Part shown: in pieces, positions 1 to 64,000 of the stretch
Numbering within the stretch: the first letter of the stretch is position 1
Layout of the letters: each line of letters starts with the position of its first letter
From: Mnemiopsis leidyi
Taxonomy: Eukaryota
NCBI GenBank assembly: GCA_048537945.1
Contig: CM108484.1
Span: forward strand, 18,945,034-19,009,033
Length of the DNA stretch: 64,000 bases
Direction of reading: 5' to 3'
Program-made: the position numbers and the translations under genes
The notes under the pieces: model-generated
The model's input: only the letters and a program-made list of their open reading frames with translations
What the model was told of the DNA's origin: nothing
Databases searched by the model: none

Positions 1-1212
1 TCCTTACAAATACAACATATAGGTAAAACACACACACATATATACAACGTGTTTTCACGACGTTGTAATGCTTACTAAATTTTCCCGAACGCCCGTTTCC
101 TGGTCGAACTAATTATATTCATGCGCTGCTCGCTGTGTCTTCTCCACTCCGAGACTCAATAAGACAAGAGAATCAGGTCAGGCTGCCTATCGCGGTGTTC
201 TGCTTTCTCCGCCATCTTCAGGTCACGTGACCCCGTCAAGGAGGTGTCACGTGATACAACTTTGTCTTGCATTCTGTCAAACCTGCTATTTCTGGCCTGC
301 AAATTATTCGTTTTTGCACCTCGCCTACCGCAGTGCTACAACTTTTCTTGGTCTATATTTTAAAAGTGATTGTCGGACTAGTTGTTCAGTGTTTGGAGTT
401 GTTTTATTCAAAGTTCATGAAATTTGTTGAGGCCTTCTTTTTATTCTCTTTAACAAGTGACTAAATTAATTCCTTTTTTGTTGGAAAACTTGTTCGTTCC
501 ATCTTTACTCAGGATTTGAATATAATGCAAGACGTGTCTAAGAACAAGCCAAGTCCTTTGTTTGATAGCTACGGAAGACTTAATGCTCGGACTCTCTTCT
601 ATGCTGTATTAATTATATCTTATTATGTTAGCATCTTTACATCAAATTAAACTATATTTAAACTCCTTCCTCAAAACTTCGGACTCCTTGTCGAGTATAA
701 GTAGTTTACTCGTCTTCAGTTTTCATATACGATACAGTTTTGAGTAGCTAATGATACTTCAACAACATGACGTTACACATGATATTTTACTTTTCTATAT
801 TTACATTTCTTTACATTGGTTGCTTTCTCAAACTGTGGCAGTCTAGAGCGGCAAGGGTTTAGTTTTTGACAGTTAAATAATTTCCAAACCAGTTCAATTG
901 AAAAAGTAGTCTCGCAAATAATGTACCTCCGTGAACAATTGGGAGCTGCATTTTATAATTTCTGTTTGATTTGATTAGCCATAGTAGTTGACAATATCTC
1001 AGCCATTATCTAATACAGGCGCCAATGTTAGGACCTGTCCATCCCAATGCAACCTGAGAGAAATATCATTATCGAAATGAACTTTCTAGGTCCATTGAAC
1101 ATCTGTCGTCTAGAGCACAGTAGTGTCGGTCCACCAACTGTGCACTATTACTCGGTCTCGCAACCTTTATATCTGACTGAGTGCGATTCTCTCTAGTGGA
1201 TCGTAACACGGA

Positions 1213-1409
<197 letters not shown>

Positions 1410-1587
1410 GTAAACCTCGCGTCATGTCACACTTACCGCTCAGTTGTCATATCTCTACCTACTCTTACATATCACGTGACCTGACATAGTCGCCAAATTC
1501 GCACTCCCTGTTTAACACGTGTGTTAAGTATCACGTGACACTGTAAACGTGATTCAGGTGTAAATGTACACATGATACAAGTGTAAA

Positions 1588-1617
1588 ATGTGTGTATTTG
1601 TGTGTGTATGTGTCTAT

Positions 1618-1661
<44 letters not shown>

Positions 1662-1662
1662 A
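1588..1662. repeat. (GT)n/(GA)n compound microsatellite
   Basis: Direct reading of the sequence. Confidence 0.95.
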
Positions 1663-2642
1663 TGTCCTAGAGAACCAGAAGTCCGATATCCAGGGAGAGA
1701 GTTAGGGCACTGTAGAGCTTCCCAAGAAGTTGTTATGTCACTCGGGTCTGACACTTGTCACTACTCCACCCTCTCCTTTAGTGCTCACTACTGACATCTA
1801 CCCTTCCTTTTGCTCTAATTCCTCCCTCTTTGGAAGCTTTTATTATAGTTCATTTGTGGGTGCTCTGTCGAACTTAATCCATCTGTTCCATTTATCGAAA
1901 TTTATTATTCCCGAAATCTCAAGATTATTTACGATTCTTCTAGCATCGACTTTGAAGTACCAGCCTAGCGAACCCCATTGCCAACTGGGTTTTGGTACAC
2001 TCCTGCAATCCAAAAGAACCCTTAGAAACGTAAGCCACAAGGCGGTTGTAGCCTTCTCGTTAATTCGGGAAGGTAAAGCGGATGCCAACCTAGGATCGAC
2101 TTAGGATTGACTGTATCCAGACAATCATATCCAGCTGTTTTGTACTTATCAAAGGTCTGCTGTTTTTACTTAAACATTCGTTCTGTGCTTATAAACTCAA
2201 CTCCCTTACACATTGGTTTAAAATGGTTGCCTCTGTTTTCAAATTCTGTGACAACTTTAAACACCAACTTGATTCCTAATAAGCCTTAAATAATATCAAG
2301 ACATGATTTTGCGCCTGCGTAATGCAACAGTATTTATATCTTTCGGTACTATCAATCATTAACGTTCCAATTTTACTGCTTTAGTAATGCCTCAAAGTTT
2401 CAAAGCTTTCCCAAAGTCTATTTCTGAGGTTGTGACGATTCCGCCAGGGTCTCTATAATGCCACTGTTAACTCTACCCAGGGATGACCTAATGCGCCTGC
2501 TGTTGCGAATCCGGCCGAGTGTCCATTTTAAACTTGCAAAATCTGTCGGTGACACGAGCCAAACAGAGCCAATTTATCCAGCTTCATTACACGTATGATT
2601 TAATCGGCCGGAGCCGGTTAAATGTGTTGTCTCCACGAGGGT

Positions 2643-2793
<151 letters not shown>

Positions 2794-3714
2794 GTGTGTT
2801 TGTGTCCTCTTGGTTCGGCTATTGTAATATTTTTCCTGTTCCACTGGTTTTCATATTTTCCTGTATTTAGATCGTTTCAGGGAGTGCACGGGCAAAGCCG
2901 AAGGAAAACACGGTTTCTTTTTATGTCTTAGTCAATCGTTATGGTCACGACAATTGTCCATATTTCTATTTCACAATAATTCTTTTTGACTTTTGAATTC
3001 GCGAGCAGCTGTAATTATACTAAGGAATAAAGATGTTCAACATATATAGTTTACAGTGTGTTGCTAAGCTATAATATGTATTAACTCAACTCTGACAATT
3101 TGCGAAGGAACGCCCTTTCAAGCCATGCAGCACCTGGTCTTTAATTGCTATTTTCGTACCTTTCAACTATTTTCAACGTCTCGAGTTCTCGGAATTTGCG
3201 TTTGTCTGGTGCTGACACGACTACAAGGCTACACAGTGTGCTCCTCCATGAAAAGCGAGCGAGTCCTGATAAAAATACTCCTCTTGAAAATCGTATTATA
3301 ATTGATTTGCTAATTGAAGGAGAAGTAGCAGCCTATGACAGAGCTAGTTGCCGTGTCACATTAATTTATCTGACGAATATAGCGGTGCAGTGTGTGTGTT
3401 GAAAAGTTGCGTGTAAACTTTTCTTTGTGTTGAAACGCTCATTTAACATCGTGTTCCTCATTCCTTTATCTTCAAATTCGTAACCTTCATCAGGTTAGAA
3501 TTTATCTGTTTTGACAATATGATAATTCAACACTTTTCACACCAATTTACATTTACAATGATTTTGTGGCATCTCTGCAGCTGTCGCAATGGTTTAGCAC
3601 ATCGTACAACACATATTACGATCAGCTCATTATAAAAGTTATCAATTTATGCCTGATCATAGTGTTGTGATTTGTTAACTAATCATCTGACTGATCCTAG
3701 CAAGGCTATTAATC

Positions 3715-3771
3715 ATGAGGGAATACAAACTTGTCGTGCTCGGATCCGGTGGTGTTGGCAAGTCTGCCTTG
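3715..3771 (+). CDS. RAP1: Rap1 small GTPase, coding exon 1 (MREYKLVVLGSGGVGKSAL)
   Basis: ATG at 3715. P-loop GSGGVGKS is present. GTAAGT donor at 3772, phase 0. Confidence 0.9.
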
Positions 3772-3850
3772 GTAAGTGTGATTTAACAGCTTTTACACAG
3801 CAATCACTCTTGTTTAATTGTACTACAAGATATATTGTATAATCATTTAA

Positions 3851-4276
3851 CTGTTATACTACTTTATTGAAGTGTTATATTACTTTATTTAACTGTTATA
3901 CTACTTTAATTAACTGTTATACTACTTTATTTAACTGTTATACTACTTTATTTAACTGTTATACTACTTTATTGAAGTGTTATACTACTTAATTTAACTG
4001 TTGTACTACTTTATTGAAGTGTTATACTACTTAATACTTTATTAAAGTGTTATACTACTTTAATTAACTGTTATACTATACTACCTTATATAACTGTTAT
4101 ACTACTTTATTTAACTGTTATAATACTTTATTTAACTGTTATAATACTTTATTGAAGTGTTATATTACTTTATTTAACTGTTATACTACTTTAATTAACT
4201 GTTTCACTACTTTATTTAACTGTTATACCACTTTATTTAACTATATACTACTTTATTTAACTGTTTAAATACTACT
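3851..4276. repeat. ~22-24-bp AT-rich minisatellite (AACTGTTATACTACTTTATTT)n in Rap1 intron 1
   Basis: About 18 tandem units, visible by eye. Confidence 0.9.
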
Positions 4277-4500
4277 AATCTCTAGTCACAGCTCTATCTA
4301 GTATCGTGTTAGATTTTCTGTCTATTCACGGAGTCATTATTATATGTGTAAATATTTGTTGCTATTTTTAGCATCTCATTTTCCTGTCAAAATCTGGGCA
4401 AGTTCATTTAACGCCAGGTGTTTATTACCTTTCTTGATTACAGTTTTTATCTGAGTTAATTTTGGAAATTATCTCTCCTCTTGAGCAACTAATTTTTCAG

Positions 4501-4569
4501 ACAGTGCAATTTGTCCAAGGCATTTTCGTAGAAAAATATGATCCAACGATCGAGGATTCATACAGAAAG
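4501..4569 (+). CDS. RAP1: Rap1 exon 2 ([23 protein letters not shown], switch I)
   Basis: tttttcag acceptor and GTAAGA donor. The peptide matches the Ras-family effector loop. Confidence 0.9.
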
Positions 4570-4724
4570 GTAAGAGAGCAAGACAAGTTATTTGTCAATT
4601 TTTAAAAAATACTGAAAACACAAACTATTTATAGAGTTATGCTAGGCGGCTAATGTTGTCAGCCGATGATAAATGGTAGCCGCAGCGCGAGCAGTCTGTC
4701 GAAAACAACCTTTAATCTCTTTAA

Positions 4725-6380
4725 GGGGGAATTGCCAAAAATTGTCCAGTGAATTTGACTGTGCAATAACTTAATGTACTCCGATTGGCATCGAATGCAC
4801 GCTCAAATAGTGGTTTTTGAATATTCCCATTTTGGCAAAAAAGGATATTGTGATTATTTTGAAAAACCACACTTTTTCACAGAAATTACTAGAATCTTTG
4901 TATTTTCCACAATTTGCACAAAACTAACACGAAAATCTTAGGAAACCTGGCTGACACCTTTGTCTATTTGCTGTAAAATTTTCATGAAAATTCATTGTAA
5001 ATTGATTGAGCTGTACTTTCACAAAGGTGATAACTACAGAAATCTAAACTTTGAGATCAAACAACTTTGAAAATTTACTGACGCTGCTGTGGACATCAAG
5101 CGAACTTGAAACTTTGCACACTGTTAGACAATGGTCTTAGAAAGTTTTTGGTGCTATGAAAAGTTGGTTTTAAAGGAAAGGGAAAATATTATGGGCACCT
5201 GGAATAAAAGAAGCAATTTTTCTGCCAAATTTCGACTTGAAGACAAAAAATTGTTAGAGCCACCCTTGAGTTGTCTAAATGCCAGATATAAGGTAAATTT
5301 TCACGAACATACTTTATCTGACCCGGGTGTATTGGTTTTGGGCTGTAAATCGAACACTTTTGTAAGTTTACCACAACAACACTTTGAGGGATTTGTGTAT
5401 ATTTTTCTTTCCTTTGCTTTTTCTGAAAATGTTGAACAATTTTCATGGTCATATTTGAATTCTATGCTTAAAAATAGTCTTAGAAAGTGTGTCATAACAA
5501 TCTTTGTGACTAATGAGTTTTTCTTAAAAATTCTCGATTTTGCCCTTGCAAAAAATTTTCTTTTGAATAAAAAAATTTTAATCTTTGTATTGTTTTGAAA
5601 GAGTCCTCTTCAGTTAATTTCGACCTAAAAATACGTTTGCCGAGGTCAAAACTAGTCTAAAATGGAAGATGTATGCGCAAGAGAACAATAGTTGTCCAAG
5701 AGTGACAAAATATGGTATGTTTAAAATATATCTGATATCCGATTTCAAGCCCAAAACCAATACACCCGGGTCAGATAAAGTATGTTTATGAATAATGACC
5801 TTATATCTGGCATTTAGACAACTTTAGGGTGGCTCTAACAATTTTTTGTCTTCAAGTTGCAATTTGGCAGGAAAATTGCCATTTTCTTTTCAACTGGCCG
5901 AGTTTTGTTGATCTTTCCCCGGAAACTGACTTTCCATAGCACCAAAAACTTTCTGAAACCATTTTTTAGCACCTTGAGAAGTCTCGATTTCCCAGAGTTT
6001 TCTCGGTGGCCATTGGAAATTTCCAAACAAATTTGACTTGAAGAGTTAAATTTTTGGGGTAAGCAACTTTGAACAATTACCGTGCAATTAATAATCCACG
6101 TATCATCATGAAACTTTTGTAGCCATTTCAATATGGTTCGATCAAAATTCTGTGAAATTTTCATCTCTTCACAATGTAAATTGACTGAGTTATGAAAATT
6201 TTACTATTAATCCCAGAAAGGTACGTTTTCTTGAAAAAATCAGATTCTGCCCAATTGCAAAAATGGGAATTCTCAAAATCCACTATTTTAGCGTGAATTC
6301 GATGCCCATTGGTTTACTTTAACACCCTGTACAGTCAGATTCACTGGACGCCACAAACCCCTGTTTTTGGCAATTCCCCC
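4725..6380. mobile_element. Non-autonomous foldback/MITE (1.66 kb) with ~630-bp inverted arms, in Rap1 intron 2
   Basis: The termini GGGGGAATTGCCAAAAATTGTCCAGTGAATTTGAC and its complement GTCAGATTCACTGGAC...GGCAATTCCCCC are flanked by TTAA on both sides (4721-4724 and 6381-6384). The arms 4725-5358 and 5731-6380 are imperfect reverse complements of each other. Confidence 0.75.
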
Positions 6381-6530
6381 TTAAGATATAGTATGGATTT
6401 TTGACCTCTGAAAGTCTATTAAGCTGAAAAGCTGTTGAAACTTGTGCGTCAATCCAACTGTTAGAAGTCTACTGAGATCATATCTTTACATATTTTCATG
6501 ATTACAGACTTTGTAGCACAGTTTTAGCTG

Positions 6531-6625
6531 TACACAGCACACACTACATATTTCTCTACACAGCACACACTACCTATTTCTCTACACAGCACACTCTACC
6601 TATTTCTCTACAGCACACACTACTA
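6531..6625. repeat. 27-bp tandem repeat x3.5 (TACACAGCACACACTACCTATTTCTC)
   Basis: Direct reading of the sequence. Confidence 0.8.
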
Positions 6626-7029
6626 CCCATGCCTTGGTTCTATACACCGGTCCTAACAAAGTCTTATTGTCGTTCACAAGGCCAGGACAAATTTAGAACT
6701 TTCACTAACAATGCACTCAATTTAACCTAATTTGTATATCTCTGAGGTCAGCTTTACTCTCACCGCGACGCTGAGCAATCCTCCTTTCTCTGAATTTAGT
6801 AAATATGGAGCTAGTAAGCCTTAATGGACCATATCAGAGCACAGTACAATTACTGTAAACATATACCCATTACAGCACAATAGCATTAGAGCTGATTTGT
6901 CCAGGTCCTTAGCCCCTGACCGCTACTAAATCATTAAATCGCTCGTTTGCGACTCAAATATGCGGCTGTTACCACCTAGTTGTGCTAATTTTTCAGATTT
7001 ACAGTGTACTTACACACGTTCTATTTCAG

Positions 7030-7086
7030 CAAGTGGAGATCGACAATCAGCAGTGTATGTTGGAGATATTAGATACCGCAGGAACG
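7030..7086 (+). CDS. RAP1: Rap1 exon 3 (QVEIDNQQCMLEILDTAGT, switch II DTAG)
   Basis: tttcag acceptor at 7029. DTAG motif present. GTAAGA donor at 7087. Confidence 0.9.
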
Positions 7087-7669
7087 GTAAGATTTAATTT
7101 TTAATTTAGATTAAATTGAACATACATCGACACCCTTAATGCTACTTTTATGTTTTGCACATTCATCGATACTTATAATGCTATGGCCTATGTTTTTTGG
7201 AGTTAAAAAAAGGTTTTTATGTGGAACCGAAGACACTGTCGCTACTGTCGAAAATTGTACTGAGAATTCAACAAAAGAAACTTGTCAACATGAAGCTTAT
7301 TCTTCCTGGATCCTAGCTTTCATCCACTTCCTTTAGCTTTTCTCTGTGTTCCTCTAACAATAAAGTCCATTATCTGCAATCCTTTATTTTACATAATGTT
7401 AAAACAAAAACCGTCTCACTTTTTAAAACCGCTCCACAACGCCTCTGCAGCGGTTTGCTATGTGCCATGTACGGCTTTATTCAATTTGCAGCGCACGCAG
7501 CTCCGCCTATAGTGGCTGTTGACGCCTAGATTCTGAGAGCAACTTATCTGGAAACGTATATGTGTACGTGACACACCAGATTATCTTATCGCACACATGT
7601 GACTCCTCACTGCTCATGTATTGGACTTGTCCGACGTGCATTCTAAATTTAACTCGTTCCACTGACTAA

Positions 7670-7954
<285 letters not shown>

Positions 7955-8654
7955 TAATCGAATAATACAGTTCAGCCCGTGCTTGTCATGACTTAACGTT
8001 AGTGTAGAGGCATAACGTCATTTATTTGATGTGAGGTGTCAGATGTTTCCATGGCAACTGCAGATTTCATATCTTAGGTAATTGGGCAACTCTTTAAGAT
8101 GATTTAAAAACTATGCTAGATATGAGAATGTTACCTTATATGGCAATGTAACTGTGATAAGATTATCATAGCTGCGATGTCTAAGAAATACGAATCGACA
8201 TCCTTTTTAACGAGCAGTAAAAGCTGACGCACAAATTGAATTGTATGTTGACCCTAATAAGACCCGTTCATTTAATTACAAACCAGCCACTAGGGCCAGC
8301 CTATAAATATCCCATTACTCCATTGATTTTAATGCCTTTTTAGTCCTATTAAAGGGTTTGTATATTCCTCAAATTCGTTCTTGCGCTGGTTGCTAGATTA
8401 AGTTTTACGATCATTAGTGCTTTAGTGGCTAAAACGTACATATCCAATATCAACTAAAAAATGGTAGTCTCGACTTAGAGGTTCACTATTAAGTTGATAC
8501 TTATTATAAAACACCTCTTTGAACAACGTACAAAACTTAATTACATTGCGATATATCGTTAACAACTCATAAACTGCACGCCTGTGTAAACTACAAACAT
8601 TCCAAGAATGTGCACACAGTGAAAATCCCGAGAATGGAATGCGGTATGTTTCAG

Positions 8655-8798
8655 GTGCCGATGTGTCTGGTTGGAAACAAGTGTGATCTTGAGGACGAAA
8701 GAGTTGTCGGAAAGGACCAGGGAAATCAGCTGAGCAAGGAATTCAATAACTGCACCTTTATGGAGACCTCCGCAAAGCAGAAAATTAACGTTAACGAG
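8655..8798 (+). CDS. RAP1: Rap1 exon 5 ([12 protein letters not shown]...[12 protein letters not shown]; NKxD and SAK motifs)
   Basis: tttcag acceptor and GTAGGT donor. G4 motif NKCD and G5 motif SAK are present. Confidence 0.9.
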
Positions 8799-9296
8799 GT
8801 AGGTTGATTAGTTTACGATACGTGAATTGAACAAGCTTCTCACATCTGCTTCCGTGTGTAGTTGGTTATTACTAGGTAAAACTTACTGCGACTCTACCAT
8901 TATTGAGGGCACTTAGTATGGCGCGCAACGTCTCGCGCGCGTATTTTGTAGAAAGAACTTATGATTGCTTATGATTGCCTGATCTGCTAATGTAGTCTAG
9001 AAAAAAGATCGATTCAATGTCAATGTTTCATCTGACATCATTTATCCATTATAGAACCTGTGAGAAAATCTGTTAAGTAGTGTGTTATAAAGAAGATAAA
9101 CGAATATTCTTATGAATTCCGACAAAAGCGGCTAGCGCCGATTAATACCGACCGTTTACGATAAAATTAGGGAATGTACCAAATGTAGAGTTTTGCCTGT
9201 TAATCTGTTACCGAGAAATCGCATAACCCGATTTAATATTACGGCTGACGTCAGTGAACACGACAAGATCTTTATGCGTGGATTAAATAATTTCAG

Positions 9297-9389
9297 ATTT
9301 TCATAGACTTAGTGCGTCAAATAAATAGCAAGACGCCAGGAGTGGGAAAGGGAAACGACAGCAGCGGCTCGTGCTGTGTCCTTCTATAG
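9297..9389 (+). CDS. RAP1: Rap1 alternative terminal exon a (IFIDLVRQINSKTPGVGKGNDSSGSCCVLL*; Cys-Cys + CAAX, no polybasic stretch)
   Basis: tttcag acceptor at 9296 in phase with the exon-5 donor. The 30-codon ORF ends in CVLL then TAG. It is homologous to exon b over IFxDLVxQINSK. Confidence 0.7.
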   Translation: MFIDLVRQINSKTPGVGKGNDSSGSCCVLL

Positions 9390-9811
9390 AGTATGAAATG
9401 TGAGCTTTCACTTCCACTGATTGAGCATGTAACGGGTAGTCCAGCAGCCGTGTGCTCACTCGTGCACGTGCGTTTCGCACACTGTGCAGTGTCCACGTGC
9501 ACATGCGTTTGTGAATGTGATTGGACGAGCGTGTGCTGCGCATTTGGCTGATTGTGTTAACGAGAGTGTGTGTTGGTGTGTTTTAGACGAAGATTACCAT
9601 ATCATTTCTGTTGGGTTTCAAAGCCTCGGCAGTGATTTGCTTAGGGGTCAAATTTGTACAGGTTTTGTTTTGTACTGTAAAGCAAAGGTTATCTGTTGGG
9701 AGATTGCACATTCAGCAGTTTTTTACATGATTACATTTTAAAGGGATATCGACGTATTATTTGTGCAGTTCACTTTGCTGAAAGTTGATTCTAACTATCA
9801 TTTTGTTTCAG

Positions 9812-9898
9812 ATTTTCTACGATTTGGTGCATCAAATAAACAGCAAAAATCCTGGAATAGACAACCGAAGAAAGAAGAAAATTTGTGTGTTATTATAA
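9812..9898 (+). CDS. RAP1: Rap1 alternative terminal exon b (IFYDLVHQINSKNPGIDNRRKKKICVLL*; polybasic + CAAX)
   Basis: tttgtttcag acceptor in phase 0. Canonical Rap1-type tail: a KKK stretch followed by CAAX CVLL, then TAA. Confidence 0.8.
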   Translation: MFYDLVHQINSKNPGIDNRRKKKICVLL

Positions 9899-12252
9899 AC
9901 TAGAGCTGTGGAGTTATAGTTATAAAAGAGCACATCACGGACCGTATATCGTAATCTTTAGTAAAAATATAGATACACTTGCACTGGAGCTAATTGTTTG
10001 TTAATAGTCTTGGTGAATGAAAGGGCGTGAACTTTGCCGTCATGCCACGTCGAAATTGTTTGACTGTCACGAATTTTTTTTCCCCGTGAAATCGCCCCTT
10101 TTGATACATGCGTGTGATGCCTGAATCGTTTTCCGTTGTTTCGACCGATTCGCACATTTAATGTTCTGCGTGCGAGAAATTGTTTTTCCAAAGTTATAGA
10201 ATTTACTTCTACTCTTCTTTAGTTGTGATTGATGTCGATAACGTGTATTATGTTTTAGTACTTTACCACCAATTTTGGATGTATATCCTTTTTCGGGCTT
10301 TACACATTTTACCACTTCATACATTGCTATCACGACTGAACTGGCCGTGTTATCACTTGGCCACCCATTTCCCTTGTCTTATAAAAGTTGGAAACGAGTG
10401 TTCCTACCTTTGATGAGATGTTTTTATGCTTCTGTATCGTTTATTTGCATGTAAATAGTAAGATAGTAAAATGTGAGATGGTTTCCAAGTGATTTGTACC
10501 CCTTCTAATGCCGTAGTTTCACAGTATTAAAACATAGGACTTTTGATGAATTAAACAAACGTTGGAAAACCGTGTTTGAAACATCGTTACATCATTTTAC
10601 CGTGTTAAAAGGTTTGTAGTAATTATAACGTATGATTGTAATACTTATGTCTAATATGAAATGTTAAATGAGTAGGGTAGCTTCAAAACTTACTTTTTGT
10701 GATACAAATATGACTGAGCGTTGTCTCGGGACAATTTAAATCAATGTTAACGCTGTAGGATTCACAGTCAACTATGATACACGAGAAATGGGAGTCTTTG
10801 CGGAGCATAAGTTTACTAATTGAGCCTGTGTTCTGCTCCCCTTGAATCATGTGTTTGATTTTTCGGTATATTAATAATCTTAGCAGTTAAGATTAAACTC
10901 TTTCAATTGTTGTTTGATTTATTTCTCAATCCAAAAAAAAGAGATGTACAACAACAAAATTGAATTGTTGAGATCAGATAATTAAGGGAGTCTGGGACTA
11001 GACTACAAACTTTGCATATTTAACTGAATACATATCAAACTAAATAGTGAACTATGGATATATTATCAGGATATTAAACTGGAAAGATTTGATTTGACAA
11101 GATCTAGATGACATCCTGAAACGATACGCTCGCGCTGTACCGGTACGCCTTTACTTGCTAAACCAGCACAGCATAGCCCATACTTTCATAGAGCCATATA
11201 AAGTACGCATACATCGTCAAGCCTGCTACTGCCGCCCGCGCCCCAAAACTGGCATGGAGATGGATCGCGTCGCAACGTAAGTGGTGAGGTTAGGTAAGCT
11301 TCAGATCGCCTGATCATGCAATGCACACCTCAGCTTTGACGAGATTATATCCATCTACCGTTTTAGCTGCGTGAGTCGGGTATCACCGCGACAACCTCAG
11401 CTTTGTTCACGTTGTTAAGCTACGCGCGCCGCGCGGCCACGACGCCCGCGCCGCGTACAGCGTAGCCGCGTAAGCTACGCGCGTGCTGGAGGCTGCCGCT
11501 TTGCGCGGCAGCAGGGCTATAATTAATTAACAACGTACCTGGCAAGCTCAGTTTAGTCACCAGGCGCATGAATATCAAATATACACGCATCTTTTATATA
11601 TTCAGGAAGATATATTATATGATATTTATGATATGTGCGTGAAACTTATCGGACGTTGCGCCGCGGCTCTCTCTACGTTTCTTGTAGGTTGATATTGATA
11701 ACATACTGTCGCGGCCATCACGCGCTGTCACGCATTTCTGACGCGCATCGCCCGTTGATACGTTTCCCTCCGTTTGTTGCAAATTAACAATTAGCCTGAG
11801 GTCCCCAGGTAACGTGAAATCTACAACAGTGCAGTAATTGACGAGATGATATCCGTCTAAGTACGTTCTAGCTTACCGGGCGTTGCGCGGCTCTCTCAAC
11901 GTTTCCCTTTCTACGTTTCCCTCCGTTGCAAAGCAACAATTAGCCTGAGGTCCCCAGGCAAGTTTTAGCCAAACGTTGGGAGAGCAGCAAGCTGCGCCAG
12001 GAAAGCTGCAAGCTGCGAGCCGCACGCAAGTCGCGTCGGCGTAAGCACCGTAATTACTGGTTTCATGCCTAACCAGGGCTTGCTTTGACAGAGCCATTTT
12101 GCGCGCGCCGCGTAGCGCAAGCACTTGTATTATCATTGACGAGATTATATCCGTCTAACGTTCTAACGAAACGTTCAGCTTTAGCTGCGTGAGTCGGATA
12201 TCACTGCGACAATTAGTATTATCATGAATAATTGTTTTACAAAATTTTATAA

Positions 12253-13040
12253 GTTGAAAAGTACGAGGATCAAGCAATATTAATCTTTGATTAATGTAAC
12301 AGCCGGTACACGGTATTGTAATCGATTGTCAGACGTTGCCATGCCTGACCTACTGCCGCAACGCAAGGCAAGTAATCGATAAGTTAAGCACACAAATTTC
12401 AGCATGATTGAATTTTGGAACGAAGTCTTGTTTGTTGATTTTTTATTTAAAACTTTTCAAACTTAGCTCTATAGAACAACAATGTCGAAAAACAGTCGTT
12501 CATATTTTGCTTCCGTCTACAAATTGAGATGGCCCACCAAAACGCGAAAATGCTCAGTAAGCTGAGCTCGCAACATATGGGACCTTTGGCAAAATAATCG
12601 GATCGTGAATGTGAAAAATTTTGAGTATGGAGAAATACATCAGAGAAAAGTTGAAAAGTACGAGGATCAAGCATTAATCTTTGATTAATGTAACAGCCGG
12701 TACATGGTATTGTAATAGATTGTCAGACGTTGCCATGCCTGACCTACTGCCGCAACGCAAGGCAAGTAATCGATAAGTTAAGCACACAAATTTCAGCATG
12801 ATTGAATTTTGGAACGAAGTCTTGTTTGTTGATTTTTTATTTAAAACTTTTCAAACTTAGCTCTATAGAACAACAATGTCGAAAAACAGTCGTTAATATT
12901 TTGCTTCCGTCTACAAATTGAGATGGCCCACCAAAACGCGAAAATGCTCAGTAAGCTGAGCTCGCAACATATGGGACCTTTGGCAAAATAATCGGATCGT
13001 GAATGTGAAAAATTTTGAGTATGGAGAAATACATCAGAGA
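12253..13040. repeat. Tandem duplication: two ~395-bp copies, >98% identical
   Basis: 12253-12647 and 12648-13040 are near-identical, from AGTTGAAAAGTACGAGGATCAAGCA through GGAGAAATACATCAGAGA. Confidence 0.9.
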
Positions 13041-13295
13041 ATTGTGAGCTGTGATAAAATCATAATAAACAAACGAATTAAGATATCTGCTCGACAGTAT
13101 ATTGCTCAAGCGAACTATTTCACCTTTACGGATGACATTTTTGTTTTTGTTCGGATCAGCAACTCTCTTCTCCTTTAATTGCTCAACAAGCTTCTTTCTT
13201 TCAATCCTATCTTCAACGGTTCTATCTGGGGAAATGCAAACTTTTTGTACGCTTCAAAGTATCTCAGTTTGCTCGTTTTTCTTAAAATCTGATTA

Positions 13296-13925
13296 TCAAT
13301 ATCCTGACTCCACACTTTGAATCGCAAAGGGCACGACTCCTGGTTTGATTTGTCCAATTCTCACACACCATGATATCGGTTTTTCCTTAAGCTTGTCTAG
13401 GATTGAAACCAAATTTTCTTCCGGATTCTCGTTTTCAGCCTCTGTAACTCTAAAAACCACAATTTTTCTGCTTCTGTCAACATCCTGGTTAACATGCTTC
13501 ACTGCTGACACAATCCTCTGTGGAGCTAGAGCTGCTGAGCAACTCTCCTGAACAACCGAAGAATAACAGTTCAGTTCTGATACAACACTGTCCTTCACAA
13601 CTTGAGTTTCCTTGTCCTTCTTCTCAGTAAGCTGGTTCTGAAGCTGAACTATTTTCTCCTGATTGCGCATTTTGTCACTCTTGAGCTGCTCTATCTGAGT
13701 AGTCTGCTTAACAGCCAAGCCCATGAGAGGTAAACAACAACGATCAAGAAGATAAAACGCTGTGTACAACCACTCTGACAAATGTTCCTTCGTGAGTTTA
13801 CTATGGTTCAGCGATCTGGCTGTTAACTGTGACAATGCATTAACTCCAGAGGCGCTTCTTGTCAAGTCTCCAACCAGCTTGCCTTTGGTGTTCTTCACCA
13901 TGTCGACAAAATCTCCATAAAACAC
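13296..13925 (-). mobile_element. ORF with a coiled-coil followed by an L1-ORF1-like RRM signature (KIVVFRVTE ... VRIGQIKPGV); possible LINE ORF1 remnant
   Basis: 209-codon ORF. The heptad-rich segment QIEQLKSDKMRNQEKIVQLQNQLTEKKDKE is followed by a motif resembling L1 ORF1p NLRIIGVPE...RIG...RP. Judged by eye only. Confidence 0.3.
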
Positions 13926-14079
13926 ATCGCCCTTCCGATTCCAGTTTGTTCAATACCCATCAAGTAAGCTGGGCTATTGATTTGCATTGTACTTGTATAG
14001 TTCACAAGCTACAACGCCGAATAACCAACACAGCAGTTTGCGCTTATCAGACAAAGATAAGAAAGGGAATAAATTTCAA

Positions 14080-14193
14080 TGTACATGAATAACTTCAAAT
14101 TTTATGACTAAGTTGAGTACAAGTGATACCATCTCGTTAGTATGAAGTATAAGTAACGTTTCATTCTTTAAGCGTAGGACATGATCACACTAT
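14080..14193. repeat. Left flank (segment A) of a ~300-bp dispersed repeat interrupted by the foldback insertion
   Basis: Reverse complement of 30939-31036. Confidence 0.8.
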
Positions 14194-14201
14194 AAAAATT
14201 G

Positions 14202-15626
14202 GGCAAAAGGGTCATATAGTTTGGTGAGTGGGGCAATTGGCGCCATTGGCGCCAATGGATCCACTCAATGGATCAAATGGATGTTCCAATGGCGCCAATG
14301 GCGATGAGGTCAGTGGTGCCAATGGTGGTCACAATCGCCATTGGCGCCAATGGATGTGTTCCATTGGCGACAATGGCGATCGCCATTGGCGACCATTGGC
14401 GCCATTATAATGGATCCATTGGAGCCACTCGATGGCGATACCTTTTTCACGATCGCCACTCAGAGTGAATGGATCATTTGGAATTCCAATGGCGACAATG
14501 GTTCCAATGGCGACAATGGTTCCAATGGCGACAATGGTACCAATGGCGACAATGGCGACAATGGTACCAATGATGACAATGGTACAAACAATGGCGACAA
14601 TGTTACCAATGGCGACAATGGCAATAATGGCACCAATGGCGACAATCAGGAAATAAGTGTACCGACGGTGGTGCCAATGGTGACAGTGGCACCAATGGCG
14701 ACTGCAGTGGTGCCAATGGCGACAATGGTACCAATGGTGACTATGGCGCCAATGGTGACTATGGCGCCAATGGCGACAATGGCACCAATGGTGACTATGG
14801 CGCCAATGGCGATAATGGCGACAATGGAGATAACCATCAAACCATGTTATAATTATGCCGATTTACCGGCATTGATGATTGACGATTATCGGTATAATTA
14901 TTTCCTGATTATATTTATCGCCATTGGTGCCACTGTAACCATTGGTGCCACTGTCACCATTGGTGCCACTGTCACCATTGGTGCCACTGTCACCATTGGC
15001 GCCACCGTCACCATTGACGCCACTGTCACTATTGGAGCCACTGTCGTCAATGGCTATAATCCGGCATAATTATTTCCTGGTTAGCGCCATTGTCGCCATT
15101 GGTACCATTGTCGTCATTGGCACCATTGTCGTCATTGGCACCATTATCGCCATTGGAGCCTTTTCTGCCATTGGTAACATTGTCGCCATTGGTACCATTG
15201 TTGGTTCCATTGTCGCCATTATTACCATTGTCGCCATTGGTACCATTGTCGCCATTAGTACCATTGGCGCCAATGTCGCCATTGTCGGTACCATTGTCGC
15301 CATTGGAACCATTGTCGCCATTGGAATCATTGTCGCCATTGGAATTCCAAATGATCCATTCACTCTGAGTGGCGATCGTGAAAAAGGTATCGCCATCGAG
15401 TGGCTCCAATGGATCCATTATAATGGCGCCAATGGTCGCCAATGGCGATCGCCATTGTCGCCAATGGAAAACATCCATTGGCGCCAATGGCGATTGTGAC
15501 CACCATTGGCACCACTGACCTCATCGCCATTGGCGCCATTGGAACATCCATTTGATCCATTGAGTGGATCCATTGGCGCCAATGGCGCCAATGGCCCCAC
15601 TCACCAAACTATATGACCCTTTTGCC
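14202..15626. mobile_element. 1.43-kb palindromic foldback transposon built of CCAATGGCG/CCATTGGCG 9-bp units, with an 8-bp TSD
   Basis: The outer termini GGCAAAAGGGTCATATAGTTTGGTGAGTGGGG and its complement are flanked by direct AAAAATTG copies (14194-14201 and 15627-15634). An uninterrupted copy of the target, CAATTTTT on the opposite strand, lies at 30931-30938. Confidence 0.85.
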
Positions 15627-15634
15627 AAAAATTG

Positions 15635-15815
15635 TCAAGTTCAAAATTTAACATATTACTCAAAATTAAATGTGCAAACCATAACATCATCAAAAAATAT
15701 TCAATCTTATTTATTTTTAACTATCTAACGATAAAATATCTGCAACGAAGTTGAAATGAATGAATCAATCAAACTTTTTCAAAGTAGCAATCAATTAGCA
15801 ATAAATATGGAAAAT
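15635..15815. repeat. Right flank (segment B) of the same dispersed repeat
   Basis: Reverse complement of 30749-30930. Confidence 0.8.
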
Positions 15816-15852
15816 TTATATAAAAAGTATAAGTATAACGTATAAGGATGTT

Positions 15853-16974
15853 GTGAAATTCCACAAGTTTCTTGACAGTCTTCATCCATCAGCTAAGTTT
15901 GATCGGGAGGAAGAAAGTGATGGGAAATTGAGTTTTCTGGATACAGTAATAAAATGGATAGAGGATCCCAACCCAAACATCTCAACATGGATCAAACCCA
16001 CTGACAAAGGACTACTCTACAACTACTCGTCCTTTGTGCCGGATAAGACGAAAACTGCCCTGATATCCACGTTAGTATATTGAGCCTACCGAATAGCCTC
16101 TGATATGCTGACTTTCCACCTGGATATCACTGTCTTGAAGAACAAGTTAACATCTAATGGGTTCCTCACTCATCTTATCGATATGCACATTGGAGCTGTG
16201 CTTGGACGACATCATGCCAACATCAGTCAGCCAAGCACAACGGACGTTCCTCGCAAAGAAGTACTGGTCGTGATGCCCTATCTGGGACCCGTTTCACACT
16301 TGGTCAAAAAACAGCTGACAAAATTAGTTCACAAATTCTATTTTTCAGTTGAACTCAAATTTGTCTACCGGCGTGGATTTAGAACAGCCAACATGTTCAA
16401 CTACAGGGACAAATTTCCTCTCTCCTGCAAGTCCATGGTCGTTTATTATACTCAGTGTAAACAATGTGGGCCCAGTGCGGCTTATTGGCAAAACTGTCAA
16501 TACTGTATGCGGCTTATTGGCAAAACTGTCAATACTGTATATGAACGATTTTTTGCTTCAGGGACTGGTCATCACGCTTCTGACAACAAGAACAGTGCAC
16601 TTCTAGATCACCTATTCAGGACAGGTGATCCAAACTGTGACTTCGTTTTCAACGACTTAAAAATTCTTGACACAGGAAGTTATAATGAACAAATAAGATT
16701 TATTGAGAGCATTTTACTTAAGTACTTACCCCAGTATTCTATGAGACTACATCATGAACTCAAATGCGACGAATCTCTTTGTAACCAAATACACAATCTA
16801 GCTGCACGAAGAAATTACATTAATAAAAGTAACCTAATTACAGACACAGAATCATCAGACTCAAGAGCGGGAACTAGTACACCCCCACAGACACCACCCA
16901 TTCCTTATACACCGGTAGTAAAAGAGTTCACCATAAAAGAAACCAGCCCAATAAACAACGAAGGTATGCCATAA
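15853..16974 (+). mobile_element. Penelope-like retroelement 3' fragment: RT thumb (LSFLDTVI...KPTDKGLLYNYSSFVP) then GIY-YIG endonuclease (VVYYTQCKQC...IGKTVNTVYERF), degenerate
   Basis: The two domain ORFs (15853-16083 and 16105-16974) are in different frames. A 31-bp tandem duplication (16478-16508 and 16509-16539) sits inside the GIY-YIG region. Confidence 0.6.
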
Positions 16975-18444
16975 CACAACAGCCATCAATCTGACATTCC
17001 TTGTTACCTCTTTCCACTCGTAAAGTAAATATTAACCATTATTAATATTCAAACTTGAACACGATATCCTTAAACTAAAAATTGACATACTATAGCAAAC
17101 CAATACACAAGAATCTACCTATCAACCTGATCCCTCCCGAAGAAATAACATTGACTAGACTGACCCATTTCCAGAACTGAGACCTAGAACGGAAACAACT
17201 CAGATCGTACCCCCGTTACCTAGTATGATAAAAGGAAAAGAGGCTATAACCACAGAACCCGAATTACCAGAACTGTATCAGAGCACTGAATTACCAGAAC
17301 TGTATCAGAGCACTGAAACTCCCCCCCCTCACTCCACCGTTAGTAGAAAAGAAGTCATCAAGCCCCAACCTTACTGAAGGTATGACTAAATACTTTAGCC
17401 ATCAGTCTGGCAGTCAAACTTATCCCACTTATCTCTTCTCACTAGCAACGTTCATCATTTACTACTGTTAACATCTATGTAGTGCACAAACTTTCCCACC
17501 TAAAGATTTCTTGATGAAGAGCTCTACTTTCAACTTAAATTGCGCAAACACTTCAATTACAATCACGCTCTAAACGACTCTCGTTCTTAAATCTGTTTCT
17601 ATCGCTTGTGACTAATATACTGCTAACACGCACTACTCACTAGGAGAAGAGCAAGAGCCGCCCACACCAACTTTCAGAGTTGGGATCTGCTTGAAGTCAC
17701 TGAACACAACTCTGGAACAAGCAGACTTATAGATAACATCAGACTCATTCTACTGAAAGCCACGCTAGAAACACCTGCCTTTGCAGACCTAGAGGTCACT
17801 AACAACATCACTGACATCAAAGGCAATAAGATCATCATAAAGACTAAGAACTTTCAAACCATAAATCTGGTGAGACATCATGAGTGTAAACGACAGATAT
17901 ACTACCATCATCGAAGAGGACCTTCCAGGGTTACGTGTTAGAATTTTACTACCTGACAAGAGAGACAGATCAGCGCCAGACATCACTCAGGATTTGGGCA
18001 ACGTTCAAGGGTTAGGTCTCACCGACACAAACCACGGTTAGACTAGATTGTAATACCACTATTTGTAACAAGCCTGCTGGGGCTTGGACTAGATTGAAAT
18101 ACCACTTTTTGCATTAAGCCTTCTGGGGCACTGCAGTTAATGACGATTTAATGAAATTTTATATTTAACGAAACTGTATATTTAATGAAATTTTATATTT
18201 ATTGAAATTTTGAGCTTTTTAGATAATTTTTAGAAAATGATAATTTTTAGATAATCTTGAGCTTGTTAGATAAAACGTGTGTTGAGCTGACAATGATTAA
18301 TTACCAATCTAAGCGAGTGACAACTAAATCTAGCGATAATCCGAGTTTTACTACAACTAAGTACTAAATAACAAGTTACTAGACTACGCAAAATTAGCAT
18401 CCCAACTACACTACGGACTCCTCTATTACTTCCCCTTCAACAAC

Positions 18445-20740
18445 ACACTGTTACTATAGCAACGACACACTGTTACCAAGCAACCCCACACTGTTACCAT
18501 AACAACTACAAACTGTTACTATAGCAACGACACACTGTTACCAAAGCAACCCCACACTGTTACCATAACAACTACAAACTGTTACTATAGCAACGACACA
18601 CTGTTACCATAGCAACGACACACTGTTACCATATCAACCCCACATTGTTACCATAACAACTACAAACTGTTACCATAGCATCGACACACTGTTACCATAG
18701 CAACTACAAACTGTTACTATAGCAACGACACACTGTTACCATAGCAACGACACACTGTTACCAAAGCAACCCCACACTGTTACCATAACAACTACAAACT
18801 GTTACTATAGCAACGACACACTGTTACCATAGCAACGACACACTTTTACCATATCAACCCCACACTGTTACCAAAACAACTACAAACTGTTACCATAGCA
18901 TCCACACACTGTTACCATAGCAACCTCACATTATTACCAAGCAACTACACGCCGTTGCCATATCAACTACATGACACACTGTTAGTGTTACAAAGTAACT
19001 GCACACTGTTACCATAACAACATCTCTCTACTACCATAGCAACTACACACCGTTACCTTAGCATCGACTCACAGTCACCATAGCAACCACACACTGTCAC
19101 CATAGCAACTACACACTGTTACCATAGCAACTACAAACTGTTACCATCGCAACGACACCCTGTTACCATCGCAACGACACCCTGTTACCATAGCAACCTC
19201 GCACTGTTACCATAGCAACAACACACTGTTACTATAGCAACCCCACACTGTTACCATAACAACGACACACTGTAACCATAGCAACTACACACTGTTACCA
19301 AAGCAACGACACACTGTAACCGTAGCAACGACACACTGTAACCGTAGCAACCTCACACTGTTACCATAGCAACAACACACTGTTACTATAGCAACGACAC
19401 ACTGTTACCATAGCAACGACACACTGTAACCATAGCAACATCACATTATTACCAAGCAACTACACGCTGTTGCCATATCAACTACACACTGTTACTATAG
19501 CAACCCCACACTGTTACCATAACAACTACACACTGTTACCAAAGAAACGACACACTGTTAGCATAGCAACCTCACACTGTTACCATAGCAACAACACACT
19601 GTTACTATAGCAACGACACACTGTTACCATAGCAACGACACACTGTAACCATAGCAACATCACATTATTACCAAGCAACTACACGCTGTAGCCATATCAA
19701 CTACACACTGTTACTATAGCAACCCCACACTGTTACCATATCAACTACACACTGTTAGTGTTACAAAGTAACTACACACTGTTAACATAACAACATCTCT
19801 CTGCTACCATAGCAACTACACACTGTCACCATAGCATCAACCCACTGTCACCATAGCAACTACACACTGTCACCATAGCAACTACAAACTTTTACCATAG
19901 CAACTACAAACTGTTACCATTGCAACGACACCCTGTTACCATAGCAACCTCGCACAGTTACCATAGCAACAACACACTGTTACTATAGCAACCCCACACT
20001 GTTACCATAACAACTACAAACTGTTACCATAGTAACGACACACTGTTACCATAGCAACCTCACACTGTTACCATAGCAACAACACACTGTTACTATAGCA
20101 ACGACACACTGTTACCATAGCAACGACACACTGTTACCAAAGCAACCCCATACTGTTACCAAAGCAACCCCACACTGTTACCATAACAACTACAAACTGT
20201 TACCAAAGCATCGACACACTGTTACCATAGCAACATCACATTATTACCAAGCAACTACACGCTGTTGCCATATCAACTACACACTGTTACTATAGCAACG
20301 ACACACTGTTACCATAGCAACGACACACTGTTACCATAGCAACCCCATACTGTTACCAAAGCAACCCCACACTGTTACCATAACAACTACAAACTGTTAC
20401 CATAGCATCGACACACTGTAACCATAGCAACATCACATTATTACCAAGCAACTACACGCTGTAGCCATATCAACTACACACTGTTAGTGTTACAAAGTAA
20501 CTACACACTGTTAACATAACAACATCTCTCTGCTACCATAGCAACTACACACTGTTACCTTAGCATCGACCCACTGTTACCATAGCAACTACACACTGTC
20601 ACCATAGCAACCCCACACTGTTACCTAAACAACTACAAACTGTTACCATAGCTATAGCATCGACACACCGTTACCATAGCAACCTCACATTATTACCAAG
20701 CAACTACACGCCGTTGCCATATCAACCATACACTGCCGAC
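18445..20740. repeat. 2.3-kb minisatellite, 22-bp unit ACTGTTACCATAGCAACGACAC (~105 units, higher-order periodicity)
   Basis: Direct reading of the sequence. Unit variants recur in ~130-bp higher-order blocks. Confidence 0.95.
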
Positions 20741-20787
20741 ACTACAACCACTGCCACCACACCCTGGAGTAAGAACGAGGATCAACA

Positions 20788-21028
20788 GGGGCTATTGCGA
20801 TGCAATCTGGACAAGTGTCCAGGCTGGCTCCTGTAGTTCCGACTTCTCGGCACTGGAATTGCATTTGGCAATATAGATTCTTAACTACGATATTGGACAT
20901 CCGTTCATCGAGCCACTGATACCAGGAACGGGACCGAGGGCCGATAAGGGGCTATTGCGACGCAATCTGGACAAGAGTCCAGGCTGGCCTCTGTCGTTCC
21001 AAATTCTCGCAACTGGGAAATTATATAC
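20788..21028. repeat. Two ~80-bp direct repeats (GGGCTATTGCGAYGCAATCTGGACAAGWGTCCAGGCTGGC...) just outside the left TIR
   Basis: The copies lie at 20788-20868 and 20948-21028. Confidence 0.8.
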
Positions 21029-21493
21029 ATGTCATAAAATACATAAACAAACTAGAGCACGAACGGCGTGGATAACCTCAGTGGGCGCGCGCGGGTTCCG
21101 TCGGTGCTGCTTTGCAGTAGTCCGCGGGCGCGCTCGGCCTGATGGGGTGCGCGCTGCGACGGCGAAGTGGGATCGGCCACACGCTGATTAACATGGCAGC
21201 CAAACCGGGGTCTATTACCCGTAAGTAGTATTGTTTGTCGTTCTGACCATCGATTGCCTATATATCCTGCACACTTGTCAGAAGGGGTAAAATAAAGCAA
21301 TCTGATTGGTTTTACGCTCGCTGTCACGAGGATTTAAGGCCGTTTATTGGCTAAGATGTGTCTCGTGACTTTTGTCACGTGATTTATATAGAGCTTTAGA
21401 CCTTCAGCAGTTGGCTCAATTTCGAGGTAACGTGATCAGAATGTCATGTGACGAATATCACGAGGAGCTTGATACGTTAGCACTTTTGGGTCA

Positions 21494-21523
21494 AATTTAA
21501 GCCGCGCGCGCGGCTTAAATTTT
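21494..21523. other. Perfect 30-bp hairpin palindrome AAATTTAAGCCGCGCGCGCGGCTTAAATTT, ~270 bp inside the left TIR end
   Basis: Self-complementary. Its counterpart at 30066-30093 has one fewer GC unit. Confidence 0.9.
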
Positions 21524-22626
21524 TTCCTTTGAGCACAAGGTACATTGCACTATTCAATTCGACAGTTCGAACAATGACACAAATTGAATTACAAGATCTA
21601 CATTATTCCAATATAAATAATATTTCGACAATAATTTAAAACACAATAAAAGTAAGAAAACTATTAAACAGTATCTTAACAATAGCAATACAATAACAAC
21701 AACACAAACGCAAAATATTTTAAGCTAAATATCTAAGTATGTAGTGCTTATACCGTCGTTAAGGACCTTGCGTTTGCAATAGAAATATGATAACCCGCTT
21801 CTTTCCATCGCATAACTCAACATATTATTGTCCTTGAGTATGAATCCTCGGTTCGTCGAGCTCACGCTTTGTTTTGTGTGTAAAACGGAGCGGAAGTGAT
21901 CGATGGAGATTTTCGCGGCTTTGTTTATCCCTTTAGTGGAACACTTTTCTTTCTGTCTGTTGTCGGGATTGAAACAAAAGTATGTCTTCGCTGCAAGACC
22001 AACAAATCCGCCACCGCTCCACTCAATCTTAAAGAGACCTGGAAATAATCATACATTATTCCATTGATAGAATAATCATGGTGCCGTTATTTGATCATTA
22101 AATCGGTATCAGACGGAAAACAAAGAATCAAGATTATACATTAACTTGAACGGAAGCGATTGAATATCAGTATTATTAGATGTGACATATTACATATTAC
22201 ACTCACCCGGTGTACGTTTATCATAGGCGGCATTCTCAGCTGTATCAGACCTGGGAAACCAATGGCTTTTTGCTACCAACCACTCCGATTTGAGGTCACT
22301 TGTCACTAACTCGTCCAGAGTTTCCGCTGCCAGAGCCATGTACAGTGAATCTGTGGATAATTTATAGCATTTATCGTCGTTTGACTGTCACTAAGGCTGT
22401 CACACGGTGTAGAACCGTAGAAATTGTCAAAAAGCCGAGCAGGTTGTTAACTAAAGCCGCGCGCGCGCGCGGCGCGCTAATGCGCTTGTAAGTGATGTGC
22501 TTTATACTCCAATAAATCGTTTCGCGCGCAAAAAACGCAAAATGAAGAAGAAGACCGTTTTTCAACTTTAAGCAAATTCTTTATTTTCCGCATCATATTT
22601 GAATAAAATATCGTAATCTGACAAAC

Positions 22627-22783
22627 CTGTGTCCATTTCACATAACGAAAACAGAGGACGAGGGATGTATCGGACAAGGACGTCAAAATAAAACGCTAAC
22701 ATTCGTAGCTTAGCATAGGAGTATACAAAGAAACCAATCTGTATTGGCAAATTGTGTCGTATTGATTTCTTCTTAGAAGTTAC
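22627..22783 (-). CDS. polB candidate exon 7 (VTSKKKSIRHNLPIQ...YFDVLVRYIPRPLFSLCEMDT)
   Basis: Open phase-0 frame from a tttcag acceptor to a G|GTTTGT donor. MDT plus a following GAT could complete a DTD motif. Speculative. Confidence 0.25.
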
Positions 22784-22889
22784 CTGAAATTGATGTCGAT
22801 AGAATGTACAAGATGAGTTGCTTGCCCAAATTATTGAATAGATCGCTCAACAAGGGTACACTGGAAATCATTGCGACAATTATAATTAC

Positions 22890-23029
22890 CTCGAAGCAGG
22901 TATCCGACAGTTCATCCAATGTTGAAAATCTTGGACTGTTTACAAGGTCCGATGCCGCTTCCACGTCGACAATCTTAACATCCACGTGTCGAGACTTGTT
23001 CATGATGCTGTACCCGTAAAATGAATTGC
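22890..23029 (-). CDS. polB exon 6 with Pol motif B (KLIG|NSFYGYSIM ... LDELSDTCFE)
   Basis: The cccag acceptor restores the frame so that KLIGNSFYG is read across the junction, matching Kx3NSxYG. The following SDTCFE is motif-C-like but lacks the second Asp. Confidence 0.6.
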
Positions 23030-23173
23030 CTGGGATACAAGTCTTATGTTAAAAGAATGTTTTTGTTGCTAGTTCCTTGACGTCATTACTTTCATTTCTT
23101 GAGCAACACTTCGAAAACGCGAATATAATCAACAAAACAGAAAACCAGTAATTTAAGATTTTGCGAGACTTAC

Positions 23174-23817
23174 CAATTAATTTACTGGTCTCAGCAACGA
23201 TTTTCAATGCCGGATCAGTATCCCCAGCTCTACGGTCGTTTGACACGCGATCAGCGAACGCTTTGAAACAGTTTTTTGGTGCAAATTCAATGATCTGATG
23301 AATTCTGGACACCTCAAGGCCGTGTTGAATATACCAAGTCAATAATGGGGTAATCATTAAAATTTTTTCACCCCACATTGACCCGATAAGATATCGGGTG
23401 GGTTTGAAAGACTTCCCAGTAGAACTGAGAAAGTCAGTCATATGGTCGCCAATATCATTCTCGGTGACAGTGGTATTTTTAAATACCGGCGGCATCTCAC
23501 CAAAGTGAGATTTGAGGTTTTCAGGAACTCGAACATCACACTGAACTGCACCAAAAATCCTTCCATCTAAAATAGCGGACAAGATCTGATCTTGTGACAT
23601 CCTATACCGATATTCTGTAGGGTAGACGTAGCTGTTATGGGGCACGTGATCTCTCTTGTGTTGAGACCAGGAACACTCCCACATCTCCACAAGCTGATAT
23701 CCGAGACTACGTAGGTACTTGCTGGTCTCTTCTGTCTGCTTATATTTCTCATTAAGTGTCCTCCCTCCGACCTTGACGTCACGATTGTCTGGTTTGCATG
23801 TAGGGCATCCGTGATAC
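23174..23817 (-). CDS. polB exon 5, inside the left TIR (RYHGCPTCKPDNRDV ... RRAGDTDPALKIVAETSKLIG)
   Basis: tttag acceptor in phase 2 links ...GFC-R-YHGCPTC. G|GTAAGT donor at 23173, phase 1. Confidence 0.65.
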
Positions 23818-24092
23818 CTAAATTTAACCACGTCATGCATTTACAATATTTGATTTACTTAAAACATATATTCTAGATATCTTTACTGAACAATCATATT
23901 AATTGATTCCTTAACTTAATATATTAACTCACCAGCAGCCATGAAACTGGTATATCGTGTTGCTGGCTCTGAAATTAAAATATCGCCATAAAAATAGTTC
24001 ACCTTAAAGAACAAATTTAAAGTTGAAAGCTGAAAAAAGAATCAAAATTAGACGCTTGGTATCGAGCCAGGAATATAAAACCCAAAACTTAC

Positions 24093-24324
24093 CTACAAAA
24101 ACCGTCAACAGCACGTCTACGGGGACCAACTCTGTATTCTCCAACGTTGCGAGCATGATCTATCCGGATATTCTCTCGATGTTCAACATCAGCCAGCCAT
24201 TCCGTCGCCGCAAACGAGATTGGACTAGGGTACTCCTTCTTGAAGTTGTCGTCAGCTCTTCTTCGAATATAAATGCCAGTGGCCATATCTTGAGCAGTAC
24301 ACCAAAGATACAAAGCGTTAGCAT
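24093..24324 (-). CDS. polB exon 4 with Pol motif A (DANALYLWC ... VDGFCR)
   Basis: tttcag acceptor (exon starts 24324) completes the codon GAT: ILGL-DANALYLW fits Dx2SLYPS. AG|GTAAGT donor at 24092, phase 2. Confidence 0.65.
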
Positions 24325-24437
24325 CTGAAATACGAAAACATGAAATTTATATTACATAGACACGTTTAAAGAAGTGTAATACTCATAATTCATGGCAAGT
24401 ACTACCATGAGATATTGACAGAACTTGCATGACATAC

Positions 24438-24672
24438 CGAGGCCTAAAATCTTCTTGGTGAATGGTGCATCGATGTCGTGTCCAATTTTCGTTACACCAA
24501 CTTCCTGGTAGCGATCGAAAATCAACGCAGGGCCGCCAACGTTTTGAGCTAAAAACAGCTTCACAAGGTCACTATGTCGTTTTGAGAATAGGTGGAAGTT
24601 ATCTTTAACACCTTTGAATGCTAAACGAAGGGAAATGCCCGGCACTGAAATAGAATCAATGAATAGAAATTC
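24438..24672 (-). CDS. polB exon 3 (...ISLRLAFKGVKDNFHLFSKRHSDLVKLFLAQNVGGPALIFDRYQEVGVTKIGHDIDAPFTKKILGL)
   Basis: Open frame with G|GTATGT donor at 24437 (phase 1). The 5' end is either the ttttacag acceptor at 24673-24674 (exon start 24672, phase 0) or the tttcag acceptor at 24645-24646 (exon start 24644, phase 1). Confidence 0.5.
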
Positions 24673-24919
24673 CTGTAAAACTGATCAAAACAAAAAGATA
24701 TAATTAATCAAGTGTGTATTCATTGTATAACTATAATAATCAACCTGAAATCGCCTCTTTAAATATGTCGACGCCACGTTCCTCATAGTATCCTACCATA
24801 TTCTCCACTGCCTCCAGGAAAGGTTCGACGTCCCTGAAATAAAGTTATATCTGAATTGTGGTTCTCGCTAAATACAGCTGTGTACATTGTAAAGTAAGTT
24901 TAAAGGTAAATGAACCATG

Positions 24920-34450: not shown

Positions 34451-36063
34451 CCAGCTACAACGTTATGCCACTGTTGTTACGCCACTGATCATCAAAACTT
34501 ACCTTTAAATTAAGCTCTATTGTCAAAATGCTTGAAAAGCGCTTTAAATACACGATTTCTCAAAAAAATTTGGCATGAGGCAGGCTGTCCGGGCTTAATT
34601 GGACCAAATATCAAGCTTTAAGATTATTAGTTCATGCAGATTCAATAGTTTTGGGCAAGTTAACTATTAAATAAATAAATAAAAATCAAATTTTAGCAAT
34701 ACACAAAGGGGTTAAATATAAATTAATGAGGCTTCCTAGCTGTGAAGAATGAGACTAATCAGATTTTCTCTGTTAGTAGTACACCCTTGTAAGACCTTAA
34801 TTATAATATGAGACATAATAATAGGTGAATAGGCAACAATATCAATAGACTTAAAAGTGAACGATTATAAAATGGCATAAATCCTAATATTTCCTAACAT
34901 AATTTAACTGTTAAGATGTCTAAACAAAAACTGTGAAAATCGTAAAGCCTTGAGAACTGGGATTAGTCACATAATGCTATGTTCAAAATAAATTTATTCG
35001 GAGTAAAAACTGTAGAAATAAGCCCTTAAAAATGGGCAGTGGGCATATAATAAGGTAGAACTATTCACAATAACAATTAATATAGGTGTCTGTTTTAATG
35101 CTATAACAGTTGGGTTAGCAACTTCAGGAGGGAAAGTCAACAGTCGTGGCTGATGTGGTCTTGATGATTTTTAGTCTTCCTGATAAAACTTTTTAAATGA
35201 GTTGTCATTTTGATACCCTTTGTCGGACGAAAGTTTAGATAGAAGAAGTGACTTGAATGTCTTAGAGAATTGTTTGACAGATTCGCTAGCTCTAAGTGTC
35301 TGAGGGATAACGTTCCAGGCCTTTGCCCCTAGATAAAAGAATTCCTTGTGTGATTTAGATTTCTGAGTGTATGGGTTACAGTTTTCCCAACCCCTACTTC
35401 CTCCTGAGATATAGGTGAAGTTTCCTATAAAGTGGTTTGGACAAATTTCATTTACAATACGGAACATGTAACAACTAAGATGTAATTGTCGCCGTAAGTG
35501 CAAAGGTAACCCAACATTACATATGTGCACAGGCTGGGCCTGCAGTTAGGGGGAACAGGGGGACATGACCCCCCCCCCCCTCAATTTAGGAAAGGGGGAT
35601 TAAATATGATGATGAACATTGACCCCCCTACCAACCCGCCCCCAGATTTGACTACTGTCCAAACATTTCAATTTTCATTACTGAAAACATTTATTCTATT
35701 AATATTGGTCCACAATTTCGGGAGATGATTGTATTTGTAAGAGTAAGGATCAGGGGACACGGTCATGTCAGCAATTTTATGTACTAGTATTGTTTGTGAT
35801 TTTTATGCTGCACTTAAATGTGGACTCTGCCATAGCATGCCTCTGCAGTCAGCAATACTTCATCAGTACTATCACATTAACCCTCCAAGTTCCCACCCGG
35901 TGCAGCCATTTCCAGGCTTCAGTGTTTCAAAAACTATTATATTCATTTTTTCATAATTTATACAATGACCATCACAAGCTAAACCATGTTTTTCCTGTAG
36001 ATATGAGTGGGTTGCTGTTGAAAAGTAGATTTTCTGTTAGCTTAAAGACTCATCTCTAACTCC

Positions 36064-36174
36064 ATGCTCCTTCCTGTTGTGTTATGGGGCTCAACACCAC
36101 CTTCCCACACTATCTCAAGTCTTTTCCTATCACGTGATGATAAAGTCCTGATATCTGGATCAACGGAAGGACAG
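36064..36174 (+). CDS. WDR7: WDR7 exon 1 (MLLPVVLWGSTPPSHTISSLFLSRDDKVLISGSTEGQ)
   Basis: ATG at 36064. LPVVLWG matches human LPIVLWG. CAG|GTTCGT donor. Confidence 0.8.
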
Positions 36175-36308
36175 GTTCGTGATTATGTTTTTGTATCTAT
36201 CTACCTTGGCAGTTGACAAGCTGGGTTGTCGTAAATGTTTTTGTGATGTTAAGTCTAGAATTCTTATTTGGCATTTTTTTAATTACTCAGCAAAAAGTTA
36301 TATCTCAG

Positions 36309-36445
36309 TTATTGGTGTGTGATGTATTTGCAACGGCTTTGATTCCCCGTTACATTCTTGTTGGACACACCACTGAGGTTATTGGCATTGATCAGCTCGA
36401 TTCTGGACTTAACAATTTACACATCATTTCTGCATCATCAAACGG
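36309..36445 (+). CDS. WDR7: WDR7 exon 2 (LLVCDVFATALIPRYILVGHTTEV...ISASSNG)
   Basis: Phase-0 acceptor ctcag. GG|GTATGT donor. WD-repeat signature. Confidence 0.8.
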
Positions 36446-36642
36446 GTATGTGTAACTTGCAGTCTTTTATAACTGATTTATGATTTGTTGTACCTATTCA
36501 TTGAATAGTATTCAATACTAAATTGTGAACCTGCTCTAAAGTAAGGAATACAGCACGGTTAAAAAATCCCTTATCCGAATTGATTTTTGTAATGAAACTC
36601 AAATGACAAACTTTGTTACCAAAGTTTAATATCACTCTTTTA

Positions 36643-36721
36643 GGGAGGTTTTTAGATGGAATGTTACTGACGGTGCTTACATGTCAAGCACTGTTGTTCA
36701 AGGACCACTTACTAAAATCCA
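36643..36721 (+). CDS. WDR7: WDR7 exon 3 (G-EVFRWNVTDGAYMSSTVVQGPLTKIQ)
   Basis: Phase-consistent ttttag acceptor. CAG|GTTTAT donor. Confidence 0.8.
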
Positions 36722-36927
36722 GGTTTATTTTTCATTCATGTCAGTCCAAATTAAATGACTTCATATCATTGATATGTAGGAGGTTTGTAAGTTAATACCC
36801 AATCAACTTTTTAAATGTCTCGTTTCACATGTCAACAAAATATCAATTGTATCAAATATTGAACATAGTTTTTGTTACTGTTAAATTACACCGACACTAG
36901 TAAGGTAACAACAGTTTCCTTCTTCAG

Positions 36928-37282
36928 ACTCTCCCTTCCTCCCAAAACATCCTGATATGTGGTCAATACGGTGCAATGACAGTGCTGGACCACACCACCC
37001 TAGAAGTCAAACATCACCTGGTCCCCAGCGACCCGTCACACTGGATCCTCTGTTACACGGTCTTCCAGCCTCCTAAAGCCAAGGACGAGGAGATCGTGTG
37101 TATGACGGTTAACGGTCAGATAAAGACGTGGAACCTACAAGTGGAGTGCAGGGAGAAGGTTATATTGGAGTCGGAGACAAAGATACTGAACTGTCCACGT
37201 CCTGTTTGTGTGACTTATAACCCTAAAAGTTTATACAACTGCCTTGTCGTCTGTCAGAGTATTTGGAGGATCTACCGGGCTG
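36928..37282 (+). CDS. WDR7: WDR7 exon 4 (TLPSSQNILICGQYGAMTVLDHTTLEV...SIWRIYRAG)
   Basis: cttcag acceptor. G|GTGAGT donor. Confidence 0.85.
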
Positions 37283-37560
37283 GTGAGTTGCCAGGAGACA
37301 GTCATCAGGGAAAAGTTTGATTATAGCTTTTTACATTTTATCGATTAGTCGCACTCACGTAGCACAGAAAAACTCACTAAACTCCCATCTCCACCATAAC
37401 TTTATTCACAATTACTCTGGGTCTGAGAGTAAAGTTCTAATTTTAGTTCTAATCGGTGACCCTTTTTTGTCTAATTGTTAGAGACTTTCTTCTCATAACT
37501 CTTGGTCCGGGCAGACATACGATATACCCATTACCCACACTTTCTTTACACACTCTCCAG

Positions 37561-37781
37561 GAGATTTCGTGTCGTTATGTTCCGGTTCCAGCAACCAGGA
37601 AGTTCCATGGAGTGGCGGCAAGTTCTACACAGTCGACAAGATAATGTTGTGGCGCGAGAACGGAGAGTTGTACATATTCAAGCTCCCTGCACGTGCAATC
37701 CGTCCAGTTGATCATAGTGACGCTTCTTGGAGCGCTGAACCTCCGACTTATCTGAACCGTATATCCACTGGGCCTCTCATG
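37561..37781 (+). CDS. WDR7: WDR7 exon 5 (DFVSLCSGSSNQEVPWSGGKFYTVDKIMLWRENGELYIFKLPA...)
   Basis: Matches human [43 protein letters not shown]. Confidence 0.85.
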
Positions 37782-38339
37782 GTAAATATCTTAGAAGTTT
37801 TTGTCCTATTTGTATGTTAGTCATTTTTTGGTCAAAAAGTAGTGAAAGTATCGTGTACTGATTGTTGTAAAATGTATTAACCGTATTAAATGTAGAAGTT
37901 TTACATGAGTGTTAATTTTGTTACACTTCATAGGACTGTGTTTTGCTATGCTCAGTACTCAGGCAGGTAAATAACAAAATAATCCGCACTTTTTGAATTT
38001 AACAATCATTTCTGTTTCTGTGTTACATCTTTTCTGTGTTTTTGATTTTTCCTACTGTGATTATTGGAGATTTCAATGTTAATTTTTAATCATTTCACGA
38101 TATACATTTACTGGTACTACCTTAATACATATAATGGTCCTTCCTTTTTTAAGTAAATCTATGTCAAGTGGACCATTAGAGAGCATTTAGAGAGCATTTG
38201 AATAGCGATAACTAAGGCAGGACCAATAAATATGATGAGGTTTGAAAATGTTTGAAATTTGCGACATCTCCCCACGAATAATAGAAATATTCTCGCACAA
38301 CTGTCCATGTTTCATAACACGTCATATTTCTCGTTCCAG

Positions 38340-38534
38340 GAATGCTTGTTAGTCCACAAGAAGTCAAAGAGAACGCCACACGACATAGTGATTCGGGGAG
38401 ACAGGGACGGGAGATTGTCTCTATGGAAACAGGAACGAGAAAAAGACATTTCAACGGAGGGCCTGGTGGAGTGTATACATACCAGCCTATCAGAAATGTG
38501 GGACCAAGAAAATGTGGCTATTGTAAACGATAAG
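38340..38534 (+). CDS. WDR7: WDR7 exon 6 (ECLLVHKKSKRTPHDIVIRGDRDGRLSLW...AIVNDK)
   Basis: ccag acceptor. AAG|GTACAC donor. Confidence 0.8.
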
Positions 38535-38669
38535 GTACACTATACAGCATCTCACATTTATGATATGTAGTACTTTCAGTCTGTCTTTTATCTTGCCCAA
38601 CATTGAAACACGTGTATTTGTACAAAATGTACATTTCCGATACAAGACAGATAACGGAGTTACATCCAG

Positions 38670-38808
38670 TGTGAGGACTGCGGTGTTCCACTAGATATCA
38701 CCTCTAGTGTGTATCTAGAAGCTCTGTCTTATCTCGCCTGCGGACTCTCTTCTGGAGACATTGTTGTTGGACTTGCACACAACTTCCTTACCCACGCCCT
38801 CTTTAAAT
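38670..38808 (+). CDS. WDR7: WDR7 exon 7 (CEDCGVPLDITSSVYLEALSYLACGLSSGDIVVGLAHNFLTHALFK)
   Basis: Matches human ...[23 protein letters not shown]. The T|GTGATG donor is weak but restores the phase. Confidence 0.65.
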
Positions 38809-39228
38809 GTGATGGTTGGTTAATAAAGACTTACTTTGTAAAACTTTATTATATATCTTTACATAGGAGCTCTAACTCTCTTAGCGTATGTTGATGTGAT
38901 GAATGTACTGCCTTTAACTGTTCTTTAGCCATTGAGATCTATTTTATGTGTTCGGAAGAAAGGAAAGACGTGGATTTGGCTGCGTTTGGTATATTTCTCG
39001 TATGTGTGAACATGTGTAAACATGGACATTAATAATAACTGCAAAAATTTGAAATCTCATTATCAAAGCCTGACGTAGCGCATAGGTAGAGGCCAGAGGG
39101 GCAATATACTTTTTCCCTCCTATATACAACAAGGTACACAAATTCAAATATGAGAATTCAAAATATTTTATAAAATCCTATCCCATATCATGTCCTTGCT
39201 GCATGCAGTAACACAAGTGTAATTTCAG

Positions 39229-39351
39229 TGGAGTTAGACGAAATAGACACAAGAATAAGACTGCGAGGACACACAGGGAGAGTAAGTGTGTTACTTTACC
39301 CGCACAGTAACCAGCCGTTAGCTTATCTTCCCAACATCTTATACAGTGGTG
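39229..39351 (+). CDS. WDR7: WDR7 exon 8 (L-ELDEIDTRIRLRGHTGRVSVLLYPHSNQPLAYLPNILYSG)
   Basis: RGHTGRVSVLLYPH matches human RGHRNKVTCLLYPH. G|GTAAGT donor. Confidence 0.8.
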
Positions 39352-40068
39352 GTAAGTTATTTACAGTAAGATAATGTCCCTTCTTTTGTTAACATTCATG
39401 AGTGTTTTTGTAGGTGTTGTAGCGGATTTTTCGGGTGATTTTTGGTTTAAATTTACAGATTTATCAGATCGCGAAAGAATTCAGGATAAAACTCCACAAT
39501 CTTATTTGTGTCACCTAAGCATCTTAGCATATATCCTCATATTCTGATATTTTCGTTCCCCAGTTATTTCGATCTCCGAAATATTTTATCGCATCTGTTA
39601 AGATAACAAAGATAAAAAGTGCTGAGTAAACATTCTTACTTGTCTTTCGCTTATTGTTCAAATCTTAGAATATCAGAAATGTAGATCCAAGCGATGTGAT
39701 AGATGTTAATCTTCGATAATTACTGACACTAAATACTTACTGCTTGATTTACCAAGGGCGAGTTCCCGTGTCACAGTGTGGCAAAATTGAGGCGGAAATT
39801 TTGCTCGTTAAGGTAACGCGCGGTGTTCTCAAGGATTAATTGTCTGCGCGTCTGCGGGTCACGTGGTCTGATCTGATCTGATCTGTAGTTATCTGATTTA
39901 TATAGCTAGCTTATAGCAGCCAGCTATCACATCAATCGACGATCATTAAACGTACGCGTTTTAAGCTAAGTTATGAGGTTGAATACTGTAATACTACGAC
40001 GAATTTCAAATATCATGAAGCACGAAATTCTGCTCTATAATGAAAACAAATAATCTCGACTATTTCAG

Positions 40069-40181
40069 GAGTCGACTTCAGTGTCAAGATATGGGACTGG
40101 AAGAAGGGAAAGTTGCTGCAAAGTTTCACCACGCACACTGGGCCTGTTACGCGCTTGTTCTTACCTCCTACTCAAGCTACC
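40069..40181 (+). CDS. WDR7: WDR7 exon 9 (G-VDFSVKIWDWKKGKLLQSFTTHTGPVTRLFLPPTQAT)
   Basis: Matches human GGVDFSVIIWD. Donor ACC|GTTAGT. Confidence 0.8.
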
Positions 40182-40252
40182 GTTAGTTCTAGAAGAATCA
40201 AAAACAACTCCGTCTTGAAATTTGATATTATAAAACTTTGGAGTTGGAACTT

Positions 40253-40636
40253 TTTGCTTCCCCTTGATAAATAAAACTGTCTGTACAATGTAGCTAAACT
40301 CCCAGGTGTTTGCTTCCCCTTGATAAATTAAACTGTCTGTACAATGTAGCTAAATTCCCAGGTGTTTTCTTCCCCTTGATAAATTAAATTGTCTGTACAA
40401 TCTAGCTAAATTCCCAGGTGTTTGCTTCCCCTTGATAAATTAAATTGTCTGTACAATGTAGCTAAACTCCCAGGTGTTTGCTTCCCCTTGATAAACTGTC
40501 TGTACAATGTAGCTAAACTCCCAGGTGTTTGCTTCCCCTTGATAAATTAAACTGTCTGTACAATGTAGCTAAACTCCCAGGTGTTTGCTTCCCCTTGATA
40601 AATTAAATTGTCTGTACAATGTAGCTAAACTCCCAG
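40253..40636. repeat. 57-bp minisatellite x~7 made of the 3' splice-site region of the WDR7 intron (…TGTAGCTAAACTCCCAG|GTGTTTGCTTCC…)
   Basis: Each unit ends in a polypyrimidine tract plus AG. The last unit supplies the real acceptor for exon 10. Confidence 0.9.
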
Positions 40637-40799
40637 GGAAAGCTGCGAGGGAGTGTGGTATCAGTCTGCCAGGACAACAGCATAGCGATAACAACACACT
40701 CGCTGACAGTGCCTCTATTTGTTGGGTCTTGTCATCATACCTCTGTTCTGGAGATTAGGTGGAGACTTACTGAGGATATTCTCCTAGTACATTGTCTAG
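40637..40799 (+). CDS. WDR7: WDR7 exon 10 (GKLRGSVVSVCQDNSIAITTHSLTV...LEIRWRLTEDILLVHCL)
   Basis: IRWRLTEDILLV matches human IKWRPSDDYLVV. The acceptor is the last unit of an intronic minisatellite. Confidence 0.75.
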
Positions 40800-40976
40800 G
40801 TTCGTTTATTTGACTTCATATGACTATGGTTGTTTCTGCAGCCGGAACGGTAAATTACTTACCGTTCTACGAATAAAACTAAATAAAAGTAAATAGTTCA
40901 ATGTTTTAAACTTGTCGATCTAAAGAATTAATCTAATCACTATGAATCAGTACAATGTCATATTTTCATTCTCCAG

Positions 40977-41258
40977 ATGACACAGTGTACGTGTGGGGGC
41001 TAAGTACCGGCCACCTCGACAGAATAGAAACGGGAGCTGTAGCTCTAAGTCTTATCTCCGGTTGTAAGACGCTCAGCGAAGGGGAACACTGTAAATTGGA
41101 GATTACAAACTCTGCAGACACTGCTAGACTTAGCACAGGACTTGGTGTCGTCCCTTTCCGATTCTCTCAAACTGATAATCTCTCTCACATGATTCTGTTC
41201 GATACTGAACTTCTTCTACACCTACTGACTCAGCTACAAACTAACATTTTCACTAACG
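40977..41258 (+). CDS. WDR7: WDR7 exon 11 (D-DTVYVWGLSTGHLDRIETG...LQTNIFTN)
   Basis: Matches human SDGSVYVWQMDTGALDRCV. G|GTAAGT donor. Confidence 0.85.
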
Positions 41259-41428
41259 GTAAGTTTCTGCTTTTTATTGGGGTGTACAACGAAATTTTCA
41301 AATATTCAACACTCTTTTCAAGTTTGATGATAACTAGCTTAATGTTCATGCTACACAAGTAAAAACCTCAGAACTGAAGAGAAGTACGTCTAACATCTCT
41401 GAGAAACGCCGTGTTTCTGCGCGTGCAG

Positions 41429-41775
41429 ATCAGCGCCAAGTGGACAGACGGAGCTCCATAATCAAACAAACAGAAACGGCGAAACTTCTAGAAGAACGCA
41501 GTGTCACTTCGGAACTCTCCGTGGAAGAGACAAAGACTACAGAGGAGAACAAGAACGGTGACGACACCAAAGATAAGTTCGAGCTTGTCAAAATAACCTG
41601 CTCACTTCTTCTCTCTTGTCTTCATGCGTGGCGCGTAGATCTCAACATTGACCGGACTTGTGTGAAACATCTGGGACTGATGGTTCCTGCCCGAGAGTTG
41701 ACTTACGGGACGGTGGGGAGTAGTTCTACATTCATGCTTCTTCTTCCGGGGTGGGAGGAGCGCATTCACAAACAG
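41429..41775 (+). CDS. WDR7: WDR7 exon 12 (D-QRQVDRRSS...LLLSCLHAWRVDLNIDRTCVKHLGLMVPARE...IHKQ)
   Basis: Matches human [27 protein letters not shown]. Confidence 0.85.
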
Positions 41776-41945
41776 GTACCTAAGTATAACGACAGTCTTA
41801 ACGACAGTCTTAACTTTATACAGGTGTGTTAGTTGGAAACAAGCTACTTGGTACAACTGCTTCATATTATACAATGTTGTTCTCTGATCTTATGCTAAAT
41901 ATTTCATTCCTCACAACCATCTATTTTTCCCAATTTTATTTACAG

Positions 41946-42150
41946 CTAAAATCTAGTAAGACAACATTCTCAACTGTTTTTCCATCCCAGACGCCGACAA
42001 CAGTGCAGCCTCCGTTCGGAAGATGGTGCTTGTCCTCAAGTCTCACTACACAACACTTGCTCTCTGTCTCTGCCCTGGCGAACAAACAAATGTCTACAGA
42101 TCTAACTCTCTCCTTCAACAGACGACCCAGAAACTTGGTCGTAAAACGAG
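41946..42150 (+). CDS. WDR7: WDR7 exon 13 (LKSSKTTF...TTQHLLSVSALANKQMSTDL...VVKR)
   Basis: Matches human TTQHLLSIISLANTLMSM. Confidence 0.8.
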
Positions 42151-42326
42151 GTATTGATATTCTGAACTGTGAATTCTTACATTTCCAGGGGGTAATTTAA
42201 GACACGTCACACGAAGTCGCGTCTCGTTCAGGATGTGTTTTAATTGGCATGGATTTGTGTAGATATTTAGATTTTAATTTCTCCAACTTTTACGTCTCGT
42301 ACAATAGTTTACGACTCTCCTTCTAG

Positions 42327-42498
42327 AAGACAAGACGCGAGAAAGGGAGGAGTTGATGAAACAGAGTATAAACGAGAGTGAGAAGAAAGCAGGATGGAGT
42401 CACGTGACCGCTCTTCACTGTATAGTTCTCCCCGAACACGTCCCTTCCGGGTATTGCTCTCCTCTCCTAACTCACCTCGCTCTCAAGTGGCAGGACAG
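42327..42498 (+). CDS. WDR7: WDR7 exon 14 (E-DKTREREELMKQ...HVTALHCIVLPEHVPSGYCSPLLTHLALKWQD)
   Basis: Matches human [33 protein letters not shown]. Confidence 0.85.
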
Positions 42499-42762
42499 GT
42501 TAGATCTCAGTTTGTTCGGAATGTAATGCTGCATACCTCGTATCATCTATATCTACCGTCTAGTTGCTTTGTAGTTTTACTGTGCAGTGGGATGTAGAAA
42601 TTAATTATCATAGTTAAAGTCATTTGGAACTTGATACCCTAGTCCAATAGCTTGCCACTGTCCTACCTTTGCTCATTACTGTTAATGTAAACTAATTTAC
42701 AGTTATTTGTTAAACATTACGGTCAAAGTTCAACAAAATCTTTACAAATAGATATTTTCCAG

Positions 42763-43142
42763 GTGTATGGAGGTAAGGGAAGCTTCACAAGCTCTGTTTC
42801 TCCGAGAACTCCGTCGAATAGGCTTCGCAGGTCGACAACAATTAGTTAACCAGTGGTACCCGTACATCGTGAGAAAACGCGATCCCAGTCCTCCAGAACC
42901 CCTTGAGAAGATCTACTCGATGGAACTGCCATTAGTTCCGGACTATTTCTCAAAATTCATAAACCGTCCGACAAAAAGCCGTAGTAGCGTGTCGGTTGAA
43001 GACGAAGATCTGCCGGCTGATTCGTATCCGGTGTCCGTTATAATTCTGGGTGTGATTGTGTCCGAATTTCCGGATGAGGTGGAGGTTAGCAGTGTCCGGA
43101 ATCACGTAGCCTCGCCCGATCGCAGAGATGTCATCCGATCTA
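42763..43142 (+). CDS. WDR7: WDR7 exon 15 (R-CMEVREASQALFLRELRRIGFAGRQQLVNQWYPYIV...RRDVIRSS)
   Basis: Matches human [47 protein letters not shown] donor. Confidence 0.85.
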
Positions 43143-43586
43143 GTAAGTAGAAATAGAAGGAATCTTGCTCGATTTCTTTATAACGATTGAATGAAACAAA
43201 TTGAGCAATAATTCTACTTAAAAATTCTTGAGGCCTCTCCCCTTTTCCCATATAACTTTATCATGTTAAAGTGACTTTGTCCAGGTTTCCTGCTAACACA
43301 CGAGATGTTACGAGGTGTTGCAGCTCATCTCTTCTCACAACTGATAAAACCCCCCTCTCAACTTCCTCTACATTCCCCTGTCAGACGAGCTTCTGTAGAC
43401 CTCATAGGTCGGTCATTAATGTAGAACATTCTTTCATGACTCATGCTTTTAGCCATGTAACACAATAAATTTGCTGACATGTTAGACATGTAACTGCACC
43501 ACGGAATGTCAAACTACTAAGTAGTTCTCCCGGTGAAAAGTACTGCCTTTAGAGAAGTTACCACTATGTGACGTGAACTCTGCCAG

Positions 43587-43724
43587 GTCGAGGGTTTGGA
43601 GTGTGGAGTGAGTTTGTAAACTTGACTGCAGTGGTAATGACACTTCTCGAGTTACAGACAGACCCCCTCGTTCCTATCGAGATTAAGAAAGCTATCGCTC
43701 AGAGCGGAAATATTCCTGGGACTG
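43587..43724 (+). CDS. WDR7: WDR7 exon 16 (S-RGFGVWSEFVNLTAVVMTLLELQTDPLVPIEIKKAIAQSGNIPGT)
   Basis: Phase-consistent gccag acceptor. G|GTAAAT donor. Confidence 0.75.
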
Positions 43725-43856
43725 GTAAATTTGTTTGTTTGTTTGTAGCCTAGTAGTTTTAAGTCAACATGAATATATTTCTTTCATTATTTGTACACCA
43801 TACATTCTGACTTATGGACATGAGTAAACCTAAGATACTTAAACTCTCATTTTAAG

Positions 43857-43977
43857 GCAACAAGGAATGTCTTGCTGCAGCAGCTACAGTTCGAGCAGCT
43901 TATCAAGCCAGCATCCTTATAGCAAACAACAAGCCTCAGCAAACTGTCACGGCGCTTTCTAAAGAAATACTCACATT
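43857..43977 (+). CDS. WDR7: WDR7 exon 17 (G-NKECLAAAATVRAAYQASILIANNKPQQTVTALSKEILT)
   Basis: ttttaag acceptor. TT|GTGAGT donor, phase 2. The phase does not fit the next exon. Confidence 0.6.
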
Positions 43978-44464
43978 GTGAGTGCTATTTTTACTTTTCT
44001 CTAGATGGAATTTAAAACTTTTACCTGGGTACCTCAGTTTTGGTTGTCTCCGATCGGAGGGGACCGTAGAGAGAGCCCGGTAACAACACTTACGTATATC
44101 AATGAGAGGGGAGTGTGCGGTCCAGGCAAGGTCTCTTTTATTAACATTAAGTCTCAATTCACATTACAAATGTTTAGACATATTTTTTTCAGTAAGTGTG
44201 ACGTGGAGGCTGGTTTATCGATTCAGTCTTTATCAGTCTTCCCCTCTTCCTACCACACTATATTAGATAAGGGAAGATATCCTATATATTTGCTGGTGAG
44301 TGGGCAACTATAAATTTGTCTTCGATTTTCTCATAGCTGATTTGGGATTGCCTAACTTATAGCAGAACAGAAAAGTAAGGTGCTCCACACTCATTATGTA
44401 TAAAGACACATTTATTAATAAATAAAGACTATTTTTAGCGATTAACTTTTTGTGTTCTGTTCAG

Positions 44465-44604
44465 GTGCAGAATATCATTGAGAAAACTAAAGCACGTGAC
44501 TTAGCTTCAATAATCGTTAAGATAGTGGAGATAATGCTGTTTTGTATCGATACTGAGCAGTTTAAAACAAGAACTTTGTCAGAACTTGTACCTTCCTTAA
44601 CAAA
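44465..44604 (+). CDS. WDR7: WDR7 exon 18 (VQNIIEKTKARDLASIIVKIVEIMLFCIDTEQFKTRTLSELVPSLT)
   Basis: Matches human ILRVIEILIEK...LVEVMDIIMYCLEG. It reads only in phase 0 from the ttcag acceptor, so the junction with the previous exon is unresolved. Confidence 0.65.
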
Positions 44605-44702
44605 GTAAGTATCATAAAGACTAATGTTGGAATGTCACTCGAATTGTAGATGATAAATTCAACAAAATGTTTTTTTCTGTTGATTGTTGTGCTGCTCCAT
44701 AG

Positions 44703-45123
44703 CATTACAGCCGAACTAAACCCACTCTCCCCTCCCAGGAACGTTCTGATAGACTACTGCTCGGCAACCCAGCAAGTAGCAGTAGGTTCTGCGGAGGGTC
44801 TAGTACACGTGTTCGACGTGAGGAGTACTAAGTGCACGCCGCTCCACGCTCACAACGCACCTACCAGTGCCGTCTCCTTCGCCTCCAACGGTCGAACTCT
44901 GGTGACGTTTAGTGAGAGCGAGGGGAGGGTGTCTATATGGCAGAGTAGTAGCGGTCTCCTCTCCCTCATGTCTCCCGGCCCGCTGAAACTCGTCAGGATG
45001 GTGGACGCTCTACCACCTCTTCCTCAAAACCACCCCTCAAAATGTCCAGTTTTTAAGTGGGAAGCCACCAAGTTGGTCTCGTTGTATCTTAATGACAAAA
45101 CGAAGAAATCTTTCGCCGTGTAG
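44703..45123 (+). CDS. WDR7: WDR7 terminal exon (N-ITAELNPLSPPRNVLIDYCSATQQVAVGSAEGLVHVFDVRS...KSFAV*)
   Basis: Matches the human C-terminal WD repeats ([22 protein letters not shown]...). TAG at 45121. Confidence 0.85.
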
Positions 45124-45785
45124 CCCATGTTTTTTGTGTTTTTGATCTTGTATTTTCCTTTGCGTGTACATTTTTTAGTTTGATTTGACGCCATTGATTG
45201 GCTGCCCGTCAGTTTATCCGTTTATTTGGAATCTATGAAATTAATTTAAGTTCCATGAAATTAATTCTAGTGTTTATTTCATCAGAAACTTATCACGGGG
45301 ATCGTTCACAAGGTAAAACTTCAATTAAATAGTTATAGTAGCTATGGAAAGAAATTTAAAGCTTTATTTTATCATTTATAAGTAATGATGCCGATGGGCC
45401 TGGAGAAATGCGTGACCAGTAGTTGTTATCTTCACTTTAAATGTTCTTTTTGGAGGTCGGCTGGTTTGTCATTGTATGAGTTTGTTTATAATTGACGGTA
45501 TTTTCGAATATGATTTTGTAAATATTGAACCATCATTTTCTCTAGTTGAATGAACCAATTTATGCAAAAATCAGAACAAATAGATACACAATTTATTCAA
45601 TCCAACAATTTAACTGCAATAAAAACAGTACACAATCACAAATGCAACAAATAAATTACCTCGCACCTTAAAAAGCAAGATTAAGAATCATGATATGAAA
45701 TCAATATGTCGCGACGCGTGAAATACTAATGACGTCACACGACAGTGAAATGACGTCGTGTTATAACACCACGTGAACAAAAAAT

Positions 45786-45968
45786 CTAATTTCCCGGGTT
45801 AAAAAGTCCAGCAGAGTCGAGTATAAGGACGGAGAGGGAGAGGAAGGCTGTACCGAGAAAGTCTCCCAGAGCAGTGAGGAGGGGTATTGAGTAGAGGTCT
45901 GGATCTAGGTTCCTTAGATAGGGGGATATCATCACCATTACGTAGGACATCCCCAGTAATATAGCCAC
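45786..45968 (-). CDS. SLC41: SLC41 terminal exon (VAILLGMSYVMVMISPYLRNLDPDLYSIPLLTALGDFLGT...NPGN*)
   Basis: Second PDxxSIPxLTALGD signature. ttgcag acceptor. Stop at 45786. Confidence 0.85.
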   Translation of the reverse strand: MAILLGMSYVMVMISPYLRNLDPDLYSIPLLTALGDFLGTAFLSLSVLILDSAGLFNPGN

Positions 45969-46131
45969 CTGCAATTGTAATAGTAATATAGCCATTTGTA
46001 CTAGAGGTAAAAAGTTTAGTCACCTTATTCGTAGTGTGGCGGGTTTAAAATGCAAATCTACAAGCTAATCGATCAACACGTAAAGATCGCAAATCGTATT
46101 AATCAGAAAATTCAGAAAAAAAAACACAAAC

Positions 46132-46349
46132 CTGTACAATAGCACTGCAGAAAAAAGCAGTATAAAAAGGAAACCCAATATGTGTAGGGTCGATAATGTC
46201 CTTGACAGTCAAGAAAACAGCATGCCCCGGTACTGTAAGTAGCAGGAGGAACAGCGAAGTTTTGTACTCCGAAAAATCTGTTCTGCCGTGAATGTTAAAA
46301 GAGGTGGATAGTCGGCTGGCTTGGATTGCTGCTAGGTTACCTCCAATAC
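46132..46349 (-). CDS. SLC41: SLC41 exon (G-IGGNLAAIQASRLSTSFNIHG...TVPGHAVFLTV...AIVQ)
   Basis: GNLAAIQASRLST is the SLC41/MgtE signature. cccag acceptor. CAG|GTTTGT donor. Confidence 0.85.
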
Positions 46350-46563
46350 CTGGGCAGGGCTTGTTTATTTTACGTGGTCTTTTTGTCTAGCTGTGATGGA
46401 GAGTTCTTGACATTTAAAAGGCGAATGATCTAGAAATAGACATGTTTACAATTGCTAAAATTATGTCCCATTCGTGAGAAGATAATATTGTGGTGTGTAC
46501 TAACGCCTTTAACTAACTACACCACTAACTAATTAACAAATTTAAACTAATAATCTTACTAAC

Positions 46564-46791
46564 CGTTAATAATTGGGAGAAAAGCGACGACACTCTGGTA
46601 CTTCTCAGCCACTTTACTCATGATAATTCCCACGCCACTAGAGATAAACATGGCTAACAATATTGGTACCCAGCCTTGCAGTACTGCAGGTCTGGCGTAT
46701 CTGTTGTGCCAGGAGTAGATGAGAAGAGGTGGTATAACTAACACTAACAGTCCTATAACCACACTGCATATCCATATTTGTGTGTTCTTAT
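46564..46791 (-). CDS. SLC41: SLC41 exon (D-KNTQIWICSVVIGLLVLVIPPLLIYSWHNRYARPAVLQGWVPILLAMFISSGVGIIMSKV...FLPIIN)
   Basis: Matches human ...[27 protein letters not shown]...FTPVING. Confidence 0.85.
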
Positions 46792-46989
46792 CTGAAATGT
46801 TTAAGAAAACGTTACACCAAATAATTAACACTAAATAGTTAAAATAAATCTTGTTTAAAAATGGCGATCAACATTCGTCAAAGATTTGCCTTGGAAGTAA
46901 TTGTACTAAAATCAGTTCAAGATGCATTGTGGGTAGGTAGATATGTTGCAAAAAAAGTGAATGCTTCCCTCGGATTTTTATATTTGAAC

Positions 46990-47136
46990 CTGGGATATGA
47001 AAAAGGAGGCTGCCGACTATCGAGAGTATTCCAAGAGTAATGGAGTCTCCAAGACTAGCCGCAATAGGAGTGGATATGTTGTCTGGATTACACTGGTAGT
47101 GGGCCGAGGCTAGGACTATTGCGCACATCGTACCAC
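46990..47136 (-). CDS. SLC41: SLC41 exon (G-GTMCAIVLASAHYQCNPDNISTPIAASLGDSITLGILSIVGSLLFHIP)
   Basis: NPDNxxTPIAASLGD motif. tttcag acceptor. G|GTTCAA donor. Confidence 0.85.
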
Positions 47137-50100
47137 CTGAAATTTGTCTGGTTGTATTTGATGTCCGTAAATAATAAGTTAAAATACCTGGTAAATAAGT
47201 TAATTTAGTTAAGAAATTTTATCCATAGCCACATGGAAAACGCGCAGTGCGCGCACTCAATAGAGTTTATGTAACAAGAACGCTTTTAACCTTTCCCCAG
47301 AAAAATCCTTTCGCGTGTTTCTTATCCTACGATAATGCCACAATTCTCACCCAGCAAATGAATAATATTCATCTGTCGTGTCATATGATCAATTTGGTGA
47401 ACTGATAAGCGATAAGGAATCAGGGTCGTTTTAATCCCATAATATTGATTCGCATACCATAATCAATTATTGCGAAGTTTCTCGAAGAACTGACTTTGGG
47501 CTTTGGCGGAACTTCACATTTCACACCAAAAAACTAGATCAGATAAACTTTGGACGATTTTTTGGTAATCTTTTTTTTGGTAATTTTTTAGGCACATGCT
47601 CTAGTTATGATAATCACGCACCATAAGACCATTTAGCAAAATCCGATGTCGCGATATCTCGTATTTCGTAACTAACTCTCACATGTTGAAATTATGTTTT
47701 GTACTATATATACTAGTGCTATCCGTTTTTTCGGGAGGATTCGGTCAAGTTTTTCATGTGACAGCGATTTATAAGGAGCCAGATACGACCAATCTATTTC
47801 GCAAAACGCTGTCACGAGACACGAAAAAATTTTCCGACTCCCCCAATGAATTCTGACCTCTATAGAGTACTGCAAATGACACACATGGTATTGTTGGGAT
47901 AACTGTGACTGATTAAGGCAGTGATTTTAATCCTTATTTGCGTAGCCTTGTATCCGGTACGCAAGGCGGTGATGTGAACAGGTTCTCAGATCGCATTGTT
48001 TATTGGATCACATCACGAGCCGGCTCACCTCGTGGAGTGACAGAGACTACAGTTAACATTTGGGAAGGAAACAACCCTGTAAGCTGTATGGAGGTCATGC
48101 ACCTTGAGCACACAAAGTAAAAATGTTTCCCTGGGTAAGACTAGCAATCTGTCTATCTTACCTTGATTTACCTTCTTAACACCGTCATTACACACTAATT
48201 ATACAGCTTGTTTATTTAGCTATATTCCAAGTTTACATATTATGAGCATGTTTAAAATTAATTTGATTAGGAAGTTCAATACTATAATAGCAAGAATATG
48301 CAGTATGATAGCAATAATGTGCAGTGTAATAGCAATAATATTTTAGAAGACCTTTTTTAAACGGCCATTCAGATTTTCCAAAAACAGTGTCAGTCACTCT
48401 ACCTCGACAGTAAGGTATATTTTGAGGAACAGTTTTCATGTCTTGTTTTGGAGGTTTTGTTAAAAAACTTTCAAAGCTGTTGAATAAGTACAATAATTTA
48501 GAGGCGTTAAAAAACAGCCGTACAGATGCTCCAAAAACAGTGTCAGTCACCTTACCTCAGTAATCGGAGAATATTTTGAGATTGCCGAACGGTATTCATT
48601 TCTTGTTTTTGACATATTGCTCAAAACCCCTTAAACTTAGACTAAATGCGTTATTTTAGAGGGCACTTCAAAACGGCCGCAAAGATTTTGCTGAAACAAT
48701 GCCACCAAAAGAAAATTACGACTATAAGTCGCTTTTTATGGAGCGTGGAAAAACATAATAATTGGTTCAGCAATAATACTATAAGATCATCATTGAATGC
48801 TCGGCGCTCGCATACACCTGTCCAAATTAGGTCTTGCATTCTCGTCCCATACAAGTCAGAAAATATTCTCCTAACCTTATTCGCATATTTTCCGAAAACA
48901 AGCCTGGCCTTAAAATCCCGCGTCCCCGGTCCCGTCCTTGATGTCAGGTCATGGATACCAAACTTGAAAACCAGGATAGAAACAGGTGAGAACGTAACCA
49001 CAACTACCTACAAACTTAAAATGTTTTCTAAAATAATCTAAATCTCAATTCAAATCTAAGTATCTTTTAAATAAATTGTTCATTCATTGATTCATAAATT
49101 GTTCGATTTCATCGATTTCGGATTTCCAAAAAAAATCATTTTACTTAACGGCGAATTCCTCCTTTACATCGTTACTTAACGTGTCATCCCTCAAGAACGT
49201 TTGGAGAAGTTCGATAAGACATGTGAAGAAGTTAAGTATCTCGCGAGAAACCTTGTTTAACAGTGTGCTAATCAGTTAGACCATGTCTGATTTGTGTATT
49301 TATATTCATGTTAATAACTGACTGAGGCTAACATGTTTTCTTGACGATCATGATCGTTAGCTCTATCATTTTTGCGACAGTTGATAATTGGGACAGGTAC
49401 CTGAACAGTATAAACTTAAGACTCCTCATTTGAGTTACAAGTTCTTATAGGTATGGGAGGAATTTACATCAGACAACAAGTAGAAGAAAAATAACAAGAA
49501 GAAAATCGCTGAGATCCTACGACAGATACCACGAGTAGACCAGACCAGACCAAACAACTTCTCTTCACGACACAGACAAGGGTAAAGTCACGGTACTCAG
49601 ACGGAAGAACATCTCATGTGATGCTAATGAATAAACATTTCTTAATTTATGAGATTGTTATAAATTTCTGGTTTCCACTTCAACAATTCTTTAAAATAAT
49701 AAATTTTAATTGTTACCAGGAGGCAGCTGGATTCAAAATACACGCTGAAATAATATGTTTATATAGTCTTCAAAGGGTTAATCAGACTCAGAGGAAGTTA
49801 GACCATATGGCTCCAGGGTAAATTTCTACAATAGTGTAACTTCTTAGGCAGCTGGTTATTTTTCATGGTTAGGGTGACAATTTCAACTGTAAAATGGGTC
49901 AAAGTACTGCCTCCAGATTTTAGTGCTAACTGACTTTAGCGATTTAATTTGTCTACCAAATTAAGTACACTGGAATGTGTAAAGTCTCCAGGGGATGTAT
50001 ACATCTATGTTACCAAATATAATGAAGTTTATACTTGTACACACGATGTTATGAAGTTTATCATTGTACACACAATGGGATTATACATACTTCGCCAATG

Positions 50101-51081
50101 TATATGAACAAAGTTAAGATAATCAAATATCCAGATCACCAATTTCTTTCTTCTTGTTTTAGTAATATATTGTGTTCCTGGGCATATGTTTCAGTATTAG
50201 AAAATGATTTAAATCAAGAGGCTCAACTTTTCGCTCTTTAAATAGAGACGTCATCAATGAATCATTCTCGAACATGACGAAAATAAGAATTATGATATTT
50301 GGTTTCGGAAGGAAGTGTTATGACTAAGATTCGATGTAGTTGCCTCTAGGTTACCAATCCTCCAACCACACTTCACTTTTTTCTCTGTCTTCTACGTCTA
50401 TTTACATTCTGTACACTGTACATCAGCTGTGTGAGTGTGTTGTAACCAATATCGGTGTAAGTTATATCGGTACATACACATGAACAAACTAATCGAATAT
50501 TTGTAAAGTGCCCAAAACTCTTATTTTACCGGAAGTTTACTGTTTTGTTATATCAATACATTTATGTTTTCTCCCTATAAGTAGGGAGAAACATAATCGT
50601 ATGAAAGAAGGCCCAGCACTGTAGGGAACCATATTCTCTTATCATCTGATCTTAGGGTGCTATTAGATTTTCAATTCCTGTTTCTTGTTATCGCTACAGG
50701 TCGGCAGTATAATTAGCAGATTTCCTTCGCCCGGTACGGCGGCTCTATTTAAACCTTATCTCTCAGTCTCTCAGTGTAATTTGTACAGCAGTGCCTCCTC
50801 TTCTTCGTAGGGATTAATGCACGGAAATTGAATGTAGGTACAAATACAAACATGAGAATATATATATATAATATGAAATCATGTATGTTCAATATTCAGT
50901 GTGCATTTCAAACTCCTTATCTACATTATCAATACCACCTGACTCGCTATACAAGACCTACTCAAGTTTATTTTGTTTTTTCGTTCTGCGCCCTTTCTCT
51001 TGCATTGACAGTTACCTTCTTATTCACGACATCTAGATGTTACTCCAGAATTCAGGTCGCAGATCGTATCCGATCTTCACG

Positions 51082-51124
51082 ATGATGATTTTGCGTTTTC
51101 TCATCGGACCTGTTCTAATGATAG
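51082..51124 (+). CDS. GAA: GH31 alpha-glucosidase exon 1 (MMILRFLIGPVLMI; signal peptide). An in-frame ATG at 51037 is also possible.
   Basis: Hydrophobic h-region. G|GTATGT donor, phase 1, which pairs with the next exon's acceptor. TATA-like CTATTTAAA at 50743. Confidence 0.5.
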
Positions 51125-52124
51125 GTATGTAATTCTACAACAAAATTATCTAGTACTCACTGTAATTATAATCAATAGTACAATAGTACACTGTATGATA
51201 TACCTGTTGCACCATTGTCCTATTTCCGATAATATTTACTTCCCATTACTTTCATAGGCACATTATTGCTGTAATACATCCTTTTGAACTGCAGTTGGGA
51301 ACCCTGACAATATTCTATAAACATAAATATGATAAATATGACTTGGTACATTTTCGATTCAGTGTACACTATGGCCCCAACAACTGATAGTTTACCACAC
51401 CTGTTGTTTCTTCAACATCTGTTCTCGTCTTTAGATTAATCAGGAGTTCAATACCTTTACTTGATATAACTGACAATTATGATGTTAACATGCTGGAACT
51501 AAAGAACTGTAACCAGAGCTTTATAGGGGCAAGGTAGAGAGGGTAAACGTTATGACAGCCGGAACCCGGAATATTAGGCGATAGAATAAGATTTCTTATA
51601 AAAGCTTAACGAATTGTTCATAGTTTCACGGACACAATTTCTACTGGAATTTATCCAGAAAATTCTTGGGCCGACGCGAAAGAGGGAGAAAGCAAGTTCG
51701 TCTGAGTATTTAGATGTTGTCGGATCATACACGACTCACCACGGCGTCAGGAATTTTCTGGATTGACTTTTAGTGGAAACGTCAAGTAGCCCACCCACAT
51801 CTTAACAATCAATAGATCACCTGAGATAGGTTGATGGCTCCCTCCTACAAGTAAACCACAGTTATTTTGCCATATTATTTCACATTATCATAGGCAGTTT
51901 ACTTTGCTACCACAATGCAAAGCTACCACTAAACTGCGAAACTTTAAAACTACGCAACTTTTAAACTGTCGTAGGCAACTAAAATATATCACGTCTTGAT
52001 TTAAAATTGCAAAGCCAACGGTAGAACGTCACACTTAATTATAGTGGGACTACGATCTCATTTTGTCACTGTAACTACCCCACCAACCCGATAACTCACT
52101 TCAAATACCCGACAACTTCCTCAG

Positions 52125-52478
52125 CGGGCGTGGAGAGCAGTTACAAAGCAGTCAATGTGACACACACAGACACAGAAATCAGAGCTACTCTCCTATCTCC
52201 CGACACAGAGATGATATCCCCACTTCTCCTGATAATATCTCTATCTAGCGAGACTACAGTGAGAGTCAAGATAAAGGACCCCAATAACGAGAGATATGAG
52301 GTCCCCTTCCCAGAGACTGAGTATGAGGCTAAGAGAAACATGACAGGGAGTCCTAGATACAAGGTAGTGGTTAATGAGGCTCCCTTCTCGATACAGGTCA
52401 GCCGGGCGGACAGTGGCAGAGTCATATTTGATACAGCAGATCAAGAACTTGTTTTTCAGGATCAGCTTCTTTCCTTAG
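52125..52478 (+). CDS. GAA: GH31 alpha-glucosidase exon 2, N-terminal beta-sandwich (…VRVKIKDPNNERYEVPFPETEY…FQDQLLSL)
   Basis: Matches human GAA TIKDPANRRYEVPLETPHV...FADQFLQLST. cctcag acceptor. G|GTACAC donor. Confidence 0.85.
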
Positions 52479-52650
52479 GTACACTTAATTTAAGTATCAC
52501 AAACATGATATCTATCTCTTAAGCTGATCCCTGTTTTACATACACAAATTTAGAAACAACTTTATCAGTTTCCTCTGTTTCAACAAACAGAAGTTTCCGC
52601 TGTTTCAACAAACAGAAGTTGACTGTGTTGAGACTCTCCTAACCTCCCAG

Positions 52651-52821
52651 GGACAACAATACCCAGCACACTTCTGTACGGTATAGGCGAAGACAGTGCC
52701 CCCCTTCTCAGAGACATGGACGACAAAGTTCACACTCTGTGGACACAAGGAGCCTACTATGTGAAGGGACAAGGGTCGAACTTGTACGGGGCACACCCTT
52801 TCTACATCAACCTTGAATCAG
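52651..52821 (+). CDS. GAA: GH31 alpha-glucosidase exon 3 (GTTIPSTLLYGIGEDSAPLL...NLYGAHPFYINLES)
   Basis: Matches human NLYGSHPFYLALED. G|GTTTAG donor. Confidence 0.85.
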
Positions 52822-52994
52822 GTTTAGTCCCATATCACGTGCTGTGACGTCACGGAAATTTCTTTCTTTAAACCTATAATATCACGTGATAGTCTGAAGT
52901 GTAGCTGCGTACTTGTAAGACTTGTAATCCCTAAACTTCGAACTTAACGTCAAAATCAATCTTTCTAATGAATAATGTTCCTCTCTCCTTCCAG

Positions 52995-53217
52995 CGGGAA
53001 GCCCTGAAAGTAACGGTGTCTTGCTAATGAACTCTAACGCGATGGACATTCTCCTTACAAAGACACCACCAACAGTAACATGGAGGACTATCGGCGGAAT
53101 ATTGGATTTCTCTATATTTGTCGGAAAAAGTCCGTTAGATGTGATAGAATTGTACACTGACCGGGTTGGCAAACCTTTCCTTCCTCCTATCTGGTCTCTT
53201 GGCTTTCATCTTTGTAG
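52995..53217 (+). CDS. GAA: GH31 alpha-glucosidase exon 4 (…GVLLMNSNAMDILLTKTPPTVTWRTIGGILDFSIFVG…PPIWSLGFHLC)
   Basis: Near-identical block to human GVFLLNSNAMDVVL...GGILDVYIFLG...GLGFHLCR. Confidence 0.9.
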
Positions 53218-53397
53218 GTCAGTTCTGTAAAATTTATGCGGGGACCTTTGGACTGACGGCTATAATTGTACCGTCTACCAAAAAGAAAATTAGAAAAATT
53301 TGTTTAACTAAACCTAGGACAAGGTATCTCAATCTTCATTCATCAAGATCACAATCCTGCACTGTTCGCCCCACCATAACCTCCCTTCTCTCTCCAG

Positions 53398-54521
53398 ATG
53401 GGGATACAACACAACGGGGTACATGGAGAGTGTGATGGTCGACATGATCCTCCAGCAAGTTCCTGTAGACGTGCAGTGGAGTGATATCGACTACATGAGT
53501 GAGCACGAGGACTTCACCTACAACAAGGAGAGATTTACTCTTCTTCCAGAGTACATAGACAACGTGCTTCACAAGAACGGAAAACGCTATGTTGTGATGA
53601 TGGACCCTGCGATACACGCGCGATTCAACAAGGGTTACGCGCCAGTAGACAGCGGGGTGAAGATGGACGTGTTTATTAGAAACAACACAGGAGGGTATCT
53701 AGTGGGGGATGTTTGGCCGGGAGACACCGTCTTCCCTGATTTCCTCCATCCTAACACAACAACATGGTGGACTGAGCAACTCACCAACTTCTCTAAAGAG
53801 TTGAGATATGATGGTATCTGGATAGATATGAACGAGCCGGCAAGCTTCTACGATGGTTCCAAAGAGGGATGTCCGTGGAGTGATCCTCTGGAGAAACCTC
53901 CTTACATCCCTGCAGTCAGGACGAGTCTACAGTGGCAGACTCTGTGTATGACCGCTAAACAACATCAGTATCGACATTACGATGTTCACAATCTGTATGG
54001 GTGGTCAGAGTCGCGCGCAACACGTGCAGCACTGCTGTCCCAACGTCCAAACAATAGGACTTTTCTTCTGTCCCGGAGCACGTTTGTCGGAAGTGGGCGC
54101 TGGGCAGCACACTGGACAGGAGACATTGACTCCTCGTGGGAGGACATGCGCGCATCAATACCCAGTCTCATAAACTTTAACATGTACGGGATACCCATGG
54201 TAGGGGCAGATATATGTGGTTTCCAGGACAACAGCAACAAGGAACTGTGTATCAGATGGCACCAGCTGGGGGCATTCTACCCCTTCTCGAGGAATCACAA
54301 CACCCTCTTCGCGCGTCCTCAGGAACCTACAGCCTGGGGTACAGAATCTACAGCAATAATCCGCACAGCTCTGCTGCAACGCTACCGCATAATGCTTTAC
54401 TTGTACAACTTGTTCATACAAGCTAACTCTTTTGGAACTCCAGTAATGCAAGCCTTGTTCATGCAGTTTCCAGAGGACGAGATGACATTCGACAAGGACA
54501 GGCAATTTCTCCTTGGATCAG
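53398..54521 (+). CDS. GAA: GH31 alpha-glucosidase exon 5, catalytic (β/α)8 core (…VDVQWSDIDYM…DGIWIDMNEPASF…HWTGDI…GADICGF…)
   Basis: WIDMNEP contains the catalytic nucleophile. HWTGD and the acid/base region are conserved. The 375-codon frame runs from a ctctccag acceptor to a G|GTATAT donor. Confidence 0.9.
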
Positions 54522-54549
54522 GTATATACTTACACACTACTTACTTACT

Positions 54550-54812
54550 TACATACACAGCTATAGCAACACTGCTGCTATAGCAACACTGCTGCTATAG
54601 CAACACTGCTATAGCAACACTGTTGCTATAGCAACACTGTTGCTATAGCAACACTGCTGCTATAGCAACACTGCTGCTATAGCAACACTGCTGCTATAGC
54701 AACACTGCTGCTATAGCAACACTGCTGCTATAGCAACACTGCTGCTATAGCAACACTGCTGCTATAGCAACACTGCTGCTATAGCAACAATGCTGCTATA
54801 GCAACACTGCAA
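54550..54812. repeat. 17-bp minisatellite (CTGCTATAGCAACACTG) x~15 in the alpha-glucosidase intron
   Basis: Direct reading of the sequence. Confidence 0.9.
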
Positions 54813-55016
54813 CATGACATTTTGATCGACTATCAACTGTCTTGACACAACTGATTACATTACCATGTGTCACAGCGACATACATGATTATGTTGGCTTC
54901 GATATTGATTGTACACATATTCCACTTCAAGTAAGTGAGTGTCACATCATGTGAGTGAGGGTCACGTGACATTACTTAGGTATTTACAAATAAATACCTA
55001 ACTGACACCTCCGCAG

Positions 55017-55636
55017 CGGTGATGGTCTGTCCGACGCTGGAAGAAGGAGCGGAGAGTGTGTGGGTCTACTTCCCAGCCTGTCCCTGGTACTCTATCTGGG
55101 ACTTACACAGAGTCGCTAACGGTGGGGAGGTGTTGGAAAATTACCCAGCTCCTCTAGACACTATCAACGTGTTTGTACGCGGGGGTTCTGTCTTGCCGGT
55201 AGTGTGGGAAGAATCTGGAATTATTCCTACAGCGGAACTTGTGCTTAATTCACCTGACATTTCCCTGTTCTGCTATTTAGATGATACTGGTGCAGCATTA
55301 GGAACGCTTCTTATAGATGACGGTTACAGTGAGAATAAAGACAGGGAGGTTCATCGCGTGCAGTTTAAAATCTCAAACCAGCAGTTGGAGATAATCCCAG
55401 TAACCATGGGAACGAAGGACATGGTGAGAGTAGTCAGCAGTGTCAGTATTGGTGGGGTGGTGTTACCCGGAGGTGATGTGGAGGTGATGGTGGGGGATAT
55501 GAAGCAGTGTGACGTGATATACGACGCGAGCAGCAGGGTGCTGGTGGTGAAGCAGCTGCAAAGCGAGCCCGGCAAGCTCGTCACCACAGACACTCACTCT
55601 ATTGTCACTTGGAAAGCGGCTACCCAGTACAAGTAG
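55017..55636 (+). CDS. GAA: GH31 alpha-glucosidase terminal exon, C-terminal beta-sandwich domains (…VWVYFPACPWYSIWD…[19 protein letters not shown]…YK*)
   Basis: Matches human GYFPLGTWYDL...[20 protein letters not shown]. TAG at 55634. Confidence 0.9.
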
Positions 55637-56175
55637 ATTTACAGATATGATACTGTTGTTGGATACTTTCAAGTCCGTACAGATTTGATACTTTTGTCTT
55701 GTTTCATTCCAGATCAATTTTGGATTTAAAAGATTAAGGTAATTTTAAAAGATTAGGTAAATTCTTGAAATGCGCAGTACACCTTATTACCCACATATAT
55801 TTCAGTGCAGCAGTGCAGCACTGTACATAGAAATAAACAATAAACATGAGCATTGTTTGAAAACAATATCTTCATCATGCGTCACATTATTACACACAAC
55901 ACAAGTACACACTTAACACTCAGTACTTCAGGGCACATGGCTTGTTTTATATCAAAACTTGGCAGGCTAGGTGTAGGTATAATCACTTGATTATACTGCA
56001 CTGTCATTGGTTAGTTCGTGTCACGTGGGAATGATGCTGCTTTCTGATTGGCCGGCTGAACCATTGCGAGTATAATTACTTGGACAAGTTGGACAAGTAC
56101 ATTGTCATTGATATGACGGTTATGTAAATTGCAATTTAGCCTATCACACTTGTCCATGATTATTAAACTGGATGT

Positions 56176-57018
56176 CAGGGGCAAAAATTTGTCGCGGTTT
56201 TTAAGGCCAAAAATCGCGGTGCCGCGACAAGCCAAAATGCCAAAAATCGCGGCCTTGTCGCGGCAAAAATCGTGAAAATCGCGGCTTTGTCGCGGCTAAA
56301 ATTGTAAATATAGGGCTTAGAGTATAATTAATGCAACCATTTTTTCAATTGCCTAATGCTATTGTTTGATTCTAAGTCACTCTTCCGTGTGTGCTCAATA
56401 ACAACATTACAAGCTCGACACTCGACAGAACAATTTATCACCATCTGCGTAAAACTTATCGCGGCCAAACTCTGCAACTCTAACTAAGGCGGAAACCTTT
56501 CCCTGCTTGGCAGCAGGGCTAGGTTTCTTAGAGGGGGATTGACAGACAACATTAGCATTAGGAGGGCGTTTAGACAAAAAACGGTCCATCGAATTGTCAA
56601 TGTGCTTGTGACGATTCAATTATCAAGCAAATTACTGCGCTTGTTAGGAGTGAGATTCGGATTACCAGAGGATATAACGATTGGTCAAGTTTTCTATAAC
56701 GACTGGTCAACTTTTGTAACGACTGGTCAACTTTTGCAACGACTGGTCAACTTTTGTAACGACTGGTCAACTTTTGTAACGACTGGTCAACTTTTATAAC
56801 GACTGGTCAAGTCGTCTTAGGAACGCAGGAATCCCTGGAATTTGACTGATAAGAGTGAATGAAATCGCGGACTGACGCGGAAAATAGTGAAAATCGCGAC
56901 TTATCGCGGAAAAATAAGATAATCGCGATCTGTCGCGGCAAATGCCAAATATCGCGATTTGTCGCGGTTAACGCAAAATATCGCGATTCCGCACCCACCG
57001 CGACAAACTTTTGCCCCT
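56176..57018. mobile_element. hAT-like non-autonomous element/MITE (843 bp)
   Basis: TIR CAGGGGCAAAARTTTGTCGCGGT at both ends. An 8-bp direct TSD CTGGATGT flanks it (56168-56175 and 57019-57026). Internal CGCG-rich sub-repeats and a 20-bp tandem array lie at 56690-56810. Confidence 0.8.
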
Positions 57019-57699
57019 GCTGGATGTAGGCACACACTCGCTCAAAATATCTTGAATTCCTTTTTTTCACATGACCCACCATGCCACATGAAACTACACA
57101 GACTTTTCACAAAGCTTCTTTAAAGTTTATTTCACTGCAATAAAAGAAAGAGTACGTACAAAAGTACAGCAGAGAACCCTTCTCCTTGTACAGTGCTGGA
57201 GAGCATCTACAAAGGATATATATCACACCAGTTCGCCAAAGTGACACTCCTGCTTTTTCCCTGTGTCTCATTATACCCTTTTTATTCTCATGTGCCGTTA
57301 AAATGTAAGGATGTCGAAGGCTGCTGCGAAGTAATAGTTTCTTCCTTTACAGCCAAGTGCTAACTAGAAAACCATTGTTCAGGGTTACAATGCTCTGTAG
57401 CGTGGTTAAAGTTGAAAAAAAGATTTGAAAGCCCACCTGGCAGTTCGTACACGTGTCAATTTATCAGGCTTTTTATACCGTACCGTTATGAAGGCTTAAA
57501 AGGTATTATGAGTTATGTCAAACTTCTCTTGCACAACCTACTATGAACATTAGACAAACTGTTGCAACCACAATCATGAATCATCTATAGATTCCAGTCA
57601 CTTAGTTTGTTTTTTGAGAACGTGTTGGTAAAATATAACAAATGCCAGCTATTTAAGATAATCAAGCTAATCTTCTTCCATCCAGTAGTCAGTACTTAC

Positions 57700-57786
57700 C
57701 AAGAACCACACTGACGAGAGAGGCGGTAATGAGCCCAGTGGCGAAAAGTACGACCATATTTGAAACTGACGTGCCGTATGCTATCC
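57700..57786 (-). CDS. SLC41: SLC41 exon (G-IAYGTSVSNMVVLFATGLITASLVSVVL)
   Basis: TM segment. ctccag acceptor. G|GTAAGT donor. The next exon lies 10.6 kb downstream. Confidence 0.75.
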
Positions 57787-58021
57787 CTGGAGAGGTATAT
57801 GAGTATTAACCAAGACTATCAACTTGTTTTTATGTTGGTTTATCATAGAATCATCCAAGTTTTGGAAGTCAGATTTATTATCTGCGCGTGATCTCTGTGA
57901 TTGTATCTACATGAGGAGTTCATTTTATAGCCTTTGTTAGTACCATAATACCATATTAGATCGTAGTCGATAGGCCCAGTAGATTTGATAAATCAAGTTA
58001 ATTTCACAGTTCCATGGTTAC

Positions 58022-58073
58022 CTGTAATCATAGCAATGAAGGAGGCCAGCAGTCCAACAATCAGCGCCTGCGC
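58022..58073 (-). CDS. SLC41: SLC41 exon (AQALIVGLLASFIAMIT)
   Basis: ctttag acceptor. G|GTAACC donor. Matches human VQATVVGFLASIAAVVFG. Confidence 0.7.
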
Positions 58074-58950
58074 CTAAAGAATAAGTTACAGAGTTACAGT
58101 TATACATTATAGACCAACAGTGCTAAATCAGTAGTTAGTCACAATGATAAGGGCAAACTGTGTTGAATTAATACAGGACGGTTGGTTACAATTTAATCGA
58201 AGTGCACATACTTTGATTAAATTAAATTACACGACTCAGCCATTCTGTTATTAATCAGAAGCGACCATGTTGCCCACCAGACGACATGAATATTCCACAT
58301 ACATGTACCCTGGCAACACTTTTAATTTCGTGTGCAATGAATCACGCAGAATCGGAGCAAATCCATTTCTATCGAGATAATGTGTTTTGCCACACAGCTT
58401 TATACTGAGTAAAGTACCAGCCTGTCTTGACTCGTTATGTACACGGTTATTTTCCTCATGAAAAATTATTTAACACATTTTCTTGTCATGATGGAATGCT
58501 AATTATGTCCTGATACAATCAAACCATACAAAAACATTCACTTTTTGAAATAATCTGCTTCCTCCCAAAACCCGGGATGTCAAGTGAATGTAATTGAATG
58601 TAATTGTGATCACACTACACCCACTGATCTCTGGGGTACATTGGAGGTCACCAGTCCAGTCTCGGACAAGGCAAGCTATGGATGGGGTAAATCGCAGATC
58701 CACACCTCCCGAACACTGATAATTTTGACATTTAGACATACCTGGTCTAACGCAAGATATCCAGCGACTACATTCACATGATTGTCTATACCTCTATGCG
58801 TCTGAAACAGAGAAATTTGTGATATTTAGAGAAAGTAGCATTAGAAAACATAACAATATGAAGCGAAATTCAGCACTGAAGTCGTTACAATGAATGACAA
58901 ACTCTACGATAAAACCTAGATATATCATGAAACAAGGTTACTCTAACTCA

Positions 58951-59058
58951 CCTCCGTACTAAGGCGTGAAGCTAGCGTCATAGCTAAGTTTCCCTTCAGT
59001 CCGAGCAAAGCGGGGACTAAGACGAATAACTCTGATATTGTTTTGAATACCTCCCAAT
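58951..59058 (-). CDS. SLC41: SLC41 exon ([37 protein letters not shown])
   Basis: Near-identical to human [35 protein letters not shown]. ttgcag acceptor. GAG|GTGAGT donor. Confidence 0.9.

Positions 59059-64000: not shown

Follow-up and report, generated by a model that had tools for sequence, protein, structure and literature searches.

A single Rap1 gene in the ctenophore Mnemiopsis leidyi is spliced into two mRNAs, and their products end in different CAAX tails, one polybasic and the other bearing a Cys-Cys pair, depending upon whether an internal cassette exon is skipped or included. The gene lies in the 64,000-nucleotide stretch of DNA that we analyzed, which we refer to as the window. 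The explanation that fits best, and that we hold with considerable confidence, is that one Rap1 gene with a duplicated tail exon is spliced-leader (SL) trans-spliced and supplies either a polybasic anchor or a Cys-Cys, putatively palmitoylated, anchor. An earlier, sequence-only reading had already proposed that a single Rap1 gene yields two CAAX-ending proteins, one polybasic and one with a Cys-Cys tail and no basic patch, and cDNAs now show both splice forms.

The gene is on the plus strand, and its five coding exons are followed by either of two tail exons:

3701-3771, plus strand: Rap1 exon 1, with 5'UTR at 3701-3714 and coding sequence at 3715-3771 (MREYKLVVLGSGGVGKSAL), as seen in cDNA contigs L007 and L008
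4501-4569, plus strand: exon 2, coding, with the effector loop
7030-7086, plus strand: exon 3, coding, encodes QVEIDNQQCMLEILDTAGT
7739-7879, plus strand: exon 4, coding, whose peptide ends ...RVKDRDD; the spliced coding sequence equals proteins P0001 and P0002 exactly
8655-8798, plus strand: exon 5, the last constitutive coding exon, with donor GAG/gtaggt
9297-9399, plus strand: exon 6a, a 103-nt cassette with coding sequence at 9297-9389, 10 further nt and donor aat/gtgagc at 9399/9400, as seen in cDNA L012
9812-10901, plus strand: exon 6b, terminal, with coding sequence at 9812-9898 if 6a is skipped, and all 3'UTR if 6a is included

In-silico splicing of the five exons to either tail exon reproduced these two database proteins residue for residue. 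When the encoded protein was compared to solved structures, the highest score was to Rap-1b (332 bits, E 5.5e-99), followed by Rap-1A (318 bits), Rap2A (233 bits) and H-, N- and K-Ras (~200 bits). The protein also displays the hallmarks of Rap1, with Thr61 (in DTAGTEQF), Ser39 (in EDSYRK, where Rap2 has Phe39), an effector loop identical to that of Ras, and the NKxD and SAK motifs. Thus, based on the top score to Rap-1b together with Thr61 and Ser39, we conclude that this is a Rap1 orthologue; the closest G domain and each of the diagnostic residues and motifs place it in the Rap1 subfamily.

The window is also rich in repeats. Upstream of the Rap1 gene are two microsatellites, (CA)~97 at 1215-1409 and (GA)~74 at 2643-2789; intron 1 contains a 21-nt minisatellite of ~19.5 copies (3845-4265), and intron 2 contains both a foldback element with 160-nt inverted arms (5193-5352 and 5740-5899, 87% complementary) and a 26-nt repeat of 3.7 copies (6531-6623). 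Elsewhere, 9/18-nt repeats of CAATGGCGA and its reverse complement form two inverted blocks (14487-15343 and 12251-13041), in which there are Asn-Gly-Asp-rich ORFs on both strands and a 394-nt unit duplicated at 98% identity. A 22-nt minisatellite (CAACTACACACTGTTACCATAG, ~104 copies, 18438-20735) accounts for a strong anomaly in the GC/AT skew of the composition profile at 16-20 kb.

The 5' end of the mRNA is not encoded next to the gene. The alignments of L007 and L008 to the window begin at 3699/3701, and ahead of this point both contigs have a leader (...AAATAATTTGAG) missing from the window; this spliced leader (...CTACTATTATACAAATAATTTGAG) occupies nt 1-23 of the two contigs, and the acceptor is cctag/caagg at 3700/3701 (window 3690-3715). 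The ctenophore cDNA contigs are intronless, and those that are 5'-complete carry a leader ending in AATTTGAG, which is likewise not encoded in the window. Among the contigs with the cassette from other taxa, L002, L004, L010 and L011 have the full AATTTGAG, and the 5' ends of L003 and L005 stop inside the leader; related leaders stand at the head of all the ctenophore cDNA contigs. The conserved AATTTGAG is the end of the ctenophore spliced leaders described in Hormiphora and Mnemiopsis (PMC8527503). Since the leader is absent from the window and matches the end of the ctenophore SL, we conclude that the Rap1 mRNA is SL trans-spliced at 3700/3701.

The two tail exons encode IFIDLVRQINSKTPGVGKGNDSSGSCCVLL (9297-9389) and IFYDLVHQINSKNPGIDNRRKKKICVLL (9812-9898), each followed by a stop codon. 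A tttcag acceptor precedes both 9297 and 9812, and because exon 5 ends on a whole codon (...KINVNE/gtaggt), 6a and 6b are both in phase 0; the acceptors and the correct phase had been recognized in the sequence-only reading, and both translation and the codon end of exon 5 agree with it. The similarity between the two exons extends through their acceptors:

9291-9354, plus strand: copy 1 of a tandem duplication (family D1), comprising the acceptor and the 5' part of 6a; copy 2 is 9806-9869, 73% identical

Since this 64-nt direct repeat is 73% identical and includes the acceptors, we attribute it to tandem exon duplication and exclude chance resemblance. Each of the two homologous tandem exons encodes the end of the G domain, a hypervariable region and a CAAX box, as in KRAS. 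The last coding exon of Rap1 was duplicated in tandem long ago, yielding exons 6a and 6b.

Two splice junctions had been singled out beforehand as the ones to look for in RNA, exon 5 to 9297 and exon 5 to 9812, and both are present in M. leidyi cDNA. Isoform b, in which 8798 is joined to 9812, is represented by three contigs (L007, L008 and L009) that continue to 10866-10901; one of these, L008 (Logan SRR26183978), matches the window at 100% identity along 1,539 nt across all exons, with exon 5 joined to 9812, which identifies the window as M. leidyi DNA. Isoform a is represented by L012 (JGI 3300019267), the one a-type M. leidyi cDNA contig that we found, in which 8661-8798 is followed by 9295-9399 (100% identity) and then by 9812-10864 (99% identity). 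This contig came from a search with the 44-aa tail-only protein, which returned 2 candidates, one of which (P0134) pointed to L012. Searching metagenome_contigs for an exact copy of the exon 5/6a junction (AAYGTNAACGAGATTTTCATWGACTTAGTNC) gave 0 matches and was uninformative, as that collection is evidently without the metatranscriptome samples that hold L002-L012.

The structure of L012 changes the status of exon 6a. It had been taken for an alternative terminal exon spanning 9297-9389; the coding extent is correct, but the exon runs to 9399, where the donor aat/gtgagc is used. Since this donor (9399/9400) is spliced to the 6b acceptor, joining 9399 to 9812, exon 6a is not terminal but an internal cassette. 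Thus, when 6a is skipped, 6b supplies the end of a 184-aa Rap1 (...NRRKKKICVLL), and when 6a is included, the product is a 186-aa Rap1 ending in ...GNDSSGSCCVLL, and 10 nt separate its stop codon from the 6a/6b junction. The two isoforms share residues 1-156 and diverge over their last 28-30 residues, and they have a common 3'UTR that extends to ~10864-10901, the range of 3' ends among the M. leidyi cDNA contigs.

Both isoforms are already annotated in GenBank or RefSeq. Exact look-up identified the 186-aa isoform a from M. leidyi as KAL5257988.1 and KAL5257989.1 and the 184-aa isoform b as KAL5257987.1; the 186-aa Cys-Cys form is also XP_063675109.1 ("ras-related protein Rap-1b-like isoform X1") of Bolinopsis microptera, in which isoform X2 is XP_063675110.1. 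Our literature search on alternative CAAX splicing of Rap1 and on Mnemiopsis Rap1 found no paper describing the ctenophore case.

We note that L012 differs from the window at 9 clustered nucleotides in exon 5 (L012 nt 79-114, window 8739-8774), such that EFNNCTF becomes ELDKCKY. Outside this cluster, L012 agrees with the window at the other 102 nt of exon 5 and throughout 6a, and at 99% of the 3'UTR. A DNA search allowing ≤3 mismatches, a six-frame motif scan and tblastn detected no second copy of exon 5 in the window that might explain the ELDKCKY version, which could be a divergent allele, a recent paralogue or an assembly chimera.

The cassette is conserved among ctenophores. In the genomic orthologue from Bolinopsis (L001), both tail exons, both acceptors, the 6a donor, the reading frame and the CAAX boxes are intact, and the order exon 5, 6a, 6b is found in cDNAs of four further ctenophore taxa (L002/L003, L004/L005, L010 and L011), which have ctenophore-type leaders and, where their exons align, show 74-95% identity to the window. 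Between the 6a stop and the junction lie 10 nt in L002/L003, 12 nt in L004/L005, 2 nt in L010 and 38 nt in L011. Moreover, all differences within 6a among the three species compared are synonymous (11 synonymous to 0 non-synonymous between M. leidyi and Bolinopsis, 13 to 0 between M. leidyi and L002, and 12 to 0 between Bolinopsis and L002); the introns that flank 6a are only 48-58% identical. Judging from these substitutions, exon 6a is under strong purifying selection, and the concern raised earlier, that orthologous loci might reveal exon a to be a decayed duplicate, is answered by an intact exon in the orthologous locus and in the cDNAs. The leader of L010 is closest to that of Hormiphora, a cydippid, and on this comparison the 6a cassette probably predates the split between lobates and cydippids.

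The features that distinguish the two tails are also maintained. A Cys-Cys pair and a C-a-a-L box are present in 8 of 8 a-type tails, with ≤3 Lys or Arg (1 in M. leidyi) among the 12 residues that lead up to the CAAX Cys; these tails end in GSCCVLL in three taxa (Mnemiopsis/Bolinopsis, L002 and L004) and otherwise in SSCCVLL, GRCCNLL, KSCCTLL or KSCCSCQLL. The b-type tails (n = 11) have 4-6 Lys or Arg in the same 12-residue stretch, mostly as a run, and a single Cys. In M. leidyi, this contrast is one of RRKKK in isoform b versus SCC with a single Lys in isoform a. The CAAX X residue is Leu in all ctenophore a- and b-type tails, and both M. leidyi tails end in CVLL. Thus, splicing of Rap1 to give a Cys-Cys tail as one of two tails is conserved and ctenophore-wide.

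How the choice between 6a and 6b is made may be reflected in conserved sequences around the two exons. Pyrimidines occupy 9 of 20 positions at the 6a acceptor, a weak tract compared to the 15 of 20 at 6b, and the alignment of M. leidyi and Bolinopsis reveals two conserved intronic blocks:

8822-8875, plus strand: conserved intronic block just downstream of the exon 5 donor, a candidate splicing-regulatory element
9400-9440, plus strand: conserved intronic block directly after the 6a donor, a candidate intronic splicing enhancer

Outside 8822-8875, the intron after exon 5 is ~48% identical between the two species. The block at 9400-9440 includes GCATG, the Rbfox-type core motif, at 9425-9429, the sole copy within 8799-9811, and Bolinopsis has a homologous GCATG (L001 5382). 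In both species, GT/TG-rich tracts follow this block. Constraint is also apparent within the coding sequence, since M. leidyi and Bolinopsis agree in 26 of the 28 third codon positions of 6b, but in only 24 of the 48 of exon 5 (Fisher P = 8.5e-5). Across four ctenophore taxa, the coding part of 6b (9812-9898) has 1-2 synonymous differences, compared to 16-26 in exon 5, and the encoded linker varies (GIDNR, GIGER, GVGER, GVNQS) despite these nearly frozen synonymous sites; the first 45 nt of 6a (9297-9341) are conserved to a similar extent as 6b. This conservation of 6b and early 6a suggests an overlapping RNA-level constraint, which may be splicing control or a function in the 3'UTR. We considered docking/selector RNA pairing between the intron after exon 5 and the 6a/6b region, and dropped it upon finding only inverted matches of 10-17 nt (75-100% complementary). 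Control over which isoform is made probably acts at the weak 6a acceptor and by way of the intronic and exonic sequences conserved around 6a and 6b.

These observations lead to a proposal for how one gene would provide two anchors. The SL-trans-spliced Rap1 pre-mRNA is spliced either without 6a, to yield isoform b, or with 6a, to yield isoform a. At the level of sequence, both isoforms end in a Cys-aliphatic-aliphatic-Leu box of the GGTase-I type, so the Cys at position -4 is predicted to be geranylgeranylated by GGTase-I in each; by established CAAX biology, cleavage of -aaX and methylation would follow. In isoform b, the RRKKK patch would then serve as the second signal by binding electrostatically to acidic lipids of the plasma membrane, the type of signal used by vertebrate Rap1A/B and by KRAS4B. 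Isoform a has no basic patch, and the Cys that adjoins its prenyl-Cys after a Gly/Ser linker is predicted to be S-palmitoylated, as are Cys residues in such a context in yeast Ras2 (CCIIS), RhoB (CCKVL), H- and N-Ras, KRAS4A and Rap2. Palmitoylated isoform a would have a reversible, DHHC-dependent anchor and form a pool that cycles between Golgi and plasma membrane, and its trafficking or its membrane domains would differ from those of isoform b.

Palmitoylation of the extra Cys in isoform a is thus inferred from its sequence and from these analogies, and we weighed against it the proposal that isoform a is prenylated without being palmitoylated, giving a geranylgeranyl-only pool of Rap1 on endomembranes (ER/Golgi). 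The lack of a basic patch in the isoform a tail would fit such a pool, since proteins with only a CAAX signal reside by default on endomembranes. On the other hand, the Cys-Cys pair is invariant in all 8 a-type tails while the linker varies freely (GSCCVLL, GRCCNLL, KSCCTLL, KSCCSCQLL), which argues that the second Cys is itself functional, and a Cys at position -1 relative to the prenyl-Cys is palmitoylated in both yeast Ras2 and RhoB. We therefore regard a geranylgeranyl-only isoform a as unlikely, although it is the most plausible of the alternatives to a palmitoylated one.

A different kind of alternative holds that the 6a peptide is unimportant. Inclusion of 6a could be non-productive and regulatory, serving to lower the output of polybasic Rap1 by means of a premature stop; indeed, 6a does bring an earlier stop and converts the usual coding exon to 3'UTR. 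We consider this very unlikely, however, as a peptide that is not used would not keep its frame and an intact CAAX box, whereas 6a displays 0 non-synonymous versus 11-13 synonymous differences among three species and retains both the CaaL box and the Cys-Cys pair in distant ctenophores. Furthermore, in every species examined the 6a stop precedes the last junction by 2-38 nt, below the ~50-nt threshold for nonsense-mediated decay (NMD), so the mRNA with 6a should escape NMD, although the 50-nt rule was worked out in mammals rather than in ctenophores. Still less can be said for exon a as a decayed or unused duplicate, a pseudo-exon whose annotated isoform is an artefact of gene prediction. A genomic ORF was initially the only support for exon a, but it is now found in spliced, SL-capped cDNAs of Mnemiopsis and four other taxa, and its acceptor, donor, frame and CAAX box are intact in Bolinopsis; the contigs that contain 6a refute the pseudo-exon interpretation, to which we assign almost no probability.

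The pairing of a polybasic and a Cys-rich Rap1 tail is not confined to this genome; it is ctenophore-wide, already recorded in RefSeq and GenBank, and paralleled in bivalves. In RefSeq, the X1 isoforms of Rap-1 from Dreissena, Mya, Ruditapes and Ylistrum end in ...SSSSGCCCVML or ...GGGKKGCCVLL, and polybasic tails are found in the X2 isoforms of Mercenaria and Mizuhopecten. Unlike in ctenophores, the alternative unit in Dreissena is a pair of exons, consisting of its own copy of exon 5 and a tail exon (L006, 23155/24448 versus 31292/32311). In chromadorean nematodes, rap-1 ends in ...CCCSVM or ...CCxCVIM and apparently has the Cys-rich version only. One nematode entry, the 233-aa "Rap-1b" of Toxocara canis (P0017), contains the exon-5 peptide (VPMILVGNK...VNVNE) twice in tandem, which inflates its score; this probably reflects faulty annotation or assembly, or duplicated exons being read through.

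Within each lineage, the two alternative exons have residues in common that are specific to that lineage, QINSK.PG in ctenophores and LVRMINKK or LVRTINKK in bivalves, which fits either separate duplications or concerted evolution. We rejected KGNDSS, which occurs in the tails of both Dreissena and Mnemiopsis, as a sign of common ancestry, since it is not conserved within either clade, and we take it to be a coincidence. It is conceivable, but improbable, that the dual-tail Rap1 is ancestral to animals and was kept in ctenophores and bivalves by concerted evolution of tandem exons; the lineage-specific residues would suit independent duplication and gene conversion equally, and the exon layouts of Mnemiopsis and Dreissena are not alike. 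If the dual tail were ancestral, the electrostatic/palmitoyl anchor switch of Rap1 would date to the base of Metazoa, nematodes would have kept the Cys-rich tail only, and arthropods and vertebrates the polybasic tail only, with Rap2 filling the palmitoylated niche.

Independently of KRAS, ctenophore Rap1 thus arrived at a KRAS-like solution in one of the earliest-branching animal lineages, and bivalve Rap1 probably did so again with another exon layout. Taken together, these systems suggest a recurrent adaptive need for a GTPase to have both an electrostatic anchor and one that cycles by palmitoylation. Since the isoforms are in RefSeq and GenBank and the dual-anchor principle is known, these results are not paradigm-changing; ctenophore and bivalve Rap1 do provide a tractable natural system for the roles of the anchor in adhesion and polarity signaling.

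Among known proteins, the isoform a tail (...SSGSCCVLL) has the same Cys context as Rap2A/B/C, yeast Ras2 (...GGCCIIS) and RhoB (...CCKVL), which lack a polybasic patch and have an S-palmitoylated Cys adjacent or close to the CAAX Cys; the L010 tail (...CCSCQLL) resembles the CCSAC of Rap2 in particular. Unlike ctenophore Rap1, each of these proteins has its tail fixed in a separate gene without alternative splicing, and the M. leidyi G domain is that of Rap1 rather than Rap2 (332 versus 233 bits). The sequence-only reading had set the single ctenophore gene against the separate vertebrate genes RAP1A and RAP1B, a misleading contrast, since RAP1A and RAP1B both encode polybasic, geranylgeranylated proteins, and among vertebrate Rap proteins it is Rap2A/B/C that are palmitoylated.

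In a survey of 167 human RAS-superfamily genes, splice variants of the membrane-targeting tail were found only in KRAS and CDC42 (PMC9882654). The two forms of CDC42, ending in CVLL and, in the brain isoform, CCIF, resemble those of Rap1 in that alternative C-terminal exons switch a polybasic-prenyl tail to a prenyl plus palmitoyl (in Rap1, putatively so) Cys-Cys tail, but the second Cys of CCIF is inside the CAAX box and that of Rap1 isoform a is before it. CDC42 uses alternative 3'-terminal exons (PMC4870516). Rap1, in contrast, has one shared terminal exon and a cassette that is included or skipped, such that the isoforms do not each have a terminal exon, 3'UTR and poly(A) site of their own. 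Thus, the proposed likeness to the design of the CDC42 brain isoform does not hold, because the 6a donor is used and the 3'UTR is shared.

The likeness to KRAS4A/4B, proposed at the same time, is a close fit. In KRAS, exon 4A is a cassette with its own stop codon, after which 4B is 3'UTR, an arrangement that matches 6a and 6b of ctenophore Rap1. In both genes, tandem duplication of the last coding exon has left an upstream copy that acts as a stop-bearing cassette and a shared downstream copy that is translated if the cassette is skipped and otherwise becomes 3'UTR; for Rap1, inclusion is seen in L012, skipping in L007, L008 and L009, and the cassette in relatives in L002-L005, L010 and L011. 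The downstream tail is polybasic with a CAAX box in each case, and the upstream tail has a Cys that is palmitoylatable in KRAS and putatively so in Rap1. Both KRAS isoforms have also been conserved over long periods (PMC9882654). The two systems differ in the GTPase, Ras versus Rap1, and in the lipid, farnesyl versus a predicted geranylgeranyl (CVLL); moreover, KRAS4A has a bipartite basic region and a Cys 6 residues upstream, whereas the Rap1 a-tail lacks a basic patch and has its Cys directly beside the CAAX Cys. Since the ctenophore gene is Rap1 and KRAS exon 4A originated in the jawed-vertebrate ancestor (PMC9882654), the two do not share this arrangement by common descent, and we conclude that the ctenophore case is an independent analogue of KRAS4A/4B rather than its homologue.

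What the first reader, a model, noticed from the sequence alone, without database searches (positions are those of the whole stretch)
14194..15634. Foldback transposon insertion verified against an intact paralogous empty site in the same window
The 1425-bp palindromic element has termini GGCAAAAGGG... and is made of NF-Y-like CCAATGG/CCATTGG 9-mers. It interrupts a ~300-bp dispersed repeat. The uninterrupted inverted copy of that repeat at 30749-31036 has a single CAATTTTT exactly where the insertion lies. The two AAAAATTG copies at 14194 and 15627 are therefore a true 8-bp target-site duplication. An 8-bp TSD points to a hAT-like transposase, which is unusual for an FB-type palindromic satellite element. 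The element's arms contain dozens of perfect CCAAT boxes.
Basis: seen in the sequence. Interest (0 to 1): 0.6.

Follow-up and report, generated by a model that had tools for sequence, protein, structure and literature searches.

The report
Foldback-type transposon insertion, 8-bp duplication

Summary
Window 14202-15626 is a 1425-bp foldback element with 340-bp terminal inverted repeats (3 mismatches) and inner 9/18-bp CCAATGGCG arrays. It is flanked by AAAAATTG on both sides. With the element and one AAAAATTG removed, the flanks align ungapped (279/288) to the inverted paralogue at 30749-31036, which carries one copy of the octamer.

I recovered related copies from public assemblies by searching six-frame translations of the repeat arms. 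Five further copies at unrelated sites have 8-bp duplications (four perfect, one 7/8); one copy has none. One excision restores a reverse-transcriptase reading frame. The stated refutation test therefore fails, and this is transposition.

The hAT inference is weak. All copies start 5'-GGYAAAAG, not hAT's YARNG. Five of six duplications read nA....Tn, the opposite of the Hermes bias. An 8-bp duplication, a GG terminus and a 340-bp repeat fit Merlin. Long repeats with 9-15-bp subrepeats and 8-9-bp duplications also fit animal Mutator-like/foldback elements. No transposase partner was found.

Repeat-arm peptides match annotated Mnemiopsis leidyi "hypothetical proteins", so the host is probably a ctenophore. 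This is a new family of a known kind, of modest interest.

The parts
14194..14201 (+). [quoted passage not shown]
   Evidence: It is identical to 15627-15634, and the empty paralogue has one copy.
14202..15626 (.). Foldback-type non-autonomous transposon, 1425 bp, with no credible coding capacity
   Evidence: ORFs through it (14341-15069, 14942-15499) are stop-free only because the repeat period is 9 nt. Pfam gives only sub-threshold collagen/hexapeptide low-complexity hits.
14202..14231 (+). Conserved terminal 30 bp, GGCAAAAGGGTCATATAGTTTGGTGAGTGG. The family consensus is GGYAAAAGKGTCAnnnAGTTTGGTGARTGG.
   Evidence: Alignment of 10 ends from 5 copies; search.
14202..14541 (+). Left terminal inverted repeat, 340 nt, with GCCAATGGCG/CGCCATTGGC sites in both orientations and an 18-bp perfect palindrome CAATGGCGATCGCCATTG
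   Evidence: 3 mismatches to the right arm. One search shows about 80% identity to L002 copies, with blocks of up to 47 nt invariant.
14486..14827 (+). Left inner tandem array, 9/18-bp unit CCAATGGCGACAATGGCG (about 18 double units)
   Evidence: Tandem Repeats Finder.
14828..14920 (.). Short AT-rich non-repetitive middle segment containing the hairpin tip
14921..15045 (+). Seven copies of the 18-bp unit CCATTGGTGCCACTGTCA (92% matches), pairing with 14700-14833
15085..15343 (+). Right inner tandem array, the same unit in inverted orientation (CCATTGTCGCCATTGGTA)
15287..15626 (-). Right terminal inverted repeat, 340 nt
15627..15634 (+). Right copy of the target-site duplication, AAAAATTG
14096..14201 (+). 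Left part of the interrupted 288-bp host repeat
   Evidence: 95.3% to 31036-30931.
15627..15816 (+). Right part of the interrupted 288-bp host repeat
   Evidence: 97.9% to 30938-30749.
30749..31036 (-). Uninterrupted paralogue of the host repeat. The empty site is the single octamer at 30931-30938.

Best explanation
The feature is a non-autonomous, foldback-type cut-and-paste DNA transposon. It inserted into one copy of a duplicated 288-bp sequence after that duplication.

Mechanism:
- Shown: the element is bounded by conserved 30-bp ends (GGYAAAAGKGTCA...GTTTGGTGARTGG).
- Shown: each insertion is flanked by an exact 8-bp duplication of an AT-rich target, consensus roughly nAAAWTTn.
- Shown: removing the element plus one duplicate restores the original sequence, and in one related copy a reading frame.
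- Inferred: a DDE-type transposase encoded elsewhere binds the repeated GCCAATGGCG sites in the 340-bp arms and synapses the two ends. It cuts at GG/CC and joins the ends to target strands staggered by 8 bp. Gap repair then makes the duplication.
- Inferred: the inner 9/18-bp arrays are expansions of the same binding motif by slippage or unequal exchange, which gives the hairpin architecture.

Superfamily (not resolved, because no partner was found). My estimates are:
- Merlin-like: about 0.4. It fits on a GG terminus, a uniform 8-bp duplication and a repeat length within the Merlin range, and Merlin is present in ctenophores.
- Mutator-like/foldback: about 0.25.
- hAT: about 0.1.
- P: about 0.05.
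- Another or an undescribed superfamily: about 0.2.

The host is probably a ctenophore.
For: - Empty-site proof within the window.
- Arms: 340-nt arms with 3 mismatches, and a single hairpin fold.
- Independent copies in other assemblies:
  - L002:9168-10247 has duplication AAAACCTG. Excision restores ...KKP|VYAVFVDFRKAFDSV of a reverse transcriptase.
  - L003:11053-13320 has GATATTTT and a nested truncated LINE.
  - L005:~146-1214 has CAAATTTT/CAAATCTT and comes from a Tara Oceans contig.
  - L006:59-720 has CAAAATTC.
  - L007:9143-10551 has GTTTCATG.
- Termini are conserved across all copies.
- CCAATGG/CCATTGG columns are 92/98 invariant between the window and L002 arms, against 170/232 elsewhere (Fisher p = 1e-5). 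The heptamer is still the top 7-mer in the divergent L005 copy.
- Merlin hallmarks from PMC8101967: repeats of 24-462 bp, a conserved terminal 5'-GG, 8- or 9-bp duplications usually fixed per family, and Merlin hits in Mnemiopsis, Pleurobrachia and Beroe.
- Host clue: the arm-encoded peptide matches KAL5268077.1 [Mnemiopsis leidyi] and sibling UniParc entries at 65-85% identity.
Against: - No autonomous copy or transposase of any superfamily was found in the window or in about 105 kb of related loci. Pfam searches found only reverse transcriptases, a Tc1-like DDE_3 and a Helitron Rep.
- Superfamily assignment therefore rests only on terminal dinucleotide, duplication length and repeat architecture. 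Merlin and animal Mutator-like elements share all of these.
- Aedes Muta families match the architecture (long repeats with 9-15-bp subterminal repeats, 8-9-bp duplications) at least as well.
- Most described foldbacks are Mutator-like.
- The Merlin paper's ctenophore contigs, as held (some files cut), contain no matching termini.
- One copy (L004:9527-10224) has no duplication.
- Only six duplications were read.
- Transposase binding to the CCAATGG motif is inferred from conservation only. Concerted evolution of tandem repeats could inflate that signal.
Confidence: 0.85

Rival explanations
1. One reading: a hAT-superfamily non-autonomous element. A hAT transposase makes the 8-bp staggered cut, and the foldback shape is a secondary elaboration.
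For: The duplication is exactly 8 bp in every readable copy, as is typical of hAT (PMC3014272). From my own knowledge, hAT elements such as Ac carry repeated subterminal transposase-binding motifs in both orientations.
Against: Termini are GGY, not YARNG, in all 10 ends examined. The 340-bp repeats are far longer than typical hAT repeats (my own knowledge). Five of six duplications are nA....Tn, whereas Hermes prefers T2/A7; other hATs show little bias, so this point is weak. No hAT transposase was seen in the held sequence.
Confidence: 0.1
2. A Mutator-like (MULE/Foldback-Phantom clade) non-autonomous element, like Drosophila FB, Tetris or Aedes Muta derivatives.
For: Most foldback elements described so far are assigned to Mutator (PMC4079207). 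In Aedes aegypti all 14 MULE families have 8-9-bp duplications and 12 have repeats over 100 bp. Ten of those 12 carry 9-15-bp subterminal tandem repeats, and they have hundreds of non-autonomous derivatives (PMC5225508). This is the same architecture as here.
Against: All six duplications are 8 bp, with no 9- or 10-bp cases. MULE families usually mix lengths, although six is a small sample. No MULE transposase was found in the held sequence.
Confidence: 0.25
3. Not a transposon: a palindrome created locally by replication fold-back or inverted duplication, with the flanking octamers arising from microhomology-mediated repair.
For: The window does contain another large near-perfect inverted duplication (21224-24042 / 27547-30361), so palindrome-forming processes, or assembly artefacts, operate here.
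Against: The same element with the same 30-bp ends lies at unrelated loci in independent assemblies. Each has a different 8-bp direct duplication, and one cleanly splits a reading frame. Local palindrome formation cannot explain that.
Confidence: 0.02
4. The CCAAT-rich arrays are primarily host regulatory DNA, with NF-Y or another host factor binding dozens of sites. The element spreads or persists because of that function.
For: There are 57 CCAAT/ATTGG in 1.4 kb, and the heptamer is preferentially conserved. In M. leidyi, DNA-transposon insertions are reported in over 90% of looped promoters, and a CpG-containing GC-rich motif bound by CTEP1/2 marks loop anchors (PMC12221973).
Against: No expression, binding or positional data are available. 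The context GCG-CCAAT-GGCG differs from the NF-Y flank preference RRCCAATSR as I recall it. The loop-anchor motif sequence is not in the accessible text or supplements, so no match could be tested. Copies sit inside other transposons, not at promoters.
Confidence: 0.05

Closest known systems
Merlin superfamily DNA transposons (related to IS1016/IS1595)
   Same: They share a terminal 5'-GG, an 8-bp duplication that is uniform within the family, and a repeat length (340 bp) inside the reported 24-462-bp range. Internal tandem repeats are reported in several Merlin families, and Merlin sequences are present in ctenophore genomes (PMC8101967).
   Different: No DDE_Tnp_IS1595 transposase is linked to these ends. 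I found no described foldback-type, almost wholly palindromic Merlin derivative in the searched literature. No match to these termini was found in that paper's held supplementary contigs.
Animal Mutator-like/foldback elements (Aedes Muta1-14 and derivatives; Drosophila FB, Tetris; Meloidogyne Tm1)
   Same: [quoted passage not shown]
   Different: Here all six duplications are exactly 8 bp. From my own knowledge, FB gives 9 bp; Tetris gives 8-10 bp. There is no sequence similarity and no MULE transposase partner.
Galileo (P superfamily foldback-like element of Drosophila)
   Same: It is a foldback-like element with long, internally repetitive arms that carry multiple transposase (THAP) binding sites. 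It shows that foldback architecture arises independently in different superfamilies (PMC3688188 and PMC3573991 abstracts).
   Different: From my own knowledge, Galileo makes 7-bp duplications and has CA-type termini. Here the duplications are 8 bp and the termini are GG.
hAT non-autonomous elements and MITEs
   Same: 8-bp duplication.
   Different: YARNG termini are absent, the repeats are about 15 times longer than usual, and the target bias is opposite to that of Hermes.
Sea-urchin TU elements (Liebermann et al. 1983; recalled from memory, not retrievable here)
   Same: A marine-invertebrate foldback family with long modular inverted repeats made of short tandem repeats. I recall an 8-bp duplication being reported.
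   Different: As I recall, the tandem repeats there are in the outer domain of the arms, whereas here they are in the inner domain. There is no sequence comparison, so this remains a lead, not a test.

Membership tests
Foldback-type TIR transposon (structural class) | Long inverted arms make up most of the element, so it can fold into one hairpin | tested here: met
   The arms are 340 nt at 99% identity. The two halves are 609/747 identical, and the single-strand fold is -736 kcal/mol.
Foldback-type TIR transposon (structural class) | Arms contain short tandem subrepeats; the middle domain is short and non-coding | tested here: met
   There are 9/18-bp arrays. The middle segment is about 90 bp. 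Pfam gives only sub-threshold low-complexity hits for the ORFs.
Foldback-type TIR transposon (structural class) | Mobility shown by target-site duplications at independent loci | tested here: met
   Six copies have 8-bp duplications and one has none.
hAT superfamily | 8-bp target-site duplication | tested here: met
   6/6 readable duplications are 8 bp.
hAT superfamily | Terminal motif YARNG (PMC3014272) | tested here: not met
   All ends begin GGY(A)AAAG. The phasing is fixed by the empty site.
hAT superfamily | Partner encoding a hAT transposase (BED finger, hAT dimerisation domain) | tested here: inconclusive
   None was found in the window or held loci. The host genome as a whole could not be searched.
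Merlin superfamily | 8- or 9-bp target-site duplication | tested here: met
   8 bp in 6/6 copies. Criterion from PMC8101967.
Merlin superfamily | Repeats begin with 5'-GG | tested here: met
   Criterion.
Merlin superfamily | Repeat length 24-462 bp | tested here: met
   340 nt.
Merlin superfamily | Autonomous partner with a DDE_Tnp_IS1595 transposase sharing the ends | tested here: inconclusive
   It was not found in held sequence or in the Merlin paper's held supplementary contigs. There is no searchable ctenophore genome among the tools.
Mutator-like (MULE/Foldback) superfamily | Long repeats (over 100 bp), often with 9-15-bp subterminal tandem repeats | tested here: met
   Criterion from PMC5225508.
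Mutator-like (MULE/Foldback) superfamily | 8-10-bp duplication, usually of mixed length within a family | tested here: inconclusive
   The length is within range but uniformly 8 bp in six copies. The sample is too small to exclude a mix.
Mutator-like (MULE/Foldback) superfamily | Partner encoding a MULE transposase | tested here: inconclusive
   None in held sequence.
P superfamily (incl. Galileo) | 7-8-bp duplication and CA-type termini (my own knowledge) | tested here: not met
   The duplication length fits, but the termini are GG.

The most novel reading that the evidence does not exclude
The family's repeated, CpG-bearing unit GGCGCCAATGGCG may be more than a transposase site. It could be, or could have seeded, a host architectural or regulatory motif in ctenophores. 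One candidate is the methylation-sensitive GC-rich motif with two CpGs that CTEP1/CTEP2 bind at Mnemiopsis chromatin-loop anchors, where DNA-transposon insertions are reported in over 90% of looped promoters. Foldback copies would then act as portable clusters of dozens of anchor sites.

A more modest novel reading is that this is the first foldback-type derivative of the Merlin superfamily. I put that at about 0.4, with interest about 0.4 if true.
Probability: 0.04. Interest if true: 0.75.

Novelty: new member of a known kind. Interest (0 to 1): 0.3.

Why it matters
The biology is ordinary: a non-autonomous foldback transposon with a clean insertion signature. Four things make it mildly useful.

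1. It documents a foldback family in what appears to be ctenophore genomes. The searchable literature has no paper combining 'ctenophore' and 'foldback'.
2. Its hallmarks fit Merlin at least as well as Mutator. If a partner confirms this, Merlin would be added to the superfamilies in which foldback architecture evolved independently.
3. Its stop-free 9-nt periodicity produces long spurious ORFs. These are already deposited as 'hypothetical proteins' of Mnemiopsis leidyi (for example KAL5268077.1), which is an annotation-hygiene point.
4. Hairpin elements of this kind are known drivers of rearrangement and assembly breaks. One related copy lacks a duplication and another is a composite.

Tried and rejected
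- Other copies or ends in the window: none.
- JGI metagenome DNA scans with two conserved-arm patterns: 0 hits each, and the cap is now exhausted.
- First six-frame peptide search with the window's arms: only one hit. Repeating it with the L002 arms gave three more.
- Whole-library phmmer with an 82-aa arm peptide: 18 hits. Four of them (P0132, P0133, P0136, P0141) were unrelated low-complexity proteins.
- Autonomous partner: Pfam on all large ORFs of the window and loci found only RVT_1, a Tc1-like DDE_3, a Helitron Rep and host genes. The 1737-aa ORF next to the L004 copy looked promising but is a Helitron.
- Merlin-paper supplements searched for the terminal 10- and 11-mers: only chance matches. 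One look-alike is internal to a Ptychodera repeat.
- Yuan & Wessler 2011 could not be retrieved, so terminal-motif criteria were taken from other papers.
- Sea-urchin TU literature is not in the library.
- The CTEP loop-anchor motif sequence is not in the text or supplements.
- L008-L013 are truncated, eroded or too divergent to read duplications.
- Rejected: a TSD-bounded Polinton reading of the 14.1-31.0-kb inverted structure. No flanking duplication is visible, and the 699-aa ORF has no Pfam or PDB match.

Full report
**1. The observation**

The filled site reads ...cactat AAAAATTG | GGCAAAAGGGTCATATAG ... CTATATGACCCTTTTGCC | AAAAATTG tcaagttc... The other locus reads ...cactat AAAAATTG tcaagttc...

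After deleting 14202-15634, the joined flanks align without gaps to rc(30749-31036) at 279/288 (97%). The junction falls exactly on the single octamer. The boundary cannot be shifted by a base in either direction without losing the duplication. The element is therefore 14202-15626 (1425 bp), starts GG and ends CC.

Its arms (14202-14541 and 15287-15626) are 340 nt with three mismatches. The two halves are 609/747 identical overall. As a single strand it folds into one hairpin of -736 kcal/mol.

Inside the arms lie arrays of a 9/18-bp unit: CCAATGGCGACAATGGCG on the left and its complement on the right. There is also a block of seven 18-bp units, CCATTGGTGCCACTGTCA, near the centre.

CCAAT/ATTGG occurs 57 times (40 per kb, against 1.76 per kb in the rest of the window). 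CCAATGGCG/CGCCATTGG occurs 28 times here and nowhere else in the window. No other copy or solo end is present in the window.

**2. What the window is**

The window is animal nuclear DNA rich in repeats (microsatellites, minisatellites). It holds:
- a LINE reverse transcriptase at 32033-34420;
- two large exons of a GH31 alpha-glucosidase at 53.4-55.6 kb.

The best named relatives of the GH31 gene are only 50% identical (Saccoglossus, Aurelia). An unnamed ENA contig is 93% identical. That contig (L001) is syntenic with window 46.5-61 kb at about 85% nucleotide identity, so it comes from a related species.

**3. Finding relatives of the element**

No tool searches eukaryotic DNA directly. I therefore translated the arms in six frames and searched the protein collection, reasoning that gene callers would sometimes have run ORFs into such stop-poor repeats.

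This gave P0121. Repeating the search with the arms of that first relative gave P0122-P0124. An exhaustive phmmer search with an 82-aa arm peptide gave 18 hits, about 14 of them genuine. Fetching the encoding contigs gave these copies:

| Copy | Length | Duplication | Notes |
|---|---|---|---|
| L002:9168-10247 | 1080 bp | AAAACCTG | Sits inside a LINE reverse-transcriptase ORF; excision restores aaa aaa cct gtt tat gca gtt = ...KKPVYAV(FVDFRKAFDSV) |
| L003:11053-13320 | 2268 bp | GATATTTT | A 5'-truncated LINE is nested inside |
| L004:9527-10224 | about 700 bp | none | Lies beside microsatellites and a Helitron |
| L005:~146-1214 | about 1070 bp | CAAATTTT / CAAATCTT (7/8) | Divergent copy on a Tara Oceans contig |
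| L006:59-720 | 662 bp | CAAAATTC | |
| L007:9143-10551 | 1409 bp | GTTTCATG (outer ends) | A full copy, 28 bp, then a mini copy |

L008-L013 are truncated or eroded.

Six of seven readable copies therefore carry an 8-bp duplication, each different, at unrelated sites. The element is mobile, and the octamers are true target-site duplications.

**4. Family features**

- Ten aligned ends give the consensus GGYAAAAGKGTCAnnnAGTTTGGTGARTGG.
- The window and L002 arms are about 80% identical over 330 nt, with invariant blocks of up to 47 nt.
- Columns lying in CCAATGG/CCATTGG are 92/98 invariant, against 170/232 elsewhere (Fisher p = 1e-5).
- The heptamer is still the commonest 7-mer in the divergent Tara copy.

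This pattern is what one expects of repeated subterminal transposase-binding sites. Concerted evolution of repeats could contribute to it.

Five of the six duplications have A at position 2 and T at position 7, a symmetric AT-rich target of roughly nAAAWTTn. By my arithmetic the chance probability at 30% A/T each is about 3e-5.

**5. Which transposase?**

An 8-bp duplication is compatible with several superfamilies.

- hAT: 8 bp with YARNG termini (PMC3014272).
- Merlin: 8 or 9 bp, terminal 5'-GG in all families, repeats of 24-462 bp, and several families with internal tandem repeats. Merlin hits are reported in Mnemiopsis, Pleurobrachia and Beroe (PMC8101967).
- Animal Mutator-like elements: in Aedes aegypti all 14 families have 8-9 bp and 12 have repeats over 100 bp. 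Ten of those 12 carry 9-15-bp subterminal repeats (PMC5225508). Most foldbacks are assigned to Mutator (PMC4079207).
- P: 7-8 bp (my own knowledge).

The GG terminus is fixed unambiguously by the empty site. It fails the hAT and P terminal hallmarks, and the target bias is the reverse of Hermes (PMC8721813). Merlin and Mutator both pass every structural test I could apply. The uniform 8-bp length (6/6) tilts slightly toward Merlin.

No transposase of any of these superfamilies occurs in the window or in the roughly 105 kb of related loci. The Merlin paper's held supplementary contigs contain no matching ends. My estimates are Merlin-like 0.4, Mutator-like 0.25, hAT 0.1, P 0.05 and other 0.2.

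**6. Host**

Arm-encoded peptides match, at 65-85% identity, NCBI KAL5268077.1 'hypothetical protein [Mnemiopsis leidyi]'. They also match a set of UniParc entries from the same accession batch. Further copies come from marine metagenomes, including Tara Oceans.

The family is therefore a ctenophore transposon, and the window is probably from a ctenophore. It may not be the annotated M. leidyi assembly, since the GH31 gene found no Mnemiopsis match. This is an inference.

**7. The CCAAT / NF-Y idea**

The pentamers are real but are a by-product of the 9-bp unit. As I recall the NF-Y flank preference (RRCCAATSR), the context GCG-CCAAT-GGCG fits it poorly. Nothing here tests binding.

One speculative lead concerns M. 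leidyi chromatin-loop anchors. They carry a methylation-sensitive GC-rich motif with two CpGs, bound by CTEP1/2, and over 90% of looped promoters contain DNA-transposon insertions (PMC12221973). The unit GGCGCCAATGGCG also has two CpGs. The published motif is only in a figure, so no comparison was possible. I give this 0.04.

**8. Verdict**

This is a genuine, cleanly documented insertion of a non-autonomous foldback-type DNA transposon. It belongs to a family not described in the searchable literature, but to a well-known kind. The hAT attribution and the claim of unusualness are not supported. Interest is modest (0.3).

Noticed in passing
window 21224-24042 and 27547-30361: A 2.8-kb inverted repeat, 99.8% identical (2819 aligned columns), flanks a 3.5-kb spacer that holds most of a 699-aa ORF (24920-27019, minus strand) with no Pfam or PDB sequence match. 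Identical 263-aa ORFs sit in each arm. The 288-bp repeat pair that provides the empty site is colinear with, and outside, these arms, so the whole 14.1-31.0 kb region looks like one large inverted duplication or a giant element. An assembly artefact is not excluded.
   Followed up: partly
TSDs of window, L002, L003, L005, L006, L007 copies: Five of the six 8-bp duplications have A at position 2 and T at position 7, and four begin with AAAA in one orientation. This is a symmetric AT-rich target preference (about nAAAWTTn), opposite to the Hermes hAT bias.
   Followed up: partly
window 14341-15069 (+), 14942-15499 (+); proteins P0125-P0131, P0128 = KAL5268077.1: The 9-nt repeat period keeps several frames of the element open for 185-250 codons. 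Such spurious ORFs from related copies are deposited as 'hypothetical proteins' of Mnemiopsis leidyi and in metagenome protein sets.
   Followed up: yes
L007:9143-10551: Composite arrangement: a full copy (9143-10203), a 28-bp spacer made of degenerate end fragments, then a 320-bp mini copy (10232-10551). The perfect duplication GTTTCATG is only on the outermost ends. This suggests either transposition of the pair as one unit or an internal rearrangement.
   Followed up: partly
L004:9527-10224 and flanks: The only copy without a target-site duplication. It abuts a duplicated (CA)n/(CAGA)n-rich segment on the left. It lies about 1.6 kb upstream of an open frame (11842-17226; called gene of 1737 aa) that encodes a Helitron Rep (Helitron_like_N) and runs to the contig end. 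This is consistent with a post-insertion rearrangement.
   Followed up: partly
L003:11340-13190: A 5'-truncated LINE (RVT_1 fragment plus 3' region) is nested inside the foldback copy, replacing most of its centre and right arm. The composite still has a perfect 8-bp duplication.
   Followed up: partly
window 18438-20735: A 2.3-kb minisatellite of about 104 copies of a 22-bp unit (CAACTACACACTGTTACCATAG), with strong negative GC skew across 16-22 kb. It lies between the interrupted repeat and the left arm of the large inverted repeat.
   Followed up: no
window 46544-61158 vs L001: Synteny at 80-98% (mostly about 85%) nucleotide identity with ENA contig ERZ25070731:ctg5346, including the GH31 alpha-glucosidase exons (53.4-55.6 kb). 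This is a related species or a deep haplotype, useful for identifying the source organism.
   Followed up: partly
window 12251-13041: Two tandem copies of a 394-bp unit (98% identical), just upstream of an unannotated 209-aa ORF (13296-13925, minus strand) with no Pfam match.
   Followed up: no
window 15850-16974: Immediately right of the interrupted repeat there is coding-like sequence (a 289-aa ORF at 16105-16974, with an internal perfect 32-bp tandem duplication at 16476-16540). It has no Pfam hit. To my eye it resembles a Penelope-like retroelement fragment, but this is unverified.
   Followed up: no
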